Below, in pieces: positions 1 through 64,000 of a stretch of 64,000 nucleotides of DNA; positions within the stretch are counted from its first letter, which is position 1; every line of letters begins with the position of its first letter. The translations under genes and the position numbers were made by a program. The notes below the pieces were generated by a model, which ran no database searches, was not told where the DNA came from, and worked only from the letters and a program-made list of their open reading frames with translations. The stretch lies in contig CAZIMS010000009.1 of the NCBI GenBank assembly GCA_964540515.1, positions 28,391 to 92,390 of the forward strand. Direction: 5' to 3'. Source of the DNA: an uncultured Pseudomonadota bacterium. Lineage in GTDB: Bacteria; CALINM01.

Positions 1-40
1 TCCAAAAGGTTCCATCCCTTCTTATACATTTTATAGACAT
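1..40 (-). CDS. 5' end of an unidentified gene running off the window (N-terminus MSIKCIRRDGTFW...)
   Basis: ATG at 40..38 (minus) with AGGAGG about 5 nt upstream, immediately after the nifI2 stop; only 13 codons visible. Confidence 0.3.
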   Translation of the reverse strand, partial: MSIKCIRRDGTFW

Positions 41-52
41 ATTTACCTCCTT

Positions 53-469
53 TTATACAACTGCTATCTTACCCTTTTCTCCAGTTCTTATACGAACTAC
101 ATCTTCTATCGGCATAACAAATATCTTACCATCTCCTGCCTTTCCTGTCTTATTAACATCAATAATTGTTTTTATAACTTCCTTAACTTTTTCATCATCT
201 ACAACTATAAATAGCATTTTTTTGGGAACGTAAAGAGCTGGTTTTGGCAGAGAATGTTCTAATGCGTAGGTTGAAGGGGTAGGTACTACCTTAATATTTC
301 CTGGGAAACAGTCGGAAAGCTCAGTATCTACAGTTTCCACAAGAGAGCCCCTCTGCTTACCTCTTCCCTCAACACTTTGCAAGGTCATTGAAGGAACACC
401 TATGTTTTCTAAGGCTCTTTTAGTAAGCTCCACCTTATCTCTTCTGATTATTGCGCATATCTCTTTCAT
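53..469 (-). CDS. nifI2: PII-family nitrogen regulatory protein, NifI2-like (138 aa, extended loop)
   Basis: GlnB/PII-like sequence (GRGKQRG..., C-terminal GDGKIFV...IRTGEKG); 4-nt overlap with the upstream PII gene; embedded in nif operon. Confidence 0.7.
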   Translation of the reverse strand: MKEICAIIRRDKVELTKRALENIGVPSMTLQSVEGRGKQRGSLVETVDTELSDCFPGNIKVVPTPSTYALEHSLPKPALYVPKKMLFIVVDDEKVKEVIKTIIDVNKTGKAGDGKIFVMPIEDVVRIRTGEKGKIAVV

Positions 470-783
470 AGCCCCTCCTCACCTGTACGGATAGTATAGG
501 CTGTCTCAACAGGACTAACAAAAACCTTACCATCACCAATAAATCCAGTTCTTGCCTTCTCCATAATGATATTAATTACCCTATCTACGTCTTTGTCCTC
601 AACAACCATCATAATTTGTAATTTAGGTAGCTCATCATAGTGAATTGGTCCTACCTGCAGTCCCTTCTGCTTTCCTCTACCAAAGACAGCCATCTTTGTC
701 AATGCTGGAAATCCTGCACCTTCTAAGGCAAGTACAACTTCCTGTTCTTTTTCTGGTCTTACAAAAGCCCTAATCATCTTCAT
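466..783 (-). CDS. nifI1: PII-family nitrogen regulatory protein, NifI1-like (105 aa)
   Basis: Classic PII motifs (FGRGKQKG, GDGKVFV, IRTGEEG); nif operon context. Confidence 0.75.
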   Translation of the reverse strand: MKMIRAFVRPEKEQEVVLALEGAGFPALTKMAVFGRGKQKGLQVGPIHYDELPKLQIMMVVEDKDVDRVINIIMEKARTGFIGDGKVFVSPVETAYTIRTGEEGL

Positions 784-799
784 CTTTAATTCCTCCTTT

Positions 800-1186
800 T
801 TATTTTGATTTTTCTAACCATGGTATAGACTTACTTTTTATTGTTTCTAACAATTTGCCAAGGTGATCAACAATTTTGTCATTTTCTTTAGCTTTTACTG
901 GCATTATCCCTCTTCTTGCAAGACGAGCAGCAGAAGGTCCTCCTATCTCGGTTATGTAAATTACCTTACAATCAGAGAGCTTACTTACCTTTGCTTCTAC
1001 AGCATCATCGTGTTCTGCCCCCATACCTCTGGTGCTTTCTACTTTTTCGTCTCTACCATCTCCAAAAAAACGGGACTCTAAGAACTTGTAACCTTCCTTC
1101 GTAACCTCATATATATCAAACCTTCCACATCGACCAAAATGCTCATTCGCATAGGTTCCATCTGTTGTTGCAAAAGCTACTTTCAT
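800..1186 (-). CDS. nifX: NifX/NafY-family dinitrogenase FeMo-cofactor binding protein
   Basis: MKVAFATTDG...HFGRC...FDIYEV N-terminus typical of the NifX/NifB C-domain family; overlaps nifEN stop by 4 nt. Confidence 0.7.
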   Translation of the reverse strand: MKVAFATTDGTYANEHFGRCGRFDIYEVTKEGYKFLESRFFGDGRDEKVESTRGMGAEHDDAVEAKVSKLSDCKVIYITEIGGPSAARLARRGIMPVKAKENDKIVDHLGKLLETIKSKSIPWLEKSK

Positions 1187-3765
1187 AATTCACCTCCTAA
1201 TATTTTATTTACAATTTCCCTCAAAAGGTTTATGCTCCCCTTATAACCAATAGTTGTTCTCTGGGCATGACCAAAATCACTATAAGAGGGATAGCCGTAT
1301 TGGAGTAAGGGTATGTTAAATTTTTTAGCTAAATGTCTTGCTCTTGAGTTTGAGATCCAGATGTCTGCATGGATATCTAAATCTGTTAAATCTCCAACAA
1401 TAACCTCCTCAGCACAAATTGAATGCTTACCTAAACTATCATTTGGTATCACACACTTTGTAACTTTCATCCCGCATTCTGTGAGAAATCTTGAAAACTG
1501 TATAGCCTGATCACTTTCAAGAGCCATGCTTGCCTTTTTACCGGAGATATGAAACTGGGCATCCTTTAGGAGATCTAAAAAAATCTTTCTTTCTCTTTCT
1601 ACCCTTTGGTTTGTCTTCTTTTTCGAAAGTAGTTGGAGAATATTTAAAAAATTCTCAGTACCAGATAGCCCAGTGATGTTATCTAATAATGTGTATCCTA
1701 TACCTGTTAGTTCCTTTAATTTTTTTCCGACACCTTCAAGGCTTAAACCAACAACTATGCTCCATTTGTTATCCCTAATTGATAAAATATCTTTTAAAGA
1801 TGTTCCTCCACAGGTAAGTCCACTAAAGGATTCTCTGCTTCCATCAAGACATCCTAAATCAGGGATCATCAATGGATAAAGGCCAAAGTCTTCTAATATG
1901 TACCTTATTTCATTAAAATCAGCAGGAGTTAAGTGAGAACCAAGAATCACATTAATTTTATTCTCACTCTTATTTTTTGGTATATCAAGTTGCTCATTAG
2001 TTGATAGTGTAATTAATGATTCAATAGCCTTTGCATAGCCTTCTTCTAATCCACCTTCATAGTCTGGTGTAGCTACGGTTACAATCTTTGTCTTATTGTC
2101 TAACGTTCTTACAGCACTTTCTAATAGGGCTCCTCTTACCTCAGAAAGGCTACTTGAGAGGACGGAGATTAGTTCGGGCTTCTGTTTATTAATAACATCA
2201 GAGATTGTTTCTTCTAAACGTTCTTCGCTACCTAAAATTACCTCTTCAGAAAAGAGTTTTGTGGTGTTTATTACTATTGGTTCGCAAAAATGTCTAATTA
2301 GCATAACCTTGCTTAAAAAACTACAACCCTGCGCTCCATGTATAATAGGTACTGTTTTATCTATTCCCTGAAAGGCTAAAGCTGCCCCAAGAGTAGAGGG
2401 TAGCTTAAAGGGGTCTTCGCTATAAGATTTTTTGTTATTCACTATCTTTGGAACTGGGAAGATAAAATTTTTTTTGAGATTACCATAAAACAATAAGGCC
2501 TTTGTAATATCATCAGCTAAGTTGAAAAAGCCTTTTATCCCTGCGTATTTTTTATCCCTTTCTTGATTAACATCAACGAAGGGGATATTTTCTTTTATTG
2601 CTAAGTATTTGTTTCTTCCGCCAGCAATGAGCATCTCTGCCTTTGTCTCGTTAAGAAGCCTTCTTATAGAGGAGGCATCGGAAGATTCTGTAACAATTGC
2701 ATCATTTCTTAAAAGCTCTTTTGCTTTTTTTTCATCTTCATAGCTCGACTTCTTAGTTATTAAAGCTGATACCTCAATACCCATATCTCTCAAGGCCGAT
2801 ATTAGAGACCAGCTCTTCAAACCACCAGAATATAAAACAGCCTTTTTCCCCTTAAGTATTTCATAATCCTTAAGCCCTTCCTCAACCTTTGACCTTAAAT
2901 CTCCAATTGCTGAGTCAACGTTTTTCTCAAAGGTAGGGTTATTAAACTTTTTTGCTATAGTTCGTAGACTCTTAGTTATCTCTGTTGGACCATAAAAGGA
3001 TACATCTACATAATCTATGTTATATTTACTTTCCATTGCCTCAGCAACATTAATAAGAGCTCTGCCGCAGAAAAGCAAGTTTAGCCTTGCTCTGTGGGCA
3101 TATCTTATCTCATCAAAGCTTGCTTTTCCGGTAATACGAGATAGCACCTTAAGCCCTACAGATGTTAAAATATCTTCTATCTCATCCATATCTCCTGCAA
3201 TATTGTATTCCCCTATGATATTTACATAGTCATCCGTTGGATGGGATGGCTCCTTTGTACCAATCACATATCTTAATAAGGCATCCCCTGCAATTCTATT
3301 ACCTAAATTTTTTGGACCAACAAATCCAGGAGCGATAACAGGCACAACTGTTTTCCCTAACCTTTTTGTAATATCAGAACAGACAGATTCAATATCTTCT
3401 CCGGTCAGTCCTGAGATACAGGTTGCATAAACAAAAACTCCAGAGGGGTTGTGTTTTTTTATCACTTCGGTTATGGCTTCTTTTAGCTTTTCTATACCAC
3501 CATAGACAATATCAAGCTCATTCATATCTGTAGTTAGTCCTTTGCAAAGAAAAGGTCCTTTGTCAGATCTTGCACCTCTGCCATCCCATGAGTAACTGCA
3601 ACAGGTTATGGGACCATGAATTATATGGGCTGCATCAGCTATGGGCTGTAAAACTATTAATGCTCCGTCTAAGGCACAGGACTCTCCACCACGGGAACGG
3701 CAAATCTTATGGTTTCCTTTTGATTCACAACTGTTGCTAAAGAGTGTCTCGTTGGCTAAGGTCAT
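1183..3765 (-). CDS. nifEN: Fused NifE-NifN nitrogenase cofactor biosynthesis scaffold (860 aa)
   Basis: N-terminal half NifE-like (HGPITCCSYSWDGRG), C-terminal half NifN-like (IIHGAQGCSFLSKVMLIRHFCEPI); single uninterrupted ORF. Confidence 0.85.
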   Translation of the reverse strand: MTLANETLFSNSCESKGNHKICRSRGGESCALDGALIVLQPIADAAHIIHGPITCCSYSWDGRGARSDKGPFLCKGLTTDMNELDIVYGGIEKLKEAITEVIKKHNPSGVFVYATCISGLTGEDIESVCSDITKRLGKTVVPVIAPGFVGPKNLGNRIAGDALLRYVIGTKEPSHPTDDYVNIIGEYNIAGDMDEIEDILTSVGLKVLSRITGKASFDEIRYAHRARLNLLFCGRALINVAEAMESKYNIDYVDVSFYGPTEITKSLRTIAKKFNNPTFEKNVDSAIGDLRSKVEEGLKDYEILKGKKAVLYSGGLKSWSLISALRDMGIEVSALITKKSSYEDEKKAKELLRNDAIVTESSDASSIRRLLNETKAEMLIAGGRNKYLAIKENIPFVDVNQERDKKYAGIKGFFNLADDITKALLFYGNLKKNFIFPVPKIVNNKKSYSEDPFKLPSTLGAALAFQGIDKTVPIIHGAQGCSFLSKVMLIRHFCEPIVINTTKLFSEEVILGSEERLEETISDVINKQKPELISVLSSSLSEVRGALLESAVRTLDNKTKIVTVATPDYEGGLEEGYAKAIESLITLSTNEQLDIPKNKSENKINVILGSHLTPADFNEIRYILEDFGLYPLMIPDLGCLDGSRESFSGLTCGGTSLKDILSIRDNKWSIVVGLSLEGVGKKLKELTGIGYTLLDNITGLSGTENFLNILQLLSKKKTNQRVERERKIFLDLLKDAQFHISGKKASMALESDQAIQFSRFLTECGMKVTKCVIPNDSLGKHSICAEEVIVGDLTDLDIHADIWISNSRARHLAKKFNIPLLQYGYPSYSDFGHAQRTTIGYKGSINLLREIVNKILGGEL

Positions 3766-3775
3766 TAATAGCTCC

Positions 3776-4510
3776 TTAAGGTAGATTAAAGCCAGTGCTT
3801 GTTAAAATGTTTTTACCCTCTTGAGACATCAAAAAATCTATATACTTCTGAGCCATTTCTTTATTTTTTGAGTCCTTTATAATTGCGATGGCAAAAACTA
3901 TGGGTGAATGGGAGTTAGTATCTACTTTAAGCAAAAGATTTAGTTTATTTCTATTTTGATAAAACTCACTCATATATAAAAAAGCAGCTTCAACTTCTCC
4001 TCTCACTATGTAATCTGCAGCCTGTCTTACGTTCTCTACATATATTATTTTTTCAAGGAGTTCTTTTTTTAGGTTGTAATGATTCAACACTTCATCGGTA
4101 TATCTTCCTAAAGGAGATGTCTTTGGATTTGGGACAGCAATTTTTCTAAAGTTGGCCAGCTCTTTTATTGATTCCATAGGTTTTATGTTTTTGTTACCAG
4201 CTATAACAAGAGAGTTTTTCGCAAAGACCTTTGAGACATTCTTTTCTACTCTTCCAGTTTTTATGAGTTCTTCAATCTCCTTTAAGCCTGCGGAAGCAAA
4301 AATGTCTACTGGAGCACCTTTATCTATCTGAGTCTTTAAACTTCCTGACGGACCAAAGTGAAAATTAATCTTCATACCATAGATAGATTCAAATCTTTTA
4401 CCTATCAACAAGAAAGTGTCTTTAAGAGCGGTAGCCGAAGAGATATACATATCAGATGCAAGTACAAGGGAAGGCGTAAAAAATATTATAAATATCAGAG
4501 AAAAAATCAT
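3776..4510 (-). CDS. modA: Molybdate (possibly tungstate) ABC transporter periplasmic substrate-binding protein
   Basis: Signal peptide followed by ModA-like motifs (FGPSGSLKTQIDKGAPVDIFASAG); adjacent permease and ATPase. Confidence 0.75.
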   Translation of the reverse strand: MIFSLIFIIFFTPSLVLASDMYISSATALKDTFLLIGKRFESIYGMKINFHFGPSGSLKTQIDKGAPVDIFASAGLKEIEELIKTGRVEKNVSKVFAKNSLVIAGNKNIKPMESIKELANFRKIAVPNPKTSPLGRYTDEVLNHYNLKKELLEKIIYVENVRQAADYIVRGEVEAAFLYMSEFYQNRNKLNLLLKVDTNSHSPIVFAIAIIKDSKNKEMAQKYIDFLMSQEGKNILTSTGFNLP

Positions 4511-5238
4511 ATCCTGCCACCTGTGATTAATAATTCCGACTTTTTAAGTGGCATCTCAAGGGCTTCAAGATTATCAATTAGGCTTTCCTCAAAATCATAC
4601 TTGTGACTCAAATGTTTTATAGATCCCATGGAATAAAAAATAATTTTGTCAGACATAAATATAGCCTCTGACATGTCATGGGTTACAAGAACAACTGGTA
4701 TGTTTAAACATCTCTTTATCTCTAATACAAGCTCTCTCATATTACTTTTTAATTTGCTATCAAGCATGCTAAAGGGCTCATCAAGAAGAAGTAGAGATGG
4801 TTCACCAATTATTGCCCTTGCCAAAGCCACCCTTTGCTTCTGTCCTCCTGATAATTCATGGGGGTAATGGTTTTCATAGCCAAAAAGCCCCATTTTGTTA
4901 ATAAGGCTTTGAACTTTTTTTTCATCCTTTTCTTTCCTTATACCATACTCAATGTTTTGTCTTACTGTCATATGGGGGAAAAGTGATAGATTTTGACTTA
5001 CATAACCTATCTTTCTTTTTTGGGGAGGGATGTTTATCTTTTTTTCTGAATCGAAAAAGATGGTATCTTCGCAAATAATTTTACCAGAATCAGGTTTAAC
5101 AAAGCCTGCTATCATATTAATAGTTGACGTTTTTCCAGCACCTGAGGGACCAAAAAGTACTACTAACTCATTACCGATCTCCCAAGATATATTGATCTCG
5201 AATTTTAACATACGCTTCTTTATGTCTATTTTTAGCAT
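4507..5238 (-). CDS. modC: ABC transporter ATP-binding protein (molybdate ModC-like, no TOBE domain)
   Basis: Walker A GPSGAGKTS, signature LSGGQKQR, Walker B LLLDEP. Confidence 0.75.
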   Translation of the reverse strand: MLKIDIKKRMLKFEINISWEIGNELVVLFGPSGAGKTSTINMIAGFVKPDSGKIICEDTIFFDSEKKINIPPQKRKIGYVSQNLSLFPHMTVRQNIEYGIRKEKDEKKVQSLINKMGLFGYENHYPHELSGGQKQRVALARAIIGEPSLLLLDEPFSMLDSKLKSNMRELVLEIKRCLNIPVVLVTHDMSEAIFMSDKIIFYSMGSIKHLSHKYDFEESLIDNLEALEMPLKKSELLITGGRI

Positions 5239-5918
5239 GGTCTTACGCTCCTTTCGGAGAGTTTAAGAGACAAGAGAACAGCAATTATGCTAAAGAGACT
5301 ATAGAAAGCAACAATCAAGTTTGCTCTGTCCCACTCTCCACTAACCACTAATGAGTAAATCATAATTGGCATAGTTTCTGTCTTGCCCGGTATATTTCCT
5401 GCGAAGATTAGTGTTGCCCCAAACTCGCCGAGAGCCCTCACAAAGGAGATTATGAAACCTGTTAAAAATCCTTTCCTTATAAGTGGAAAAATAATTTTGA
5501 AAAAAGTCTCTCCCTCTGAGTGACCAAGAGAGTATGAAGTCTTGATAATATTTTCATCAATAGATTCAATAGCTGTCCTAACTGTCTTAACCATAAGTGG
5601 TAGAGAAACCACATAAGCGGCAATAACTGCTGCCTGCCATGTAAACATTAAGTTTAACCCTGTCCATCTATAGATATAAGAACCGATTATACCGTTTTTG
5701 CCTAATAGTATGATTAGGTAAAATCCAACAATTGTAGGTGGCATCACCATAGGCAGTGTTAACAATGAATCAATTAAGTTTTTGCCAAAGAAGTTTTTTC
5801 GTGCGAGGATATAGGCAAGTGCTGTACCTGTTATAGCCACAAATAGAGTTGATATAGTAGCTACTCTAAGTGATAGAAAGAAAGCGGTTAGAATATCCTC
5901 ATCCATATAAAACTCCAT
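5232..5918 (-). CDS. modB: ABC transporter permease (molybdate ModB-like)
   Basis: Multi-pass membrane protein with the inner-membrane-component EAA-like loop (LGEFGATLIFAGNIPGKTET). Confidence 0.8.
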   Translation of the reverse strand: MEFYMDEDILTAFFLSLRVATISTLFVAITGTALAYILARKNFFGKNLIDSLLTLPMVMPPTIVGFYLIILLGKNGIIGSYIYRWTGLNLMFTWQAAVIAAYVVSLPLMVKTVRTAIESIDENIIKTSYSLGHSEGETFFKIIFPLIRKGFLTGFIISFVRALGEFGATLIFAGNIPGKTETMPIMIYSLVVSGEWDRANLIVAFYSLFSIIAVLLSLKLSERSVRPC

Positions 5919-5921
5919 AGC

Positions 5922-6815
5922 TCATAGGTTTTCACAATACTCTATCCCAAAAAGGGCATTAAGAGCCTCATACTCAATATCTTTGTCTTCTCCAAGCTTT
6001 CCAAAGGCATCAGATCTACATTTGGTACAATGGGACATTTGAGGCATGTACTTTTGTGCTGCTGAACGGGCAATATATATATCATGACAGCTCGGTTTTA
6101 CAATTTGGCTCATCTCTCCTTGAGGGATTAGGCCAATAATATTTTGTGTGTAAGCTCCGCAGGAAGATACAAATTGGGATATTTCCTCAACCTCACTGCT
6201 ATTTATACCTGGCATAAGTACCGTGTTTATCTTGACCAAACATCCCTTAGATACAGCCTTTATTAACCCCTCTTTCTGGCTTGCTACTATTAGTTCTGCT
6301 GCTTCTTCTTGGGAGTAAGTTTTATTATTTTTTATAGCAAAGGAGTATATTTTGTTAGCAGTGGAAGGGCGAAGAGTGTTAATAGTGATTGTGATGCTAT
6401 CAACCCCAGCATCAACCAACTCATCTAACTTCTCGGGAAGGAGAAGTCCGTTAGTGGAGACGCAAAGAACCATGTCGCAGAACTCTTTTTTTACTGATCT
6501 GAAAAATTCAAATGTTTCTTCATTGGCTAAAGCATCTCCCGGACCTGCTACGCCAATTACACGTAAAGTACTATCTCTTTCTGCAAGCAACCTCAACCTA
6601 AATAGTGCTTCATCAACAGTTAAAACCCTTGATGTCACACCAGGGCGAGACTCATTAACACAGTCGTATTTACGTACACAATACCGACACTTAATATTAC
6701 ATTTTGGGGCGATTGGTATATGAATCCTGCTAAATTTGTTATGGGCTTCTGCAGACAAGCAGGGGTGAGATAATGCTATTTTTTTTGATTTCAATGAAGA
6801 AACATTTGATTTCAT
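5922..6815 (-). CDS. nifB: Nitrogenase cofactor biosynthesis radical-SAM protein NifB (core domain only, no NifX-like C-terminal domain)
   Basis: Radical SAM CxxxCxxC (CNIKCRYC), NifB-like flanking sequence, 297 aa. Confidence 0.88.
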   Translation of the reverse strand: MKSNVSSLKSKKIALSHPCLSAEAHNKFSRIHIPIAPKCNIKCRYCVRKYDCVNESRPGVTSRVLTVDEALFRLRLLAERDSTLRVIGVAGPGDALANEETFEFFRSVKKEFCDMVLCVSTNGLLLPEKLDELVDAGVDSITITINTLRPSTANKIYSFAIKNNKTYSQEEAAELIVASQKEGLIKAVSKGCLVKINTVLMPGINSSEVEEISQFVSSCGAYTQNIIGLIPQGEMSQIVKPSCHDIYIARSAAQKYMPQMSHCTKCRSDAFGKLGEDKDIEYEALNALFGIEYCENL

Positions 6816-6825
6816 TTTATACCCC

Positions 6826-8334
6826 CTATCTTATTAAGTCAAAATTTGGACCATCTATGGACTGTCTATCTAACTCTTCCAGTATGGTATTGACAACCTG
6901 AATTAGGAAATTGAGAGTGCCTTGATAACCAATTATTGGTATTCTGTGGAGATGATGTCTATCTTGAATGGGAAACCCAACCCTTACAAGAGGCGTTTTA
7001 GTGTCTCTCCAAAGAAATTTTGCCTGTGAGGGTCCAAAGATAAGGTCGCAGGGCTGTTCAAAAAGGGCTGAACGAAGATGCCACATATCTTTACCTGCGT
7101 ATACATTGCAACCTTTACCAAAGGAACTTTTTTCTAGTAGCTCCTTAGCTTTTAGCTCAAAATCTTTGCCACCATTGGTGCAAAGAATATGAAGAGGATA
7201 CATACCCACTTCTAAGCAAAAACTAATAAGCCCCAAGACAATATCAGGATCGCCTATTATTGCTACCTTTTTCCCGTGTAGGTATGACTGAGAATCTATT
7301 AAGGCATCGAGTAATCTTCCCCTCTCCATTTCTAACTCTTCAGGGATTTGTAACCCCATAATTTTGGAAAGAGTCTCAAGTATATAATCCGTATTCTTCA
7401 CGCCTATTGGGTAGGGCAAAGAGATTGTCTCCTGTAGCCATTCACTTTTTATGTGTTCCATGGTTTTTTCTGTGGAAAAGTGCATTAGTGAGATAGTCGT
7501 CTTTGAGTTTATAGCGTCAAAGAGATCAGCAAGTTTTGTCCCGCCTGTATATAGATTGTACTCACCGGTTAGAGGAGAATCAAAGGAATCACTTGTATCC
7601 CCTAAAACTATGTGTGATATTTTCATTAAGTCTAATATCCGTTTTATCTCCCTAATATTTGCAGGATATGTCTCAAAACCGGTTATAACGTTTATGCGAT
7701 TCTTAGGCATATCCTTTTGTTTAACAATGCTTAAGATACCCTTCATCATATTGTCATAACCAACTATATGGGAACCAACAAAGCTTGGTGTATGAGCAAA
7801 GGGTATTAAGATATCTTGAGGTATTTTATTTTTCTCCCGTGCTGTCCTAATAAAGGCATTCAGGTCATCGCCAATAACCTCAGCCATACAGGTGGTTGAG
7901 ACAGCAATCATTTGAGGCTTGTAAAGGGCATAGGCATTTTCTAAACCTTCTAACATATTGGAAAGACCACCATAAACGGCTGCATCCTCTGTCATAGATG
8001 TGGACACAGCTGGAACAGGCTCTTTATAATGTCTGCTAAAATAGGATCTAAAATAGGCAACACAGCCTTGGGAACCATGAACAAAAGGTAGAGTTTTCTC
8101 AAACCCTAAAGCAGCATAGACAGCACCAAGAGGTTGACAGGCCTTTGATGGGTTAATCGTAACTGCCTGTCTCGCAAAATTTTTCTCTTTATATTCAGCG
8201 CCTTTTGTCCATTCTTTTACTCGCTCAACCTCTTCGTTAGAGCAAGGTGCCTCAAAGGCCTTTTTCTCTTCAAATTGTTTAATATACTCTTCTTCTTTAA
8301 ATAATTGGTTATGGTCTTTGACAGTTGTTTTCAT
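6826..8334 (-). CDS. nifK: Nitrogenase MoFe protein beta chain
   Basis: NifK-like sequence with P-cluster cysteine region ([12 protein letters not shown]); overlaps nifD by 4 nt. Confidence 0.93.
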
Positions 8335-9758
8335 TTTTTCCTCCTAATCAAATTCCACATGGGGCTATTAATTGCCATATCCATGTCTCTTGCAAAGACA
8401 GCAAACCCATCTACTCCATGATAGGGACCCGAATAATCCCAAGAGTGCATCTGTCTAAAGGGCACGCCCATTTTATGGAAAGCATATTTTTCCTTTACAC
8501 CTGAACCAATAAGGTCAGGTCTCAACACCTTTGTAAACTCTTCTAACTCGTATGGAGTTGCATCATCGTATATGATAGTACCCTCTTTAAGTTCGGGATA
8601 TGTTCTTTTATAATCATCGTTATGAGCGAACTCATAGCCAGTTCCAATTACCTCCATACCAAGATCTTCATAAGCCCCTATAGGATGTCGAGGCCTTAAG
8701 CCGCCCACATAAAGCATGACTCTCTTACCTTCTAATCTTGGTCTGTATTCCTCTATGACAGCATCAGTAATTTTTTTGTAATCCTCTATAGCCCTCTCTG
8801 TTTTCTCTTTTACCCTGTCATCAAAAAAGGAGGCAATTTTTCTCATACTCTCGTAAATCTTTGTGGGACCAAAAAAGTTAAACTCTACCCATGGAATACC
8901 AAAATTTTCTTCCATAAATCTGCAAATGTAGTTCATAGATCTATAACAATGGATAAGGTTAATCTTTGCTTTGGAGGCAATACGCATCTCGTTTAGACTT
9001 GCATCTCCTGTCCACTGAGCAATTACTCTTAATCCCATATCTTCCAGTATCTTTCTTGATGCCCAGGCATCACCGCCAATATTATAATCACCTATAATAT
9101 TTACATCATAAGGGGTTGATTTAGAGAAATCACCACCCTTTCCTAACACATAATCTCTTATAGCATCATTAGCGATATGGTGACCCAAAGATTGGGAGAT
9201 ACCTCTAAACCCTTCACATCTTACTGGAACTATAGGGATACCCAACTCTTTACTCATCTTTCTACAAACTGACTCAATATCATCACCTATTAAACCAACA
9301 GGACATTCAGACTGGATTGATATACCCTTTGCAAGAGGGAATAGCTCTTTTAACTCTCTTAAGATCTGTTCAAGCTTTTTATCTCCACCAAAAACTATAT
9401 CCTTTTCTTGATAATCACTGGTAATGTGGACAGTTCCAAAATTGTCTATACCACTAATTCCATTAGAATAGTTTCTTCTGGACCACCAGCTATACTGACC
9501 GCAACCAATAGGACCATGACTTATATGAAGCATGTCCTTCACGGGTCCCCATACAACGCCCTTAGAACCAGCGTAGGCACAACCTCTAATTGTCATAACG
9601 CCAGGACGTGATTTAACATTGCTTTTTACCTGACAGGTGGAACAAGTTCCGGTAGGGTCGTTTGGTTTGATATGCAAAGCCCTTTCCTTCCTCGTTTTCT
9701 CAGGATATATGGATAGGACTTCGTCTATAATTTTTTGTGTCCTTTCAATATTACTCAT
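8331..9758 (-). CDS. nifD: Nitrogenase MoFe protein alpha chain
   Basis: NifD-like sequence ([31 protein letters not shown]). Confidence 0.93.
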
Positions 9759-9782
9759 AGTCTCTTTTCCTCCTTTTATTTA

Positions 9783-10649
<867 letters not shown>

Positions 10650-10655
10650 TTATTG

Positions 10656-10671
10656 AGCATCAATCGTGCCA
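10656..10671 (-). promoter_or_regulatory. Sigma-54 (RpoN) -24/-12 promoter element upstream of nifH
   Basis: Minus-strand reading TGGCACGATTGATGCT matches TGGCACG-N4-TTGCW with correct GG/GC spacing; about 35 nt upstream of nifH ATG. Confidence 0.55.
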
Positions 10672-10724
10672 TTCAATATCTTATTGAAAAAATTGAAAAA
10701 TTAAATTTTAAGGAGAAGATTTTT

Positions 10725-10749
10725 TTACAAATTTGTAACATCTATTACA
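10725..10749. promoter_or_regulatory. Candidate enhancer/UAS: perfect palindrome TTACAAATTTGTAA overlapping a TGT-N10-ACA motif
   Basis: TGTAACATCTATTACA (10734..10749) fits the NifA-type TGT-N10-ACA spacing, about 65-80 bp upstream of the -24 element; short AT-rich motifs can arise by chance. Confidence 0.3.
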
Positions 10750-11127
10750 TTTTTGTGGTTAAAACTATTCTGTATTGGGCTTAAAGACAATAGGACTTAA
10801 TAAAATGATTAAACTCCTAATAATTAAATGCCCTATCAATGAATATGGAGCTTTAATTAAAAAAAGCTTTTTAAAAGAGGAAGGATTATAGGAAAAGTTT
10901 AAAGCTCTTACTAAATCTGACTTAGTCTTTCCGATTTAATAAGAAAAATTAAGTTGCCATCATTATTTAGTATCTTACTTTCTCTAAATGACTGTATAGA
11001 AATTTTTTACGAAGTGAAAAAGAAAGCCTGAAATTATTAAATGTAAAAATATAGAATATCTCAACACTGAAGGGCTTTTTATAGAAGGATGGGAATTCAG
11101 TAAGAACTAATTAGAAGGGAGGAAAAG

Positions 11128-12452
11128 ATGATGAAAAAATTGGTAGTTTCGGTAGTGTTCTTTGCTGTCTTTATGATGTGTGGTAATGCTTTTTCAGCAG
11201 GTTTTGCTCTTATTGAGCAGAGTGTTAGTGGGTTAGGTAATGCCTATGCAGGTGGAGCAGCTCAAGCAGAGGATGCAACAACAATCTTTTATAATCCAGC
11301 AGGTATGACGAGGCTAAATGATCAGTTTATAGCAGGCCTACATTTTATCTCACCCAGTGCAAAGTTTAAAGATAATGGTTCTTCAAGACTCAATCCTTTA
11401 ATAGGGTCTCTTGGAACCAATAATGGTGGTGATGGGGGTGTTAATGCACTTGTTCCTAATATATTTTAAAAAAGATTAGCGACAAGGGAGCCTTTGGTTT
11501 GGGTGTCAATGTTCCCTTTGGTCTCGGCACTGAGTACCCCAGTGATTGGATAGGTAGATATCACGCAATAAAATCAGATATGATGACTTTAAACATAAAT
11601 CCATCCTTTGCCTATAAGGTTACTGACAAATTTAGTAAAGGTACAGGTGTAAGTGTTCAATATATAAAGGCAGAGCTTTCAAGTGCTGTTGATCAAAAGT
11701 TAATTTTAGCCTCGCAGGGAGCACCAGCTGGTGTTTGGGGAGCTGCTTCTGATTCATATTCCTCAATGGAAGGTGATGGATGGGGATATGGATATAATTT
11801 GGGTTTATTATATGAACTTTCCAAGGATACAAGGTTTGGTTTAGCCTATCGTTCAAGAGTTCAACAGTCCTTAGAGGGTGATATAAAGTTTTCAAATGTT
11901 CATACTCTTCTCTCACCAAGTCCAAACTTCCAAAATCGTTCAATTAAGGCCGATGTAGATTTACCCGATACAGTATCAGCCTCCTTTTATTCTAAAATAA
12001 CAGCCAAACTGGCCCTTATGGCAGACGTTACTTGGACTAAGTGGAGTAGGTTTAAAGAACTTAGGGTAAAAAGTACAAATGGTGCCTCTGATATTCTCAC
12101 AACAGAAAATTGGGATGATAATTATAGATACTCTTTAGGTTTAAGTTATTATGCTGATAATAAATCCACCTTCAGATTTGGTGTTGCCTATGATGAGACA
12201 CCTGTTCCAAGTCCTCAATATAGAACACCAAGAATACCAGATGGTAGTAGGAAGTGGATAGCTGCTGGTTTTGGCCATAAATTTTCAGAAAAAATTTCCT
12301 TTGATTTAGGAGCTGCCTATCTCTTTGTAAATGACCCAAAAATAAATCAGATTGCAACTCCGACTAACGAAAATGCAGTTAGAGGCAATTTAATAGGTAC
12401 CTATGACTGCAATGTGAAGATATTGAGTGCTCAAGTTAATTATAACTTCTAA
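11128..12452 (+). pseudogene. FadL/OmpP1-family outer-membrane transporter, interrupted by a frameshift near 11457..11475
   Basis: ORFs 11128..11469 (frame 1) and 11499..12452 (frame 3) are contiguous parts of one FadL-like protein; break sits in a T4/A6 homopolymer run. Confidence 0.6.
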
Positions 12453-12466
12453 GATTTAGAGGTTAG

Positions 12467-12496
12467 GAGGGCTTTAAAGCCCTCTCCTCTTTAAAC
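12467..12496 (+). terminator. Putative intrinsic terminator downstream of the FadL-like gene
   Basis: Perfect palindrome GAGGGCTTTAAAGCCCTC followed by a modest T-rich stretch. Confidence 0.4.
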
Positions 12497-12677
12497 AATA
12501 AAACACTCAATTAATTTGGAGCTTTGCTAAAATACTAATTAAGCGCTATTTGTATAATTAAGATGAGGTATCAAGCCCTAACTCTATTTTCTTTAACCGT
12601 ATCTTTACAAATCTTTTTTATCTCTCTTAATCTTTTTAGTATGAATGTACCTGCAATAACATTGGAAAATAAATTTT

Positions 12678-12706
12678 TTGACTACTTTAAAACAATAACT
12701 TAAAAT
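12678..12706 (+). promoter_or_regulatory. Sigma-70-type promoter for tRNA-Sec
   Basis: TTGACT, 17-bp spacer, TAAAAT; predicted start coincides with the mature tRNA 5' end at 12713. Confidence 0.55.
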
Positions 12707-12712
12707 ATTAAT

Positions 12713-12802
12713 GGAAGTGCAAGGGCTCCTGGTGGGCTCCACGGACTTCAAATCCGATGTTCCTCGAGAGGGGAAGGTGGGTTCGATTCCCATGCACTTC
12801 CG
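12713..12802 (+). tRNA. selC: Selenocysteine tRNA (anticodon TCA)
   Basis: 8-bp acceptor stem GGAAGTGC/GCACTTCC with G discriminator, 6-bp D-stem, anticodon loop CTTCAAA, long variable arm, GTTCGATTCC T-loop; strong resemblance to bacterial selC; no encoded CCA. Confidence 0.8.
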
Positions 12803-12824
12803 TAATTTAAAGGAGGTCTGCGTT

Positions 12825-13022
12825 ATGTTTGGATTAGGGTTACCTGAGCTTTTAGTTATATTGGTGATAATTATTCTTGTATTTGGTGTTGGCAAGCTAC
12901 CTGAGGTAGGAGCTGGTATTGGCAAGGCAATTAAAAACTTCAAGAAGTCTGTTAATGAGCCTGATGCCATAGATGTTACACCAAAAAATGAGGCAAAGAA
13001 AGAAGAAGAAAAAAAGGCGTAA
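12825..13022 (+). CDS. tatA: Twin-arginine translocase subunit TatA/E
   Basis: [27 protein letters not shown]...; AGGAGG 8 nt upstream of the ATG; the listed ORF 12711..13022 is an upstream extension through the tRNA. Confidence 0.85.
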
Positions 13023-13042
13023 GTTTATTTCAGAGTTTCTCT

Positions 13043-14026
13043 TTGGTCACTAAGGTTTTTAGTATATCTGATAATATCAATCAGATTATAGCTCAATGTA
13101 TAAGTATCCTAAAAATGGGTGGTCTCGTAGCCTTTCCAACAGAAACAGTGTATGGATTAGGCGCAATGGCCTTTGACCTTACAGGAGTTAACAAAATTTA
13201 TGAGGTTAAGGGAAGACCCAAAGACAACCCTCTAATATATCATGTATCTTCAATAGACTGGATAGAGAAGCTTGCCAAACTATCAGAGAAGGAGTATAAA
13301 ATCATAGAAAAATTCTTTCCAGGTCCATTAACATTGGTACTAAACAGCAAGATAGATAAGAGTTTTACTTTTAATCTAAATACCATCGCCATAAGAATGC
13401 CTGATAATCTTATTGCCCTTAAACTTATAAAAGAATGTGGTTCCCCTATAGTAGCCCCCAGTGCTAACCTCTCGGGAAGACCAAGTCCCACAAAGGTTGA
13501 GCACGTGATAGAAGATTTCTTGGGTAAGATTGATGCAATTATTGATGGTGGAGAGACTGTATATGGTATTGAGTCAACAGTTATAGATGCTACTTCTTAT
13601 CCCTATAGACTATTGAGATTAGGTGCTACTCCAATAGAAGATATTAGGGAGTGTGGATTTGAGATTCAAGCAGTTGACAGTAGTGAGTTGTTAAAAAGGT
13701 CTCCTGGAACAAGGTATAGACATTATGCACCAAGAGGAAAGTTAATAATAATTGAGAAGATAGAAGATTTAAAAAAACATAAAGAGGTTATGGAATATAA
13801 AAGATGCGGCTATATGGGTATTAGTGTTTTTGAAGGTATTACTATTTGTCAAAAAGAGATTTTTAGAGATGACAGGGAGTATTCGAGATATCTTTATGCT
13901 ACTTTAAGGTATTTTGATGCCCTAAATATAGAAGTAATATTTGCTGAGGCTTTACCAGAAGTGGGGTTAGGACGGGCAATAAATGATAGATTACGTAGAG
14001 CCAGGGGAGAAGAACCTAATTTATAA
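13043..14026 (+). CDS. tsaC: L-threonylcarbamoyladenylate synthase (Sua5/TsaC, YrdC domain plus Sua5 C-domain)
   Basis: VAFPTETVYGLG motif, 327 aa; start codon uncertain (non-ATG in track). Confidence 0.8.
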   Translation: MVTKVFSISDNINQIIAQCISILKMGGLVAFPTETVYGLGAMAFDLTGVNKIYEVKGRPKDNPLIYHVSSIDWIEKLAKLSEKEYKIIEKFFPGPLTLVLNSKIDKSFTFNLNTIAIRMPDNLIALKLIKECGSPIVAPSANLSGRPSPTKVEHVIEDFLGKIDAIIDGGETVYGIESTVIDATSYPYRLLRLGATPIEDIRECGFEIQAVDSSELLKRSPGTRYRHYAPRGKLIIIEKIEDLKKHKEVMEYKRCGYMGISVFEGITICQKEIFRDDREYSRYLYATLRYFDALNIEVIFAEALPEVGLGRAINDRLRRARGEEPNL

Positions 14027-14046
14027 AAAGAGCTTAACCATATACA

Positions 14047-15822
14047 TTAATTTAAATAGTATATTAGCAAGTAAAGCAATAGAAAAAAGGTTACGTATAA
14101 AACAGTTGTACCTATAGGCCAGTGTTTTACCATGTCTAAAGGATATTTTTCTATGATGGTTTTTAGCTCTTTTTCTTCCCTTTTTGCACCTAATATGTAT
14201 AAAAGGCTCTCAAGGATTATTTTGGAAGCAAGCAAAGGATTTCTCGAGAACCATATAAACCATTTAAGGATATTTCTATAAAAGATCTTCTCAATGAGCT
14301 TATTTAGCTCTTCTTGGAAGAAATAAAAGGCTTTTAAGATTAGTCTTGTACCTTTCCTATAAAACCAGTCTGTGTCTAAGATAATATAGTAATTTTTTGC
14401 ATCTAAATTCTTTAGGTAAAGAGTAAAAGCAACAAAACCACCCAAAAAAAGCTGAATCACAAAGATTATGTGTTCAATAGTATAGGGTTCATAAGAAACT
14501 TTATAGGGAAGAGCTTGATATAAAATATTTGGGTAGATGCCAATAATAAGGCAGAGTGATGATGCTAAAAACATCGCTATTGTCATATTTGTTGGGATAG
14601 ATTTTGTAATTATTTCTTCCTTTTTCTTTGAGAAAAATGCCAAATAGGGCAACTTTAGGGCTACTGAGATAAAAGTGCCTGTTGAAGCAAGATTTAGCAT
14701 TAGCCAAGCAAATACATTATGTTCTTCTTGGCTTGCTGTTATTGTTAATGATTTACTTACAAAACCAGAAAGAAGGGGAGCACCCGAGATAGAAAGGGCA
14801 CCTATGGCGTAGAATATAAAGATATTTTTTAATTTTGATAACAATCCACCCAACTCGTTAAGCCTTTCTTTACCAGTTGAGTAAATTATTGCTCCAACAG
14901 ACATAAAAAGTAGTCCCTTATATATTATATGAGTAAAGGCATGGGAGATGGCACCATTTATTGCTAAAGGAGAGCCTAACCCTACCCCTACCACCATAAA
15001 TCCTACCTGACTTATAATGTGATAAGATAGAAGCCTTCTCATATCAAGGACCATAAAGGCATAAATTACACCATAAACTGCCATTAATGATCCTAAAATT
15101 ATAAGGAGCTCAAAGCCTGAAAAAAATCTTATAAGAACGTATACAGCGCTTTTTGTAGTATAGGCAGATAAAAAAACTGAGCCACCAATTGTTGATTGGG
15201 GATAGGAGTCAGGCAGCCATGCAGAGAAGGGGATTGATGCGGCGTTTATTAAAAATCCCACAAGTATTAAATAGCTTGATAAGCCTTTGGAGTTAAAATT
15301 GTTAAAAGAGAAAAGGCCTGATTCTTTATAAATAAGGATTATGCCTGATAAAAGGAAAAAGCCACCCAAAAGATGTATAAGGAGGTATCTAAGCCCAGCC
15401 TCTTTTGAAGAAGAGTTTTTAGCTTGCCAAATTATAAAGGTAGAAAAGACTGCCATAAGCTCCCAAAAGAAGAAGAGGGATAGAAAATCACCAGCGAAGA
15501 CAAGACCTAAAGAACTTCCACCATAGATAAGAGGAAATATCTTTTCCGCTTTGTCTTTACTATGGAGATTATAGATAATTCCGATAAAGGCGATGATTAG
15601 AAAAACGTAAAAGAAGGGAAGGTTTATCCTATCGTAATGAAATAGCTTAATACTTTGGTCTAAGAAATGGTAAGCAATAACATCATCCTGTAAGCTGAAA
15701 AAGTGAATTAATGATATAATGGGGGTGACAACTAAAACAATATCTCCAAACTTCTTAGGTAGAAGAGTTATCACCAGAGCAGATAAGAAAAAAATGATAT
15801 AAGGAGGCATAAGCTCAATCAT
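14047..15822 (-). CDS. Mrp/complex-I-type proton-conducting membrane subunit (MrpA/NuoL-like, 591 aa)
   Basis: Polytopic membrane protein with NuoL/M/N-like core in an Mrp gene cluster. Confidence 0.65.
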   Translation of the reverse strand: MIELMPPYIIFFLSALVITLLPKKFGDIVLVVTPIISLIHFFSLQDDVIAYHFLDQSIKLFHYDRINLPFFYVFLIIAFIGIIYNLHSKDKAEKIFPLIYGGSSLGLVFAGDFLSLFFFWELMAVFSTFIIWQAKNSSSKEAGLRYLLIHLLGGFFLLSGIILIYKESGLFSFNNFNSKGLSSYLILVGFLINAASIPFSAWLPDSYPQSTIGGSVFLSAYTTKSAVYVLIRFFSGFELLIILGSLMAVYGVIYAFMVLDMRRLLSYHIISQVGFMVVGVGLGSPLAINGAISHAFTHIIYKGLLFMSVGAIIYSTGKERLNELGGLLSKLKNIFIFYAIGALSISGAPLLSGFVSKSLTITASQEEHNVFAWLMLNLASTGTFISVALKLPYLAFFSKKKEEIITKSIPTNMTIAMFLASSLCLIIGIYPNILYQALPYKVSYEPYTIEHIIFVIQLFLGGFVAFTLYLKNLDAKNYYIILDTDWFYRKGTRLILKAFYFFQEELNKLIEKIFYRNILKWFIWFSRNPLLASKIILESLLYILGAKREEKELKTIIEKYPLDMVKHWPIGTTVLYVTFFLLLYLLIYYLN

Positions 15823-16045
15823 AGTAATCCTCTTTTTTATTAAGCCCTATCTTTTTTGCAAGGTAGGTTATAAAAATTATGAGGTAGGCAAATAAAAAAC
15901 CTAAAATTGCGTAAAATGATGGTATCTTCTCTACAGAAAAATGCACATATTTTTTAGTCAAAACTTCAATGAAAAGAAGTATTAAAAACATAAGTAAGGA
16001 AAGAATTAAGGCTCTATATCTCTTTTCTTTACCAGTAAATAGCAA
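15815..16045 (-). CDS. Small membrane protein in Mrp cluster
   Basis: 76 aa, two predicted TM helices, translationally coupled to neighbours. Confidence 0.4.
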   Translation of the reverse strand: MLFTGKEKRYRALILSLLMFLILLFIEVLTKKYVHFSVEKIPSFYAILGFLFAYLIIFITYLAKKIGLNKKEDYYD

Positions 16046-16047
16046 CT

Positions 16048-17514
16048 TTAGCCTCCAACAAAAGTAGTTAAGTAGTCATAACTAAAAAACAAAGCTATGG
16101 TAATAAGTCCCGTAATCAAAAGAGATAGTTCCATAAAATAGATATATTGACCATCTACTTTATCTATATTTTTAGTAGGCTTAGGGCTTTCATTTTTGAA
16201 AAAGGCAGCGTAAACAATAGGCATAAAATATGAGGCATTTAAAAGAGTACTAATTGCTAAGATTGTAAATAAAAAGTAACAATTAGAGTTTGCGATCCCC
16301 TTCATAAGTAGAAATTTGCTGATAAAACCACCAAATCCAGGCATGCCAATCATAGATAGACTGCCAAAAGTAAAGGCGATCATTGTGATTGGCATCCTTT
16401 TTCCAATCCCGTCAAGTTTTGATATCTCTGATATATGGGTTTTCACATATATGGCACCAGCGCAGAAAAAGAGTGTAATCTTGCCAAAGGCGTGCATTAC
16501 CAGATGGGTAAGAGCTGAGGTTAAGGCATATTTGTTTACCAAAGAGAGCCCTAAAACTATATAAGATAGTTGTGATATAGTAGAGTAGGCGAGTCTTAGT
16601 TTTAGGTTGTCCTGTTTTAGTGCGATCATAGATGAGAAAACTATTGTAACTGAAGATACAAACATAAGTATGTAGTGTCCATTTATAGTAATTAATATCT
16701 CGGGAGTGAAAATATAGTTTGTTATGCGATATAAAACAAAAACTCCAGCTTTTACTACAGCTACGGCATGAAGAAGGGCACTTACAGGAGTAGGTGCTAC
16801 CATGGCGTTAGGGAGCCAGCTGTGCATCGGCATAATGGCTGTTTTTGATACACCAAATAGAAAGAGAAGAAAAATAACTATCAAGATTTTTTCATTTTGA
16901 TAGTTATTAAAAAGCCCATTACTATTATAATAGTTATTTCCAGAAATACCTTGTGTTAAGATAATAGCAGTCATGAAAAATAAAAGAGAGGTACCCAAAA
17001 GATAGACCAAATACTTTCTTCCAGCTCTTTTGGTCTCCTCTGATCCTTTGTGGGTAACCAGTGGATAGGTAAAAAGTGTTATAAGCTCATAAAAAATAAA
17101 GGTTGTAACAAGGTTTGCGGAGAAAGCTAATGCAGTAGTTGCGAAAAGGGTTAGGGCGAAAAATGTATAGAAACTAGTTTCTTTTTTATCTTTTAAACCT
17201 CTTAAATATCCTATTGAGTAGATAGTTGTGATAATCCAAAGAAAAGAGGCTACCCCTGCAAAAAGTATTGAAGAAGTGTCTGTTTTAAAAGATAGAGCAA
17301 TTGTAGGAGTTATCTTTATAAGTTCAAAAAAAAGTATTCTTTCTGATAGGTATTCCTGTGCCATTTTTAGTACTAATATGAACATACCAAAGGCAGCTAT
17401 AATTGAAAGACCTTCTTTGACATTTTTGTAGTCTTTAAATATAACCATAAAAGGAGTAATTATTAAGGCTAAGAAGGGAACTAAGACAGGTAGAATGCTA
17501 CTATATGTTTCCAT
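16048..17514 (-). CDS. Mrp antiporter subunit D-like (NuoM/N family, 488 aa)
   Basis: Polytopic NuoM/N-like membrane protein. Confidence 0.7.
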   Translation of the reverse strand: METYSSILPVLVPFLALIITPFMVIFKDYKNVKEGLSIIAAFGMFILVLKMAQEYLSERILFFELIKITPTIALSFKTDTSSILFAGVASFLWIITTIYSIGYLRGLKDKKETSFYTFFALTLFATTALAFSANLVTTFIFYELITLFTYPLVTHKGSEETKRAGRKYLVYLLGTSLLFFMTAIILTQGISGNNYYNSNGLFNNYQNEKILIVIFLLFLFGVSKTAIMPMHSWLPNAMVAPTPVSALLHAVAVVKAGVFVLYRITNYIFTPEILITINGHYILMFVSSVTIVFSSMIALKQDNLKLRLAYSTISQLSYIVLGLSLVNKYALTSALTHLVMHAFGKITLFFCAGAIYVKTHISEISKLDGIGKRMPITMIAFTFGSLSMIGMPGFGGFISKFLLMKGIANSNCYFLFTILAISTLLNASYFMPIVYAAFFKNESPKPTKNIDKVDGQYIYFMELSLLITGLITIALFFSYDYLTTFVGG

Positions 17515-17517
17515 AAA

Positions 17518-18981
17518 CTAATGTCCTATTAGTATCTTTACTGCATCTCTTGAGAGAGCAAGAGGTAGATCAGTAATGATCCCAAAGAATAAACAAAGTA
17601 AAGCTAATATACCTGTAGGGATAAGCATACTTAAAGGCATCTCCGATACTGACTGTGGTAAATCCTTTTCTTTGAAATAGGCTATCTCTATTATGCGCCA
17701 TATATAGATTAGACTTAGAGTGGAGCTTATAACTATTACAGAGATAACTAAAAAGTTATTAAGAGAAAAGGCTCCTAGAAGGAGATACCATTTGCTTAAA
17801 AAACCTACCGTTAAAGGGACTCCTACAAGTGATAATCCTGCAATTATGAAGAGAGCCATAGTAAAGGGCATCTCTTTTGCTATACCTTTCATGTCAGAGA
17901 TATTTTCAATACCCCTTTTATATAAAAGCCCTCCAGCTATAAAAAAAAGGCAGCCCTTCATTAATGAGTGATTGAATATATGTAATATACTACCTTGTAA
18001 TGCTATCTCATTACCCATAGCAAGACCTAAGGTTATATAACCGATCTGACCTACACTGGAATAGGCAAGCATCTTTTTTAAGTTTTTCTGCGACAAAGCC
18101 AGAAAAGACCCTGCTAATATGGCAACAAGAGAGATAAAGACAAAAACCTTGTTAAAAGGTATAACATTTATATCAAACTCAATAGTAAAGACGGAGTATA
18201 AGATTCTTATTAAGGCATAGGCGCTAACCTTTGTGCCAGTAGCAGCCAGCAAGGCACCAACAGGTGAGGGAGCGTAAGTATAGGCATTTGGAAGCCATAT
18301 ATGGAGTGGAAAAAGGGCTAACTTAAGACTTAAACCAAGAGTAAGAAAGGCAAAGGCAGTGCGCACCATCTTTGAATGATAGAGTGGTACTAACCTTAAC
18401 TTTATATCGGCCATATTTAAAGAGCCTGTTGCCATAAAAAGATAACCTACTCCAATAAGAAAAAAAGTAGCTCCAATAGTTCCTAAAATAAGATAGTTAT
18501 AACTTGCCATTAAAGACTGCCTCTTATTTCCCATGGCTATTAAGGTGTAGCTACTAAGTGATGCGATCTCCACGAAAACATAAAGATTAAAGATATCACC
18601 AGTTATAACTATACCCAATATGCCAGTGAAGAAAAGGTTTAGAAGACAGTAAAAAAGGGCTATTCTTTTTTCCTCTATCTCTTTTTCGAGACTTTTTTTT
18701 GAATAGATAATTACGAGAAGATATACAGAAGAGATAATTATAAGTAATGTTAAACTCAATCCATCAACTACGTACTCAATCCCATAGGGAGGTTCATAAC
18801 CTCCAAACCAGTAGAACTCCCTACCATAAAGGAGTACTCTTTTTAATGTAGACACAATTAAAAGGAAGGTTAATATCGCTCCAGATAGGGCTACGTAAAA
18901 GGCAGATTTTCTGTTTATCATTCCGAAAAGAGGTATAAAGAGAGAGATAAATAGGGGTAGGATAACTATAAAAACAATCAT
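17518..18981 (-). CDS. mrpD: Mrp antiporter subunit D (NuoM/N family, 487 aa)
   Basis: Polytopic NuoM/N-like membrane protein adjacent to mrpC. Confidence 0.7.
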   Translation of the reverse strand: MIVFIVILPLFISLFIPLFGMINRKSAFYVALSGAILTFLLIVSTLKRVLLYGREFYWFGGYEPPYGIEYVVDGLSLTLLIIISSVYLLVIIYSKKSLEKEIEEKRIALFYCLLNLFFTGILGIVITGDIFNLYVFVEIASLSSYTLIAMGNKRQSLMASYNYLILGTIGATFFLIGVGYLFMATGSLNMADIKLRLVPLYHSKMVRTAFAFLTLGLSLKLALFPLHIWLPNAYTYAPSPVGALLAATGTKVSAYALIRILYSVFTIEFDINVIPFNKVFVFISLVAILAGSFLALSQKNLKKMLAYSSVGQIGYITLGLAMGNEIALQGSILHIFNHSLMKGCLFFIAGGLLYKRGIENISDMKGIAKEMPFTMALFIIAGLSLVGVPLTVGFLSKWYLLLGAFSLNNFLVISVIVISSTLSLIYIWRIIEIAYFKEKDLPQSVSEMPLSMLIPTGILALLCLFFGIITDLPLALSRDAVKILIGH

Positions 18982-19355
18982 TAATTAGCCCTGTTTTCTT
19001 CTTCCGAGAGAATTTTAAGAATCTGTTCTTCCTCTATTGTTCGAAAACTCTTATAAATTCTTATTATTAATGCTAAAGCAACGGCTGTTGTGCTTATAGC
19101 AACTACTATTGCAGTTAGAATTAAAACGTGAGGGATGGGATTATCATATATTGAAGCCTTATCCCAGTGTATAGGTGCTGTCCCATCTTTTACCTTTCCC
19201 ATTGATATATAAAAAAGAAATACGGAAATTTGAAATATATTCATACCAATAATCTTTTTTATAAGATTATTTTTGGCTATCATGCCGTATAGCCCTATCA
19301 TCATAAGTAGTATTGATATCCAGTAGTTAAATTTTGATACTATAAAATCAAACAT
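18981..19355 (-). CDS. mrpC: Mrp antiporter subunit C (NuoK-like)
   Basis: 124 aa, three TM helices, NuoK-like. Confidence 0.7.
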   Translation of the reverse strand: MFDFIVSKFNYWISILLMMIGLYGMIAKNNLIKKIIGMNIFQISVFLFYISMGKVKDGTAPIHWDKASIYDNPIPHVLILTAIVVAISTTAVALALIIRIYKSFRTIEEEQILKILSEEENRAN

Positions 19356-19758
19356 CCTTTTTCCTTGCTATATCAAAGATAAATATTACCATTACAGCAG
19401 AAACTGTGATAGCAATCCCAACCTCTATAGCGAAAATACCGAGATGAGCGGCAAGATGTGGGTTTTTGAAAGGTAGTTTTGTATATTCAAGATACTGTCC
19501 GCCCCACAGTATGCACAAAAATCCAACGGTTGCAAAAATTATAGCGCCTAAAGAGCCAAAAATATCCATTAGTTTTAGAGAAAAGAGCCTTTTTCCCTTC
19601 TCAAGTCCAAAAACCACAATGTAGAGTATAATGCTTGTTCCAAATATTACTCCTCCCTGGAAACCTCCACCAGGACCCAAATCACCATGGGCAACTACGT
19701 ATAGTGCATAAAGCTGAATAAAAGGTATCATCTTTCTTGTGATATAGGCTATTATCAT
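19348..19758 (-). CDS. mrpB: Mrp antiporter subunit B
   Basis: GPGGGFQGG motif typical of MnhB. Confidence 0.7.
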   Translation of the reverse strand: MIIAYITRKMIPFIQLYALYVVAHGDLGPGGGFQGGVIFGTSIILYIVVFGLEKGKRLFSLKLMDIFGSLGAIIFATVGFLCILWGGQYLEYTKLPFKNPHLAAHLGIFAIEVGIAITVSAVMVIFIFDIARKKDV

Positions 19759-20292
19759 TTATATACCCTCTTTTCGCCTTAAAAGAATTACTACTGCAAC
19801 ACCAGCAGTAAATATTACTGTTGTCTCACCTAAAGTATCATAACCTCTGTAGCTTGCTAAGATGGCTGTAACAAAATTTTTTATTCCCAATTCAGCCATA
19901 GAGCCAATAACGTATCGAGGGGCAAGGACATTATATGCCGGTGCCTCTATATCACCAAAAGCTGGCATATCAATAGTACCATATATCAAAACAAAACCTG
20001 TAAGAACTACCATTGTTAAGGCAAAGAGATTATAAATATTGATTTTTTTTGTTTTTTTAGTTTCTTCTTCTCTTTTTGTTCTGCTTAAGGCTGAAAGGAA
20101 TATGATTGTAGATACGCCAGCTCCTACAGCGGCTTCAGTAAAGGCCACATCTACCGCATTTAATCTTGTCCAGACTATGGTCATAACAAGACTAAAGGCA
20201 CTTAAAATAATTACAGAGCTTAACAAATCTTTAGTATTAATAGCATAGATGGAAAAAATAACCAAAAATATAAGTAAAAAAATATCAATCAT
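19759..20292 (-). CDS. MnhB-related membrane protein (DUF4040-like N-terminal MrpB/MbhD-E homologue)
   Basis: 177 aa hydrophobic protein preceding mrpB. Confidence 0.55.
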   Translation of the reverse strand: MIDIFLLIFLVIFSIYAINTKDLLSSVIILSAFSLVMTIVWTRLNAVDVAFTEAAVGAGVSTIIFLSALSRTKREEETKKTKKINIYNLFALTMVVLTGFVLIYGTIDMPAFGDIEAPAYNVLAPRYVIGSMAELGIKNFVTAILASYRGYDTLGETTVIFTAGVAVVILLRRKEGI

Positions 20293-20602
20293 CTTTTCTC
20301 TCTTTTGTCCAGTGTTTTAGACCACTTAAATAAGCTGATTTAACAAGCGCATGTGTGGCCGTTGGGTTTGCGATAAGAACAAAGCATATGATAAAAAAGA
20401 GTTTTACGCTAATAAGAGATAAACCTTCATATATAATTAAACCAGTTAATATAAGGATCTGTCCCATTGTATCGGCCTTACCTGCTGGGTGGACTCTTGT
20501 ATAAAAATCTGGTAACCTTACTATTCCTATGGATGCGACAATTATAAAAAAACAACCTAAAAAGATAAAAACACCAGATATAATGGTTCTTAATTCTATC
20601 AT
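20285..20602 (-). CDS. mrpG: Mrp antiporter subunit G
   Basis: RLPDFYTRVHPAGKADTMG motif. Confidence 0.7.
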   Translation of the reverse strand: MIELRTIISGVFIFLGCFFIIVASIGIVRLPDFYTRVHPAGKADTMGQILILTGLIIYEGLSLISVKLFFIICFVLIANPTATHALVKSAYLSGLKHWTKERKDD

Positions 20603-20859
20603 CCTAATTTACCAGTACTTCTGTATTTTAAAAAGGCAATAGTGGCAACAAAGTTAATAAGGGCATAAAGAAGGGCGATATCTAAAAAATGTGGTCTTCC
20701 ATAGGAAAAGCCAATTAGAGAGAGTATTATAACAGCCTTTGTGCCTATAAAATTTATAGCCAAGACTCTATCAAAAATGTTTGGTCCCTTAATAGCTCTA
20801 TATATTACAAGGGAAGAAGACAGTATTAGTAAAAGTAAGGCAGTATCAAACATTTTCAA
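20599..20859 (-). CDS. mrpF: Mrp antiporter subunit F
   Basis: 86-aa membrane protein between mrpE and mrpG. Confidence 0.65.
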   Translation of the reverse strand: MKMFDTALLLLILSSSLVIYRAIKGPNIFDRVLAINFIGTKAVIILSLIGFSYGRPHFLDIALLYALINFVATIAFLKYRSTGKLG

Positions 20860-21322
20860 TATCTTTAATTCTTTTTTCCATTTTTCCAGTCATTAATGAT
20901 TGAGCATAATTAGACACTAAAGAATGAACTATAAACTCCTTTTTTTTGTCAACATCTATAGTAACTGTTCCTGGTGTCAAGGTAATGGAGTTTGCATATG
21001 TTACTATACAAAAATCTGTCTCTAATTCAGAGCTAAATTTAACAATAACAGGGTCAATAGGAAGTTTGGGGTGTAGAACTCTATAAACTAAATCTATATT
21101 TGCAAGAATTATCTCGTATATTAAAAAGGGTAGATATTTTAAAAAATTTATAAATCTAAGCAGACCTTTCTTAAGATCTCTCTCTGAGATAAGTAGATCT
21201 TTTGATAAGTAGCCAACTAAAAGGCTTGAGATTATACCAGAAAAAATAAGTATAGGGTTTGTCTCTCCTGAGAGCAAAAACCAGAAACAAAAAAGTAAAA
21301 TTGCTGTGACTAAAAACCTCAT
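20846..21322 (-). CDS. mrpE: Mrp antiporter subunit E
   Basis: MnhE-like with TLTPGT motif; first gene of cluster. Confidence 0.7.
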   Translation of the reverse strand: MRFLVTAILLFCFWFLLSGETNPILIFSGIISSLLVGYLSKDLLISERDLKKGLLRFINFLKYLPFLIYEIILANIDLVYRVLHPKLPIDPVIVKFSSELETDFCIVTYANSITLTPGTVTIDVDKKKEFIVHSLVSNYAQSLMTGKMEKRIKDIENV

Positions 21323-21470
21323 AACATTGTTTTAATATTAACAAAAAAATTTTTATTGTCAACTCTTAGATATTTATTTTTAAGTATTTACATTATAAAA
21401 CCCTTTTCTTTATTTGATTTGATGAAATTTTTTGTTGAGGATTATAGAAAAAAGACCTAAAATTTACCAT

Positions 21471-21504
21471 TTAGAAAAGACAAAAGGTTAGAAAAGACAA
21501 AAGG
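21471..21504. repeat. Perfect 17-bp tandem direct repeat (TTAGAAAAGACAAAAGG x2) in the 5' leader of the 21516 gene
   Basis: Two identical adjacent copies; the second runs into the ribosome-binding site GGGAGG. Confidence 0.8.
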
Positions 21505-21515
21505 GAGGATTAACT

Positions 21516-22349
21516 ATGGCTATAATTACTATCTCTAGACCCTATGGTTCAGGAGGTACTCTTTTTGCCCATGAGCTTTCAGAGAGGACTAATTATTCCT
21601 ATATAGATAAAAATTACTGTGCCATTGTAGGCGATGAAGTTAAGCACTGTTTAGAATTCTTTGGGCATGAAGATGAGACAGCTCCACTCTTATTAGATAG
21701 AATTTCTGAGCTGATGACTAATCGTAGTTTTTACAAAGTTAATTTATTGGCAACGATATATAGTCTTGCCCTTAAGAATAACGTTATTTTTGTAGGTAGA
21801 GGAGCTAATATTATCCTACAGGGTATTCCAAATGTCTTAAGTCTTCAGCTAGTAAGTAATATAGAAGATAGGATTAAGGCAATAGCTGAGCTTAAAGGCT
21901 TAAGTTATGATGATGCTTTGAACCTAATACAGAGGATGGATAATGAGAAAAAGAAGTTTATAGAGTATTATTTTGATAAAAATATTTTTGATCCCACTCT
22001 TTATCATTTCGTTATGAATCTAAGTTATATCCCATTAAACAATGCCGTAGAAATAATTATTGACTATGTTAACAAATTTTTTACAGAAGAGGATTTTAAA
22101 AAGTCTCAGATTATACTAAAAAATAGACTTATTGAAAAGAAAGCGGAGGTTATTCTTTTTGGTTTAAACCTCACACAAAATGCAAAGGCAAACTTTACTA
22201 TGAAAGAAGACGGAACACTTATAGTAAAGGGAATAGTTAGTTCAGAAAATGAGAAGAAGAAACTTATTAAATCATTGGAGAATATAGAAGATGTCAAAAA
22301 GATTGAAGACAATCTTAAGGTTGGCATCCTGTCAAGGATGATATATTAA
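21516..22349 (+). CDS. Cytidylate-kinase-like (AAA/P-loop kinase-like) family protein
   Basis: N-terminal ITISRPYGSGGT P-loop-like motif; weak family assignment. Confidence 0.5.
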   Translation: MAIITISRPYGSGGTLFAHELSERTNYSYIDKNYCAIVGDEVKHCLEFFGHEDETAPLLLDRISELMTNRSFYKVNLLATIYSLALKNNVIFVGRGANIILQGIPNVLSLQLVSNIEDRIKAIAELKGLSYDDALNLIQRMDNEKKKFIEYYFDKNIFDPTLYHFVMNLSYIPLNNAVEIIIDYVNKFFTEEDFKKSQIILKNRLIEKKAEVILFGLNLTQNAKANFTMKEDGTLIVKGIVSSENEKKKLIKSLENIEDVKKIEDNLKVGILSRMIY

Positions 22350-22358
22350 TTATTTTTT

Positions 22359-23699
22359 TTGGGGGGGAAGTTTATTATGCGATTTGGCTCTTTTTTTAAA
22401 GGTCTTCTATTGTCTTTTTTCCCGACGGTTTTATTAGCCTCCAGTGGTGGAGAGGAGGTACATTTCCCTTTGTGGAGTGGTATATTTTTTGTTGTTATGT
22501 TACTCTCCATAGCAGTTATTCCTTTAATTAATGCTGAATGGTGGAGTAAAAGATATGGTTGGGTTGCTATTACCCTTGCGATACCGGCTGGGGTGATTGT
22601 TGTTTCTCAAAAAGTTTCTCTTTTGATTCATGTAGTTGGAGAATATTTATCTTTTATAATTTTATTGGGCTCTTTATTTATTATCGCTGGTGGAATAGTT
22701 ATAAGGATTGGACCTAAAGGTACTCCAAAACTTAATTCAATAATTCTTTTTATAGGAGCCTTTTTTGCAAGTTTTGTGGGAACTACTGGTGCCAGCATGG
22801 TACTTATTAGACCTCTTATTAGGGCTAATCAATGGCGTAAACATATTGTTCACATTTTTATTTTCTTTATTTTTCTTGTCTCAAATATAGGTGGGCTTTT
22901 AACTCCTCTTGGTGATCCACCACTTTTTCTTGGCTTTTTAAAGGGAGTTCCTTTTCTCTGGACTTTTAAGCTTCTTCCTTTTTGGCTCTTTGCAACATCT
23001 CTACTCATAGTTATCTTCTTCTTTGTAGATAATTTTTTTCTCAAAAAAGAGGATCCAGATATATTAGAGAAGTCATTCTCATTTTACGAGAAAAGACTTG
23101 AGATAAAAGGCAAGAGAAATATCTTCTTTTTGTTGATGGTAATTGGCTCTTTTTTTCTCCCACCACTTTTTAGAGAGGTAGTGATGATAGCTGCTGCACT
23201 ACTTTCTATCTATTTTACGCCTATAACATTGAGAGAAGAAAACTCCTTTACATATCATCCTATAATAGAAGTAGCCCTATTGTTTATAGGCATATTTGTT
23301 ACTATGATACCTGTTATGAAAATCTTGGAAGTTAGTGGAAATAAGTTAGGAATAGAAGAACCATGGCAGTTTTTTTGGATAACAGGTATACTTTCAAGTT
23401 TCCTCGACAATGCACCTACTTATTTAGTTTTTATGGCTACTTCTCAGAGTGTCGCTATTGCTAAAGGCATTACAACTAACCTTATAGTAGGAGTGCCAGA
23501 AGTATATCTCAAGGCAATTTCTGTAGGAGCTGTTTTTATGGGTGCTAACTCTTACATAGGAAATGGTCCAAACTTCATGGTTAAAGCAATCTGTGAAGAA
23601 AATGACATTAAGATGCCTTCATTTTTTGGCTATATGGCGTGGTCTGTGGGGATATTGATACCACTTTTTATAGTCATTACTTTTGTTTTTTTTAGATGA
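22359..23699 (+). CDS. NhaD/ArsB-superfamily Na+/H+ antiporter-like permease
   Basis: Polytopic membrane protein with GDPPLFLGF and FLDNAPTYLVF motifs. Confidence 0.65.
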   Translation: MGGKFIMRFGSFFKGLLLSFFPTVLLASSGGEEVHFPLWSGIFFVVMLLSIAVIPLINAEWWSKRYGWVAITLAIPAGVIVVSQKVSLLIHVVGEYLSFIILLGSLFIIAGGIVIRIGPKGTPKLNSIILFIGAFFASFVGTTGASMVLIRPLIRANQWRKHIVHIFIFFIFLVSNIGGLLTPLGDPPLFLGFLKGVPFLWTFKLLPFWLFATSLLIVIFFFVDNFFLKKEDPDILEKSFSFYEKRLEIKGKRNIFFLLMVIGSFFLPPLFREVVMIAAALLSIYFTPITLREENSFTYHPIIEVALLFIGIFVTMIPVMKILEVSGNKLGIEEPWQFFWITGILSSFLDNAPTYLVFMATSQSVAIAKGITTNLIVGVPEVYLKAISVGAVFMGANSYIGNGPNFMVKAICEENDIKMPSFFGYMAWSVGILIPLFIVITFVFFR

Positions 23700-24505
23700 A
23701 AATTATTGTTAAGATTCTAATATTATTAATGATTATAGCCATAGCCTTTGTAGGAGGCTATGGCTTTTTTATGCTTAATAAAGTAAGAGAGCTAAAGGAT
23801 CCCAAACATTCAATAACTATTACTATCTATGATTGGAAAAAGAATCCCTATTCTTTTATTGTGGGACCTAAAAACCCAAAGTTTACTCAATGGAATAACA
23901 TAAGCCCCTATGTTAAATGGGCTGTGATACTGTCTGAGGATGCAAAATTTTATAAACATAGCGGTGTTGATTATGAGGCTGTAAGATCAGCAATTAAAAA
24001 AAATCTTGAGGTAGGCAAATATGTAAAGGGGGGTTCTACTTTAACCCAGCAACTGGCAAAAAATCTTTTTTTGAATAGAGAAAAATCTTTAATAAGAAAA
24101 TTTAAAGAGCTTATTATTACCTTCATACTTGAGAGGGAGCTTTCAAAAACAAGGATATTAGAGCTTTACCTCAACGCTGTAGAATTTGGGCCCTTAGTTT
24201 ATGGTATACATAATGCTAGCAGTTATTATTTTAACAAGCATCCCTCTGAACTCAATCCTTTAGAAAGCGCTATTTTAGCGTCTCTTCTGCCGAGCCCTAA
24301 AATTTTTAACCCCCTAAGAAACATAGAAAGGACAGAGGTGAGAGCTAAGAGAATACTAAATAGGATGAAACAGGCAAAGATTGTAAGTGATGAAGAGTTT
24401 AATCTTTATAATAAATCTGACTTAGCTCTGACAGTAGAAAAGAAAGTAGAGGTAAAAATATTCAGAGAAGAAACTTTTTTGAATATATCCTCAAAAACCC
24501 CTTAA
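23696..24505 (+). CDS. mtgA: Monofunctional peptidoglycan glycosyltransferase (GT51)
   Basis: GT51 motifs (ILSEDAKFYKHSGVD, GGSTLTQQLAKN). Confidence 0.85.
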   Translation: MKIIVKILILLMIIAIAFVGGYGFFMLNKVRELKDPKHSITITIYDWKKNPYSFIVGPKNPKFTQWNNISPYVKWAVILSEDAKFYKHSGVDYEAVRSAIKKNLEVGKYVKGGSTLTQQLAKNLFLNREKSLIRKFKELIITFILERELSKTRILELYLNAVEFGPLVYGIHNASSYYFNKHPSELNPLESAILASLLPSPKIFNPLRNIERTEVRAKRILNRMKQAKIVSDEEFNLYNKSDLALTVEKKVEVKIFREETFLNISSKTP

Positions 24506-24940
24506 TCTTCTTAAGGCTTCGTAGAGTACTATAGATACTGAATTTGCCAGATTAAGACATCTAACCTTACCAAACATAGGTATTGTATAAATCTTTTCTT
24601 TAAAATTTTCGAAAATTATAGGCGGGAAACCAGATGTCTCGCTGCCAAAGATTAGATAATCATCCTCTTTATAATCTATCTGGGTATAATATTTCATCCC
24701 TTTTGATGAGAAAAAATAGAGCTCACCTTTTATTGTAGATAGAAAATCATCAAAGGAGTTATGTACATAGACTTTAAGATGTTCCCAGTAGTCAAGGCCA
24801 GCCCTCTTTAAATTTTTATCAGATAAAGAAAAACCCAATGGTTTTATTAAATGGAGCTCACAATCAGTTGCTACACATAACCTTGCTATATTGCCTGTAT
24901 TGGGTGGTATCTCTGGATTAAATAAAACTATCCGAGGCAT
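24491..24940 (-). CDS. trmL: tRNA (cytidine/uridine-2'-O)-methyltransferase TrmL (SPOUT)
   Basis: 149 aa, NTGNIARLC motif. Confidence 0.8.
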   Translation of the reverse strand: MPRIVLFNPEIPPNTGNIARLCVATDCELHLIKPLGFSLSDKNLKRAGLDYWEHLKVYVHNSFDDFLSTIKGELYFFSSKGMKYYTQIDYKEDDYLIFGSETSGFPPIIFENFKEKIYTIPMFGKVRCLNLANSVSIVLYEALRRLRGF

Positions 24941-24945
24941 ATAAG

Positions 24946-25602
24946 TTAGTCTTTCTCTATCCTTACATAAACTGCTTCTGCCACTGTTTTATCTACTGCA
25001 AATTCTGAGTTTCCTATGGCAAAGAGGTAAGAGGGGAAAGTTTGCTTAATCTGTATAGTTGCACCGGGCAATATACCTAAGCTTGCGAGACTCTGAAGAT
25101 TTTTGTCGGAAATACCTTGAATATAAACTATTTTTCCTTTCTGTCCAAACTTTAGTTGGCTTAAGGGAACAACATATTTATCTCCTACTTTTACCTCGGC
25201 TTTACAACAATGGCCAGGTGGTATAGGGTTTCCGTGGGGGCAAGTTTTTGGGTGACATAGGAGTGTACAAACTTTATCTTCTATGCCTTCCTTTAGGTAA
25301 TGCTCTAATTTGCAGGCAGTCTCATGAATCGCACTACCTGATACATCAATTACATCTACGAGTAGCTTTTCTGCTAACCTATGTCTTCTTACTACATTTT
25401 CTCCTTTTTTTATACCTTCTTCTGTAAGCTCCACCTTATCATCATCAACTTTAACTAATTTTTTATCAATAAGTTCTTTTATCTCCTCAGAGCCTTTTTC
25501 TACTCCCAATACATTAAAGGTAAGATTATCTTTATTTTTCTCCTTTTTAGCTATCCATAACATTTCAAGTATCTCTTCAAGTTTTTCTAATAAAATGCTC
25601 AT
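24946..25602 (-). CDS. DtxR/IdeR-family metal-dependent transcriptional regulator with C-terminal FeoA/SH3-like domain
   Basis: RRHRLAEKLL...HETACKLEH...CPHGNPIP metal-binding/dimerisation region plus FeoA-like C-terminus. Confidence 0.75.
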   Translation of the reverse strand: MSILLEKLEEILEMLWIAKKEKNKDNLTFNVLGVEKGSEEIKELIDKKLVKVDDDKVELTEEGIKKGENVVRRHRLAEKLLVDVIDVSGSAIHETACKLEHYLKEGIEDKVCTLLCHPKTCPHGNPIPPGHCCKAEVKVGDKYVVPLSQLKFGQKGKIVYIQGISDKNLQSLASLGILPGATIQIKQTFPSYLFAIGNSEFAVDKTVAEAVYVRIEKD

Positions 25603-25605
25603 AAA

Positions 25606-25785
25606 CTACCCCTTCTTAAAAATCTTTTTTAAAAAACCTATCTTTTCTAACCCCTTTTCCGGAGGAAACTCATATCCACAGTTTGGGCATCTTACTAGTC
25701 CGCATCCCTTAACTCCACAGCCTGCACATCCACCTTTTGCCTGTTCTTCATCAAAATTGTTACCACAGAGAGGACATTTAATCAT
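25606..25785 (-). CDS. Small Cys-rich zinc-ribbon-like protein (59 aa, 7 Cys) within the feo operon, absent from the ORF track
   Basis: Manual translation of the minus strand: MIKCPLCGNNFDEEQAKGGCAGCGVKGCGLVRCPNCGYEFPPEKGLEKIGFLKKIFKKG; fills the feoB-regulator gap. Confidence 0.55.
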   Translation of the reverse strand: MIKCPLCGNNFDEEQAKGGCAGCGVKGCGLVRCPNCGYEFPPEKGLEKIGFLKKIFKKG

Positions 25786-25807
25786 ATAACCTCTTTATCA
25801 TAAGTTA

Positions 25808-27769
25808 TTATAAAACTATATTGAAAAATTTAAGAAAAATGTTTAACAAATAACCTATAAATATCGAAAAAATCAAAACAAATCCGGCAATCTTAAGCCC
25901 CATTCTGAGCCCTCTTTCCTTGATAGTCATAATAAACTGTGCTATACAGGGCAGGAATAAGGTAAGCATTACAGCCATAATTAGTAGTTCATTGTTATTG
26001 AAGATGCCATCCCTATGTAGGTCATAAAGCCCTGCTGCGCCATAGTCTCTTCTAAAAAAACCAAAGAGGAAAATTTTTGCGGCTTCATAGGGAAGACCGA
26101 TGTATTTAAGAGGTAGAGCAATTATCTCAATCAACAAATCAAAGATTTTTGTAATCCTTCCTATCCAGATGAAAAAACTTGCATAAATAAAAAGAGGTAT
26201 TACCTCTTTAAAATACCAGATTAGTCTTGTGTATGTTTTCATAAAGATATTACTAATTCTTGGTAACCTTAATGGTGGAATCTCTACGAAGAAAATATTT
26301 TTTTCACCTTTAATAATCTTACCCGAGAGATATCCAACAAAGACAAATATGCCTAATAAAATAAAAATCCAGCTGAAAAGAAGGGCTTTACTGTGGCTTA
26401 ATACAGCAAGCATAACACCTAACTGAGCAGAGCAGGGGATAGCAAGAGAAAGAAGAATCGTAGCTATTATACGTTCTTTTTTTGTATTAAGTGTTCTTGT
26501 AACCATTGTTGCCATTGTATCACATCCAAGTCCTAAAACAAGGGGTATAACAGCTTTACCTGTTAGTCCTATCTTTTTAAAAAATCTATCCATTAAGAAG
26601 GCTAATCTTGGTAAATAACCACTATCTTCAAGAATAGAGAAAAATAAGAAAAATGTAGTAACTATAGGAAAGATTATCGCTATTGCGTATTTCATCCCTA
26701 AGGTAATTACGCCGTAATCCCTAATCAAAAGCTCTTTGATTAGTTCTGAATTTAAAGTTCTTTCAATATAGTTAACAAGATCTGGTAATAAGATATTTTC
26801 AAATAGCTCAGTTTCGATATAATCTACAAGAGTACCAGCACCAAATTGGCCAACAAACTTATAGAGACCAAAATAGAGAACTAAGATCAAAATTGGGTAA
26901 CCCCAAATAGTGTGAATAGTAATATTACTAATTAATCTAACAAAGCCGCTCTCAGTTTTTAAAGACCTTCTGCTTATTACTCTTTTTTCAATCTCTTCAC
27001 ATATTAACTGTCTTTCTTGAGCAAGTATGTAATCAATAGAGGTCTTGAAAATTATAGAAAGCTCTCTTCTAACCTTTTCTATCTCCTCTATCACTGTCAA
27101 CCCTTCTCTTTCAAGAACCAGATTATATATTTCATAATCGCTTTGTATTAATAATAGAGAGACTATCTTTTTAGATATAACATAGTCTTTTTTTAATAAA
27201 GAGGCAATTTTTTCTATAGCCTCGTTTATTTCCCTATCATAGGCTGAAATAGATTTATTATCAGACTTATATTCAGTCAAAGTTTCAAGAATCTTTTTTA
27301 TACCAATTTTTTTAATAGAGATAGTTGGAATGACAGGTATTCCCAATATATCAGATAGTAGCTTTGAATCAACATGAAGTCCCTTTCTTTCTGCCTCGTC
27401 CATCATGTTAAGGACAACTATAACCTTTATTCCTGTCTCGAGTAGTTGTAGTGTGAGTGGTAACATCCTTCCTAAATTTTTTGTATCAATAACGTTGATT
27501 ATGAAATCTGCCTCTCCCTTAAAAATTAGGTCTCTCGCTACCTTTTCTTCTTCAGAGATAGGAAGCATTGAGTACATACCAGGTGTATCTATTATCTTTA
27601 TCTCTTTATTTTTAAATGTGATTGTACCTTCTGTAATCTCAACAGTTGTGCCAGGGTAGTTTGACACGGCAACATACTTACCTGTGAGAGCGTTAAAAAG
27701 TGCGCTTTTCCCAACATTCGGATTTCCTACTAACAAGACCTTTATCTTATCTTTCATTATCTTCCTCAT
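25808..27769 (-). CDS. feoB: Ferrous iron transporter FeoB
   Basis: N-terminal G-domain (GNPNVGKSALFN, DTPG) and polytopic membrane domain; likely true start is the second ATG at 27757 with AGGAAG RBS. Confidence 0.92.
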   Translation of the reverse strand: MRKIMKDKIKVLLVGNPNVGKSALFNALTGKYVAVSNYPGTTVEITEGTITFKNKEIKIIDTPGMYSMLPISEEEKVARDLIFKGEADFIINVIDTKNLGRMLPLTLQLLETGIKVIVVLNMMDEAERKGLHVDSKLLSDILGIPVIPTISIKKIGIKKILETLTEYKSDNKSISAYDREINEAIEKIASLLKKDYVISKKIVSLLLIQSDYEIYNLVLEREGLTVIEEIEKVRRELSIIFKTSIDYILAQERQLICEEIEKRVISRRSLKTESGFVRLISNITIHTIWGYPILILVLYFGLYKFVGQFGAGTLVDYIETELFENILLPDLVNYIERTLNSELIKELLIRDYGVITLGMKYAIAIIFPIVTTFFLFFSILEDSGYLPRLAFLMDRFFKKIGLTGKAVIPLVLGLGCDTMATMVTRTLNTKKERIIATILLSLAIPCSAQLGVMLAVLSHSKALLFSWIFILLGIFVFVGYLSGKIIKGEKNIFFVEIPPLRLPRISNIFMKTYTRLIWYFKEVIPLFIYASFFIWIGRITKIFDLLIEIIALPLKYIGLPYEAAKIFLFGFFRRDYGAAGLYDLHRDGIFNNNELLIMAVMLTLFLPCIAQFIMTIKERGLRMGLKIAGFVLIFSIFIGYLLNIFLKFFNIVL

Positions 27770-27776
27770 TATTATT

Positions 27777-27795
27777 GATAATGATTATCATTATA
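27777..27795. promoter_or_regulatory. Fur-box-like operator overlapping the feoB promoter
   Basis: GATAATGATTATCATTATA matches the 19-bp Fur consensus GATAATGATAATCATTATC at 17 of 19; overlaps a TATAAT on the feoB strand. Confidence 0.65.
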
Positions 27796-27984
27796 TGATT
27801 AATTTAAAAATAAATAAAGTGTTTTTTTATTATTGTGATATTTTTTATTTTTAAGGATTTCATCATAAATATCAATTAGAAAATGCCACAGTGTTTTTAA
27901 ACTTATACTAATTGGTTAATATATTATCTCACTATGAAGCTAATTTTACATTATAGACGATGATTTCAGACTTCTATTCAATAC

Positions 27985-28305
27985 TCAATTATTGGGTTCA
28001 ATATAAAAAACAGGGTCTAATATATATTCATTTTTACAGATAGGACATTTAGTAGGTTTTTTAAGTTTTTCTCTTTTTTTGAAAAGAAAACCACAAATTT
28101 TGCATTGCGAAGGCTCTATCTTTAAATAATGTGATTTTTTGATAAATTCAAGATGATAATAAACCTCTTTTTCTCCAATCTCTAAAAATCTTGATAGCTC
28201 CTTTGCAGAAAATTTACCAGTTTTAAGAATCCTTGCAATTTCTTCTCTTATAGTTATCCCTCTTTCTTTCAAATCAACAGGATTTTTTTCTTTAATTTTT
28301 TTCAT
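27985..28305 (-). CDS. Predicted transcriptional regulator (HTH domain fused to Zn-ribbon)
   Basis: 106 aa, HTH-like N-terminus plus CxxC...CxxC. Confidence 0.5.
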   Translation of the reverse strand: MKKIKEKNPVDLKERGITIREEIARILKTGKFSAKELSRFLEIGEKEVYYHLEFIKKSHYLKIEPSQCKICGFLFKKREKLKKPTKCPICKNEYILDPVFYIEPNN

Positions 28306-28308
28306 CTA

Positions 28309-29655
28309 TTATTCATCCAGGATATTCTGAGCAGCTTCGTAGGGGAGCTCCTCTACTTTTTTTAATTTTGACTGAATTGCCCTTGTCCTTTTTCCTACAA
28401 GATTTTCAATATCTTCACTTGCCTTATCAATCTTTTCCTTTGCCTTTTCAAGAGCTTCACCAAATTTGTTAAACTCAGTCTTTACTGCCCCTAAAATATT
28501 CCAAACCTCCGATGCCCTCTTTTCTATAGCAAGAGTCTTAAAACCCATCTGAAGACTGTTTAAAAATGCTGCTAGTGTGGAGGGACCTGTAATTATGATT
28601 TTATATGTTGTTTGGAGCTCCTCAATTAGGGATGTCCTTTTAACTACTTCAGCATATAATCCTTCTGTTGGGAGAAACATTATAGCAAAATCCGTTGTGT
28701 TTGGTGGATCTATATACTTATCTTTTATACCCTTTGCAAAATTTTTGATAGTGTTTTCAAGCTCTTTCGTTGATTTATCTATTCTTTCATTATCTCCTGA
28801 TTCAAAGGCATCAATAAGTCTATTATAAATATCCATTGGAAACTTTGAGTCAATAGGTAAGTAAATATATTCATTTTCTTTGTCTTTACCCGGTAGTTTT
28901 ATAGCGAACTCAACCTTTTCATTAGAACCTCTTTTTGTCTTAATATCTTTTTCATACTGGTCTTTTGTTAAGATCTGTTCTAGTATATTCCCAAGCTGAA
29001 TCTCTCCAATAATTCCTCTTGTCTTTACATTAGATAAAACCTTCTTTAAATCTCCGACATTGATTGCTAAGTTTTGCATCTCACCAAGACCTTTATGAAC
29101 CTGCTCAAGTCTTTCCGAAACAATTTTAAAAGACTCAGAAAGTCTTTTCTCGAGGGTATTTTGAAGCTTTTCATCTACCACATTTCTCATCTCATCCAGC
29201 TTTTTTGTATTTTCTTCCCGTAAGGTCTTTAGCTGGTTATCAAGGATGTTTTGAATTTTTTCAAGATTTTTTGAAAGCTCATCTCTGCCTTCCTTTGCAG
29301 AGTTTGTAAACTGAATATTAAAATCCTTCAGCTCATTTGAGATTGCCTGAGTAAGGTCATTAAGTCTTATTGAAAATGTATCAAGCTGGTTTTTTTGTAG
29401 CTGTGCTATGCCTGTCATTGTAGTTGAAAGTTGGCTGGAAAAACTGCTAAAACTGGTTAATTGTTCTTCTCTGCTTTTAGAAAACTCCTCTCTTAATGTG
29501 CTCGTTATTCTTTCTATATTTTTATCAAGATTTGATATTAAAAGCTTTAATTCTATCGATGAGTTTAAAAGCTCTCTATCTGCTTGTCTTTTAAAAAGAA
29601 GAAAGGAGTTAACAATAAGAATTAGTAAAACTAATCCCAGAAGTATCTCAATCAT
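28309..29655 (-). CDS. rmuC: DNA recombination protein RmuC
   Basis: N-terminal TM helix, long coiled coil, RmuC C-domain. Confidence 0.8.
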   Translation of the reverse strand: MIEILLGLVLLILIVNSFLLFKRQADRELLNSSIELKLLISNLDKNIERITSTLREEFSKSREEQLTSFSSFSSQLSTTMTGIAQLQKNQLDTFSIRLNDLTQAISNELKDFNIQFTNSAKEGRDELSKNLEKIQNILDNQLKTLREENTKKLDEMRNVVDEKLQNTLEKRLSESFKIVSERLEQVHKGLGEMQNLAINVGDLKKVLSNVKTRGIIGEIQLGNILEQILTKDQYEKDIKTKRGSNEKVEFAIKLPGKDKENEYIYLPIDSKFPMDIYNRLIDAFESGDNERIDKSTKELENTIKNFAKGIKDKYIDPPNTTDFAIMFLPTEGLYAEVVKRTSLIEELQTTYKIIITGPSTLAAFLNSLQMGFKTLAIEKRASEVWNILGAVKTEFNKFGEALEKAKEKIDKASEDIENLVGKRTRAIQSKLKKVEELPYEAAQNILDE

Positions 29656-29675
29656 ATTGTCTCCTGATTTTGTAT

Positions 29676-30164
29676 TTAGTCTCTGTAGTTAACAAACTGA
29701 AGAGGTACTTTAAAATCTATGGACTTTAGATGGGCTATAACAGTTTGAAGATCATCAATCTTTTTCCCAGAAACTCTTAACTCATCTCCCATTATCTGAG
29801 TCTGAACTTTAAGCTTTGTGTCTTTGATTATTTTTGAGAGTTCCTTCATCTCATCTTGTGAGAGTCCCTGTTTTATCTTGATTTTTTGCCTTACCGTATC
29901 ACCAGAAGCTTTCTCAACCTTTCCGAGATCCAATGACTTGAGTGAGACATTTCTTTTTATAAACTTTGATTTAAGGATCTCTAAAACTGCATTTAACTTA
30001 AAATCATCATCGGCAATAACAGTTATCTCGTCCTTAGAGGTAAGCTCTACAGAAGATTTTGACCCTCTAAAATCATATCGGGTCTCAATCTCCTTCTTTG
30101 TCTGATTTACAGCGTTATCAACCTCTTGTAGGTTTACCTTTGAAACAATATCAAAACTTGGCAT
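29676..30164 (-). CDS. yajQ: YajQ-family nucleotide-binding protein (UPF0234)
   Basis: 162 aa, MPSFDIVS N-terminus and YajQ-like length and sequence. Confidence 0.8.
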
Positions 30165-30320
30165 AAGAAATTTATATCAAAAACCAGAAAAAAAAACAAT
30201 TGCTAAATTATCAGTAATAAACATTGTGTAAAGCAACATAAAGCATGTTGGTATTAGTAGAGCATTGGATTACAGAAAAATATTTGACGAAAATATTGAT
30301 TTTGGGTAAGGTGTTATACA

Positions 30321-30974
30321 ATGATAGATAGAAATTATAGATCTTTCTATGAAGAGCTTTTTAGGGAGGTACTCTCAAAAGCACCAAAGAGTTATTTTGA
30401 TGAAGCTGCTTTGCCTTCCTATACGCATCAAAATAAGCTAATGTCACATCTTTTTTGGAGTAGATTAGATTGGGCTTTTTATCTTGCAGGAGAGATAAAA
30501 GGTAAAAAGGTTTTGGATTTTGGTGCAGGAGGAGGGGTAACTTTTAAGTATTTAGCAGATAATAAAGCTCAAATATATGCCTGTGAGAAGGAGTTTTATC
30601 TGCTCACAGAGATGGTAGCAAAGGCTTTAAAGATAAATATTCCTGTTTTTAAAGATATTATGGAAATAGAAGAAAACATTAAATTTGATGTGTTTTTTGC
30701 TCTTGATGTATTTGAACATATAGAGGATATAAATCCAATTTTAGATAAGATGTTAAGGCTCTCTCATAGGGATACAAAGTTTGTAGTATCAGGACCTACT
30801 GAAAGCATTTTATATAAATTCGGAAGATTTTTAGCTGGTTTTAAAGGACATTACCACGTTAAAAATATCTATGATATTGAGAAAGATTTAAGAAATAGAG
30901 GTTTTAAATTATTAAAACTCAAAAGACTTTATTTGCCTATTACTCTCTTTAGAGTTTCTTTATGGGGAACTTAG
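30321..30974 (+). CDS. Class I SAM-dependent methyltransferase
   Basis: Motif I VLDFGAGGG. Confidence 0.6.
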   Translation: MIDRNYRSFYEELFREVLSKAPKSYFDEAALPSYTHQNKLMSHLFWSRLDWAFYLAGEIKGKKVLDFGAGGGVTFKYLADNKAQIYACEKEFYLLTEMVAKALKINIPVFKDIMEIEENIKFDVFFALDVFEHIEDINPILDKMLRLSHRDTKFVVSGPTESILYKFGRFLAGFKGHYHVKNIYDIEKDLRNRGFKLLKLKRLYLPITLFRVSLWGT

Positions 30975-31006
30975 CCTCTTATTGGAGTTATGATTTTAAA
31001 ATATAA

Positions 31007-31498
31007 ATGCTGAAAATGAGTGAGAATATATATAAGTTAGATAGTATTTTTGAAAAGATTAAAAAGAACTTAAAGATAACAGAAAGTTATGATTTGGGTA
31101 AGGTCTGGGAAGAGGTTGTTGGTGATATTGTCTCACATATTTCTTTGCCAGTCTCGTTCTATGAAGGAAAACTTACAGTTTCTGTAAAAGATCCTATCTG
31201 GATGAATCAACTAAATCTTATGAAGAAGCAGATTATTCCTATGATTAATCAAAAGGTAGGTAAAGAGCTTGTTAAGGATATTAAGTTCAAGGTGGAGTTT
31301 ATAGGATCTAAAAAAAAGAATGAAAAAACAGAGAGATATCTATCTCTTGACGATGTTGAGTTAAAAAAGGAGGACTTGACATTTATCGAAAACTCTATTT
31401 CTCCAATCAAAGATGATGATTTAAGAGAATCTTTAAAGAAATTATTTACAGTTGTACTCAAGAGGAGATATCTCGACGAAAAAAAGGAGGGAGAATAG
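31007..31498 (+). CDS. DUF721/DciA-like protein
   Basis: 163 aa, DUF721-like region (LTVSVKDPIWMNQL). Confidence 0.5.
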   Translation: MLKMSENIYKLDSIFEKIKKNLKITESYDLGKVWEEVVGDIVSHISLPVSFYEGKLTVSVKDPIWMNQLNLMKKQIIPMINQKVGKELVKDIKFKVEFIGSKKKNEKTERYLSLDDVELKKEDLTFIENSISPIKDDDLRESLKKLFTVVLKRRYLDEKKEGE

Positions 31499-32138
31499 TT
31501 ACCCCCTTCCCACCTTTTTTTACCCCCTCGACGAGAACAAGGTTTGCCTTTTTTTCTTTGTTAGGATAGATAGGAAGGATTTTTTTTGGCTCAAGGTGGT
31601 AATGTCTCATATAATAAAACAAATCCGTCAGCCTCTCTGCAAGAAAAGAGACATAAATTCTTCCTTTATCTTTTAAAATTCTTGCTGAGGTAATAATCAG
31701 ATCTTCTACGCCACCATATTTCTCGTGTCTTGAGATGGCAATGGTTAAATTTTTACTGATTCTTCCTTCTCCCTCTTTTCTATATGGTGGGTTAGAAACA
31801 ACTACATCAAAGAAATGATTAAAATTTTTGGGTAGCTCTCTGTAATCTAAGTTTATTGGCTCAAAACAGGGAGTAAGAGAATTATCATCAATATTTTTTT
31901 TTAAATAATTAAATAATTCCGGCTGTATTTCTATGGGATAGTATTTAGCTAAGTTAAATTTTTTGCATAATATTAATGATATGAGACCAACTCCAGCGCC
32001 AAGATCTGCCACGTTGCTCTTTTCCTTGATATTTTCGATGAAATTACAGACAAGTATAGAGTCCTCATTATATCGATAAGATTCAATGGGTTGTGAGATT
32101 TTTAGATCTAAATCTTTGATATAATCAACCGTTTCCAT
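31458..32138 (-). CDS. N6-adenine-type methyltransferase (small-domain family, tRNA A37 N6-MTase-like)
   Basis: SAM motif DLGAGVG and NPPY catalytic motif. Confidence 0.65.
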   Translation of the reverse strand: METVDYIKDLDLKISQPIESYRYNEDSILVCNFIENIKEKSNVADLGAGVGLISLILCKKFNLAKYYPIEIQPELFNYLKKNIDDNSLTPCFEPINLDYRELPKNFNHFFDVVVSNPPYRKEGEGRISKNLTIAISRHEKYGGVEDLIITSARILKDKGRIYVSFLAERLTDLFYYMRHYHLEPKKILPIYPNKEKKANLVLVEGVKKGGKGVTILPPFFRRDISS

Positions 32139-33417
32139 CTAAGGTATATATTACTGCTCCTGATGGAATTTTTGGATAGAAGTATGTGGATTTTTGGGGC
32201 ATTGTTTCTTTTATATCAATAACTTTTTTTAAGTTTTCAGCCTTTGGATTTTGCAAGATAAAGGCTAACTTAATCTTTCCCTTTGATACAAGCTCCATAG
32301 CACAGAAGGCATCCTTACTGTAAGAAATTTTTTGCTGGTTTATTAAATCCTCCTCTGTTATTTTTAAGGCAGGTTTAAGAATTCCGTGAAAAAGCACGTT
32401 TACATCAAGAATCTTAAGTGTTTCAGGCATGTTTTCTGGAAAAAACTTATCTATTTTATTTTTGAGCCTCTCAATAAGAATTAACTGGTCCTTTGTAACA
32501 GCTATAAAAGCAACTTCTGATAAAGTGTTTATCCTACAGAGAAGTTCTTTTAGATTGTTTTTACTATGATAGGAGATAGAAAAGTTATTTGTTAGAAAAT
32601 TGAAGAAATCTAACTCATCATAATGTATGTCATTTACTAACCTATGGGTGGGAAGTATTAACATATTTGGGTCTTTAAGGTTAGCAAAGTACATTAATGT
32701 GTAGTTTACTTTACCATTCTCTGGATATTTAGTGCTAAGTTCTTTCTTTACTCGGAGAGCAGTTTCGTATCTATGATGTCCATCAGCTATTATCAACCTT
32801 TTTTGTGAAATTATTTGAGCTATCTCTTTATTAATTTTTTCGTCGGTAGATAAATAGAAGGTATTATTAACGTTTTGATAATCTGTATAGGAAAAAAGTT
32901 CTTCAAAGGTATTGTCTTTTAATATTTTTTCAATGGTCATATCTTGGTCCTCATAAACTGAGTAGACTGCACTAAAATAGGCATTACAAGCCAATGTTAG
33001 CCTAAATCTGTCTTCTTTTGGACCTGTCTGGGTCTTTTCATGGGGCATTATCGTCTCAGGACTGTAATCAGAAAGTCTATAAAGCCCATAAAAGCCATAT
33101 TTTTCAAAATCTTTTCCGTTAAAGGTAAAGTTTTGCTTAAGGATATAAAAGGCTGGTTTTGAAGTTCTTATTAAGATATTGTTTTTTAGCCACTCTTGAA
33201 ATGTTTTATTTGCCCTTGTATATACGTTATTGAACTCGTTGTCGTTTTCGTATCTTTTGCCAAGATCAATCCTTATAAAGTTGTAACTATTTCTATTATA
33301 GAAATCTTCTTGCATTTTTTTATCAATGATATCATAAGGAGGTGTAAGGACCTCAGATAAGTCTTTAATTAGTTCTTTATTATACAAAACTCCTTTAAAG
33401 GGCTTAATTTCGTTCAC
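32125..33417 (-). CDS. DUF1015 family protein
   Basis: 430 aa; N-terminus MNEIKPFKGVLYN...TPPYDII typical of DUF1015. Confidence 0.6.
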   Translation of the reverse strand: MNEIKPFKGVLYNKELIKDLSEVLTPPYDIIDKKMQEDFYNRNSYNFIRIDLGKRYENDNEFNNVYTRANKTFQEWLKNNILIRTSKPAFYILKQNFTFNGKDFEKYGFYGLYRLSDYSPETIMPHEKTQTGPKEDRFRLTLACNAYFSAVYSVYEDQDMTIEKILKDNTFEELFSYTDYQNVNNTFYLSTDEKINKEIAQIISQKRLIIADGHHRYETALRVKKELSTKYPENGKVNYTLMYFANLKDPNMLILPTHRLVNDIHYDELDFFNFLTNNFSISYHSKNNLKELLCRINTLSEVAFIAVTKDQLILIERLKNKIDKFFPENMPETLKILDVNVLFHGILKPALKITEEDLINQQKISYSKDAFCAMELVSKGKIKLAFILQNPKAENLKKVIDIKETMPQKSTYFYPKIPSGAVIYTLDGNG

Positions 33418-33435
33418 AAGTCCTCCTGTCAGTTA

Positions 33436-35601
33436 TTAAGCGTGCCAGATAATGTCTTCAAAATTTTTAGTAGGCACTGTAATTACTATGTTTCCTCTTA
33501 TGGGAAATCTAACTGTCTCAGATGTAGCTAAGTTTATGTTTATATAAAGAGGTATTAGTTCATCCTCTGAGACATTAAGAAGGGAGAGAGGTATTTTTAT
33601 CTCAAGTATTTTCTCAAAGGCGCTTTCAATCTCAGTTGTATTATTTCCATTTCTTAAGACAAAGGTTGATTTTTTTTCAGTATCTATTTTGCCTAATATG
33701 GAGACATCTTTTGAAGGTATTGTTATATTTATATCAAGAGGAAAATATTCGCTATGATTAAGGAAACCATTCTCTGGGTCAATCCTTAAGAAAATATTAT
33801 CTGTATCGAAGCCTACTAGTAACTCCTCGAAATATATAGTACTTCTATGCATAGCTAATCCATATTTTTTTAAGTTAAAACTACCAGAGCCAAGCCATTC
33901 GAAATAGCTTGATATCCTGCCATCAATCTTTGGTTTAATGAAACTTAAAATTTCTTTATCGGGCTTTATATCTTTTTCTTTCTTGACAATTGGTGAGTTT
34001 ATGCTTTCAGGATAGTTTATTCCGAGTTTTATATAAATATCTTTAATATACTTCCTAAAGAGCTCATCAAACTCAAGCTCAAACTCAGTAGAATGTTCAT
34101 CACCATACCACCAACACCAATCACTACCTTCTGCTATATAAAGACTTTCCATAATTTCTGACAATTTTTCTGAACTAATCTTATTTTTATTTTCATCGAT
34201 AATTTTCCTCACATCACTTAGATGATCCCATGCTTGATTGTCTTCGGGGTGACCAATCCATATTTTAAAGTTACCGTTTATCCAAGAGCCAGGGTGTATC
34301 TCGTATAGTGGTTCAGAGTTAGAATATTTCTCAATGTATTCACTAAAAGTTATCATGTTTATATCTTGAGCTTTTTCAATAGCATTATACAAACTCATCA
34401 AGAAATCGTAGCCATCATTTGGATAAAACTCCCATGCGTTTTCACCATCAAGAATTATGGAAACAATATTGTTTTCATAATTAATAAATTTTTTTATGTT
34501 TCTTAAGCTGTTTAAAAAATGCTCTACCGCATCTTTTGGATTGTATTTACTGTAAACAAAACCTATATTATCAGAGAGCCTATGGTCTCTAAAGAAAAGC
34601 TCAACTTTCTTATCCCCATAAGGAAAATGATAGGATTTAAATAATTGTTGAGGAGTAAGATGATCCAACCATTTGTCCCTTATTTTAAGTGAGTTCAACA
34701 ATACAGTCTCATCTGTTGCTGTCCACCTAATCTCTTCATCAATCATTATCTTTAAAGTGTCATTGCTTATAGAACCTTCAGAGGGCCACATCCCTTGTGG
34801 AACCTTATTTAGGTTTATTTTTAGGTATTCTTTAGACTTTTTTATTTGATTTATAGCATCTTCGCTCCAAGCAAAAGGTTTAGGAAGCTTTGTGGATGTA
34901 TCTGACTGGAGAGCAACTCTATTATCAATGAGAAGAGGTAGTATAGGGTGATAAAAAGGTGAAAAACTAACTTCTATACGATTTTCTGAATAAGCTTTTC
35001 TATAGGAGCTTATAATTTTTCCCATTATCTCATAGTGCTTCTTAATGAGCTCTTCTTTTTCAGAGGTGCTGTATCCTCTCCCTTTTTTCTTTAATTCTGA
35101 GAGAAAGGGGTCTTTATTTATATGGGTTGGGTCTGTCCAGACCAAATTAAACAATACTTGTAGATCTAAAAAATCTTGTTTAAAAAAATATCTTTGTACT
35201 TCTGAGAGTTTGCTTTCATCTAAATCTTTCCCTCTTTTTGATAACAACTCATAATATCTTGGTATAGGTTTAATCATTAACTCCCAGTTTGCCATGAAGA
35301 AATCTTTTAGAATTATACTTTTTTCATAGGGAGTAAGATCTTGGGGGTCCTTTAATGTAAGCTCTAAATGATACTCTGAAACTCCCATAAGGTACATTTC
35401 TATCTGTTTTAATAAAGAAGGTGTGAGATTAAAGATGGGCTTAACTTTTTCAAAGCCTTCCAATATCTCAAGCATATCAAGATAGTCTTTAGTGCAGTGT
35501 AGTCTAACCCAGGGCATGCGAAATTTTTTTATTTCTGGGTCATAATATATAGGTTGATGCATGTGCCATAATAAGGCTATATTTAACGGGTAGTGATGCA
35601 T
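33436..35601 (-). CDS. Glycoside hydrolase family 57 protein (alpha-glucan-active)
   Basis: N-terminal GH57 signature (WHMHQPIY...); 721 aa. Confidence 0.75.
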   Translation of the reverse strand: MHHYPLNIALLWHMHQPIYYDPEIKKFRMPWVRLHCTKDYLDMLEILEGFEKVKPIFNLTPSLLKQIEMYLMGVSEYHLELTLKDPQDLTPYEKSIILKDFFMANWELMIKPIPRYYELLSKRGKDLDESKLSEVQRYFFKQDFLDLQVLFNLVWTDPTHINKDPFLSELKKKGRGYSTSEKEELIKKHYEIMGKIISSYRKAYSENRIEVSFSPFYHPILPLLIDNRVALQSDTSTKLPKPFAWSEDAINQIKKSKEYLKINLNKVPQGMWPSEGSISNDTLKIMIDEEIRWTATDETVLLNSLKIRDKWLDHLTPQQLFKSYHFPYGDKKVELFFRDHRLSDNIGFVYSKYNPKDAVEHFLNSLRNIKKFINYENNIVSIILDGENAWEFYPNDGYDFLMSLYNAIEKAQDINMITFSEYIEKYSNSEPLYEIHPGSWINGNFKIWIGHPEDNQAWDHLSDVRKIIDENKNKISSEKLSEIMESLYIAEGSDWCWWYGDEHSTEFELEFDELFRKYIKDIYIKLGINYPESINSPIVKKEKDIKPDKEILSFIKPKIDGRISSYFEWLGSGSFNLKKYGLAMHRSTIYFEELLVGFDTDNIFLRIDPENGFLNHSEYFPLDINITIPSKDVSILGKIDTEKKSTFVLRNGNNTTEIESAFEKILEIKIPLSLLNVSEDELIPLYININLATSETVRFPIRGNIVITVPTKNFEDIIWHA

Positions 35602-36914
35602 TAATTCTTTGGCCTTTTATCTATTACTCTTTTTGCTTTTCCTTCAACTTTAGGGAGACTATCTTGAGGAAGCAAGGTAATGTCTAGAGATAAACCCAGT
35701 ACTGCCAGTATAGATTCTTTAATTTTTTTATGGAGATCTTCTTTTTTCTTTGGGTTATTGTATATCTCCTTCTCTATCTCTATTTGTAACTCCAGAGAAT
35801 CAAGTCTTCCTCTTTTATCAACAATAAGCTGATATTGATGTTTCACCCCTTCAATTGAAAATACAACATCTTCTATCTGTGATGGGAAGACATTCACACC
35901 TTTTATAATTAACATATCGTCACTTCTGCCTTTGACCCTTTCCATTCTGCACATTGTTCTACCACAAGAACACTTTTCATAGTTAAGAATAGTTAAGTCT
36001 TTAGTTCTATATCTAATAAGGGGTAGGGCTTCCTTACTAAGTGTTGTAGCCACAAGCTCACCTTTTTGTCCTTCCTTTAGAACATCCAGTGTTTCACCAT
36101 CTATAATCTCGGGTATAAAGTGGTCTTCCCAAATATGAAGTCCACTCTTAAAAACACACTCTCCTGAAAAACCAGGACCTATTATCTCAGAAAGTCCGTA
36201 GTTATCAGTTGCTAAGATCCCCATTTTCTCTTCTATCTCTTTTCTCATGCTTTCGGACCAGGGTTCAGCCCCAAAAAAACCTAGTTTAAGCCCTAATTTT
36301 TTTAAATCAAAACCCATCTCCACGGCAGTGTCGTATATCTGTAAGGCATAGGAAGGGGTACAGACAAGTGCTGTAGTTTTAAAATCTCTAATAGTCAAAA
36401 TCTGTCTTTGCGTATTACCTGTAGATATTGGTATTACAGTAGCCCCAACTCTCTCTGCACCATAATGCATCCCAAAAGCTCCAGTAAAAAGACTATAGCC
36501 AAAGGCTATCTGTACAATATCCTTATTGGTTAATCCACCAGCAGTAAGCACCCGTGCTGTTAACTCTGACCATGTTTTTATATCATTTCTTGTATAGCCT
36601 ACAACTGTTGGTATCCCAGTAGTACCCGAAGAGGAGTGTACTCTTACAACCTTTCTTAATGGTTCTGCAAAAAGGCCATAGGGAAATGCTTTTCTTAGAT
36701 CATCCTTTGTGGTAAAAGGCAGCTTTGAGAGATCTGATAATTTTTTTATGTCCTTAGGCTTTACACCAGCTTTGTCAAATTTCTCTTTATATAGGGGGAC
36801 ATTTCTATAAACTTTTTCAACGACATACTTTAATCTTTCTAGTTGATGAGATTCAAGCTCTTTTCTTGATAGGCATTCTCTTTTTTTGTTGAAATAGTTA
36901 ACTTTCATAATCAA
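35601..36914 (-). CDS. Phenylacetate-CoA ligase family protein (PaaK/F390 synthetase-like)
   Basis: Adenylate-forming motif SSGTTGIPT; 437 aa. Confidence 0.75.
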   Translation of the reverse strand: MIMKVNYFNKKRECLSRKELESHQLERLKYVVEKVYRNVPLYKEKFDKAGVKPKDIKKLSDLSKLPFTTKDDLRKAFPYGLFAEPLRKVVRVHSSSGTTGIPTVVGYTRNDIKTWSELTARVLTAGGLTNKDIVQIAFGYSLFTGAFGMHYGAERVGATVIPISTGNTQRQILTIRDFKTTALVCTPSYALQIYDTAVEMGFDLKKLGLKLGFFGAEPWSESMRKEIEEKMGILATDNYGLSEIIGPGFSGECVFKSGLHIWEDHFIPEIIDGETLDVLKEGQKGELVATTLSKEALPLIRYRTKDLTILNYEKCSCGRTMCRMERVKGRSDDMLIIKGVNVFPSQIEDVVFSIEGVKHQYQLIVDKRGRLDSLELQIEIEKEIYNNPKKKEDLHKKIKESILAVLGLSLDITLLPQDSLPKVEGKAKRVIDKRPKN

Positions 36915-36917
36915 TCA

Positions 36918-37565
36918 CTATAGGTTTGATTTTGATTGAACAAGCTTGAGAAGATAAAAGTCTGCATTAGATGTTTCCAATTTTTTATAAATCTCTTTGG
37001 CTTCTTGAATATTATTTTTCTTCTCTTGGATGAAGGCCTCTTTTAACAACATCTCTTCTTTGAGGAACTTTGGAATATTGTTATCAATTGCTTTTGCATA
37101 TTTTAATGCTTCATCAAGGTTTCCTTCTTTTATTAGTATATCAACCATAAGAATCCTTGCATTTCCTCTTAGATAGGCGTCTTTAATCTTTTCAGCTCTT
37201 TTTAGCTCCATCTTTGCATTAGCTAAACTATTTTCTTCTTTATAAATCTTGGCAAGAAAAAAAGATGCATAATCCTTAGCATCGGTGAAGCGTGTATTTT
37301 TAATATCCCCAAGAAGCTTCTTTCGATTAGTGAGGTCTGTCTCATCTAATGCTTTTGATAACTGAGCAAAACCAGATACGTTTACCTTTCTAACATAATA
37401 AAAGGAAAAGCTTGTTATTAAAACTAAAATTATTGCTATAACGGAGCCAATAAGAAAGGTTGACTCATTTTTTTTTATATATTCTAGTACTTTGGCGCTA
37501 AAGGTTATAAACTCGTCTGGTTGCTTCAAAACAGTTTTTTTAGAGACCTTTATCTTTTTTGTCAT
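36918..37565 (-). CDS. Membrane-anchored TPR-like protein (YfgM-like)
   Basis: Single TM helix followed by TPR-like helical repeats. Confidence 0.45.
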   Translation of the reverse strand: MTKKIKVSKKTVLKQPDEFITFSAKVLEYIKKNESTFLIGSVIAIILVLITSFSFYYVRKVNVSGFAQLSKALDETDLTNRKKLLGDIKNTRFTDAKDYASFFLAKIYKEENSLANAKMELKRAEKIKDAYLRGNARILMVDILIKEGNLDEALKYAKAIDNNIPKFLKEEMLLKEAFIQEKKNNIQEAKEIYKKLETSNADFYLLKLVQSKSNL

Positions 37566-37749
37566 TTATCCTCCAGCTTTTATTTTCATAAGCATTAAAT
37601 ATAATTTAAAGAGCTTTTAAAGTCAATAACTCAAAATTTACCCATGTAACTTGTTAGGTAGAAGATCCCTATATTATTCAGCTAATATTTTAAGCCCTTT
37701 AAACTATACTTACAAAATTTTTAGGAAAAAGAAGAGGTATTTTTTGCAA

Positions 37750-38337
37750 TTATTGTAATAAATTTAGCTGAGAAACAACAGCGAATCCTGTCTCATTGAA
37801 ACAGAAGTTTTCTCTTGAACAAAAAATCTTTGAATAGGTACGATTAGGAAACTGATTAAACTCGAATTTTCCCAAAAGGTCTGTTGTATCTTGTTGATAC
37901 CACGTTTGGTCAATCTTAACCTCAACCCAGCTATGATCTATTATCTCCCCTTTCATTTTTATCTGTCCGATTATTATTCTCACATCATCTTTTTCTATGC
38001 CTAAGGCTCTATAGAGAGAAGCAAGCAATATTGACTTTCCTAAACAATTTGTATATCTGTTAGCTATGGTATTTTGAATAGAGGTATCTGATACCATAGG
38101 AAAAAATTCTATAAAATCTCTTACATAGTAGTAGGCTTCTGGTAAACTAGTAATTTTAGAAAGGAGTGGTTTAAGCTGCGGTGACTCAGGGGTTATAAGA
38201 TTTTGATAATTAACAGGTTCAATGGTAATTATACCTTCAAAGCCTTTATTTTTTTCTTTTTTCCATGTACTCCAGCCTGCAAACAAAAATAGTAATAATA
38301 GAAAAAGTGAAATTAAAAATTTCTTAATAATTAGCAC
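37750..38337 (-). CDS. Transglutaminase-like cysteine protease domain protein
   Basis: Signal/TM N-terminus; Cys...His...Asp arrangement (NCLGKS...DHSWVEV...DTT). Confidence 0.55.
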   Translation of the reverse strand: MLIIKKFLISLFLLLLFLFAGWSTWKKEKNKGFEGIITIEPVNYQNLITPESPQLKPLLSKITSLPEAYYYVRDFIEFFPMVSDTSIQNTIANRYTNCLGKSILLASLYRALGIEKDDVRIIIGQIKMKGEIIDHSWVEVKIDQTWYQQDTTDLLGKFEFNQFPNRTYSKIFCSRENFCFNETGFAVVSQLNLLQ

Positions 38338-38387
38338 TTATTAATTTAAACAAAAAAAATTTTTTATGTAAAGAAAAATCTATAATT

Positions 38388-38416
38388 TTTGACAAAAAAT
38401 TTTTTGTGGTTATAAT
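38388..38416 (+). promoter_or_regulatory. Sigma-70-type promoter placing the start at or near the start codon of the next gene (possible leaderless mRNA)
   Basis: TTGACA, about 16-17 bp spacer, TATAAT, then the start codon within a few nt. Confidence 0.35.
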
Positions 38417-38641
38417 TTGATTATGATTAAATATGACGAAGAGAAATTAGCTATTTGTCTTTGTGAGGACTGTCCTACTCATTTAAAACCTGTTTTTCCA
38501 AAAAATGATGGGGTTTTTTGCGCCACAGGTAAGTCAAAGGAGAGTTTGACTAAAAAGGGATGTCTTTGTAAGAAGTGTCCTCTCTATAGTGACTATGGAC
38601 TTAGGGGTTCCTTTTTTTGTATAGAAGGAGCCTCGGATTAA
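38417..38641 (+). CDS. Small Cys-rich protein (DUF2769-like)
   Basis: 74 aa with repeated CxCxxCP motifs; coordinates from ORF track. Confidence 0.45.
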   Translation: MIMIKYDEEKLAICLCEDCPTHLKPVFPKNDGVFCATGKSKESLTKKGCLCKKCPLYSDYGLRGSFFCIEGASD

Positions 38642-38758
38642 ACAGATAATTTTGATAAATTATCTATTTAATCAATAATTTTTATCAACTCAAAGGTGCT
38701 TTTGTCTTCAATTTTTCCTTTCATTTTCTACTCAAAAGATTTAGAATATTAAATTCCT

Positions 38759-39433
38759 ATGTGTAGAAGAGATATGGCAGTTGTTCTTGTGTCGGGAGGG
38801 ATGGATAGTTGTGTTACAGCATCTATCGCAGCTATTGATTATAGTCTTGCCTTTTTACATGTAAACTATGGACAGAGAACAGAAAAAAGAGAGGAAAAGG
38901 CTTTTAATGACCTCTGTGATTTTTTTAAACCCTTAAAAAGGCTTATAGTTGATATTTCTTATTTAAAGCAGATAGGTGGCTCCGCCTTGACCGACGAAAA
39001 TATAGATATACCAACAAACAGGATATCGAAAGACAAGATACCTGTTACCTATGTGCCTTTTAGAAATGCCCATTTATTATCTATAGCTGTTTCTTGGGCT
39101 GAGGTAATAGGCGCAAAAAGGATTTATATCGGAGCAGTAGAAGAAGATAGTTCAGGTTATCCAGATTGTAAAGAGGGATTCTTTAATGCCTTTCAGTTAG
39201 CAGTTAAAGAAGGGACTAAACCTGAGACTGATATAAAGATAGCTACGCCTCTTATAAAGAAAACAAAAGCAGAGATAGTTAAGATAGGTATGCACTTGGG
39301 AAGCCCCTTAGAGCTTAGCTGGTCTTGTTATAAAAGTGAGGAGATAGCCTGCGGAGTATGCGAAAGCTGTTTACTTAGACTTAAAGGATTCAAGGAAGCA
39401 GGTTATGAAGATAAAATACCTTATAGGGAGTAA
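38759..39433 (+). CDS. queC: 7-cyano-7-deazaguanine synthase
   Basis: PP-loop SGGMDS and C-terminal Cys cluster. Confidence 0.9.
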   Translation: MCRRDMAVVLVSGGMDSCVTASIAAIDYSLAFLHVNYGQRTEKREEKAFNDLCDFFKPLKRLIVDISYLKQIGGSALTDENIDIPTNRISKDKIPVTYVPFRNAHLLSIAVSWAEVIGAKRIYIGAVEEDSSGYPDCKEGFFNAFQLAVKEGTKPETDIKIATPLIKKTKAEIVKIGMHLGSPLELSWSCYKSEEIACGVCESCLLRLKGFKEAGYEDKIPYRE

Positions 39434-39438
39434 AAATA

Positions 39439-42210
39439 ATGGACTATAAAACAACTCTTAACCTTCCTGTTACTAACTTTCCCATGAAGGCTAATCTTAC
39501 ACAAAACGAGCCAGAAAGGTTAAAAAAATGGAAGAAGTTAGAAATTTACAAAAAAATGAGAGAAGAAAGAAAAGGTAAAAATTTATTTCATTTACACGAT
39601 GGACCTCCTTATGCAAACGGCAATATCCATATAGGGCATGCAGTTAACAAGATATTAAAAGACTTAGTTGTTAAGTATTATTACAAAGAGGGCTATGATA
39701 CACCCTATATTCCAGGATGGGACTGTCATGGGCTTCCTATAGAGTTACAAGCTGAAAAAACTATTGGCAAAAGCAAGAAAGAGATAACTAAACTGGAGAT
39801 TAGAAGGTTTTGCCGAGAATATGCAAATAAATATGTAAAAATTCAGTCTGATGAGTTTGAAAGGCTTGGAGTTATTGGAGATTGGGAGAATCCTTATATT
39901 ACAATGTCCTATGACTATCAAGCAAATATAGTGAGAGAGTTCGCCAATTTTGTTAAAGAAGGGGTTGTTTACCGAAGCAAGAAACCTGTTTATTGGTGTA
40001 TATCATGCAATACTGCTTTAGCTGAAGCGGAAGTTGAGTATGATGATCATACGTCTCCGTCAATATATGTTAAGTTTCCCATTAAATTAGATATCTCTAA
40101 TATCTTTCCGGAACTAAAAAATAAAAAGGTCAGCATTATAATTTGGACAACAACACCATGGACCTTACCTGCTAATAGGGCTATAGCAGTTCATCCTGAT
40201 TATGATTATGTTTTTGTAGAGACTGTGACAAAAGAGGTTTATGTAGTTGCAAAAGAGCTCTTTGAAAAGTTTTCGGAACTTTTTTCTGAAAAATTAAAGA
40301 TTATAACTGAGGTAAAAGGTGAAAATCTTAAAGGTATAGTTTGTGAGCATCCCTTTGAGGAAGTTGATTCTTTAGTTCTTCCTGCTGATTTTGTTACCCT
40401 TGATACAGGAACAGGTTGTGTTCATATAGCACCTGGGCATGGACAAGAAGACTATGAGCTTGGTTTAAAGCACAATATTGAGGTCTATGCCCCTGTCGAT
40501 CAGGATGGTAAGTTCTTTAAAAGTGTAAAATACTTCGGTGGTACTAAGGTTTTCGCTGCTAATGAGGAGATAATAAAAAAGCTAAACGAGTTGGGCAAGC
40601 TCATTGCTTCTCAAAATATTAGTCATTCCTATCCACATTGCTGGAGATGCAAAGAGCCCATCATCTTTAGAGCTGAAGAGCAGTGGTTTATCTCGATGGA
40701 CAAGACATCTTTAAGAAAGACCGCTCTTTTTGAGATAGATAAAGTAAAATGGATACCCTCATGGGGTAGAGATAGAATTTATAATATGATTGAGGGCAGA
40801 CCAGACTGGTGTATATCAAGGCAAAGGTCATGGGGAGTTCCTATTATTGCCTTTCAATGTAAAGGTTGTGGTGAGTATATCTTAGATTCAGAGTTAATTG
40901 AGAGGGTAGCGAGTCTTTTTGAGAACTATGGTGCCGATATATGGTTTGAGAAACCTGCACAGTTTTTTCTCAACGACTATAAATGTGCTACCTGTGGTAG
41001 CAAAGATTTTGAAAAGGAAGAAGATATTTTGGATGTGTGGTTTGATTCTGGGGTCAGCTTTTCCTATCTTAAGAGTAAATATAATTATGAACATCCTGTA
41101 GATATGTATTTAGAAGGCTCAGATCAGCATAGAGGATGGTTTCACAGTTCCTTGCTTGCAAGTTGTGTAAGTTATAAAAGAGCACCCTACAAATCAGTTT
41201 TAACTCATGGTTTTGTTGTTGATGCAGAAGGTAGGAAGATGTCTAAATCTCTGGGAAATGTAATATCACCTCAAGATATCATATCGAAATATGGAGCAGA
41301 GATATTAAGAATATGGGTTGCCTCGGAGGATTATAGGGAAGATATAAGGATATCTCAAGAGATATTGGAAAGACTAGTAGATTCATATAGAAGGGTTAGA
41401 AACACCTTCAAGTATATGTTAGGTATTCTCTCCGATTTTGATGCCGAGAAAAATTATATTGCCTATGATGACCTTTCACCTCTTGACAAGGCAATTTTAA
41501 ACCGTCTTTATAAGCTCGATAATAAAGTAAGAAGAGCCTATCGAAGCTATGAGTTTCATACTGTTTTTCATAGTATCCATAACTTCTGTGTAAAGGATTT
41601 GAGTTCCCTATATTTGGATATACTTAAGGATAGAATGTATGTTTTATCTGGTGATGATAAAAAAAGACGGGCATCACAAACCGTCGTCTTTGAGATAACA
41701 AAAACCTTAGCCCTTCTTCTCTCTCCAATACTGTCTTTTACTTGTGATGAGGTTTGGGAGCATTTTAATCTAAAAGGCAAGAAAGAATCTATTCTTTTAG
41801 AGAGTTTTATAGATCTGCCAGCTTTCTATGAAAATGATGAGATTGAAAAGTTTTTTAATGCTTTGTTATTAATAAGGGAAGATGTACAGAAGGCTTTAGA
41901 AGATGCAAGAAGAAGAAAGATTATAGGACATTCTCTCGATGCAAAGGCGATACTCTATATCACTGATGAGCACAAAGATATCATTTCAAAATATTTCGAA
42001 GAACTTAGAGAGATTCTTATACTCTCTCAGGTGGAGATAAAATTTGAAGGTAAGGGCTATTATAAAGGTGAGCTAAGCAATATAACAATTGATATCTATA
42101 ATGCTGACGGTAAAAAATGTGAAAGATGTTGGGTCTTTGATACGACCGTTGGTGACGATATGGAACATCCAGCTATATGCAAGAGATGCAGGGATGTAGT
42201 AAGTGTATAA
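39439..42210 (+). CDS. ileS: Isoleucine-tRNA ligase
   Basis: HIGH (PYANGNIHIGH) and KMSKS motifs, C-terminal Zn-binding cysteines; 923 aa. Confidence 0.95.
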   Translation: MDYKTTLNLPVTNFPMKANLTQNEPERLKKWKKLEIYKKMREERKGKNLFHLHDGPPYANGNIHIGHAVNKILKDLVVKYYYKEGYDTPYIPGWDCHGLPIELQAEKTIGKSKKEITKLEIRRFCREYANKYVKIQSDEFERLGVIGDWENPYITMSYDYQANIVREFANFVKEGVVYRSKKPVYWCISCNTALAEAEVEYDDHTSPSIYVKFPIKLDISNIFPELKNKKVSIIIWTTTPWTLPANRAIAVHPDYDYVFVETVTKEVYVVAKELFEKFSELFSEKLKIITEVKGENLKGIVCEHPFEEVDSLVLPADFVTLDTGTGCVHIAPGHGQEDYELGLKHNIEVYAPVDQDGKFFKSVKYFGGTKVFAANEEIIKKLNELGKLIASQNISHSYPHCWRCKEPIIFRAEEQWFISMDKTSLRKTALFEIDKVKWIPSWGRDRIYNMIEGRPDWCISRQRSWGVPIIAFQCKGCGEYILDSELIERVASLFENYGADIWFEKPAQFFLNDYKCATCGSKDFEKEEDILDVWFDSGVSFSYLKSKYNYEHPVDMYLEGSDQHRGWFHSSLLASCVSYKRAPYKSVLTHGFVVDAEGRKMSKSLGNVISPQDIISKYGAEILRIWVASEDYREDIRISQEILERLVDSYRRVRNTFKYMLGILSDFDAEKNYIAYDDLSPLDKAILNRLYKLDNKVRRAYRSYEFHTVFHSIHNFCVKDLSSLYLDILKDRMYVLSGDDKKRRASQTVVFEITKTLALLLSPILSFTCDEVWEHFNLKGKKESILLESFIDLPAFYENDEIEKFFNALLLIREDVQKALEDARRRKIIGHSLDAKAILYITDEHKDIISKYFEELREILILSQVEIKFEGKGYYKGELSNITIDIYNADGKKCERCWVFDTTVGDDMEHPAICKRCRDVVSV

Positions 42211-42682
42211 AAAGAATTTAGTTTTTTACCTAACTTTATGCTTAGTTTTTTTGGCCGATCAAGCTACAAAGTATATAGTTAAAAAAACTTTCCAACAAGG
42301 TGAAGTTTTAAAATTACTGCCCTTTTTTAACTTAACCTATGTGGAAAACAAAGGTATCGCCTTTGGTATATTTCACAGGGGAGGTGAATTGAAACAGATT
42401 ATCCTCCTTTTATCTACTGTTTTTGCCATAGCATTGCTTTTTTATCTTTTTTACTCCATAAAAGATGACTCTAAAAAAAGGGCTGTTGTTTTTGGATTGA
42501 TAGCAGGTGGGGCCTTGGGTAATTTATACGATAGAGTTTTTTATGGTGCTGTTGTAGATTTTCTAGAGATCTATTATAAAAGTTTCCATTGGCCTGTTTT
42601 TAATATAGCTGATACCTTTATTACCATTGGTATTATTCTGATTTTTTTCTTTCAAATTGTTAAGAAGGAGCATATTATCTAA
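42203..42682 (+). CDS. lspA: Lipoprotein signal peptidase II
   Basis: 159 aa membrane protein, NIADTFI motif. Confidence 0.85.
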   Translation: MYKKNLVFYLTLCLVFLADQATKYIVKKTFQQGEVLKLLPFFNLTYVENKGIAFGIFHRGGELKQIILLLSTVFAIALLFYLFYSIKDDSKKRAVVFGLIAGGALGNLYDRVFYGAVVDFLEIYYKSFHWPVFNIADTFITIGIILIFFFQIVKKEHII

Positions 42683-43445
42683 AATGTTTCCAGAGATATT
42701 TAGGATAGGGCCTTTAGCGATACACACTTACGGTCTCTTCATAGCTTTTGGTGTTATAATATCTTTATATCTCGTGAAAGTTGAGAGTAATAGGGTAGGT
42801 CTTAACAGTCAAAGGATTGTAGATATACTTTTCTGGGCTATTTGGGTTGGTATCATAGGCAGCAGAGTTTTTTATTTTTTGTATTTTCCTTCAGACTTTT
42901 TAAAAGACCCTTTCGAGTTTTTTAGAATATGGAAGGGAGGGCTTGTATTTCATGGCGGGCTTTTATTCGCTATACCTTTTATCATTATTCTTTTTAAAAG
43001 AGAAAAAATACCTATATTAAGGACACTTGATGTTGTTGTAATATTTGTCCCCTTAGCCCATTTTTTTGGCAGGTTGGGATGTTTTTTTGCAGGTTGTTGT
43101 TATGGTAAGGTCTGTGAGCTACCTTGGGCTGTAATATTTAGAAACCCGTTAACTTTAGCGCCAAAAAATATTCCTTTACATCCTGTTCAGTTATACGAAG
43201 CCTTTCTAAATTTTTTACTATTCTTTTCTTTATACCTTTCGAGAAAGAAGATTACAAAAGAAGGAATGATGTTGGCTCTATATTTAATAGGCTATGGTTC
43301 AATTAGATTTTTTACGGAGTTTTTTAGAGGAGATTTAAGAGATATCCATGGTGGATTTTCAACAGCCCAGTGGATAAGTCTTGCCTTCATTGTTACTGGT
43401 GCCATTTTGATTACTGTAAAAAAAATACACAAAAGAAATATCTGA
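42657..43445 (+). CDS. lgt: Prolipoprotein diacylglyceryl transferase
   Basis: 262 aa polytopic protein with Lgt-like sequence. Confidence 0.85.
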   Translation: MLRRSILSKMFPEIFRIGPLAIHTYGLFIAFGVIISLYLVKVESNRVGLNSQRIVDILFWAIWVGIIGSRVFYFLYFPSDFLKDPFEFFRIWKGGLVFHGGLLFAIPFIIILFKREKIPILRTLDVVVIFVPLAHFFGRLGCFFAGCCYGKVCELPWAVIFRNPLTLAPKNIPLHPVQLYEAFLNFLLFFSLYLSRKKITKEGMMLALYLIGYGSIRFFTEFFRGDLRDIHGGFSTAQWISLAFIVTGAILITVKKIHKRNI

Positions 43446-43837
43446 AAAAATTTAAACAAAACATTACATTTTCGTCAAATTTTCTTAGATACAATCAAAA
43501 ACTATTAAATGACATAAAAATCAATATTTCTTAATTTTTTGATTATCTTCTTTAGTCAAAATAAGAGCATATTTAGTTAACCATATGAAGAATGTCTTAT
43601 TTATTACAAAATATGCACAAAATTAAAATGTTTTTAAAAACATTAACAATAAGTTTAAAATTTGTTGGTTCCAGTAACTTTAAAAGACTATATGACTATT
43701 TTTTGTGCAAAAATAGTTTGCTAAAAGTTTGTAAATGCTATTTTTTTAATTATTGCATAAAAAATATATAAAAAAAGTTATTGATTTTAAAGGATTTTTA
43801 ATGATATAAGAGATAGAAAAAATTAGGAGGTTTTTTT

Positions 43838-45478
43838 ATGATTCAGTGGCCCAAAACAAATGATGTTTTAGGAACTACAAACCGTGGCAACCCCTGTGAG
43901 TCTGGCTTATGTACCCTATGTCGTGCCGACTGTCAGGGTAGATGTGAGACTTGGCTTTCTTCTATGGTTGGAAGAAAACTGCTCTACCCCCGTGATTTTG
44001 GATATGTTACTGCAGGAAGCGCAAATAATACTGCCATTGGGGTTAACTACAACTCTTTAAGAATTCAGGGTTATAATTATGGCTCAAAGGGATTACCAAA
44101 AGGTCTATCGAGCTCTCCAGATGATTGTATCTTCCCAAATGTTTCCATCGAAACATCCTTTGGAAATAAAGTTCAAACTAAATGTAGAGTACCTGTAATG
44201 ACTGGTGCTCTTGGGTCTACCTTTATAGCTGCTAAGTACTGGGAGTCTTTTGCTGTTGGTGCAGCTTTAGTCGGATTTCCAATCGTTGTTGGTGAAAATG
44301 TTGTTGGTGTTGATAAAAAAGCAGAGTTTAAAGACGGAAAGGTTGTAAAGGCACCAGAACTTGATAGAAGGATTGACACCTTTTTACGTTATTTTGATGG
44401 ATACGGTGCTATAATTGTTCAGTTAAATGTTGAAGATACAAGAAATGGTGTGGCAGAGTATGTTATTGATAAATACGGCGATAAAGTTATCATCGAGCTT
44501 AAATGGGGGCAGGGTGCAAAAGACATAGGAGGCGAGATACAGGTTAATGATTTAGAGTATGCTTTGTTCTTAAAGAAAAGAGGATATGTGGTAGATCCAG
44601 ATCCAACAATTCCCGAGGTACAAGAGGCCTTTAAACATAGGGCAATACGTTCTTTTGCAAGACATAGCAGGTTAGGTTATACAGATCTTAATGATGTTTC
44701 AGATGTTCAAGAGGCCTTTAATAAGGAAGTTAAAAGACTTCGTAAGTTAGGTTACAAAAGAATTACTCTAAAAACAGGCTCCTATGGTATGGAAGCCCTT
44801 GCAATGTCGATAAAATTTGCTTCTGAAGCAGGTCTTGATTTACTGACAATTGATGGTTCAGGCGGCGGAACAGGTATGAGCCCCTGGAATATGATGGAAA
44901 CTTGGGGAGTTCCCTCCCTATTTTTACATGCAAAGTCCTATGAGTATGCATCAATACTTGCTACACAGGGAAAAAATGTAATAGATATGGCCTTTGGAGG
45001 CGGTTTAGCAAGGGAAGATCATATTTTTAAGGCAATAGCTTTAGGCGCACCTTTCACAAAACTTGTATGTATGGGAAGAGCAACAATGATACCAGGCTTC
45101 TTAGGTGCAAATATTGAGGGTGTATTAAAACCAGAAAAGAGGGCAGAGCTTAATGGAAACTGGGATAAGCTTCCAGCATCTGTAACTGCTATTGGTAGTC
45201 AACCAGAAGAGATATTTGCTTCTTACTATGATGTAGAGAAAAAAGTTGGTAAAAATGAGATGAAAAATGTACCCTATGGAGCTATAGCAATCTGGACACT
45301 AATGGATAAGCTTTCTGCAGGCTTACAGCAGTTGCTTGCTGGTGCAAGAAAGTTTACTATTAAAGAGATATCAAGAGATGATCTATTTGCTGCCAATCGT
45401 GAGACAGCACAAGAAACAGGCATTCCATTTATTACCGATGCCTTAGATGAAAGTGCAAAAAAGATACTTCGTAGCTAA
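43838..45478 (+). CDS. Glutamate synthase-related FMN-domain protein (archaeal-type GltB-like)
   Basis: N-terminal Cys cluster and FMN-domain glycine-rich motif IDGSGGGTGMSP; 546 aa. Confidence 0.7.
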   Translation: MIQWPKTNDVLGTTNRGNPCESGLCTLCRADCQGRCETWLSSMVGRKLLYPRDFGYVTAGSANNTAIGVNYNSLRIQGYNYGSKGLPKGLSSSPDDCIFPNVSIETSFGNKVQTKCRVPVMTGALGSTFIAAKYWESFAVGAALVGFPIVVGENVVGVDKKAEFKDGKVVKAPELDRRIDTFLRYFDGYGAIIVQLNVEDTRNGVAEYVIDKYGDKVIIELKWGQGAKDIGGEIQVNDLEYALFLKKRGYVVDPDPTIPEVQEAFKHRAIRSFARHSRLGYTDLNDVSDVQEAFNKEVKRLRKLGYKRITLKTGSYGMEALAMSIKFASEAGLDLLTIDGSGGGTGMSPWNMMETWGVPSLFLHAKSYEYASILATQGKNVIDMAFGGGLAREDHIFKAIALGAPFTKLVCMGRATMIPGFLGANIEGVLKPEKRAELNGNWDKLPASVTAIGSQPEEIFASYYDVEKKVGKNEMKNVPYGAIAIWTLMDKLSAGLQQLLAGARKFTIKEISRDDLFAANRETAQETGIPFITDALDESAKKILRS

Positions 45479-45485
45479 TTAAGCT

Positions 45486-45518
45486 GGGGCACCTTCTTAG
45501 GTGCCCTCTAATTTTTTA
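45486..45518 (+). terminator. Intrinsic terminator after the glutamate-synthase-like gene
   Basis: GGGGCACC-loop-GGTGCCC stem followed by CTCTAATTTTTT. Confidence 0.7.
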
Positions 45519-45545
45519 TATAGTGATTTTTTATAACCACTGGTA

Positions 45546-47807
45546 CTACACAAAAATATCTTCTCTTTTAATATTGTATTTTCTCATCAGATTATGAAAA
45601 GTTGGTCTTGGTATTCCTGCAAGCTCTGCGGCCTTTTTTACATTTCCCATAGTTTGTTTGAGATATTTCTTAAGTAAGTTTCTTTCAAAAATGGCCAGTT
45701 GTTCTTCTCTCTGTTCCCATAAATTCTTATTGGAATTAATAAAGTTAACTTCTGGTGTTATAGATTGTATGTGGATAGGAAAATCTTTTAGTTTTAGCTC
45801 ATCTCCTTGGGCAAGAATTATTGCTCTTTCTACAACATTAGCAAGCTCTCTTATGTTTCCAGGCCAATCGTAGGCCTTTAGGTGCTTTATAATCTCTTTC
45901 TCGTAAGATATTATCTTCTTACCTAACTTTTTTGAGTTGGTCTCTATAAGATAGTGTAGAAAATATGGCAGGTCTTCCTTTCTATCTCTCAAAGGGGGTA
46001 GATGAATACTAAATACATTCAACCTATAATATAAATCTTCTCTAAATTTTCCTTCTTCTATGAGCTGTTCTAAGTTTCTGTTTGTTGCAGCAATGACTCT
46101 GGCATCTATCTTCTTAACTTCGTTACTACCTACCGGTCTAATCTCGCCGTTTTGAAGAACTCTTAATAACTTTGTCTGAAGATTAATGGGCATATCTCCT
46201 ATCTCATCAAGAAATATTGTACCATTATGTGCTACTTCAAATAATCCTTTTTTATTTTCCAAGGCTCCGGTAAAAGCACCTTTTACATGACCAAAAAGCT
46301 CACTTTCTAATAAATTTTCTGTTAAGGTAGTACAATTAACAGTTATCATAGGTCTATCATTTCGGGACGATTTCTGATGTATAAGTGTTGCTACCATCTC
46401 TTTACCGGTTCCACTTTCACCTCTAAGTAGTACTATAGCATTAGTGTGGGCAACTTTTTCAATTTGTTCCCAGATCTCTCTCATTTTGTGTGTTTTACCA
46501 AGTATAAAGCTAAACTCTTTATCTTTATATAGTTCTTTTTGAATTATCTTGTAATCATTTAAAAGATTAATATTGTTGACTGAAATCTTGTTTAACAAGT
46601 AAGGAAGACACATTTCTATCTCAGCTAAACCCATAACTACTGCTCGTGCCTTCTCATAACAGTTGTCATAACCACAGGCACCACAATTTAAGTTTTCACC
46701 ACCATTGTATGTCTTCATCTCATCTAAAATGCTCTTAATATCTTCTTCTTTTGGCTCCACAAAGATTAGTCTGTCTTTAGGAGAAAAAGTCTTCTCAAGG
46801 CCTATCTTAGGTATTACCTTCTCTTCATTCTCCCCTTGAAAATAATAATCTTTAATATATCTTTTTACCCTTTCTGCCCTCTCATAAATTGTTCCTCTAT
46901 CTTTCATCATTGGACCATCTATACAACCCTTGCAAAAAAGTATGTCTACAAATCTTGGGTTAATCTCGTTTTTTTTGAGAGAATGGAGGAAACTTAGGAC
47001 CTCATCTTTTCCATCAATCACAAGAATATCACTATCAAGAATGTCTGTTCCTATTGAAGCAGTTTTTAGAAGTCCGCCTGAAAGTGCAAATGCCCTGCCA
47101 ATTCGTGGAAAATATCCATCAAAATCTGAAAAACTTTTTCTTTTTGGGTTTATATCTCTTATAATAAACTCTTCGTCAAGCTCTTTGAAAGTTAATACTG
47201 AATCAATTGCGTAACCATCATCTTTTATCTCGCTTTTTTTTGCTATACAAGGCCCAATAAAAAAAACAAGAGCTTTATCAATCTTTTCTTTAATTAACCT
47301 TCCCATGGCAATCATAGGTGATGCGATGGGTATTAGATTATTAATTAGCTCTGGATAGAACTTAGCTATTAAATTTACTATAGCAGGACAGGGAGATGAG
47401 ATATAGGTCTTTTTTTCCGTTGTCTTAGCATTAATATTAATAATAAACTCTTTGTATTTATCAATTATAATCTCAGCACCATAGGCAGCTTCATACACAT
47501 AATTAAATCCTAATTTTCTTAGGGCAGAAACTACTTGAAGAGGGTGTACATCTTGGTAATAAGAGACAAATGAAGGGGCAAGGAGGGCAACTGTTTTTTT
47601 ATTCTTCTTCAGCGCCTCTTCTATTGTTAGACCATTTTGTATTTCTTTAGCTTCCTGTGAACAGACTTTTAAACAGTTGCCACAGACTATGCAGTTTTCT
47701 TGAATTACATAAGCTTGTTCGTTGTAAACCTTTATAGCTTTAACTGGGCATCCTCTAATACAGGAATAACATTTTTTACAAAGGCCCTCTTTTGTCTGTA
47801 TAATCAT
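45546..47807 (-). CDS. Sigma-54-dependent transcriptional activator with N-terminal 2x[4Fe-4S] ferredoxin and [FeFe]-hydrogenase H-cluster-like domain
   Basis: Two CxxCxxCxxxC motifs; hydrogenase-like motifs [23 protein letters not shown]; AAA+ sigma-54 domain ([15 protein letters not shown]); C-terminal HTH. Confidence 0.75.
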
Positions 47808-49046
47808 TTATAAGCTCCTAAAGGGTTCTAAGGCTTTTTCATTTATTCCATAAAAGTTTGAGATAAAAACACCATAATTTATAAAGGGAACTCCCATAGA
47901 TTTAAACTTTTCTATCCTTGAGCTCATATCCCTTGAGGTTAACATACATCCACCACAATGAAGCACTAACCTTACGTCTGATAGATCTTCCCATGTAGGC
48001 ATTAATCCATTTAAAAATTTAAATTTAAGTTTTTTTCCTGTTTTTTGTGCCAACATCTCAGGTAATTTTTCCCTTGCCATATCTCCTTCCTGTTGGTGGT
48101 GTGTACAGGCTTCAATAATGGCTATGGCATCTCCATCAGAGATATTGTCCAGATACTTAAGTCCTTCCAGTGAGAAAGTCAGGGCATTTTTATAATTTGC
48201 AAAGAGTATTGAAAAGGATGTTAAGAAGGTCTGTGGTGGAACCTTGCTGCATATCTCGTTAATAACCTGACTGTCGGTTATTATAAGTTTTGGTGGAACT
48301 ATTAGGTTTTTTAAAGTTGCCTCTAACTCTTCTGGTTGAATAACAGTAAGCTTTATATGTTTTTCTAATGCCTCTCTCATAATGGCCACTTGTAAAGGTT
48401 TTAATCTACCTTTGGGATAGGCCTTATTTACCGGGATAATAAGCATAAGCTCGTCACCCTCTGAGATAAGACCATCAAGTATGGATTTTTCCTTATCTTC
48501 TGATAATTTTTCTCCTATAAAAATCTTTATCTTTTCTAACCCCTCCGATGTAATTGCTGAACAAAAAAAAGCAGGGATACTCTTGTTTTTATTAGAAAAA
48601 AATAAAATATCTTTTTTTTCAATAAAAAGGTCTTTTGAAGGTTTTTCAAGATCCACTTTATTAAAAATAAAAGCGTAGGGGATAGATAGAGCTTCTAACA
48701 AGTCTATATATTTTTGTTCTTCCGAAGAGATATAAAAGTTATTATAGGATGGTTGAAAAACAAAAAATACAAAATCAGTTTTTTTAATGATTTCTTCAGT
48801 TCTTTTTAGACGTTCTTCTCCTAATATAGTTTGGTCATCGATACCAGGTGTATCAGTGAAAAGCAAAGGTCCTGCTGGCAATATCTCCATTGCCTTTTCT
48901 GTATGGTCTGTTGTAGTCCCCGCTAAAGGGGAAACAATAGATACTTTTTGTCCTGTTATGGCATTGATTAGACTTGATTTGCCCGTGTTGATTTTACCTA
49001 TAAAGGAAACTCTTTTTCTCTCTGATTTGGGTGTTTCAGTGAACAT
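47808..49046 (-). CDS. hydF: [FeFe]-hydrogenase maturation GTPase HydF
   Basis: N-terminal GTPase (GKINTGKSSL, DTPG) and C-terminal CTHH...HCGGC cluster motif. Confidence 0.85.
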   Translation of the reverse strand: MFTETPKSERKRVSFIGKINTGKSSLINAITGQKVSIVSPLAGTTTDHTEKAMEILPAGPLLFTDTPGIDDQTILGEERLKRTEEIIKKTDFVFFVFQPSYNNFYISSEEQKYIDLLEALSIPYAFIFNKVDLEKPSKDLFIEKKDILFFSNKNKSIPAFFCSAITSEGLEKIKIFIGEKLSEDKEKSILDGLISEGDELMLIIPVNKAYPKGRLKPLQVAIMREALEKHIKLTVIQPEELEATLKNLIVPPKLIITDSQVINEICSKVPPQTFLTSFSILFANYKNALTFSLEGLKYLDNISDGDAIAIIEACTHHQQEGDMAREKLPEMLAQKTGKKLKFKFLNGLMPTWEDLSDVRLVLHCGGCMLTSRDMSSRIEKFKSMGVPFINYGVFISNFYGINEKALEPFRSL

Positions 49047-50028
49047 TTATGGACCTCCTTTCGCCCTTTGAAGGGGAAATCTTTAAACCCTTTTCATATA
49101 ATATTTTTTTTATTTTCTCTATTGATAATGGTGTTTTTCCATCGTAAATTCTGTAATTTTTTCTAAGTCTCTTTGGAGTAAAGTTGGGCATAATAACATT
49201 ACAGCCACATTCAAGGGCTTCAGAAAGGGATTTTTCACCACCTAAAGTGTATAAGGCAGTTGTAGCTGGAATATTAAGATCTTCAAGAATTATTCTTGCA
49301 AAGGTTAGTATTTTAATGACAAGTTCAGTATTAGCTGCAGCGTAGTTAGAAAAAGGTGTCCCTTTAGCGGGTAGAAAAGGACCAATAGCAGCCATATCAC
49401 AATCAAGTTCTTTCATAAGAAAAATGTCTCCAATATAATCCTCTAAACTGGTATAGGGTAACCCGATAATATTACCGAGACCAACCTTATATCCAATTTT
49501 CTTTAATATTTCATAATTTTTAAGTCTATTCTTCAAAGAATCATCAGGATGTAAAGCTTTATAGGCTCTATCATTTGAGGTTTCGTGCTTGATTAAATAT
49601 CTATCAGCACCTGCATCGAAAAAGGCCTTATAATCATCATAACTACGTTCACCGATACAAAGTGTAATGGCACAGTCCATATCTTTTTTAATCTCAGATA
49701 TTATCTCAACAATAGCTTCTCGTGAATAATATAAATCTTCTCCTGACTGTAAAACTATAGTTTTTATACCTCTTTTGTATATTTTTTGAGCCGATTTTTT
49801 GATATCTTCTTTATTCATCCTGTATCTTACTATCTTGTTTGACTTTCTTATGCCACAGTATAAACAGTCTTTGCGGCAATGATTTGAAAATTCGATTATC
49901 CCCCTAAGAAAGACTTCGTTGCCATAGATTTGATTTTTTTTCTTTAGAGCTATCTCTTTATATTTATATAAATTAGTATCCATTGAAGTAATAATTTTCT
50001 TTATTTCATTTATGTTAAACATATACAT
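49036..50028 (-). CDS. hydE: [FeFe]-hydrogenase maturation radical-SAM protein HydE
   Basis: Radical SAM motif CRKDCLYC in BioB/HydE-like fold; flanked by hydG and hydF. Confidence 0.75.
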   Translation of the reverse strand: MYMFNINEIKKIITSMDTNLYKYKEIALKKKNQIYGNEVFLRGIIEFSNHCRKDCLYCGIRKSNKIVRYRMNKEDIKKSAQKIYKRGIKTIVLQSGEDLYYSREAIVEIISEIKKDMDCAITLCIGERSYDDYKAFFDAGADRYLIKHETSNDRAYKALHPDDSLKNRLKNYEILKKIGYKVGLGNIIGLPYTSLEDYIGDIFLMKELDCDMAAIGPFLPAKGTPFSNYAAANTELVIKILTFARIILEDLNIPATTALYTLGGEKSLSEALECGCNVIMPNFTPKRLRKNYRIYDGKTPLSIEKIKKILYEKGLKISPSKGERRSINVH

Positions 50029-51304
50029 CCATCTTTCCAGAAAAAACTTCCTCTATCTTATCTTTATATTTTTTTACTCTGAGCTTTTCAATTTCATTAT
50101 AAATAAAGTTATTTGCTTTAAGCCTTTTTTCTTCGTCAAAAAAATTTCTCACATACTCAGCTAAACTAAGTAATGAATTGATGTTGCAAAAATTTTTTAT
50201 CTTACCTGTTTCTGCTAACTCCAAAAAATCCTCTCCTACTCTTCCTTTTCTATAGCAGGCAGTACAAAAGCTGGGGATTAACCCGTTTTCTATAAGTGTC
50301 TCAACCATCTCAGATAAAGTCCTCTCATCGGATATACAAAACTGATTGGCATCATCTTTAGATGTATAGCCTCCTGGTGTTGTTGATGATGCAGCACTTA
50401 TCTGGGACACTCCTAAATTAAGAAGCCTATCTCTTAACTCCTTGGGCTCTCTTGTGGAAAGGATTATGCCTGTGTAGGGAACAGATATTCTTAAAACAGC
50501 AACTATATAGCTAAATAACTCATCATCAATTTTGTAGGGAGGGTTATAAGATAAGGGAGTGTTGACAGAGGGTTTAATTCTTGGAACAGAGATAGTATGC
50601 GGTCCTATAGAAAAATTGTTTTTTAGCTCTTCTATGTGTTTTAATAAGAAATATACCTCTTCATCTGGTTTAGAGAGTCCAAAGAGAACACCCATACCAA
50701 TATCTTTAATACCCGCTTCAATAGCACGAAAAGGGGCATAATATCTAAAGTCAAAATCGCTTTTTAAACCTTGGGGGTGATATATTTTATAGAGCTCTCT
50801 GTTATAGGTCTCTTGAAATAACTGATATGTTCCTATGTTTGTCTCTTTTAAGGTTTTAAAGTCATAAAGAGTGAGTGGGGCTATATTAACATTAATCCTT
50901 CTTATATTGCTACCATTATATTTTATAGAATAGATATAGCATATGCTGTCGCAGATATAGTTTAAACTGTCACTTTCTCCTGACACCAAAAGTATACGCT
51001 TAACCCCTTGCTTCAAAAGGAAAGTGGTTTCATTATATATCTCTTCTTGAGACAGTTTTTTTCTCTTTATCTCTTTATTTTCTTTTCGAAATCCGCAATA
51101 TAGACAGGAGTTAGTGCAAAAATTTGATATATATAGAGGAGAGAAAAGGACAACTCTCTTTCCATAAATCTTATTTTTTATTTTGTTTGCTAAAGAAAGG
51201 ACCTTCTGCTGTGTAACTTTATCTTTACAGTTAAGAAGCTCGTAAGCCTCTTCTGCCGATAAACCCCGATATTTTTTCGCTCTTAAAAGGATATTTGATA
51301 TCAT
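50015..51304 (-). CDS. hydG: [FeFe]-hydrogenase maturation radical-SAM tyrosine lyase HydG
   Basis: Radical SAM CTNSCLYC plus C-terminal CxxC-x22-C motif (CTACYR...NFC) that separates HydG from ThiH. Confidence 0.85.
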   Translation of the reverse strand: MISNILLRAKKYRGLSAEEAYELLNCKDKVTQQKVLSLANKIKNKIYGKRVVLFSPLYISNFCTNSCLYCGFRKENKEIKRKKLSQEEIYNETTFLLKQGVKRILLVSGESDSLNYICDSICYIYSIKYNGSNIRRINVNIAPLTLYDFKTLKETNIGTYQLFQETYNRELYKIYHPQGLKSDFDFRYYAPFRAIEAGIKDIGMGVLFGLSKPDEEVYFLLKHIEELKNNFSIGPHTISVPRIKPSVNTPLSYNPPYKIDDELFSYIVAVLRISVPYTGIILSTREPKELRDRLLNLGVSQISAASSTTPGGYTSKDDANQFCISDERTLSEMVETLIENGLIPSFCTACYRKGRVGEDFLELAETGKIKNFCNINSLLSLAEYVRNFFDEEKRLKANNFIYNEIEKLRVKKYKDKIEEVFSGKMDVYV

Positions 51305-51469
51305 AATATGTGAAAGTCAATACAATATGTAAAGAATATATTACACAAAAAGTTGTCATATTGACAATAAAAAATTAGTTTTAGTTAAAAAACAATATGA
51401 AATAGTGCCAAGATAATTTTATTAAGTTTAATCTTTTCTTTATTCCTTTGATTTATACTAAGTAGAGAT

Positions 51470-51510
51470 AAAAAAATTCCGGGAAGGGGCTTGGCTATGC
51501 CCCGTTCCCG
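51470..51510 (-). terminator. Orphan intrinsic-terminator-like element in divergent intergenic region
   Basis: GC-rich 11-bp stem (CGGGAAGGGGC / GCCCCGTTCCCG, one bulge) followed on the minus strand by a T7 run; no minus-strand coding gene upstream. Confidence 0.4.
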
Positions 51511-51748
51511 TTATAGTAGGGAGGGAAAGTATGTATATTTTTATAAGCAATATATGTGCCAATTGCAAAATTTTTTGTAGATGTTAAAAATATTATTTCT
51601 TAGTTTAAAATAATTATTGATAGCTATAAAAAATTAGATAGTTTTGTTCAGATTTACAAATAACAGCAGAGAGACTATGATTTTTATGATTTAAATTATT
51701 GTGGTTTTTTCGCTATAATAATACAAGTTATTTCACGTAGGAGGTTAG

Positions 51749-53671
51749 ATGGGTAAGTCTCTTGTACATAAGATTATTGAAAATCATATTGTTTATGGTG
51801 AGATTAAGAAAGGTAATGAGATTGCCATTAAGATCGATCAAACTCTAACACAGGATGCCACTGGCACAATGGCATATCTTCAATTTGAGGCTATTGGTAT
51901 CCCACGGGTAAAAACAGAGCTTTCTGTTAGTTATGTAGATCATAATACACTTCAAACGGGTTTTGAGAATGCCGATGATCATAGGTTTTTAAGAACTATT
52001 GCTGAAAAGTTTGGTATTTATTTTTCTGCTCCAGGTAATGGTATCTGTCATCAAGTGCATCTGGAGAGATTTGGTATACCTGGAAAGACTCTCTTAGGTT
52101 CTGATAGTCATACCCCTACAGCAGGGGGGATGGGTATGCTTGCCATAGGGGTTGGGGGACTTGAGATAGCAACTGCTATGGCTGGATATCCTTTTTATAT
52201 TAATATGCCAGAGATTATATTGGTGAAATTAACTGGTAGTCTAAGACCTTTTGTCTCAGCAAAGGATATTATACTTGAATTATTAAGAAGACTTACTGTT
52301 AAGGGAGGAGTCGGTAAGATCTTTGAATATGGTGGTGAAGGAGTAAAAACACTCTCTGTCCCCGAAAGGGCTACTATTACTAATATGGGAGCAGAGCTTG
52401 GAGCAACAACATCAATCTTCCCATCTGATGAGATAACCTACCAGTTTTTAAAGGCTGAGAGAAGGGAAAAAGATTTTGTTCCCTTATCTGCTGATGAAGA
52501 TACTATCTATGATGGTGTTATTGAGCTAAACCTTAATGAGTTAGAACCTTTGATAGCCTGTCCTCACTCTCCTGATAATGTGGTAAAGGTTAAAGAGTTA
52601 AAAGATATTAGTGTCGATCAGGTATGTATAGGAAGCTGCACAAACTCATCCTATAAAGATTTAGCTACTGTAGCAAAGTTGTTGAAAGGTAAAAAGTTGC
52701 CCAAAAATGTTAGCCTTGTTATATCTCCTGGATCCAAGCAAGTTATGGAGACCATAGCAAGAGATGGTTATTTATATGATATAATTTCCTCTGGAGCTAG
52801 AATTTTAGAAAATGCCTGTGGTCCATGTATAGGCATGGGGCAATCGCCCTCCTCAGGTGCGGTATCTCTAAGAACTTTTAATAGGAATTTTGAGGGAAGA
52901 AGCGGCACTAAAGATGCGAAGGTTTATCTATGCTCCCCAGAGGTTGCAGTAGCATCGGCATTGGCAGGTAAGATTGTTGATCCAAGAATGTTTTTTGTAG
53001 ATAAAATATCAGTCAAACTACCAGAGAGCTTTGTTATTAACGATAATCTTATATATCCACCCTCTGATAATCCAGAAAAAGTGGAGGTTTTACGGGGGCC
53101 AAATATAGCGCCACTGACTATAACTAAACCATTAGATGAAAAGATTGAAGCGCCTGTTTTGTTAAAGGTGGGAGATAACATAACAACTGATGATATAATG
53201 CCAGCTGGGGCAAAGATTTTGCCATTGAGATCCAATATACCTGCAATATCAAGATATGTTTTTTATAATATTGATGAAAGTTTTTATGATAGGGCTAAAA
53301 AAGCAGGTAGTGGTTTTATAATTGGTGGTGAAAATTATGGTCAAGGCTCAAGTAGAGAACATGCGGCTCTTGCTCCTATGTATTTAGGTATTAAAGCAGT
53401 TATCTCCAAATCATTTGCCAGGATACATAGATCAAATCTAATAAATTTTGGCATATTACCTTTAACCTTTCTTGAGTCAGGTTTTTTTGATAAAATAGAT
53501 AAAGAAGATATATTGGTAATGGATAATTTTTTTGACTCACTAGCTTCCAATAGAGAAATAAAGGTTTATAACAAAACTAAGAATTTTTATTTTTCTGTGA
53601 GGGCTAACTTAACCCCGAGACAGGTTGAGATAATTAGGGCGGGCGGGTTGCTTAATTTTGTAAAAAGTTAG
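51749..53671 (+). CDS. Aconitase-family hydro-lyase (fused catalytic and swivel domains)
   Basis: Aconitase motifs (GSDSHT, CIGSCTNSS, NACGPCIGMG, NRNFEGR); 640 aa; exact substrate not assignable. Confidence 0.8.
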   Translation: MGKSLVHKIIENHIVYGEIKKGNEIAIKIDQTLTQDATGTMAYLQFEAIGIPRVKTELSVSYVDHNTLQTGFENADDHRFLRTIAEKFGIYFSAPGNGICHQVHLERFGIPGKTLLGSDSHTPTAGGMGMLAIGVGGLEIATAMAGYPFYINMPEIILVKLTGSLRPFVSAKDIILELLRRLTVKGGVGKIFEYGGEGVKTLSVPERATITNMGAELGATTSIFPSDEITYQFLKAERREKDFVPLSADEDTIYDGVIELNLNELEPLIACPHSPDNVVKVKELKDISVDQVCIGSCTNSSYKDLATVAKLLKGKKLPKNVSLVISPGSKQVMETIARDGYLYDIISSGARILENACGPCIGMGQSPSSGAVSLRTFNRNFEGRSGTKDAKVYLCSPEVAVASALAGKIVDPRMFFVDKISVKLPESFVINDNLIYPPSDNPEKVEVLRGPNIAPLTITKPLDEKIEAPVLLKVGDNITTDDIMPAGAKILPLRSNIPAISRYVFYNIDESFYDRAKKAGSGFIIGGENYGQGSSREHAALAPMYLGIKAVISKSFARIHRSNLINFGILPLTFLESGFFDKIDKEDILVMDNFFDSLASNREIKVYNKTKNFYFSVRANLTPRQVEIIRAGGLLNFVKS

Positions 53672-53678
53672 ATTAATT

Positions 53679-53825
53679 ATGGAAGAGAAAGAAAAAACTA
53701 AAGAAAAAAGATGTCTTGTTTGTGGTAAAAAATCAGAGACCGATATCTGCGATAGCTGTAAAGATAAGATACAAGCTGAGATGGTATATAAGAAGAAAAA
53801 AATAGAGAAAGAAGAAAAAGATTAG
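53679..53825 (+). CDS. Small Cys4 zinc-ribbon-like protein (48 aa), absent from the ORF track
   Basis: Manual translation MEEKEKTKEKRCLVCGKKSETDICDSCKDKIQAEMVYKKKKIEKEEKD; ends 10 nt before the next gene. Confidence 0.35.
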   Translation: MEEKEKTKEKRCLVCGKKSETDICDSCKDKIQAEMVYKKKKIEKEEKD

Positions 53826-53834
53826 GAGGAAGAC

Positions 53835-54356
53835 ATGGATCATCTTGATTTTTTAAAAAATTCTTTAAAGGAAGCAATAATCTTTGAACAAAATGGTAGA
53901 GAATTTTTTTTAAAGTCTGCTGAAGAGGCAAAAAATCCTTTTACCAAGGAAATATTTAAAACTCTTGCCGATGAGGAGTTAAAGCACATAAAAAGAGTAA
54001 AAGAGGTTTTTGATAGTCTCGTAAGGGGAAATATAATTCCAGAAAATTTACCTGTCTCTGAAAATAAACCCTGGAAGAATATTTTCAAAGATGCCTTGGA
54101 AAGGTTTAAAGATCTTGTAAAAAGCGATATGCAGGATAAAGAAGCTATAAAGTTAGGTCTTGATTTTGAATCAAAGGGTTTTAAATTTTATGATGAGATG
54201 GCAAAAAAGTCATCAAATCCAATAGAGAAGAAGTTTTTTGAGATTTTGAGAGATGAGGAAGAGGGACATTACCTGTTAATTGAAAATTTAGAAAAATTTT
54301 TGCTAAACCCTGTTGATTGGTACGGAGAAAAGGAACATCATATCTTTGAGGGGTAA
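53835..54356 (+). CDS. Rubrerythrin/ferritin-like diiron-domain protein
   Basis: Paired E..ExxH motifs (EELKHI, EEEGHY); AGGAGG RBS. Confidence 0.6.
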   Translation: MDHLDFLKNSLKEAIIFEQNGREFFLKSAEEAKNPFTKEIFKTLADEELKHIKRVKEVFDSLVRGNIIPENLPVSENKPWKNIFKDALERFKDLVKSDMQDKEAIKLGLDFESKGFKFYDEMAKKSSNPIEKKFFEILRDEEEGHYLLIENLEKFLLNPVDWYGEKEHHIFEG

Positions 54357-54419
54357 GAAATAGGAAAATTAACTTTTTCTTTAATCTTATCTATATTTTT
54401 TTTAACTTTTTCTCTAACT

Positions 54420-55115
54420 TTGTCTGATGCACTCTCTTTAGGGTGGTTGGCGAAGGATCCATTAAAAAAGGGAGAGATATATCTTGATAAGGTAATTGAT
54501 GGTGATACAATACTTTTAAAAGATGGCAGATATGTAAGGCTTATTGGGATAGATACGCCTGAGGTTAGAAGAAAGATTGATGGTAAATGGGTAGATATCT
54601 CAGAACCCTATAGTAGAGAAGCTACCGAGTTTTTAAAAAAAATTTTATATGATAAAAAAATAACTCTTGATTACGATAGCGAGATCAAAGACAGCTACAA
54701 TAGAGAGCTTTGTTACGTATACTCAGATGGTATCTTAGTTAATGATGCAATCTTAAAGGAAGGGTTAGCTTTCCCTTACTTAAAAAACAAGAAACTTAAG
54801 TATTATCAGAGACTCAAAAATGCCTTTTATGAGGCCGTGAGACAACAAAAAAATATCTATAAGATAAATCTGAAAGGTGAGAAGAATTTAAATAAATATG
54901 TAGGAAAGGATGTTTTTTACGAAGGGGTTGTAAGAAACATTCATTTGGGTTCCTCTTCAACTGAGCTAATTTTTGATAACTTGATTGTTATAGCTGAAGG
55001 TTCACATAGAGGTATAAAAAGAGGAGATTACTTGTTTGCCTATGGAAAACTTACTCAGAAAAATAGGAGATTTATAATAATATCTCAGAGAAATAGGATC
55101 TTTTATTTTGATTGA
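54420..55115 (+). CDS. Thermonuclease (SNase-like) family protein
   Basis: SNase-like motifs (VIDGDTI, RLIGIDTPE); non-ATG start in track. Confidence 0.7.
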   Translation: MSDALSLGWLAKDPLKKGEIYLDKVIDGDTILLKDGRYVRLIGIDTPEVRRKIDGKWVDISEPYSREATEFLKKILYDKKITLDYDSEIKDSYNRELCYVYSDGILVNDAILKEGLAFPYLKNKKLKYYQRLKNAFYEAVRQQKNIYKINLKGEKNLNKYVGKDVFYEGVVRNIHLGSSSTELIFDNLIVIAEGSHRGIKRGDYLFAYGKLTQKNRRFIIISQRNRIFYFD

Positions 55116-56572
55116 TCAAAAGAAGAAAAAAGTTCATCAAAATTGTTTCCATCCTCAGGATAGGAAACAATTTTGTATATAAAAGGGATACCCTCTTTTG
55201 AAAGCTTCTCTCTTAGGAAATTTATTTTCTCATTTATCTCTTCAACGCCTGTTTGATCAAAAACTACAAAGTCGTCGCCACCAGCTCTAACAACGATTGA
55301 TGGTGTAAGAAATATAGATTGTAGATAATGGGCTGTTTTAATAATTATCTCATCACCCTTTATCCTTCCTTTTGTTCTGTTTATTTCTGATATGCCCTTT
55401 ATATCAATTAGTACTAAGTAAAAGGTCTGATTTTCCTGAATCTTCTCCTTTAAAAAGTTTTTTAAGTAGGGGTACCAGTATAGACCTGTAAGAAAATCTA
55501 TATAAACCATCGCTTCTCTAAACTTCTCTATATAGGGAGATATAGAGCTTTTTACTTCTTCTAAATCTTCTATTTCTTCAAGTACTGATATAGATGCTTC
55601 TCTCAAATCAGGGTCAAATTTTTTACCGAACTCAGATATTATGTAATCTATCACGTCGTTCTTTGCCATCTTTTTTCTATAGGGTCTTAAAGAAGAAAGG
55701 GCATCATAATTATCCGCAATGGATATTATTCTCGATTCAAGGGGGATATTTTTAGCCTTTAAACCTTCTGGATAACCTTTTCCGTCAAAGTTTTCGTGGT
55801 GATATTTTATCCAGGGTATTATGCTATTTAGTGGTGTTATCTCAGAAACTATTAAGGCACTCATACCAGGATGATTTTTCATAATCATATACTCAAAATC
55901 TGTTAGTTTTCCGGGCTTAAGCAGGATCAGGTCTGGAATACCAACCTTTCCTACATCGTGGAGAAGTCCTGCAAGCTCAAGTTTCTTTAATGATTCTTCT
56001 TCAAAGCCCAATTTTTTTGCTATTTTAGTAGATATTAGAGCCACTCTTTCTGAATGACCTCTTGTATAAGGGTCTCGAGCTTCTATAGCGTTTGCCAGTG
56101 CTTTAACAGATTGTATGGCGAGCTGTTCTAACATTTCTGTTCGTTCTTTAAGAAGGCTCTCAACGTGACTAAAGTATTTCTTGCTTTGTTTAATGTTTAA
56201 ACAATAATTAAGAGCACTATCTATCTTTTCTTTTATTTGTTGTAATGTGAAGGGCTTTGGTATAAAGTCAAAGACACCTTTAGAAAGGGCAGATTGAATT
56301 ATCTCAACATTAACGGAACCACTAATAATTATTATTGGAATGTCTTTATAAATGCCACTTTTAAGATTATCTACAAAGGGTAGGGAGTTTACTCCTTTCA
56401 AAAACACATCAAGTATTACTAAATCTACTTCAGGATTGGAGGAGAAAAATTTATTAGCTTCATCAATCTCTGAAAATGCCTCTACTTGGTATCCCAAAAG
56501 CTCACCAAAATCTTTTAACATCTCTCGAGGAGCCGTATCATCATCTATTATAACTATTCTTGGTTCTTTCAT
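55103..56572 (-). CDS. Response regulator with HD-GYP phosphodiesterase domain and degenerate GGDEF-like C-terminus
   Basis: REC domain, HD-GYP motifs (HSERV, HDVGK, GYP), C-terminal GGDDF. Confidence 0.75.
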   Translation of the reverse strand: MKEPRIVIIDDDTAPREMLKDFGELLGYQVEAFSEIDEANKFFSSNPEVDLVILDVFLKGVNSLPFVDNLKSGIYKDIPIIIISGSVNVEIIQSALSKGVFDFIPKPFTLQQIKEKIDSALNYCLNIKQSKKYFSHVESLLKERTEMLEQLAIQSVKALANAIEARDPYTRGHSERVALISTKIAKKLGFEEESLKKLELAGLLHDVGKVGIPDLILLKPGKLTDFEYMIMKNHPGMSALIVSEITPLNSIIPWIKYHHENFDGKGYPEGLKAKNIPLESRIISIADNYDALSSLRPYRKKMAKNDVIDYIISEFGKKFDPDLREASISVLEEIEDLEEVKSSISPYIEKFREAMVYIDFLTGLYWYPYLKNFLKEKIQENQTFYLVLIDIKGISEINRTKGRIKGDEIIIKTAHYLQSIFLTPSIVVRAGGDDFVVFDQTGVEEINEKINFLREKLSKEGIPFIYKIVSYPEDGNNFDELFSSFDQSK

Positions 56573-58782
56573 TTAATACCTAATATGGAGATGAGGTCGT
56601 TAAAACTAAAGGGTTTAATAAGAAAAGGACGTCCTGTCTTTTTTAGTTTTTCTCTTGTATCAAGACTTACCTCTCCGGTTATGAAGACAACTCTTTTTGC
56701 TAACTCTTCATTTTCTTTTAATAAATCGTAGAAAAGCTCTGTTCCATCTTTATCAGGTAACCTGTTATCAAGTATAATAACATCATAAGTATTATGTTTC
56801 ATTAGTTTAACAGCGCTCTGGGCATCCTTTGCCTCGTCAACTCTATATTTGAAAGTAAAAAGTATATCAGATAAATATTCTCTAACTGTAGTGTCGTCGT
56901 CAATGACTAATGCCTTTTTAAACTCATCAGGTTTAAAGGAGGTCTTGTCATCAATGTTATCAGTAATTTTTTCTTCTTTCTTAATAGTAATAGGAAGCTG
57001 TATTTTGAAGGTAGTACCATTTTTTGAGGTCTCGAAGCTTATAGTACCTTTATGCATCTGAATAATTCTATGAACAAGAGATAATCCTAATCCTGTTCCT
57101 TTACCCTGCGATTTTGTGGTAAAGAAGGGTTGGAAGATTTTATCTTTTATATTCTCCGGAATGCCATGTCCATTGTCAGAAACAGTTAGTACGACATTAT
57201 TGTCATCTATTTTTTTAGCCTCAAGTTTAACTTTATTTCCTTTACCGCCGCTTGTTATAGCATCAAAGGCGTTCTGAAGAAGATTTAAAACCACCTGCTG
57301 TATTAGTCCAGAGTTGCAATAAACTAATGGCAAATTATCTTCAATATCAATCTCAAGGTGAATGTTATTTTCCTCGAAGGAGGCAGATATCAAAAAGCTA
57401 ACTTCTTTTAAGGTAGAAGAGATGTCTGTGTAAGACATATCCATTATTTGTTGTTTTCTTGAGAATTTTAAAAGGTTTTCGATTATATTCTTAACTCTAA
57501 AACTTTCTCTTTGAATCTTATCTACAACATCTAATACTTTCTTAGGTACCAAATCCTTGTAAAATGTAAGCAACTCAGCGTAACCTATAATTCCTGTTAT
57601 AGGATTATTAATCTCGTGGGCAATATTTGCGGCTAACTCACCTATTGATACCAATTTAGCTGATTGAATAAGCTCTTCCTGAGTCTTTAATTCTGATGTT
57701 ATGTCATTGAAAGTTATAATCACACACTCCTGATTATTAAATATTAAAGGAGAGGCGCTAAGCTTGTAATAGTTATCATCAAGCGTGAAAATTTTTGTGT
57801 AAGTATTTTCTTTTTTAGAATCAGCTATACTGTTAAAAATTTCATCAATAGAGATATCATCAATATAAAAGAGCTTACTCTCTCTAAAAGAGCCTGCTTT
57901 GTCGATTATTTTTTTTGCTTTATCGTTCATCTTGATAATTTCCTTGTTGACATTAACGAATAGTAGCCCTTCGCTCATTCTTGAGATAATATTCTCTAGG
58001 AGACTATTAATTTGTTGAATCTGCTTTTCCTTTAGTACCTCTCCCGTAATATCTTCTTGTATTTCTACTATTTTATTAATTTTTCCATCTAAATCATATA
58101 TGGGATAGCTTGAAATATTTATGTACCTAATGCCACTTTCTGTGGGGACTTCAATTATATCTCTTGTAGCTTTTCCTTCAAAGCTTTCTGCAACAGGACA
58201 GCCTCCGTCCTTTAAGCAAAAGTCTTTACCAAAGGTTAAGTCATAACATTTTTTACCAATGATATCATCAAGATTAAGACCTCTCTTTTTCAAAAATGAG
58301 TTGTTTGCTAAACTTATAGTCCTCTCAGAATCTATGATTATTATCTCACTACCAACACTGTTTAAGATAGTGTCAAGGAAGTCTCGCTCTTGTTTGAGCT
58401 TCTTTTCTACCTGTTTAATTTTAAGGGCTGTATTTATTCTGGCGAAGAGCTCATTCTCATCAAAAGGCTTTGTTATATAGTCAATAGCCCCAAGATTAAG
58501 ACCTGTAACAAGGTCTTTTTTATCTAAATATCGGGCTGTTAAGAAGATTATCGGTATATCTTTAATATTGTCTTTTTCTTTTATCATCTTACAAAGCGTA
58601 AAACCATCAATCTCAGGCATCATTATATCAAGGATAATTAAGTCAGGGCCTTCCTTCTCAATAATAGAGATTGCATCTTTTGGATAAGAAGACAATATAG
58701 TAGAGTAACCTCTTTGTTTGAGATATAAATCTAATATTTTTAAATTTTCAATCTCATCGTCTATAACTAAAATTTTCTCCAT
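56569..58782 (-). CDS. Hybrid sensor histidine kinase (REC-PAS-HisKA-HATPase-REC)
   Basis: N- and C-terminal receiver domains, H-box AHEINNPI, G-box GTGLGL. Confidence 0.8.
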
Positions 58783-58864
58783 ATATTATGTTATTCTAAT
58801 ATCTTTTCATATTTTTGTAAATCTAATTGATATTTTTATTTCTTAAGATTTAAAATAAACTGCA

Positions 58865-60226
58865 ATGATTCTTGAAAGGCTAAAAGAAAAGATATCTTTG
58901 AATGATATAATAAGCTTTCTTGGTACGAAGGAAGGATTTTACTGCCTTGATAGCGGAAATAGCGAGCTTCCTCGAGGGAGATACTCCTATGTTGGCATTA
59001 AACCAGAGTTTTCTATCTATTGTATAGGAGATAGTCTTTTTTTGAGAGAAAACAATAAAGTTAGGGCTTTAAAAGATGATATTTTTACATTTATAAGAGC
59101 ACATCTTGGTAAAAGAAAGGTAACAAAAAAAGCTTTCCCTTTCAACTCAGGATTTATTGGATATATTACTTACGACTTTGGTTGGAATCTTGATAAATTC
59201 AATAGAAAAAAGATGTTAAAAAGGGTATTAAATCTACCTCTCATAAAATTTAATTATTACTCCGAAGTTTTGGTATATGACCACAAATTCGAAGATCTGT
59301 ATTATATTAATGAGAAAGACAATAAAGACTGGAAAGATATCTTAAAATTCTTCAAAAAGGTTAAGTCTAAAAAAGAAGATATTAGAATAGACAATTTAAG
59401 ATCATCTTTTTCTTATAGAAACTATGAAAAGGCAATCTTAAAAACCAAAGATTATATAAAATCTGGAGATATTTATCAGGCAAACATATCACAAAGATTC
59501 TCGGTAAATGCAAGCTTTAATCCTGTTGACTTTTATTTAAAATTAAGAGAGATTAGTCCAGCTCCCTTTGGTGCCTATTTAAGAGATCCCTTTGCCACAG
59601 TAGTTTGTAACTCTCCAGAGAGGTTCCTTTATAAAAAGGGGAGATACATAGAAACCTGTCCTATAAAGGGTACGAGAAAAAGATATTTTGACAAAGAAAA
59701 AGATTTATATCAAAAAAAAGAGTTAAGAAAAAGTCAGAAGGATAGGGCAGAACATATTATGATAGTGGATTTGGAAAGGAATGATTTAGGAAAGATCTGT
59801 GAGATTGGCTCTGTTAAAGTAAAAAAACTTTTTTCTATAGAGTCCTATGCCAATGTCCATCATATGGTTTCCATCGTTTATGGTAAGCTGAAAAAGTCCT
59901 TAGATATTACCGATTGTATTAAGGCTACCTTTCCTGGAGGTTCTATAACAGGCGCACCAAAGCTAAGATCAATGGAGATAATAGATGAGTTAGAACCAGT
60001 TAGCAGAGGGATCTATTGTGGTTCAATAGGATATATAGATAACTCAGGTGATGCCGATTTTAATATCGCCATAAGAACAGGTGTCATCACAAGAGGTAAG
60101 ATGTATTTTTATGTAGGTGGGGGGATAGTTGCTGACTCTGAGCCTAAGTTAGAGTATGAAGAAACTATTACTAAGGCTAAGGCTTTTTTGTCGGCATTAA
60201 ACTTATCAGAGATAAAAGAGTTATAA
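58865..60226 (+). CDS. pabB: Aminodeoxychorismate synthase component I (chorismate-binding enzyme)
   Basis: Chorismate-binding motifs (PGGSITGAPK); followed by class IV aminotransferase-fold lyase. Confidence 0.75.
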   Translation: MILERLKEKISLNDIISFLGTKEGFYCLDSGNSELPRGRYSYVGIKPEFSIYCIGDSLFLRENNKVRALKDDIFTFIRAHLGKRKVTKKAFPFNSGFIGYITYDFGWNLDKFNRKKMLKRVLNLPLIKFNYYSEVLVYDHKFEDLYYINEKDNKDWKDILKFFKKVKSKKEDIRIDNLRSSFSYRNYEKAILKTKDYIKSGDIYQANISQRFSVNASFNPVDFYLKLREISPAPFGAYLRDPFATVVCNSPERFLYKKGRYIETCPIKGTRKRYFDKEKDLYQKKELRKSQKDRAEHIMIVDLERNDLGKICEIGSVKVKKLFSIESYANVHHMVSIVYGKLKKSLDITDCIKATFPGGSITGAPKLRSMEIIDELEPVSRGIYCGSIGYIDNSGDADFNIAIRTGVITRGKMYFYVGGGIVADSEPKLEYEETITKAKAFLSALNLSEIKEL

Positions 60227-60227
60227 G

Positions 60228-61034
60228 ATGAGAGTATATCTTAATGGTGCTTTTTTAGAAGAAGTCAATGCCCACATCTCGCCCTTTGATAGAGGTTTTT
60301 TATATGGTGATGGTATTTTTGAGACTATTAAGTGCATCGAAGGCAAACCAATGCTTTTAAGAGAGCATGTAAAAAGATTAAAAAGTGGGCTTAAGGAGTT
60401 AAATATATCTATAAAAGAAGAATACAGAGATTTCAAATTAATAATTGAGAGTTTATTGGATTACAATTCTTTGAGAGATTGTTCTGCCTATGTAAGAATA
60501 TCAATAAGCAGAGGTGTTACAAAGGCTTTGAGAGATTTTGATGCAAAAAATCCAACAGTATTTATCTTTACAAGAAAGATAGATGAGGATAGTCTCTCAA
60601 ATATGCGAAAAAAAGGAGTGATTTTAAAAACTGTTACTTATTACAGAAGTTTTTTGCCTCACTTTAAACATTTAAATTATTTGGCCTCTATATATAGCTT
60701 AATGAATAACAGAGATTGTGATGAGGTATTATTTTTAGATGAAAGAAAAAAGATTTTGGAAGGTGCTACGAGTAATATCTTTTTTGTTAATGAAAAAGCC
60801 ATATATACACCAAAGGATAAAATTTTAAAAGGCCTTTATAGAGATTTTATTATTAAAAAGATGAGAGCTCTAAATTTTAAGGTTTTAGAACAAGAGATAC
60901 CTTTAAGAGAGATAGACAATTTTTATTCTGCTTTTATAACAAACTCAATTATTCAGATTATACCTGTTAGAAAGATTGACCAAGTTGAGTTTGACATACA
61001 AAATAGGCTATTCCAAAAACTTTGCAGTTTTTAA
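60228..61034 (+). CDS. pabC: Aminodeoxychorismate lyase (class IV aminotransferase fold)
   Basis: 268 aa, FDRGFLYGDGIFET motif; adjacent to pabB. Confidence 0.7.
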   Translation: MRVYLNGAFLEEVNAHISPFDRGFLYGDGIFETIKCIEGKPMLLREHVKRLKSGLKELNISIKEEYRDFKLIIESLLDYNSLRDCSAYVRISISRGVTKALRDFDAKNPTVFIFTRKIDEDSLSNMRKKGVILKTVTYYRSFLPHFKHLNYLASIYSLMNNRDCDEVLFLDERKKILEGATSNIFFVNEKAIYTPKDKILKGLYRDFIIKKMRALNFKVLEQEIPLREIDNFYSAFITNSIIQIIPVRKIDQVEFDIQNRLFQKLCSF

Positions 61035-61086
61035 ATTTTCAAATTACTAAATAATTTTTTATTGCTTTGTTTATCTTACAAAAGGC

Positions 61087-61115
61087 TTGACATTTTTATT
61101 TTTTATCAATATTAT
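61087..61115 (+). promoter_or_regulatory. Sigma-70-type promoter for the FeS / cytochrome b pair
   Basis: TTGACA, 17-bp spacer, TATTAT, about 30 nt upstream of the GGAGAG RBS. Confidence 0.45.
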
Positions 61116-61145
61116 TATATATATGATTTTTTGAATTAAAGGAGA

Positions 61146-62150
61146 GTGATTATGGATATTAAAATTAGTCGAAGAAATTTTTTATTAGGCACGGGCTTGT
61201 TAACAGCAGGGAGTTTACTGCCAGCTGTAAGTGCTAATAGTGCGATTGATGATGGTTCCTTTGCTACTCTAATTGACTTAACAAAATGTGATGGCTGTAA
61301 AGAATATGAGATGCCACTTTGTGTAAAGGCCTGTAAAAATGGCAATCAAAGTAAGTTTCCTGAGCCTGATAAGAAAATGTTAAAGCCCTATTGGCCACAA
61401 AAGTTTTATGATGACTGGAGCTCGAAAAGAAATGTCATAGATAGATTAACTCCATACAACTGGATCTTTGTTCAAAGAGTGAAAATTAATAAAGACGGTA
61501 AAGAGGAAGAAATATCTGTTCCAAGAAGATGTATGCATTGTGATAATCCACCCTGTGCAAAGCTCTGTCCTTTTGGAGTTAATAAAAAACACTCTGAAGG
61601 TCCTGTAACCATAGATTGCAAACTCTGCTTTGGCGGTGCTAAATGTAAGGATGTCTGCCCATGGGGTGTACCTCAAAGACAGGCAGGTGTAGGTATATAT
61701 ACAAAATTAGACCCTCTACCAGTAGGCGGCGGGGTTATGTATAAATGTGATTTGTGTTTCGATGAGATAAAGAAGGGAAACGTCCCTTATTGTGTTAAAG
61801 ATTGTCCTAAGAAGGCTATAAGTTTTGGAAGACGTAGTGAGATATTTAAGATGGCAGATGCCATGGCAAAAGAAAAAGGTTTATATATATACGGAAAAGA
61901 AGAAAACGGCGGTACTTCTACAATTTATTTGAGCTCTGTATCTTTTGAAGAGATTGATAAAGCGATTATAGCATCTACAGAAGACAATAAAAAGGTTATG
62001 AGATTCCACAAACCAAAGAATATGTTAGAGAAATATAAAAATTTAGCTAGATTAGTACTTTTCGCTCCTATTTTAGGAATAATATCTGCATTATTTTCTG
62101 CTAATAGTGATATAAAGAAAAATTTAAGAAAGGAGAAAAAACATGAGTAA
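61146..62150 (+). CDS. Tat-exported 4Fe-4S ferredoxin-type iron-sulfur protein (HybA/FdnH/NrfC-like)
   Basis: Twin-arginine signal RRNFLLG plus four Cys clusters; probable true start at ATG 61152. Confidence 0.7.
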   Translation: MIMDIKISRRNFLLGTGLLTAGSLLPAVSANSAIDDGSFATLIDLTKCDGCKEYEMPLCVKACKNGNQSKFPEPDKKMLKPYWPQKFYDDWSSKRNVIDRLTPYNWIFVQRVKINKDGKEEEISVPRRCMHCDNPPCAKLCPFGVNKKHSEGPVTIDCKLCFGGAKCKDVCPWGVPQRQAGVGIYTKLDPLPVGGGVMYKCDLCFDEIKKGNVPYCVKDCPKKAISFGRRSEIFKMADAMAKEKGLYIYGKEENGGTSTIYLSSVSFEEIDKAIIASTEDNKKVMRFHKPKNMLEKYKNLARLVLFAPILGIISALFSANSDIKKNLRKEKKHE

Positions 62151-62805
62151 AAATAACAAGATTTTAAGACATACAAGGAAAGAAATATTAATTCATTGGC
62201 TTGTAGCTATAAGTGGGATTGTATTGATTATTAGCGGCTTTGGTGAGATGCCAATGTATAAAAGGTATAATATAACTAAGATTCCATTTTTGCAATTTTT
62301 GGGTAGTTATGAGATCAACTTAATAATCCATTATGTTTTTGCAGCAATCTTTGTTTTTGCCGTATTTTTTCATATTTTTTATCATTCAAAAAAGAGAGAG
62401 TTTTCATTACTACCAAAGAAGGGAGACTTTAAAGAGAGTATACATGTGTTAAAGGCAATTATTAAAGGAGAAAAAGAGCCTCCCCATCTAAAGTTTTTGG
62501 CTGAACAAAGACTTGCCTATGTTGCCATTGGTTTTGTTAGTCTTATACTAATAGTAACAGGACTAATTAAAACTTATAAAAATTTAGGCCCAATAGTTTT
62601 AAACCCAGATTTTCTAATGATTGTCACATTGATTCATACGATTGCTACTATATTCTTTATTATATTGTTGATTTTACATTTAGGTGCTTTTATTGTTAAA
62701 GATAATAGAGAGCTTTTAAAGTCAATGTTTACAGGTTATGTGAATTATGATTATGCAAGAAGAAGACATCCAAAATGGTTAGAAGAAATGGAGAAACAAA
62801 ATTAA
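62143..62805 (+). CDS. Membrane b-type cytochrome (FdnI/HyaC-like quinone-interacting anchor)
   Basis: 220 aa, four TM helices with conserved histidines; translationally coupled to the FeS protein. Confidence 0.55.
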   Translation: MSKNNKILRHTRKEILIHWLVAISGIVLIISGFGEMPMYKRYNITKIPFLQFLGSYEINLIIHYVFAAIFVFAVFFHIFYHSKKREFSLLPKKGDFKESIHVLKAIIKGEKEPPHLKFLAEQRLAYVAIGFVSLILIVTGLIKTYKNLGPIVLNPDFLMIVTLIHTIATIFFIILLILHLGAFIVKDNRELLKSMFTGYVNYDYARRRHPKWLEEMEKQN

Positions 62806-63788
62806 GTAAGATGTTCATAGGAGAGGGGAGAGATCTTTATCCTTTTATTATCTCTTTCTAGATACAATCCTTTAGGGATAATCTCTCCTGCTATGGCTAA
62901 GGGTACTTTCAACTTTTTTGCTAAAGAGTATATTTTGACTTTGTTATCTTTGTTAGCGGTAAATAGAAGCTCGTAGTCATCTCCACCATTAAGGATAAAG
63001 CTATCTATCTCTCTATTACTAAAAAATTTTTTTAAAGTTTCTGAAGAGTTTTCTTTTAAAAAGTTTTCATAAATAAGGGCACCACATTCACTCTCCTCAA
63101 GAATATGGAAGAGGTCTCCTAAAAAACCATCACTTATATCAATCATAGAATTAATTAATCTTTCTTTCGCAAGCATTAAAGCAAAATCCATTCTTAAATT
63201 AGGTCTTAAAAATTTCTCAACATAGCAAGATAATGCTTTATCTCTTATATGTTTTTTTAAGATATGTAATCCAGCCGAGGCCATACCGATTTTACCAGTG
63301 TAGTAAATATAATCCCCTACCTTTGCCCCTCCTCTAAAAATTGGATTATTTTTCATTTTACCTATAGCTGATACAGATATAGCAAGAGTTTTACAGGTAG
63401 ATATGTCGCCACCAATTATGGCAACATTATATTTTAGAGAGGCTTCTTTTATACCCATAAGAATTTGATCGATATATGTATTTTTAAACTTTGGTGGGAT
63501 GAGTAGATTGAGTAAATAAAACTCTGGGGTACCACCCATAGCAATTATATCGCTTATTGATCTGACTATCGCCTTGTAACCAATAGACTTATAATCCATT
63601 CCTATAGATATGTCAAAATGAACACCTTCCACCATATTGTCAACCGTATAAAGGTTGTAATTATTAAATTTTTTAATTACAGCGCAGTCATCACCAATGG
63701 CTTTAAAGATATTTTTTTTTTCTGGGAATAGTTTTTTTATTTTTTTTATGAGCTCAAACTCAGAGTAAGATGTCTTTTGTTTTTTCAT
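62802..63788 (-). CDS. thiL: Thiamine-monophosphate kinase
   Basis: AIR-synthase-related fold (AIGDDCAV...), 328 aa. Confidence 0.85.
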   Translation of the reverse strand: MKKQKTSYSEFELIKKIKKLFPEKKNIFKAIGDDCAVIKKFNNYNLYTVDNMVEGVHFDISIGMDYKSIGYKAIVRSISDIIAMGGTPEFYLLNLLIPPKFKNTYIDQILMGIKEASLKYNVAIIGGDISTCKTLAISVSAIGKMKNNPIFRGGAKVGDYIYYTGKIGMASAGLHILKKHIRDKALSCYVEKFLRPNLRMDFALMLAKERLINSMIDISDGFLGDLFHILEESECGALIYENFLKENSSETLKKFFSNREIDSFILNGGDDYELLFTANKDNKVKIYSLAKKLKVPLAIAGEIIPKGLYLERDNKRIKISPLSYEHLT

Positions 63789-64000
63789 GGGTTAGGTGTT
63801 GAGTCTTTTATATACTGGTATTCTTCCATGATGCCCTGCCATAACCCTTTTGCCTTGAGAATTATCTCGCAAACCTCTCTTACTGCCCCTTTCCCTGCGT
63901 AATTAAGGGTTATGTAGTCCACCTCATCTCTAACATCGTAGGATGCATCAGGCACAGTAACTCGAAAACCAACTCTTTTAAAGACAGGGATATCTACTAT
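63785..64000 (-). CDS. kdsC: KdsC-like HAD-IIIA phosphatase, C-terminal fragment (N-terminus beyond window)
   Basis: Manual translation ...NYAGKGAVREVCEIILKAKGLWQGI...; stop overlaps thiL start (ATGA). Confidence 0.6.
   Translation of the reverse strand: MVDIPVFKRVGFRVTVPDASYDVRDEVDYITLNYAGKGAVREVCEIILKAKGLWQGIMEEYQYIKDSTPNP

Follow-up and report, generated by a model that had tools for sequence, protein, structure and literature searches.

The leader of nifH in this genome raises the question of which form of RNA polymerase and which activator drive the nitrogen fixation genes: on the nifH strand it carries a candidate sigma-54 promoter element, and further upstream a motif of the type recognised by NifA. 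We examined these elements within the whole stretch of 64,000 nucleotides analysed here (hereafter the window; G+C content 34%) and compared them with other nifH loci. From this in silico comparison we conclude that they very probably form a promoter dependent on NifA and sigma-54, from which one long nif operon would be transcribed in an organism of the Nitrospirota that resembles Thermodesulfovibrio. The coordinates of all features are collected in the table.

Features of the nif and hyd regions, in coordinates of the window
Feature	Position	Strand	Remarks
Sigma-54 -24/-12 element TGGCACGATTGATGCT	10671..10656	minus (nifH)	GG 10670-10669, GC 10658-10657
Predicted transcription start	10644..10648	minus	from standard sigma-54 geometry, ~12 nt past the -12 C
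Shine-Dalgarno GGAGG	10632..10628	minus	read directly; 8 nt upstream of the nifH start codon
AT-rich spacer with A/T tracts	10672..10726	minus	separates the enhancer from the -24 element
Core NifA-type upstream activator sequence (UAS) TGT-N10-ACA	10734..10749		TGTAACATCTATTACA on the plus strand, TGTAATAGATGTTACA on the nifH strand
Perfect 14-bp palindrome TTACAAATTTGTAA	10725..10738		100% self-complementary
Composite ACA-N4-TGT-N10-ACA-N4-TGT	10727..10756		two ACA-W4-TGT 10-mers 20 bp apart around the core UAS
ACA-W4-TGT 10-mers of the composite	10727..10736 and 10747..10756
Triplets of the composite	10727-29, 10734-36, 10747-49, 10754-56		ACA, TGT, ACA, TGT
nif operon	53..10619	minus	NCBIfam/Pfam assignments and gene calls
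nifH	10619..9783	minus	TIGR01287, 463 bits
nifD	9758..8331	minus
nifK	8334..6826	minus
Short nifB	6815..5922	minus	297 aa, without NifX-like C-terminal domain
modB, modC, modA	5918..3776	minus	molybdate transporter
nifE-nifN (nifEN) fusion	3765..1183	minus
nifX-like gene	1186..800	minus
Two P-II (nifI-like) genes	783..466 and 469..53	minus
Hydrogenase-domain enhancer-binding protein (EBP)	45546..47807	minus	Fer4, Fe_hyd_lg_C, Sigma54_activat, HTH_8
hydG	51304..50015	minus
Perfect sigma-54 consensus TGGCACATATATTGCT	51561..51546	minus	~240 nt upstream of the hydG-hydE-hydF-EBP operon

An earlier reading of the letters alone (hereafter the sequence-only reading) had placed a -24/-12 element with exact spacing in the nifH leader, and this element, TGGCACGATTGATGCT, is indeed present and is kept in related nifH promoters. 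Its GG-N10-GC spacing is exact, 36 nt separate its end from the nifH ATG, and its -12 C lies 38 nt from the A of that codon (10619). For a search of the 64 kb window we used the consensus TGGCACN5TTGCW and allowed up to one mismatch; TGGCACGATTGATGCT has one mismatch, its -12 region reading ATGCT. The search returned three matches against 1.0 expected, and the chance of a near-consensus site falling within 100 nt of nifH was about 1 in 1000. The third match, TGGCAGGGCATTTGCA (47085..47100, minus strand), falls inside a coding region, that of the hydrogenase-domain protein discussed below, and is probably a chance match. Spacing, near-consensus sequence, position before a gene and conservation in orthologous promoters together mark TGGCACGATTGATGCT as a predicted sigma-54 promoter, from which a 5′ UTR of about 27 nt would be expected. 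No sigma-70-like promoter was scored on the nifH strand in a promoter scan of 10560..11200, no terminators were predicted in the nifH leader, and an Rfam scan of 10400..11300 gave no match. The AT-rich spacer could be a region of DNA looping or bending; by eye it holds only matches with one to two mismatches to the IHF consensus WATCAANNNNTTR, and we claim no IHF site. An RpoN box was not found within the window. The two enhancer-binding proteins with a GAFTGA motif described below would be indirect support for rpoN elsewhere in the genome. RpoN and 14 enhancer-binding proteins of T. yellowstonii appear in the list given in the supplement of PMC3162934.

The upstream motif required more careful analysis. 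The sequence-only reading had described a perfect palindrome and an overlapping TGT-N10-ACA, and both can be read directly from the sequence where it placed them; they are not, however, two separate things but parts of one 30-bp composite. The palindrome TTACAAATTTGTAA consists of the promoter-proximal ACA-N4-TGT 10-mer with two complementary base pairs added on each side, and the second such 10-mer, at 10747..10756, had been missed. The core UAS begins 78 nt upstream of the T of the -24 element, with its centre at about -96 from the predicted start, and on the plus strand it also matches TGT-N4-T-N5-ACA. A TGT-N10-ACA arrangement is common by chance in DNA as AT-rich as that of the window, and its spacing also fits sites of the CRP/NtcA/Rex type. 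In the window we counted 17 matches against 11.3 expected, which is not significant alone. Since the motif is not rare, its presence upstream of nifH would by itself prove nothing. The 30-nt composite, by comparison, has a single exact match in the window, at nifH, where we estimate from base composition that about 0.008 would be expected; no second copy that might point to other NifA targets was found there.

We therefore turned to the upstream DNA of 160 nifH loci, 80 from species-representative genomes and 80 from metagenomes (L-numbers below), and measured all offsets from the T of TGGCAC. Loci were treated as close relatives when Nitrospirota-like with a NifH at least 80% identical to that of the window (n = 40), and as distant when NifH identity was below 80%, the latter being mostly proteobacterial. 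The nearest NifH relatives, at 82-87% identity, belong to Nitrospirota/Thermodesulfovibrionales MAGs, indicating that the organism is Thermodesulfovibrio-like. No relative above 87% NifH identity was found in the genome and metagenome contig collections. At this distance alignment of the upstream regions failed, and they were compared by motif and position only. Despite unalignable flanking sequence, a sigma-54 element lies within 130 nt of the nifH ATG in 33 of the 40 close relatives, and in most Nitrospirota-like relatives the equivalent element stands 47-77 nt before the ATG. Thirteen of these 33 promoters have a TGT-N10-ACA that precedes the -24 element by 60-115 nt, where 0.24 would be expected from the remainder of the same loci (binomial P ∼7e-20, without correction for shared ancestry). 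Measured from the -24 T, the clade sites have offsets of 68, 78-81 (the mode; 78 in the window), 90-92, 101 and 109-111 nt, and these values are spaced by roughly whole turns of the helix (Rayleigh R = 0.78 at 10.5 bp, p ∼6e-5, likewise uncorrected for ancestry). Those at -78..-81 come from L005, L016, L019, L083, L089, L092, L095 and L097. With both elements conserved in position among related promoters, chance occurrence was rejected.

The flanking triplets set the clade apart. Both are present at 9 of 14 clade sites but at none of 44 sites in the distant loci, where 37 of the 44 TGT-N10-ACA sites are instead found at -110..-116; a TG at positions 7-8 of the N10 spacer is frequent in clade and distant sites alike. 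The exact composite occurs 10 times in the 1.61 Mb of fetched loci: nine copies precede a nifH start by 133-178 nt, and one stands upstream of nifB. In the latter case (L083) it precedes a separate nifB, whose product has the N-terminus HPCFSKEAHHTFGRIHLPV, at an offset of -81 from the sigma-54 element AGGCATCCATCTTGCT. A similar module lies at -79 from TGGCACGCCTGTTGCT before nifB of L092, with AGT instead of TGT as the outermost triplet. That the module recurs before both nifH and nifB makes it a regulon signature rather than a peculiarity of one intergenic region. In L083 (20574..20676) and L092 (10475..10580) nifB appears as a separate transcription unit with its own enhancer and sigma-54 element, and in L083 13 nt separate the enhancer from the start codon of a divergently oriented P-type (heavy-metal) ATPase gene.

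Some further arrangements were observed among the relatives. In L097 (∼3980..4190) two TGT-N10-ACA sites 32 bp apart occupy the region that separates nifH from a divergent gene. Both genes have a sigma-54 element of their own, at offsets of -79/-111 and -67/-99, and a single enhancer apparently serves the two divergent promoters. Upstream, on the opposite strand, lies a nifA (46% identity). The nifH upstream regions of L001, L008, L021 and L091 read TTGTT rather than TTGC at -12 (for example TGGTACGGATCTTGTT), with GT replacing the canonical GC at this conserved position; these may be weakened sigma-54 promoters.

The site in the window is also a perfect GTA-N8-TAC, as in NtcA-like sites, and a TAAAAT hexamer follows 24 nt downstream of it. 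These features would suit a CRP/FNR/NtcA- or Rex-type operator (TGTA-N8-TACA) of a sigma-70 promoter, the -24/-12 element then being coincidental. We regard this as extremely improbable. In the orthologous promoters only TGT and ACA are kept, not GTA and TAC; the sigma-54 element is conserved, with the motif at a phased distance from it; the scan of the nifH strand gave no sigma-70-like promoter; and the N24 gap to TAAAAT, the nearest TAN3T, departs from the canonical N22. On these same grounds (GTA/TAC conservation, promoter type and spacing) the site was not assigned to the NtcA/CRP class II promoters. NrdR boxes were also considered and rejected, since both the spacing and the gene are wrong.

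Each 10-mer is kept as a unit around an A/T core, and it might be proposed that these flanking ACA-W4-TGT sequences are the real recognition units, bound by NifA in a different mode or by a second protein (a co-activator, repressor or architectural factor), with the central TGT-N10-ACA a mere by-product of their spacing. The restriction of paired flanks to clade sites (9/14 versus 0/44) would agree with this, as would the retention of both 10-mers with N12 between them in L091 and N9 in L087 and L093, variants that fit a strict TGT-N10-ACA dimer site poorly. Against it, N10 is by far the commonest spacing between the 10-mers, in L095 and L097 the TGT-N10-ACA at -79 lacks complete flanks, and the recognition helix of NifA (see below) is conserved with that of proteobacterial NifAs whose nifH promoters have plain TGT-N10-ACA. 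Half-sites placed 7 bp apart, centre to centre, would moreover be unusual for dimers with a Fis-type helix-turn-helix. We consider it unlikely that the 10-mers are the true recognition units, and give only slightly more room to the general possibility that an alternative recognition mode or a second protein operates at the enhancer.

A NifA-type site calls for a cognate activator, and the sequence-only reading had proposed searching the genome for nifA. A look-up with the terminal P-II protein of the operon recovered contig L082, which is 100.000% identical to window positions 1..10161 and runs beyond position 1; a look-up with NifH gave another identical contig, which begins just 20 nt upstream of nifH. 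Beyond the window the operon continues, on L082, into a gene for a 91-aa ferredoxin and then, after a 27-nt gap and in line with the nif genes, into a full-length nifA (10122..11990 for the two genes, 10425..11990 for nifA), which begins ∼265 nt past window position 1 and is the next-to-last gene on the contig. The 521-aa product scores 578.9 bits against the NifA equivalog model TIGR01817 (cutoff 528.85) over residues 16-515, and has GAF, Sigma54_activat and HTH_8 domains and a GAFTGA motif. Its Fis-type helix-turn-helix carries the NifA signature AKAAR-LG-T-RQ--Y and agrees with that of NifAs encoded in the other loci, and its recognition helix, AKAARMLGITQRQLGYKI, is close to AKAARLLGMTPRQIAYRI in NifAs of distant, probably proteobacterial loci. 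Redox-sensing rhizobial NifAs have a Cys-rich linker; the L082 protein contains a single cysteine, which makes the rhizobial type of redox sensing unlikely. Among the relatives, L089 has a nifA of 66% identity whose end lies directly in front of the composite and nifH, and a 63% identical one is found 2.8 kb upstream of nifH in L093. Judged by sequence, by helix-phased position and by the presence of a cognate NifA, the core site of the window can be assigned as a putative NifA upstream activator sequence.

Intergenic gaps within the operon are 0-27 nt, and we detected no internal sigma-54 sites or terminators above chance; from these two observations nifA is probably co-transcribed with nifH, which would give positive feedback. 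A basal nifA promoter may exist as well; a sigma-70-like match (9/12) directly in front of nifA does not exceed chance. The layout of the operon is unusual, with nifB and modBCA inserted between nifK and the fused nifEN, and with the nifI-like P-II genes at the 3′ end of the operon rather than between nifH and nifD.

A different activator had been singled out by the sequence-only reading, which named the hydrogenase-domain protein at 45546..47807 as the only sigma-54 activator in the window. This is literally true but misleading, with nifA lying only ∼265 nt outside. The protein is the sole enhancer-binding protein inside the window and carries a GAFTGA motif, and a coupling of nitrogenase to H2 metabolism would be physiologically plausible; one could thus imagine that it activates the nifH promoter and ties nif expression to H2 or redox state. 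Its sensor region comprises two 4Fe-4S motifs, an FeS domain and the large-subunit (H-cluster) domain of an [FeFe]-hydrogenase. However, it reaches only 343 bits against TIGR01817, below the 528.85 cutoff, and solely through AAA+ residues 429-682. The N-terminus consists of Fer4 and Fe_hyd_lg_C with no GAF domain, the helix-turn-helix is without the NifA signature, and on this comparison the protein falls outside the NifA family. It is encoded as the last gene of the hydG-hydE-hydF operon, right after the H-cluster maturases HydG, HydE and HydF, and this operon has its own perfect sigma-54 promoter, TGGCACATATATTGCT, at which the composite motif was not found. With a true NifA encoded in the nif operon itself, the hydrogenase-domain protein is not needed to explain nif expression, and we hold its control of nifH to be most improbable. 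It may act as a sigma-54 activator that senses H2 or redox state. In the hyd leader (window 51465..51561) we observed a strong GC hairpin followed by a U7 tract, ∼30-70 nt past the predicted start (-21.7 kcal/mol, z = -2.8). The arrangement resembles an attenuated leader or a short RNA transcribed from the sigma-54 promoter, and had no convincing match in Rfam.

Activator usage does vary within the phylum. Some Nitrospirota MAG loci (L010, L011, L084-L088) retain a sigma-54 nifH promoter without TGT-N10-ACA, and in two of these, L010 and L011, an NtrC-type activator is encoded directly upstream of nifH. Their conserved -24/-12 element, a feature shared with the window, stands 52-57 nt before the nifH ATG; the composite is absent. 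An NtrC-type response regulator, which seems to serve in some other Nitrospirota, might by analogy with these suggested NtrC-dependent promoters activate nifH here too. The window motif is nevertheless NifA-type rather than NtrC-type, nifA is in the operon, and the composite and an adjacent nifA occur together in L089. We judge such a role for an NtrC-type protein in the window to be highly unlikely.

The sequence-only reading had argued for enhancer-dependent nif transcription, and the positional conservation of both elements at nifH and nifB promoters, together with a bona fide nifA in the operon, favours that view. Under the NifA/sigma-54 explanation, sigma-54 RNA polymerase would sit on 10671..10656 as a closed complex, while NifA would bind the TGT-N10-ACA enhancer centred at ∼-96. 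Looping out the AT-rich spacer, NifA would contact the closed complex and open it using ATP. Transcription would proceed from ∼10645 through nifHDK, nifB, modBCA, nifEN, nifX and nifI1I2, and read-through beyond the window into the ferredoxin gene and nifA would allow the promoter to amplify its own activator. The two flanking half-sites would most likely help further NifA dimers to assemble into the active oligomer. The nitrogen signal would probably be P-II or 2-oxoglutarate acting on the GAF domain of NifA.

A more specific proposal is that the nif enhancer of this clade, instead of the classic single TGT-N10-ACA, is a fixed 30-bp two-palindrome module placed ∼79 nt (± whole turns) from the -24 element and coupled to nifA feedback; we find this rather doubtful. 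If true, the 30-bp module would imply another kind of NifA-DNA assembly, for example three dimers on one full and two half-sites, or possibly a second protein sharing the enhancer. A nifA placed as the operon-terminal regulator would, in that case, make an all-or-none positive feedback switch in a thermophilic anaerobe.

We used Klebsiella-type loci (L149, L151-L153, L157) as a positive control, taking TGGTATGTTCCCTGCA to be the Klebsiella nifH promoter and TGTTCTGTTTCCCACA to be its NifA site; by the same measure their UAS was located at -111/-112. The window shares with Klebsiella pneumoniae/oxytoca a GG-N10-GC element near nifH, an upstream TGT-N10-ACA on a fixed helical face, and an activator built of GAF, AAA+ (GAFTGA) and HTH_8. 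It differs in that its UAS lies 78 nt from the -24 T instead of 111-112, about three helical turns closer, and in having the extra ACA-N4 and N4-TGT flanks. Its -12 region reads ATGCT where Klebsiella has CTGCA, and no IHF site was identified in its spacer. Its nifA forms the 3′ end of the nifH operon and has no nifL beside it on L082, in contrast to the separate nifLA operon of Klebsiella. The nifH promoters of other beta- and gammaproteobacteria (Gallionella, Azoarcus, Thiodiazotropha) likewise have in common with the window a sigma-54 element and a single TGT-N10-ACA, but in 37 of the 44 sites of the distant loci the offset is tightly fixed at -110..-116, and none of the 44 has both flanking half-sites.

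Closer to the organism studied here, Parro and Moreno-Paz reportedly described a nif regulon with nifA in Leptospirillum ferrooxidans. We found no published nif promoter analyses for Thermodesulfovibrio or Leptospirillum in the accessible literature. A nifA homolog downstream of the nif cluster has been noted in diazotrophic Thermodesulfovibrio (PMC12501866). Thermodesulfovibrio sp. TK110 and T. yellowstonii share with our operon this nifA homolog by the nif cluster, the nifEN fusion and nifI, but the gene order nifHDK-nifB-modBCA-nifEN-nifX-nifI-nifI-fdx-nifA found here differs from the published nifHDKENXIIB (PMC12501866). Nitrogenase activity of T. yellowstonii was demonstrated by acetylene reduction, and it was not until 2025 that such activity was shown for thermophilic sulfate reducers of the Thermodesulfovibrio type (PMC12501866).

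The comparisons support the view that the window promoter belongs to a known kind of system not previously described in this lineage, with a clade-specific enhancer geometry, namely a site at ∼-79 rather than ∼-113 plus flanking half-sites; beyond this geometry the predicted regulation is that of the textbook. They provide a concrete, testable map of promoter and enhancer for the nitrogen fixation genes of thermophilic sulfate reducers of the Thermodesulfovibrio type and would extend the NifA/sigma-54 paradigm to a deep-branching anaerobic lineage. They also remove the tempting but unsupported idea of a hydrogenase-like activator controlling nif. The enhancer signature, which already picks out nifB promoters, should be usable to predict NifA regulons in Nitrospirota MAGs.

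On the other side of the nifH leader, the divergent gene for a FadL-type outer-membrane transporter is split into two plus-strand open reading frames (11128..11469 and 11499..12452), matching model positions 9-89 and 126-414. It could be a pseudogene, or the split could reflect a sequencing error or an in-frame stop.

Follow-up and report, generated by a model that had tools for sequence, protein, structure and literature searches.

The segment 12713-12802 on the + strand of the DNA analysed here (a stretch of 64 kb, called the window below) is in our reading a functional selC gene that specifies a canonical bacterial tRNA-Sec of the 8/5 type, served by a conserved sigma-70-type promoter and forming the probable first element of a selC-tatA(-tsaC) transcript. 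We give this reading a probability of about 0.9. The gene itself is ordinary and of the standard bacterial type, while the layout for its expression is mildly unusual. The features on which the reading rests are the following, numbered along the window.

12666-12677, + strand: A/T-rich tract AAAATAAATTTT, adjoining the -35 hexamer, a possible UP element as regards its inferred function
12678-12683, + strand: -35 hexamer TTGACT, invariant in seven loci of the lineage and in the more distant locus L030
12684-12700, + strand: promoter spacer, always 17 nt long, with many substitutions
12701-12706, + strand: -10 hexamer TAAAAT, invariant in the seven lineage loci, TAGGTT in L030
12707-12712, + strand: segment ATTAAT, the 6 nt between the -10 hexamer and the mature 5′ end, with T at -1 and G at +1
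12713-12802, + strand: selC, the tRNA-Sec gene, 90 nt including the discriminator G, supported by ARAGORN, RF01852, the 8/5 cloverleaf, covariation and conservation in the lineage
12713-12720 pairing with 12794-12801, + strand: acceptor stem of 8 Watson-Crick pairs, followed by the linker AA
12723-12728 with 12734-12739, + strand: D-stem of 6 bp, all canonical, with a 5-nt loop (CUGGU)
12748-12750, + strand: anticodon TCA, reading UGA, in the 7-nt loop CUUCAAA; the anticodon stem has 4 bp with an A.A mismatch (A27.A43) on top
12760-12775, + strand: variable arm, a 6-bp stem with a GAGA (GNRA) loop
12777-12793, + strand: T-arm of 5 bp (G.U, U-A, G-C, G-C, G-C)
12803-12824, + strand: trailer of the tRNA and leader of tatA, 22 nt, AU-rich, with T at position 74 and AAGGAGG at 12810-12816
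12825-13022, + strand: tatA (TatA/E), 65 aa, PF02416 and TIGR01411
13043-14026, + strand: tsaC/sua5 (L-threonylcarbamoyladenylate synthase), PF01300 and PF03481, TIGR00057 at 214 bits against a cutoff of 123

A tRNA-SeC is called by ARAGORN at 12713-12802 (+), with the anticodon tca at position 36. The Rfam tRNA-Sec family RF01852 matches 12713-12801 over the full length of the model (positions 1-91 of 91), with a score of 74.7 bits against a gathering score of 47 (E=1.7e-13). Both predictors thus return the Sec isotype and the UCA anticodon, as had been proposed in an earlier note on this DNA; the size of roughly 90 nt given there agrees with the ARAGORN tRNA, which is exactly 90 nt long with its discriminator. 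This is the sole tRNA detected by ARAGORN, and the sole Rfam family, in the whole 64-kb window, and a permissive Rfam scan (E<=1) of positions 10600-14100 yielded nothing beyond it. The discriminator, G73, corresponds to the G at 12802 and is also G in 85 of 89 sampled tRNA-Sec; the CCA end is absent from the gene sequence. By the established biology of tRNA-Sec, SerRS would charge such a molecule with serine by way of G73 and the long variable arm, SelA would turn the tRNA-bound serine into selenocysteine with the selenophosphate donor coming from SelD, and SelB would bring the product to UGA codons that have a SECIS hairpin after them.

When the molecule is drawn as an 8/5 cloverleaf, every pair of the acceptor, D, T and variable-arm stems is canonical and the acceptor/T branch amounts to 13 bp; A27.A43, the top pair of the anticodon stem, is the only non-pairing one among the stems. 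The 8-bp acceptor stem and the long variable arm that had been described in the earlier note are both there. The folding energy of this cloverleaf is -38.0 kcal/mol, compared to -32.5 and -37.3 for 9/4 versions and -41.2 for the unconstrained minimum-energy fold. A 9/4 fold can form, since A9 and U81 can pair, and it is the one used by the Rfam alignment. It was rejected on the basis of covariation in a sample of 89 tRNA-Sec from metagenomes, indexed from their ends: the first T-stem pair of the 8/5 fold is canonical in 86 of the 89 sequences (G-C in 47, G.U in 37), against 32 of 89 for the alternative ninth acceptor pair. Covariation therefore favours the 8/5 architecture.

The same sample helps to place the smaller traits of the molecule. 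A D-arm of 6 bp with a 5-nt loop occurs in 6/89 sequences, and one of 6 bp with a 4-nt loop in 49/89. The apparent mismatch C.U at the sixth position of the anticodon stem is counted as normal, because it is the commonest state there (42/89). At the A27.A43 position pairing is found in 78/89, and within the sample A.A is confined to this lineage. Aligned with E. coli selC (b3658, sequence taken from NC_000913.3), the tRNA shows compensatory differences in the acceptor, T and anticodon stems; a BLAST search of the window tRNA against E. coli genomes returned no match. The two genes have in common the UCA anticodon, the 8/5 branch, G73, the 6-bp D-stem and the long variable arm, as well as the first five bases GGAAG, the G.U first pair of the T-stem and a sigma-70 promoter of their own. 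They differ in that E. coli selC encodes its CCA and has a 4-nt D-loop, whereas the gene in the window has no CCA, a 5-nt D-loop, the A27.A43 mismatch and a variable arm capped by a GNRA loop.

Relatives of the locus were found via homologues of the neighbouring TsaC, and then by an exact-match scan of the GTDB species genomes. Two contigs are identical to the window, L001 (Logan SRR7473445) and L002 (GCA_900096875.1), and three loci have a TsaC with 73% (L011), 67% (L010) and 65% (L003) identity; in each of these the tRNA-Sec lies directly upstream of tatA. The 5′ half of the tRNA is matched exactly in three further MAGs from the GTDB species genomes (L012, L013 and L014), with an identical layout. 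The tRNA-Sec-tatA arrangement is absent from relatives whose TsaC is just 53-55% identical. Identity to the window is 97-100% for the tRNA, 72-80% for tatA DNA, 59-74% for the promoter segment (-35 to -1), and 20-47%, effectively unalignable, for the DNA further upstream. The only substitutions in the tRNA among relatives are a change from U.G to C-G in the variable stem and exchanges of the loop between GAGA, GUAA and GCGA, all of the GNRA class. Such a pattern bears the mark of strong purifying selection on a structured RNA, and because the tRNA is kept to this degree next to a far more variable tatA, we argue that it is in use.

As to the organism, IleRS has relatives at 70-87% identity that are all uncultured, and the next matches, at ~55%, are Geobacter, Desulfacinum and MAGs labelled Deltaproteobacteria or Thermodesulfobacteriota. 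Within GTDB the same tRNA occurs in MAGs that bear the labels Deltaproteobacteria bacterium, Proteobacteria bacterium or bacterium. Judged from these similarities, the organism belongs to an uncultured lineage allied to the former Deltaproteobacteria.

The promoter TTGACT-17-TAAAAT, which the earlier note had already assigned to the tRNA, occupies 12678-12706 and is the only site with a 10/12 match to the consensus within 11000-14500. Matches of at least 9/12 are, as a class, at chance frequency in this region (12 versus 11.9 expected). The two strands of the 64 kb together have 43 sites of at least 10/12, which puts the number expected at a suitable offset from the tRNA at ~0.002. We hold the sigma-70-type promoter to be real chiefly because the hexamers and the 17-nt spacing are invariant in the seven species-level loci, where the spacer and the upstream DNA have diverged. 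The arrangement is TTGACT-17-TAGGTT in L030. The A/T tract at 12666-12677 has the same sequence in L011, L003 and L013 as in the window and a similar one in L014, and the DNA beyond it is unalignable. On this comparative evidence, selC appears to be driven by a conserved sigma-70-type promoter.

Downstream, the ATG of tatA comes 22 nt after the tRNA, which agrees with the direct adjacency that had been claimed before. The 65-aa product scores 66.6 bits with TIGR01411 (cutoff 53.9) and 55.3 bits with PF02416 (cutoff 21, E=3.8e-15), and carries the N-terminal transmembrane helix motif expected of TatA/TatE. Its start, MFGLGLPEL, is conserved in the seven lineage loci (with MFGLGFPEL in L012) and reads MFGIGMPEL in L030. 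From the end of the tRNA to the tatA ATG there are 20-24 nt in all members of the lineage, most of them taken up by the ribosome-binding site. tatA follows the tRNA in 8/8 loci and tsaC follows tatA in 6/8; the genes upstream of the tRNA vary, with fadL in the window, a 344-aa gene in L003, a tRNA-Thr in L014 and a SCPU-domain gene in L012. Among ~100 unrelated metagenome loci, only L030 has tatA downstream of the tRNA-Sec, and the selC-tatA pairing thus appears nearly specific to this lineage.

Because the scan showed no terminator-like site, and the 22-nt gap is too short to hold a promoter, we read selC-tatA(-tsaC) as one transcript with the tRNA in first position. The tRNA-Sec and tatA are thus probably co-transcribed, in a unit that tsaC probably closes. 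Transcription reading through from the fadL-like gene upstream is also possible, since no terminator was detected. The tRNA would be freed from this precursor by a cut after G73 in the U/A-rich trailer, made by RNase Z or RNase E, and its CCA would be added enzymatically after release. The T at position 74 is invariant; T74 and an AU-rich trailer suit RNase Z, which would act on CCA-less precursors, or RNase E. A functional rationale for the linkage may be that Tat exports periplasmic selenoenzymes (formate dehydrogenase, [NiFeSe] hydrogenase), but this is speculation.

It is unlikely that selC and tatA are independent units, with a tRNA transcript that stops short of tatA and a separate promoter for tatA. 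Such an organisation has a precedent in E. coli selC, which is monocistronic (PMC12439589); in L030 the tRNA, with its CCA encoded, is 79 nt away from tatA, and weak or non-canonical promoters and terminators would escape a simple scan. However, the gap in the seven lineage loci is too short and too much taken up by the ribosome-binding site to accommodate them easily, the simple scan picked up neither a promoter-like nor a terminator-like site between 12706 and 12825 on the + strand, and a tatA promoter would have to sit within the invariant, G+C-rich tRNA. We therefore retain a common selC-tatA transcript.

Transcripts of this kind have counterparts. In the E. coli thrU-tyrU-glyT-thrT-tufB operon, the tRNAs share a transcript with a protein gene downstream of them and are freed by endonucleases. 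The Aquifex tufA2 operon is another case of a tRNA-mRNA operon (PMC12439589). In these two operons elongator tRNAs stand ahead of EF-Tu, whereas here a single tRNA-Sec stands ahead of a Tat subunit. In mycobacteria selC, selA and selB form one transcription unit with the tRNA-Sec first (PMC13449736). There, as in our reading of the window, the tRNA-Sec heads a transcript leading into protein genes and must be cut from an mRNA precursor; the mycobacterial unit differs in that the downstream genes belong to the Sec machinery and the CCA is encoded, while here the downstream genes are tatA and tsaC, with no sel gene nearby.

The earlier note had seen neither selA, selB or selD nor an obvious selenoprotein gene in the window, and the scans made here led to the same result. 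No SelA, SelB or SelD domain was found by Pfam in the window's ORFs of at least 90 aa, overlapping shadow ORFs being left out. A six-frame scan for ORFs continuing through one or two TGA codons gave no selenoprotein gene in the window; its two candidates inside real genes, nifD into nifK and nifB into modB, are ordinary gene junctions and were rejected as UGA-interrupted genes. An ORF with AIRS and AIRS_C domains at 62802-63788 (-) was considered as SelD, but is ThiL instead (TIGR01379 243 bits, cutoff 184; SelD model 66 bits, cutoff 125); nor is it a SelD truncated at an N-terminal UGA, as the frame upstream contains several stops other than TGA. A FeS protein and a cytochrome b at 61146-62805, which resemble formate-dehydrogenase beta and gamma subunits, were likewise set aside, as no catalytic (Sec-containing) subunit is adjacent; the best matches, to HmcB and HybA, are below cutoff. 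The window contains a nif cluster that encloses a modABC transporter, a split fadL-like gene, tatA and tsaC, an Mrp antiporter operon, feoAB, ileS-lspA-lgt, a regulator with a [FeFe]-hydrogenase domain adjoining hydEFG, aconitase, pabBC, the FeS protein with cytochrome b, and thiL.

Nor was a sel gene or a selenoprotein gene found in the flanks of the relatives L003, L012 and L013 (roughly 25 kb). This shortage of sel and selenoprotein genes around the locus, together with the A.A mismatch in the anticodon stem, could suggest a decaying relic, i. e. a non-functional tRNA gene in a lineage that has lost the use of selenocysteine. We consider this very unlikely. The near identity of the tRNA extends over seven species-level lineages in which the neighbouring coding DNA has fallen to 72-80%, and the substitutions are solely ones that keep the pairing and the GNRA class of the loop. 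The promoter is conserved too, and so is the A.A mismatch itself, which is thus no random lesion. As purifying selection argues for a tRNA in use, we infer that selA, selB and selD are located elsewhere in the genome. Recoding of UGA as selenocysteine is then to be expected in this uncultured, nitrogen-fixing, deltaproteobacterium-like lineage, and annotation may wrongly split or truncate its selenoprotein genes (formate dehydrogenase, hydrogenase, Hdr and similar).

A look-alike of another identity, either a selC* tRNA-Cys inserting cysteine at UGA or an allo-tRNA, is highly improbable. Molecules of both kinds are often caught as tRNA-Sec by ARAGORN-type searches and are known in anaerobic delta-proteobacteria (PMC5389517), and the tRNA in the window does have small oddities, the A.A mismatch and the 5-nt D-loop. 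However, selC* tRNA-Cys has U73, with A1:U72 in the opal forms with a UCA anticodon found in genomes with cysS* (PMC5389517), whereas here the discriminator at 12802 is G and the pair 1:72 is G-C. In allo-tRNAs the acceptor/T branch measures 12 bp, as 8/4 or 9/3 (PMC5389517), against the 13 bp (8/5) found here, and the RF01852 score is far over the threshold. The molecule is best taken as a genuine tRNA-Sec.

That the ORF 12711-13022 (103 aa) is a real, N-terminally extended TatA and the tRNA-like signal a coincidence can be dismissed, for although such an ORF exists mechanically and public gene calls on the identical contigs give a 96-aa TatA overlapping the tRNA, the stretch from the tRNA to the tatA ATG contains in-frame stops in L003, L010, L011 and L013, where the extension thus cannot be translated, the Pfam TatA match begins at residue 4 of the 65-aa version, the ribosome-binding site AAGGAGG is placed 8 nt before the ATG at 12825, and the tRNA match itself has E=1.7e-13. 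The frame is over-extended through the tRNA, as the earlier note had supposed, and the real TatA has 65 aa. An exact look-up of this 65-aa protein in public protein calls found no match, because those calls carry the 96-aa version. Public annotation is thus in error at this point: tatA, called with 96 aa through the tRNA, should be 65 aa long.

The distance between the promoter and the tRNA is short. From the -10 hexamer to G1 it measures 6 nt in four loci (the window, L003, L013, L014), 7 nt in three (L010, L011, L030) and 8 nt in one (L012). All of these loci have T at -1 and G at +1. The sigma-70 holoenzyme usually starts ~7 nt after the -10 element and prefers a purine that follows a pyrimidine; with a gap of 6-8 nt, the start is therefore predicted at G1 or 1-3 nt upstream of it. 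From promoter geometry, the primary transcript is predicted to have a leader that is likely at most ~3 nt long. Strictly leaderless transcription of the tRNA-Sec is possible, but with gaps of 6, 7 or 8 nt in the different relatives a strictly leaderless start would not be conserved; in L012, a purine 3 nt upstream of G1 is an equally good start candidate. T (U) at -1 is also the base preferred by bacterial RNase P. The earlier note had missed both the closeness of the promoter to the tRNA and the probable co-transcription of the tRNA with tatA.

An exploratory survey of promoter distance covered 93 unrelated tRNA-Sec loci, with 40 non-Sec tRNAs from the same loci as a control. A promoter of at least 9/12 with its -10 ending 5-9 nt from the tRNA 5′ end was found in 9 of the 93 loci, which fall into five sequence clusters, versus 0.9 loci expected from the density at other offsets (Poisson P ~6e-7). 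None of the 40 non-Sec tRNAs, a small control set, had a site of at least 9/12 at 5-9 nt; where they had such a promoter-like site, its distance was 10-78 nt. A test on the -10 alone, at 5-8 nt in all sampled loci, gave a weak enrichment (7 observed versus 2.8 expected, p=0.02), the signal of close promoters being clearer with full-promoter scoring.

In E. coli selC, the -10 ends 32 nt before G1, against 6 nt here; transcription starts at -25, and a non-canonical RNase P cut leaves the 8-bp stem (PMC5499578, PMC12439589). Starts at the mature end are known from other domains of life. Transcription of the eukaryotic tRNA[Ser]Sec gene (Trsp) begins at the first mature nucleotide and RNase P is unnecessary (PMC8744743); the same enzyme is unnecessary in Nanoarchaeum equitans, where tRNAs are leaderless and an upstream promoter sets the start (PMC10941002). 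The geometry found here predicts the same start, or nearly so. The difference is that those cases were established by experiment and involve Pol III or archaeal promoters, whereas here the promoter is of sigma-70 type, the start is predicted and the gap ranges from 6 to 8 nt among the loci. Our literature searches turned up no report of a start at the first mature nucleotide for a bacterial tRNA-Sec.

We put forward, tentatively and with rather less than even confidence, a broader proposal. From a promoter set against the gene, RNA polymerase would begin at the mature 5′ end itself or 1-3 nt away from it, both in this lineage and in at least five further bacterial tRNA-Sec sequence clusters, so that the 8-bp acceptor stem would be set by the choice of start site and not by a cut of RNase P as in E. 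coli; the transcript would run on into tatA, tying the supply of tRNA-Sec to Tat export. If the start-site prediction is true, bacteria would have a second means of forming the additional acceptor base pair of tRNA-Sec, and the leaderless tRNA-Sec gene of eukaryotes would have a bacterial parallel. The promoter set against the tRNA and the selC-tatA linkage are small, testable additions to known biology. A close promoter, at 10 nt, is also present at the tRNA-Thr of L014, itself a member of the lineage.

Upstream promoters were scored against the sigma-70 consensus at a survey of unrelated tRNA-Sec loci, with a score of at least 9/12 taken as a promoter. In nine metagenome loci (L024, L033, L048, L096, L097, L099, L108, L117 and L123), the -10 element ends 5-9 nt before the mature 5′ end of tRNA-Sec, compared to 0.9 such loci predicted from the density of off-position matches. 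These nine loci fall into five sequence clusters, several of them in G+C-rich DNA. No promoter at this distance (0/40) was scored on the non-Sec tRNAs of the same loci. It may be that bacterial tRNA-Sec genes recurrently have a short leader, or none at all.

Two relatives of the window locus, one a distant metagenome locus (L030) and the other a MAG locus of the same lineage (L014), were compared:

L030 1306-1760, minus strand: promoter, tRNA-Sec and tatA
L014 2229-2301, minus strand: tRNA-Thr(CGT) gene, about 90 nt upstream of tRNA-Sec

The more distant L030, of higher G+C content, retains the order promoter, tRNA-Sec, tatA. It departs from the window locus in four respects: a 79-nt gap between the last two, an encoded CCA, a G.G clash at the eighth acceptor pair and a standard, 4-nt D-loop. 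In L014, the tRNA-Thr(CGT) has a promoter-like site of its own, with 10 nt between the end of the -10 and the tRNA. Short leaders may therefore not be Sec-specific, and could instead be general to tRNAs of the window lineage.

Public gene calls for TatA were found on two contigs identical in sequence to the window:

L001 1440-1730 and L002 1333-1623 (both identical to window 12732-13022): TatA as called

Both records give a protein of 96 aa, its start placed within the tRNA-Sec gene, and this over-extension has now propagated to protein databases. When the true TatA, of 65 aa, was searched for there by exact sequence, no match came back, because the databases carry the over-extended call.

Upstream of tRNA-Sec lies a split gene:

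window 11128-12452, plus strand: FadL/TodX-type outer-membrane channel gene (Pfam profile match)

It is broken into one reading frame of 113 aa, which matches profile positions 4-97, and a second of 317 aa, which matches positions 111-421. The frames join at 11460-11500, and the first ends at a TAA (11467-11469) within the run TTTTAAAAAAG. The identical split is present in two further public assemblies, L001 and L002. A one-off assembly error seems less likely; the split may reflect a real frameshift, a pseudogene or a slippery homopolymer.

Other loci of the window were annotated as follows:

61146-62805, plus strand: 4Fe-4S protein (HmcB/HybA-like) and cytochrome b pair
45546-47807, minus strand: 753-aa fusion protein gene, adjoining hydF, hydE and hydG
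47808-51304, minus strand: hydF, hydE and hydG (H-cluster maturases), all three above NCBIfam cutoffs
53-10619, minus strand: compact nif cluster

The FeS/cytochrome b pair is preceded by pabB and pabC, and no catalytic subunit adjoins it. The cytochrome resembles the formate-dehydrogenase gamma subunit. The FeS protein, with a weak Tat-signal match, is likely a Tat substrate encoded in the same window as tatA.

In the 753-aa protein, 4Fe-4S ferredoxin motifs and the H-cluster domain of an [FeFe]-hydrogenase (Fe_hyd_lg_C; TIGR04105-like, 200 bits) are joined to an AAA+ activator domain of the sigma-54 type and to a Fis-type HTH. The protein resembles an enhancer-binding protein that senses hydrogen or redox state. 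Within the window, no catalytic hydrogenase lies close by.

The nif cluster comprises nifH, nifD, nifK, nifB, a nifEN fusion of 860 aa, a nifX-like gene and genes for two P-II proteins, with a modABC-like molybdate transporter embedded inside. Its nifB is short, at 297 aa, and scores below the NCBIfam cutoff. One of the P-II proteins, of 138 aa, carries an insertion and is NifI1/NifI2-like.

Follow-up and report, generated by a model that had tools for sequence, protein, structure and literature searches.

The four genes considered here lie in consecutive order on the minus strand (45546–51304) of a 64 kb stretch of DNA from the CALINM01 organism, which is referred to below as the window and whose open reading frames are abbreviated as ORFs. 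Three of them encode the maturases HydG, HydE and HydF and the fourth encodes a 753-residue activator.

50015..51304, minus strand: hydG (429 aa), radical-SAM maturase making the Fe(CO)2CN synthon (TIGR03955)
49036..50028, minus strand: hydE (330 aa), radical-SAM maturase (TIGR03956)
47808..49046, minus strand: hydF (412 aa), GTPase scaffold of the [2Fe] subcluster (TIGR03918; Pfam HydF_dimer and HydF_tetramer)
46517..47807, minus strand: sensor module of the activator, residues 1–430 (Pfam, alignment to solved hydrogenases, invariant columns, AlphaFold2, Foldseek)
45546..46516, minus strand: output module of the activator, residues 431–753 (Pfam Sigma54_activat, AAA_lid_14 and HTH_8; motifs; Foldseek)
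45486..45507, plus strand: GC-rich hairpin scored as a terminator on this strand, in the gap where the activator gene and a Glu_synthase-domain gene converge

The ORFs coincide exactly with the back-to-back maturase genes of the initial annotation, hydG and hydE overlapping by 14 nt and hydE and hydF by 11 nt, and the activator gene follows hydF with a gap of 0 nt, as described there. The maturase identities were assigned with NCBIfam equivalog models, and all scores exceed the curated cut-offs (473.5 against 312 bits for HydG, 322.1 against 255 bits for HydE and 420.2 against 326 bits for HydF). All three maturases retain their cofactor motifs: HydG has CX3CX2C at residue 63 and the C-terminal CX2CX22C at 347–373, HydE has CX3CX2C at residue 51, and HydF has the P-loop, CxH at 314 and HCxxC at 363. 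Pfam searches of the window ORFs of at least 100 aa, together with tblastn, returned no further Fe_hyd_lg_C, NiFeSe_Hases or Oxidored_q6 protein, in agreement with the earlier statement that the window holds no structural hydrogenase; rpoN is also absent from the 64 kb. No minus-strand gene follows the activator gene in the ORF list, and the GC-rich hairpin marks the boundary of the operon region. The full four-gene cassette is kept, with differing flanking genes, in the related loci L006, L010 and L014; it is also kept in L093, where the sensor gene is cut by the contig end, and L013 and L015 start inside hydF.

The sensor module consists of a ferredoxin-like domain for two [4Fe-4S] clusters (eight cysteines), an H-domain, a C-terminal four-cysteine site (Cys375, Cys378, Cys383 and Cys400) and a long linker helix (397–426). 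Pfam recognizes a Fer4-type domain (6–52), Fe_hyd_lg_C (70–299; 159 bits over the full profile, 1–245 of 245) and FeS (PF04060; 372–402). The H-domain carries Cys140, Cys187, Cys292 and Cys295, as well as Lys190 and Glu193, and has Pro139 where the proton-relay cysteine would be expected. In the alignment, the four cluster cysteines and the equivalents of CpI Lys358 and Glu361 are all retained, and the SSPCP motif stands opposite the TSCCP of HDCR HydA2 and Thermotoga maritima HydA, with a proline facing the first cysteine, just as the initial annotation had noted in likening the protein to sensory hydrogenases. The positions of CpI Cys299, Met353 and Met497, at which sensory HydS proteins are known to differ (PMC10055695), are occupied by Pro, Gly and Leu. 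The four cysteines are invariant among 62 mixed homologues, as are the Lys and Glu of PCxxKxxE and three pocket motifs (AP, SP and GG), and invariant columns of the sensor were likewise seen in 22 sigma-54-fused homologues. The AlphaFold2 model of the sensor has a pLDDT of 88.8 and a pTM of 0.86, and its best 50 Foldseek matches in the PDB are all [FeFe] hydrogenases, the first being CbA5H (8zqd; E = 1.3e-21, TMq 0.67). The output module combines Sigma54_activat (435–602; 242.7 bits), AAA_lid_14 and HTH_8 (704–744), contains the sigma-54 AAA+ motifs GESGTGK (463), GAFTGA (510) and DEIG (534), and matches the AAA+ domains of NtrC1, LuxO, FleQ and FlrC with a TMt of about 0.9. In the 753-residue protein, a sigma-54 enhancer-binding module is genuinely fused to an [FeFe]-hydrogenase module of the sensory type, and the hydrogenase-like N-terminus and sigma-54 C-terminus initially proposed are both borne out by the profile matches.

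The protein belongs among the putative sensory [FeFe] hydrogenases. Like HydS of group C (M2f; T. maritima TmHydS) and group D (M2e; Thermoanaerobacter mathranii TamHydS), it has two N-terminal [4Fe-4S] sites, a complete set of H-domain cysteines, a C-terminal four-cysteine cluster and replacements of Cys299, Met353 and Met497 (Ala, Gly and Ser in TmHydS). Characterized HydS relatives bind the H-cluster with these three positions altered (PMC10055695, PMC13104023). The numbering is nearly collinear with that of TamHydS, in which Cys20 and Cys379 were mutated, the counterparts here being Cys20 and Cys378. Unlike group C HydS, the protein has no PAS domain, and unlike the stand-alone TamHydS its sensor shares a single polypeptide chain with an AAA+/HTH output, which makes the signalling partner explicit, whereas that of TamHydS is still unknown (PMC13104023). 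Thousands of database proteins carry the same sensor module (42–47% identity) attached to HisKA/HATPase, MCPsignal or GGDEF, and one sensor with interchangeable outputs is also the pattern of HydDB classes C1 (histidine-kinase-linked), C2 (chemotaxis-receptor-linked) and C3 (phosphatase-linked); the sigma-54 output differs from all three, and neither HydDB nor the hydrogenase reviews consulted contain a sigma-54-linked class.

We found the sigma-54-fused architecture in 64 species-level genomes, including Moorella thermoacetica, Thermincola, Carboxydothermus islandicus and Desulfosporosinus. Its domains Fer4, Fe_hyd_lg_C and FeS are already listed as N-terminal domains of Clostridiales enhancer-binding proteins in the catalogue of Nie, Dong and Yang (BMC Genomics, 2019; PMC6615313), the consulted part of which gives no regulon, signal, HydEFG or [NiFe] hydrogenase link for the architecture. 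The view that the fusion is uncharacterized thus holds insofar as our literature search found no characterization or functional study, but the fusion is not rare. The fused loci usually adjoin [NiFe], bifurcating [FeFe] or formate genes; 28 of the 64 have no hydrogen or formate genes nearby, so the targets vary. Maturase genes adjoin the activator in nine of the 64 species-level loci, which belong to unrelated lineages (the window clade, Peptococcaceae/Acididesulfobacillus, Carboxydothermus and Dethiobacter). Seven of these nine also adjoin a [NiFe] hydrogenase and none a catalytic HydA. That this linkage turns up in three or more distant lineages is an argument that the sensor requires an H-cluster, and strengthens the earlier suggestion that the co-operonic HydEFG serve it.

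Five further features lie around the start of hydG.

51547..51561, minus strand: sigma-54 (−24/−12) promoter TGGCACATATATTGC (with flanks, TTGGCACATATATTGCT), an exact TGGCA-N6-TTGC
51470..51535, minus strand: candidate sigma-54-dependent small RNA of ~65 nt, or terminator-ended leader (sequence, RNAfold and conservation)
51338..51367, minus strand: sigma-70-like promoter TTGTCA-18-TAATAT (9/12 in a consensus scan), between the terminator and hydG
51328..51345, no strand: palindrome 1, TGTAAAGAATATATTACA (TGT-N12-ACA), candidate activator site 24 nt 5′ of the hydG ATG
51212..51229, no strand: palindrome 2, TGTAACTTTATCTTTACA, within the first ~30 hydG codons and 116 bp from palindrome 1

Three exact TGGCA-N6-TTGC matches occur in the window, and the one listed, with a predicted transcription start near 51535, is the sole intergenic one. 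The RNA would comprise an unpaired, C-rich and anti-Shine–Dalgarno-like 5′ segment CAUACUUUCCCUCCCUACUA (51514–51533), a hairpin CGGGAACGGGGC/GCCCCUUCCCG (51480–51510; −21.5 kcal/mol and z = −3.3 in RNAfold, with the 5′ tail unpaired) and a U7 run (51470–51476), its terminator lying a short distance 5′ of hydG; it matches no Rfam family (best E = 0.28, far below the gathering score). The palindromes share the 18 bp consensus TGTAAT-N6-ATTACA, and its exact core TGTAA-N8-TTACA is found in the 64 kb at these two sites only (0.11 expected). Promoter, RNA and palindromes are kept in seven distinct loci. The promoter stands at the equivalent site in L006, L010, L014, L093, L098 and L100 despite differing flanking genes, and palindrome 1 keeps its position in the same six, with a spacing to palindrome 2 of 114–116 bp in the window, L006 and L010 and of 83 bp in the other four. 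L014, L093 and L100 share a variant B of the RNA body letter for letter, although they diverge in the promoter spacer and flanks. The −10 hexamer of the sigma-70-like promoter overlaps palindrome 1, and L006 and L014 carry the equivalent TTGACT/TTGATT...TAATAT/TAATCT; taken alone, it is a weak promoter candidate. It should be noted that the palindromes lie downstream of the sigma-54 promoter, at about +200 and +315, which is unusual for enhancer sites.

Palindromes of the same geometry precede all six [NiFe] uptake hydrogenase–hyp operons examined in relatives of the clade, as a tandem pair with a spacing of exactly 19 bp in five and as a single site in L106. A sigma-54-type promoter (TGGCAY-N5-TTGA) follows 62–157 bp downstream in all six, regardless of whether the operon adjoins the activator gene; these promoters have TTGA at −12, compared with the canonical TTGC. 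In Firmicute orthologues, TGTCTA-N6-TAGACA, also a TGT-N12-ACA palindrome, lies upstream of a canonical TTGGCAY-N5-TTGCA, and these pairs sit between the activator gene and the [NiFe] genes. These comparative data suggest the [NiFe] uptake hydrogenase operon and the small RNA as targets of the activator, the former, which lies outside the window and is predicted for the CALINM01 organism from its relatives, being the likely main one. We consider it probable, from the sequences, that the operon provides an H2-responsive activator together with its cofactor machinery, acting through the palindromes on sigma-54 promoters, namely those of the [NiFe] operon and the RNA.

The initial annotation had speculated that nitrogenase is a target, so that the activator would couple H2 to it through a sigma-54 promoter of nifH, 35 kb away. 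Nitrogenase does produce H2, and a sigma-54-like match is indeed present 38 nt before the nifH ATG (TGGCACGATTGATGC, 10657–10671, minus strand), but it has one mismatch to TGGCA-N6-TTGC, and matches of this class do not exceed chance expectation in the window (15 found, 9.9 expected). The region upstream of nifH contains a NifA-type TGT-N10-ACA element (10734–10749) and no TGTAAT-N6-ATTACA, even with three mismatches allowed, and no relative examined has the activator beside nif genes; we regard nitrogenase control as highly improbable and no longer retain it as a target. The sigma-54 transcript itself might be a leader with conditional read-through of the terminator, by which the sigma-54 promoter would positively autoregulate the whole operon. 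The RNA immediately precedes hydG in the same orientation, and hydG has no recognizable ribosome-binding site and no strong promoter of its own. This is possible but doubtful, as the strong hairpin is followed by U7, no alternative antiterminator pairing is predicted, the RNA body is better conserved than its flanks, and the analogous glmY and qrr1 are free-standing.

As for the signal, the H-cluster binds CO and O2, and the iron–sulfur and H-cluster cofactors might instead report redox poise, CO or O2 to the same output. CO users are found among the hosts of orthologues (Carboxydothermus, Thermincola), some orthologues adjoin ptsP-like genes or a peptidase U32 gene with no obvious link to H2, and the sensory role of HydS is still termed putative (PMC8924675). 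We nevertheless judge a signal other than H2 to be unlikely, given neighbours that are overwhelmingly H2 and formate enzymes ([NiFe] at 20 loci and HydA(BC) at 13, plus FdhA/FocA) and the reaction of both TmHydS and TamHydS with H2 (PMC10055695, PMC13104023). It appears quite improbable that the N-terminus holds [4Fe-4S] clusters only, in the manner of Nar1/NARF, with hydGEF serving a HydA elsewhere and the activator regulating maturation. The palindromes at the start of hydG do suggest regulation of the maturase operon, and the genome is represented here by a 64 kb window; against this, the four H-cluster cysteines, the PCxxKxxE residues and the pocket motifs are invariant, sequence and fold comparisons both give true hydrogenases as the best matches, and among the 64 loci maturase genes accompany the activator alongside [NiFe] targets but in no case alongside a catalytic HydA.

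Under the preferred H2-responsive reading, hydG, hydE, hydF and the activator gene would encode a one-component sensor-activator of H2, or of H-cluster redox state, together with its cofactor builders. HydG, HydE and HydF would build the [2Fe] subcluster and install it in the N-terminal domain, which has every H-cluster ligand and lacks the catalytic proton relay, like the slow sensory TmHydS and TamHydS. [quoted passage not shown] HTH_8 would bind the 18 bp palindromes and, as is usual in the family, the active AAA+ ring would remodel sigma-54 RNA polymerase at nearby −24/−12 promoters, of which the only intergenic exact one in the window would drive the small RNA. Because the hydG palindromes lie between the terminator and the hydG start and overlap the sigma-70-like −10, they may have two roles, activation of the RNA promoter from a downstream position and autorepression of the operon.

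In the HoxBC–HoxJ–HoxA system of Cupriavidus necator and in HupUV–HupT–HupR, a [NiFe] regulatory hydrogenase, a kinase and an NtrC-family activator control uptake hydrogenase genes. The present system would similarly link a slow H2-sensing hydrogenase and an NtrC-family activator to [NiFe] uptake genes; unlike HoxBC–HoxJ–HoxA, it has an [FeFe] sensor, HydEFG instead of Hyp proteins, and three proteins collapsed into one polypeptide with no phosphorelay. The candidate RNA likewise recalls glmY, upstream of glrK–glrR in Escherichia coli, and qrr1, the neighbour of luxO in Vibrio, which are small RNAs beside sigma-54 activator genes: in each case, a sigma-54 promoter precedes a short terminated RNA adjoining the activator operon. 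It differs from both in its C-rich anti-Shine–Dalgarno-like 5′ end, and has no sequence or Rfam relationship to them. The sensor, the output and the target DNA are all defined in this system, and from its relatives we infer that the activator may switch on a [NiFe] H2-uptake enzyme and a small RNA when H2 is present.

The 753-aa protein encoded at 45546-47807 on the minus strand had been described in the initial annotation as a hydrogenase-like N-terminal domain fused to a sigma-54 enhancer-binding module, and Pfam searches bear out both halves.

Domains of the 753-aa protein (Pfam)
Residues 6-52: ferredoxin-like 2x[4Fe-4S] domain, with eight cysteines within residues 10-49
Residues 70-299: Fe_hyd_lg_C, full-length profile, 159 bits
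Residues 372-402: 'FeS' (PF04060) four-cysteine site, Cys375, Cys378, Cys383 and Cys400
Residues 435-602: Sigma54_activat, 242.7 bits, followed by the AAA+ lid
Residues 704-744: HTH_8 DNA-binding domain, 33 bits (cut-off 22)

In a phmmer search against the PDB, the protein aligns to true hydrogenases (HDCR HydA2 with E = 1.9e-22; also T. maritima HydA, CpI and DdH). Its L1 and L2 motifs align as YISSPCP against FTSCCP and GPCIAKKSE against MPCxxKxxE, and L3 aligns against ExMxCxxGCxxGG, which places Cys140, Cys187, Cys292 and Cys295 at the positions of CpI C300, C355, C499 and C503. All 62 aligned relatives keep these four cluster cysteines, Lys190, Glu193 and the pocket motifs AP, SP and GG, and smaller alignments agree. 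The proton-relay cysteine is indeed replaced, as had been noticed (SSPCP): the CpI C299 position is a proline, that of M353 a glycine (GPC) and that of M497 a leucine (DILFC), all three being second-sphere residues that are altered in sensory types (TmHydS study; PMC10055695). The protein also has both the N-terminal 2x[4Fe-4S] domain and the atypical C-terminal [4Fe-4S] site by which the sensory type is recognized (PMC13104023). Pfam matched no PAS domain, a group C feature, in the 753-aa protein; since it also has the C-terminal four-cysteine site and a numbering nearly collinear with that of TamHydS (PMC13104023), the sensor resembles the M2e/group D type in its predicted layout. The AlphaFold2 model of residues 1-430 (pLDDT 88.8, pTM 0.86) retrieved only [FeFe] hydrogenases among its top 50 Foldseek matches, and in it a helix (residues 397-426) runs directly into the AAA+ domain. 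The full-length model has a pLDDT of 69.6, with linker and cluster regions too uncertain for domain packing.

The alternative that had been named for the N-terminal half is a Nar1/NARF-like protein that has lost the cluster ligands. The evidence speaks against this identity: the ligands are conserved, the pocket motifs APS, SP, PCxxKxxE, GG and CxxC are kept and maturase genes are co-operonic. In the output half, the AAA+ domain contains GESGTGK at residue 463 (Walker A), GAFTGA at 510 and DEIG at 534 (Walker B), and its fold resembles those of NtrC1, LuxO and FleQ.

ORF calling placed hydG, hydE, hydF and the activator gene exactly where the initial annotation had them on the minus strand, the maturase genes running from 51304 to 47808. 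All three maturases belong to the HydE/HydF/HydG maturation system, as each exceeds the cut-off of its NCBIfam equivalog model (HydG 473.5 bits against 312, HydE 322.1 against 255 and HydF 420.2 against 326) and retains its cofactor motifs: CX3CX2C and the C-terminal CX2CX22C in HydG, CX3CX2C in HydE, and the P-loop, CxH and HCxxC in HydF. hydG overlaps hydE by 14 nt and hydE overlaps hydF by 11 nt, and the activator ATG directly follows the hydF stop; on this arrangement the four genes are one predicted transcription unit. AGGAGG-like Shine-Dalgarno sites precede hydF and the activator gene, and none is recognizable at hydG (start 51304). The absence of a structural hydrogenase from operon and window also holds, since Pfam searches and tblastn found no further hydrogenase gene in the 64-kb window. 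The co-operonic maturases support, indirectly, the predicted binding of a [2Fe] subcluster by the sensor and its reaction with H2.

The sensor module has more than 5000 database relatives, mostly histidine-kinase fusions and some GGDEF or MCP fusions. Among the best 120 of them, 23 are sigma-54 fusions. When one genome per species was scanned, 64 full-length sigma-54 fusions emerged; their hosts include Moorella thermoacetica and other Moorella species, Candidatus Formimonas, Thermincola, Carboxydothermus islandicus, Desulfosporosinus, Acididesulfobacillus, Fuchsiella and many Desulfuromonadales MAGs. The clade of close relatives of the window consists of MAGs only (73-89% identical). The IleRS of the window is at most 55-56% identical to its best matches outside this clade, the named ones being from Desulfobacterota/'Deltaproteobacteria' (Geotalea, Desulfacinum) and one Nitrospira MAG. 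We mapped the flanks of the 64 fused loci by tblastn.

Genes flanking the 64 fused loci
[NiFe] small- and large-subunit genes: 20 of 64 loci, in most directly downstream of the activator gene
Catalytic-type HydA, mostly with HydB/HydC: 13 of 64 loci
FdhA: 1 of 64 loci
None of [NiFe], HydA and FdhA: 28 of 64 loci
hydE/F/G adjacent: 9 of 64 loci, in unrelated lineages

Of the nine loci with adjacent maturase genes, seven also have [NiFe] genes, and no catalytic HydA lies near any of the nine; this is the pattern expected if the maturases accompany the sensor because it is their client. About 30 of the distant loci have a strict sigma-54 promoter in the orientation of the activator gene, at 150-760 bp (mostly 150-400 bp) past its stop. 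The promoter leads into [NiFe] genes in Peptococcaceae, Thermincola and Carboxydothermus, with palindromes of the type TGTCTA-N6-TAGACA upstream, and into focA/fdhA in Fuchsiella and Desulforamulus. In three Desulfuromonadales MAGs (loci L025, L029 and L032) such a promoter, about 210-240 bp past the activator, is followed by a ptsP-like gene, whose product is a GAF-domain PEP-utilizing enzyme (PtsP/EI-Ntr-like) in place of a hydrogenase; by this gene order, the sensor would be linked to the nitrogen-PTS in Desulfuromonadales. In Moorella, a perfect sigma-54 promoter stands directly downstream of the activator gene (12400-12416 in locus L004, and also in L017 and L075), followed by an ORF of about 60-90 aa that has no Pfam match and by a peptidase U32 gene; a bifurcating hydCBA cluster with its own stand-alone HydS, DRTGG and PHP genes is located upstream.

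Within the clade, we compared six [NiFe]-hyp operons (loci L006, L014, L015, L103, L104 and L106) with the region upstream of hydG, where the following elements are found.

Elements at the 5' end of hydG
51547-51561, minus strand: perfect sigma-54 promoter TTGGCACATATATTGCT, in the hydG-aconitase intergenic region
From a predicted start near 51535, minus strand: invariant RNA segment CATACTTTCCCTCCCTACTA
Ending at 51470, minus strand: GC-rich hairpin (-21.5 kcal/mol, z = -3.3) and T7 run
Between the RNA terminator and hydG, minus strand: sigma-70-like promoter
51328-51345: palindrome 1, TGTAAAGAATATATTACA, 18 bp, 24 nt upstream of the hydG ATG (orthologues are arranged likewise)
51212-51229: palindrome 2, within the first ~30 hydG codons

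These palindromes, of the type TGTAAT-N6-ATTACA, are the only two exact occurrences of TGTAA-N8-TTACA in the 64-kb window (0.11 expected). Palindromes of the same geometry precede all six of the clade [NiFe] operons compared: five have two tandem sites at a distance of exactly 19 bp, and L106 has a single site. Between 62 and 157 bp further downstream follows a TGGCA[CT]-N5-TTGA[AT] element, itself about 50-75 nt upstream of the ATG. A predicted -24/-12 promoter with nearby palindromes is present at hydG and at the six [NiFe] operons of the relatives. This pairing at [NiFe] genes is independent of the position of the activator gene, which is adjacent (L014, L015), 4.5 kb away (L006) or absent from the locus, and the TGT-N12-ACA geometry is common to clade and Firmicute sites. 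TGTAAT-N6-ATTACA is thus very probably the binding site of the activator. Its regulon in the clade would consist of the operon for the [NiFe] uptake hydrogenase, the gene for the small RNA and, by (auto)regulation, the hydGEF-activator operon. A Rex operator was rejected as the identity of the palindromes: Rex recognizes TTGTGAA-N4-TTCACAA (TTGTG-N8-CACAA; PMC5886521), whereas the geometry here is TGT-N12-ACA. A further sigma-54-like match just downstream of the activator gene (TGGTATCATTGTTGC, 45080-45094, minus strand) is probably due to chance, as it is antisense inside a Glu_synthase-domain gene with nothing downstream.

Nitrogenase had been put forward as a speculative target, and this proposal loses its support. 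A sigma-54-like promoter does lie upstream of nifH, as had been stated: the -24/-12 match TGGCACGATTGATGC (10657-10671, minus strand) is located 38 nt upstream of the ATG, which suggests that sigma-54 is in use in this organism (rpoN itself is absent from the 64-kb window). About 70 bp upstream of this element is a NifA-type TGT-N10-ACA (10734-10749, minus strand). No TGTAAT-N6-ATTACA was found near nifH, even with three mismatches allowed, and the tblastn neighbour map linked the activator to nif genes in no relative; nitrogenase is therefore not supported as a target. An indirect link is possible, with the uptake hydrogenase recycling the H2 produced by nitrogenase. The nif cluster itself (1-10.6 kb) encodes, in this order, NifH-D-K, a radical-SAM protein (NifB-like), ModB-C-A, a fused NifEN, NifX and two P-II proteins; no nifA gene was found in the 64-kb window. 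At 11128-11469 and 11499-12452 (plus strand), two consecutive ORFs divide between them a FadL/TodX-family outer-membrane protein (Pfam Toluene_X), covering profile positions 4-97 and 111-421; interruption of the gene, pseudogene formation or an assembly error may account for the split.

Any [NiFe] operon of the window organism itself would lie outside the 64-kb window, and a search with close homologues of the L006 large subunit returned only relatives from other samples. A rubrerythrin-SNase pair that adjoins the [NiFe]-hyp operon in three relatives (L103, L104 and L106) lies, in the window (53835-55115, plus strand), between aconitase and a response-regulator/HD/GGDEF gene, without a hydrogenase. 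The region is therefore rearranged and the [NiFe] operon, if present, is elsewhere. Near the hyd operon, 55103-58782 (minus strand) encodes a c-di-GMP signalling pair, a hybrid histidine kinase (REC-PAS-HisKA-HATPase) and then a response regulator with HD and GGDEF domains. The window also contains a gene pair for a HybA/HmcB-like Fe-S protein and a cytochrome b (FdhI-like) at 61146-62805 (plus strand), with no adjoining catalytic subunit gene. In outline, the window has, besides the nif cluster and the hyd operon, an Mrp antiporter, feoB, housekeeping genes, aconitase and a two-component pair. An AIR-synthase-like gene at 62802-63788 was considered as HypE and rejected, being ThiL (TIGR01379, 243 bits).

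The sigma-54 promoter upstream of hydG would drive a C-rich RNA of about 65 nt (promoter and RNA together at 51470-51561, minus strand), made up of CAUACUUUCCCUCCCUACUA and the terminator hairpin, with two sequence variants over seven loci. The promoter-RNA-palindrome arrangement is kept in six further distinct loci with differing flanking genes. L014, L093 and L100 share an identical RNA body despite divergence of the promoter spacer and the flanks, which suggests that the RNA sequence itself is under selection. An Rfam search of the hydG upstream region gave nothing close to a gathering score, and in a search for targets in the window the complement of the RNA matched only the RNA gene itself. 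The complementarity of the 5' end of the candidate RNA to GGGAGGG-N5-AUG, which combines a strong ribosome-binding site with a start codon, would make translational repression the obvious guess for its action. Pairing with the ribosome-binding sites of the [NiFe] genes amounts to generic SD/anti-SD complementarity, and we make no claim for it.

Domain composition, conserved ligands, the structure of the operon, the conserved neighbourhoods and the conservation of promoter, palindromes and RNA are read directly; from them we infer a mechanism in which HydG, HydE and HydF would install the [2Fe] subcluster in the sensor, H2 would alter its state, helix 397-426 would pass on the signal and gate AAA+ assembly, and the HTH would bind the palindromes, after which the sigma-54 promoters would be activated. 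The hydG palindromes are placed unusually, downstream of the RNA promoter and overlapping the sigma-70-like -10 element, and no palindrome of this type was seen upstream of the RNA promoter. Given this placement, and by analogy with NtrC, which is both activator and repressor at glnA/glnL, we speculate that they could serve in both activation and autorepression. The most far-reaching reading, held tentatively and at somewhat less than an even chance, is that in an uncultured near-Desulfobacterota lineage, and independently in several Firmicutes, an [FeFe]-type H-cluster protein with private HydEFG acts not as an enzyme but as a master H2 switch, directly activating sigma-54 transcription of the [NiFe] uptake hydrogenase and of an undescribed C-rich small RNA.

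Among known systems, HydDB group C holds only HK-, MCP- and phosphatase-linked classes (PMC5037454), and group C has been described as PAS-fused (2024 Cell survey). For group C/D [FeFe] hydrogenases, a sensory role is as yet termed putative (2022 review, PMC8924675), and the interaction partners of TamHydS are yet to be identified, finding signalling partners being the critical missing step (2026, PMC13104023). Fer4, Fe_hyd_lg_C and FeS appear among the regulatory domains of Clostridiales enhancer-binding proteins, without an assigned function (Nie et al., 2019). The finding as initially annotated is real and well described, and its claim of novelty stands in part: we found no functional description of an [FeFe]-sensory/HydS fusion to a sigma-54/NtrC-type module in the open-access literature, but the architecture is widespread (64 species-level genomes) and already catalogued. 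In function, the nearest counterpart is HoxBC-HoxJ-HoxA, a cascade with a [NiFe] regulatory hydrogenase, which likewise ends in sigma-54-family activation of uptake hydrogenase genes, but through three proteins and another metal site, instead of one polypeptide. The sensor family and the principle of interchangeable signalling outputs are thus already known. What appears to be new is the conserved coupling of the sensor to private maturases, the candidate operator sites and targets, predicted to be the [NiFe] uptake hydrogenase rather than nitrogenase, and the associated small RNA with its predicted sigma-54 dependence.

With sensor and signalling partner in one polypeptide, and with the probable DNA sites and promoters visible in the sequence, the H2-sensing hypothesis is directly testable, and the question of whether HydS-type proteins sense H2, and how they signal, is reduced to simple experiments. 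If confirmed, this would be a one-protein H2 biosensor, and [FeFe]-type sensors would govern [NiFe] uptake hydrogenases. Two unrelated hydrogenase cofactor systems would then be wired into one circuit, to which the small RNA would add a post-transcriptional branch of H2-responsive regulation. HydEFG may be kept solely for the sensor, and their presence in a genome would in that case not have to mean an H2-producing metabolism, which bears on metagenomic inference.
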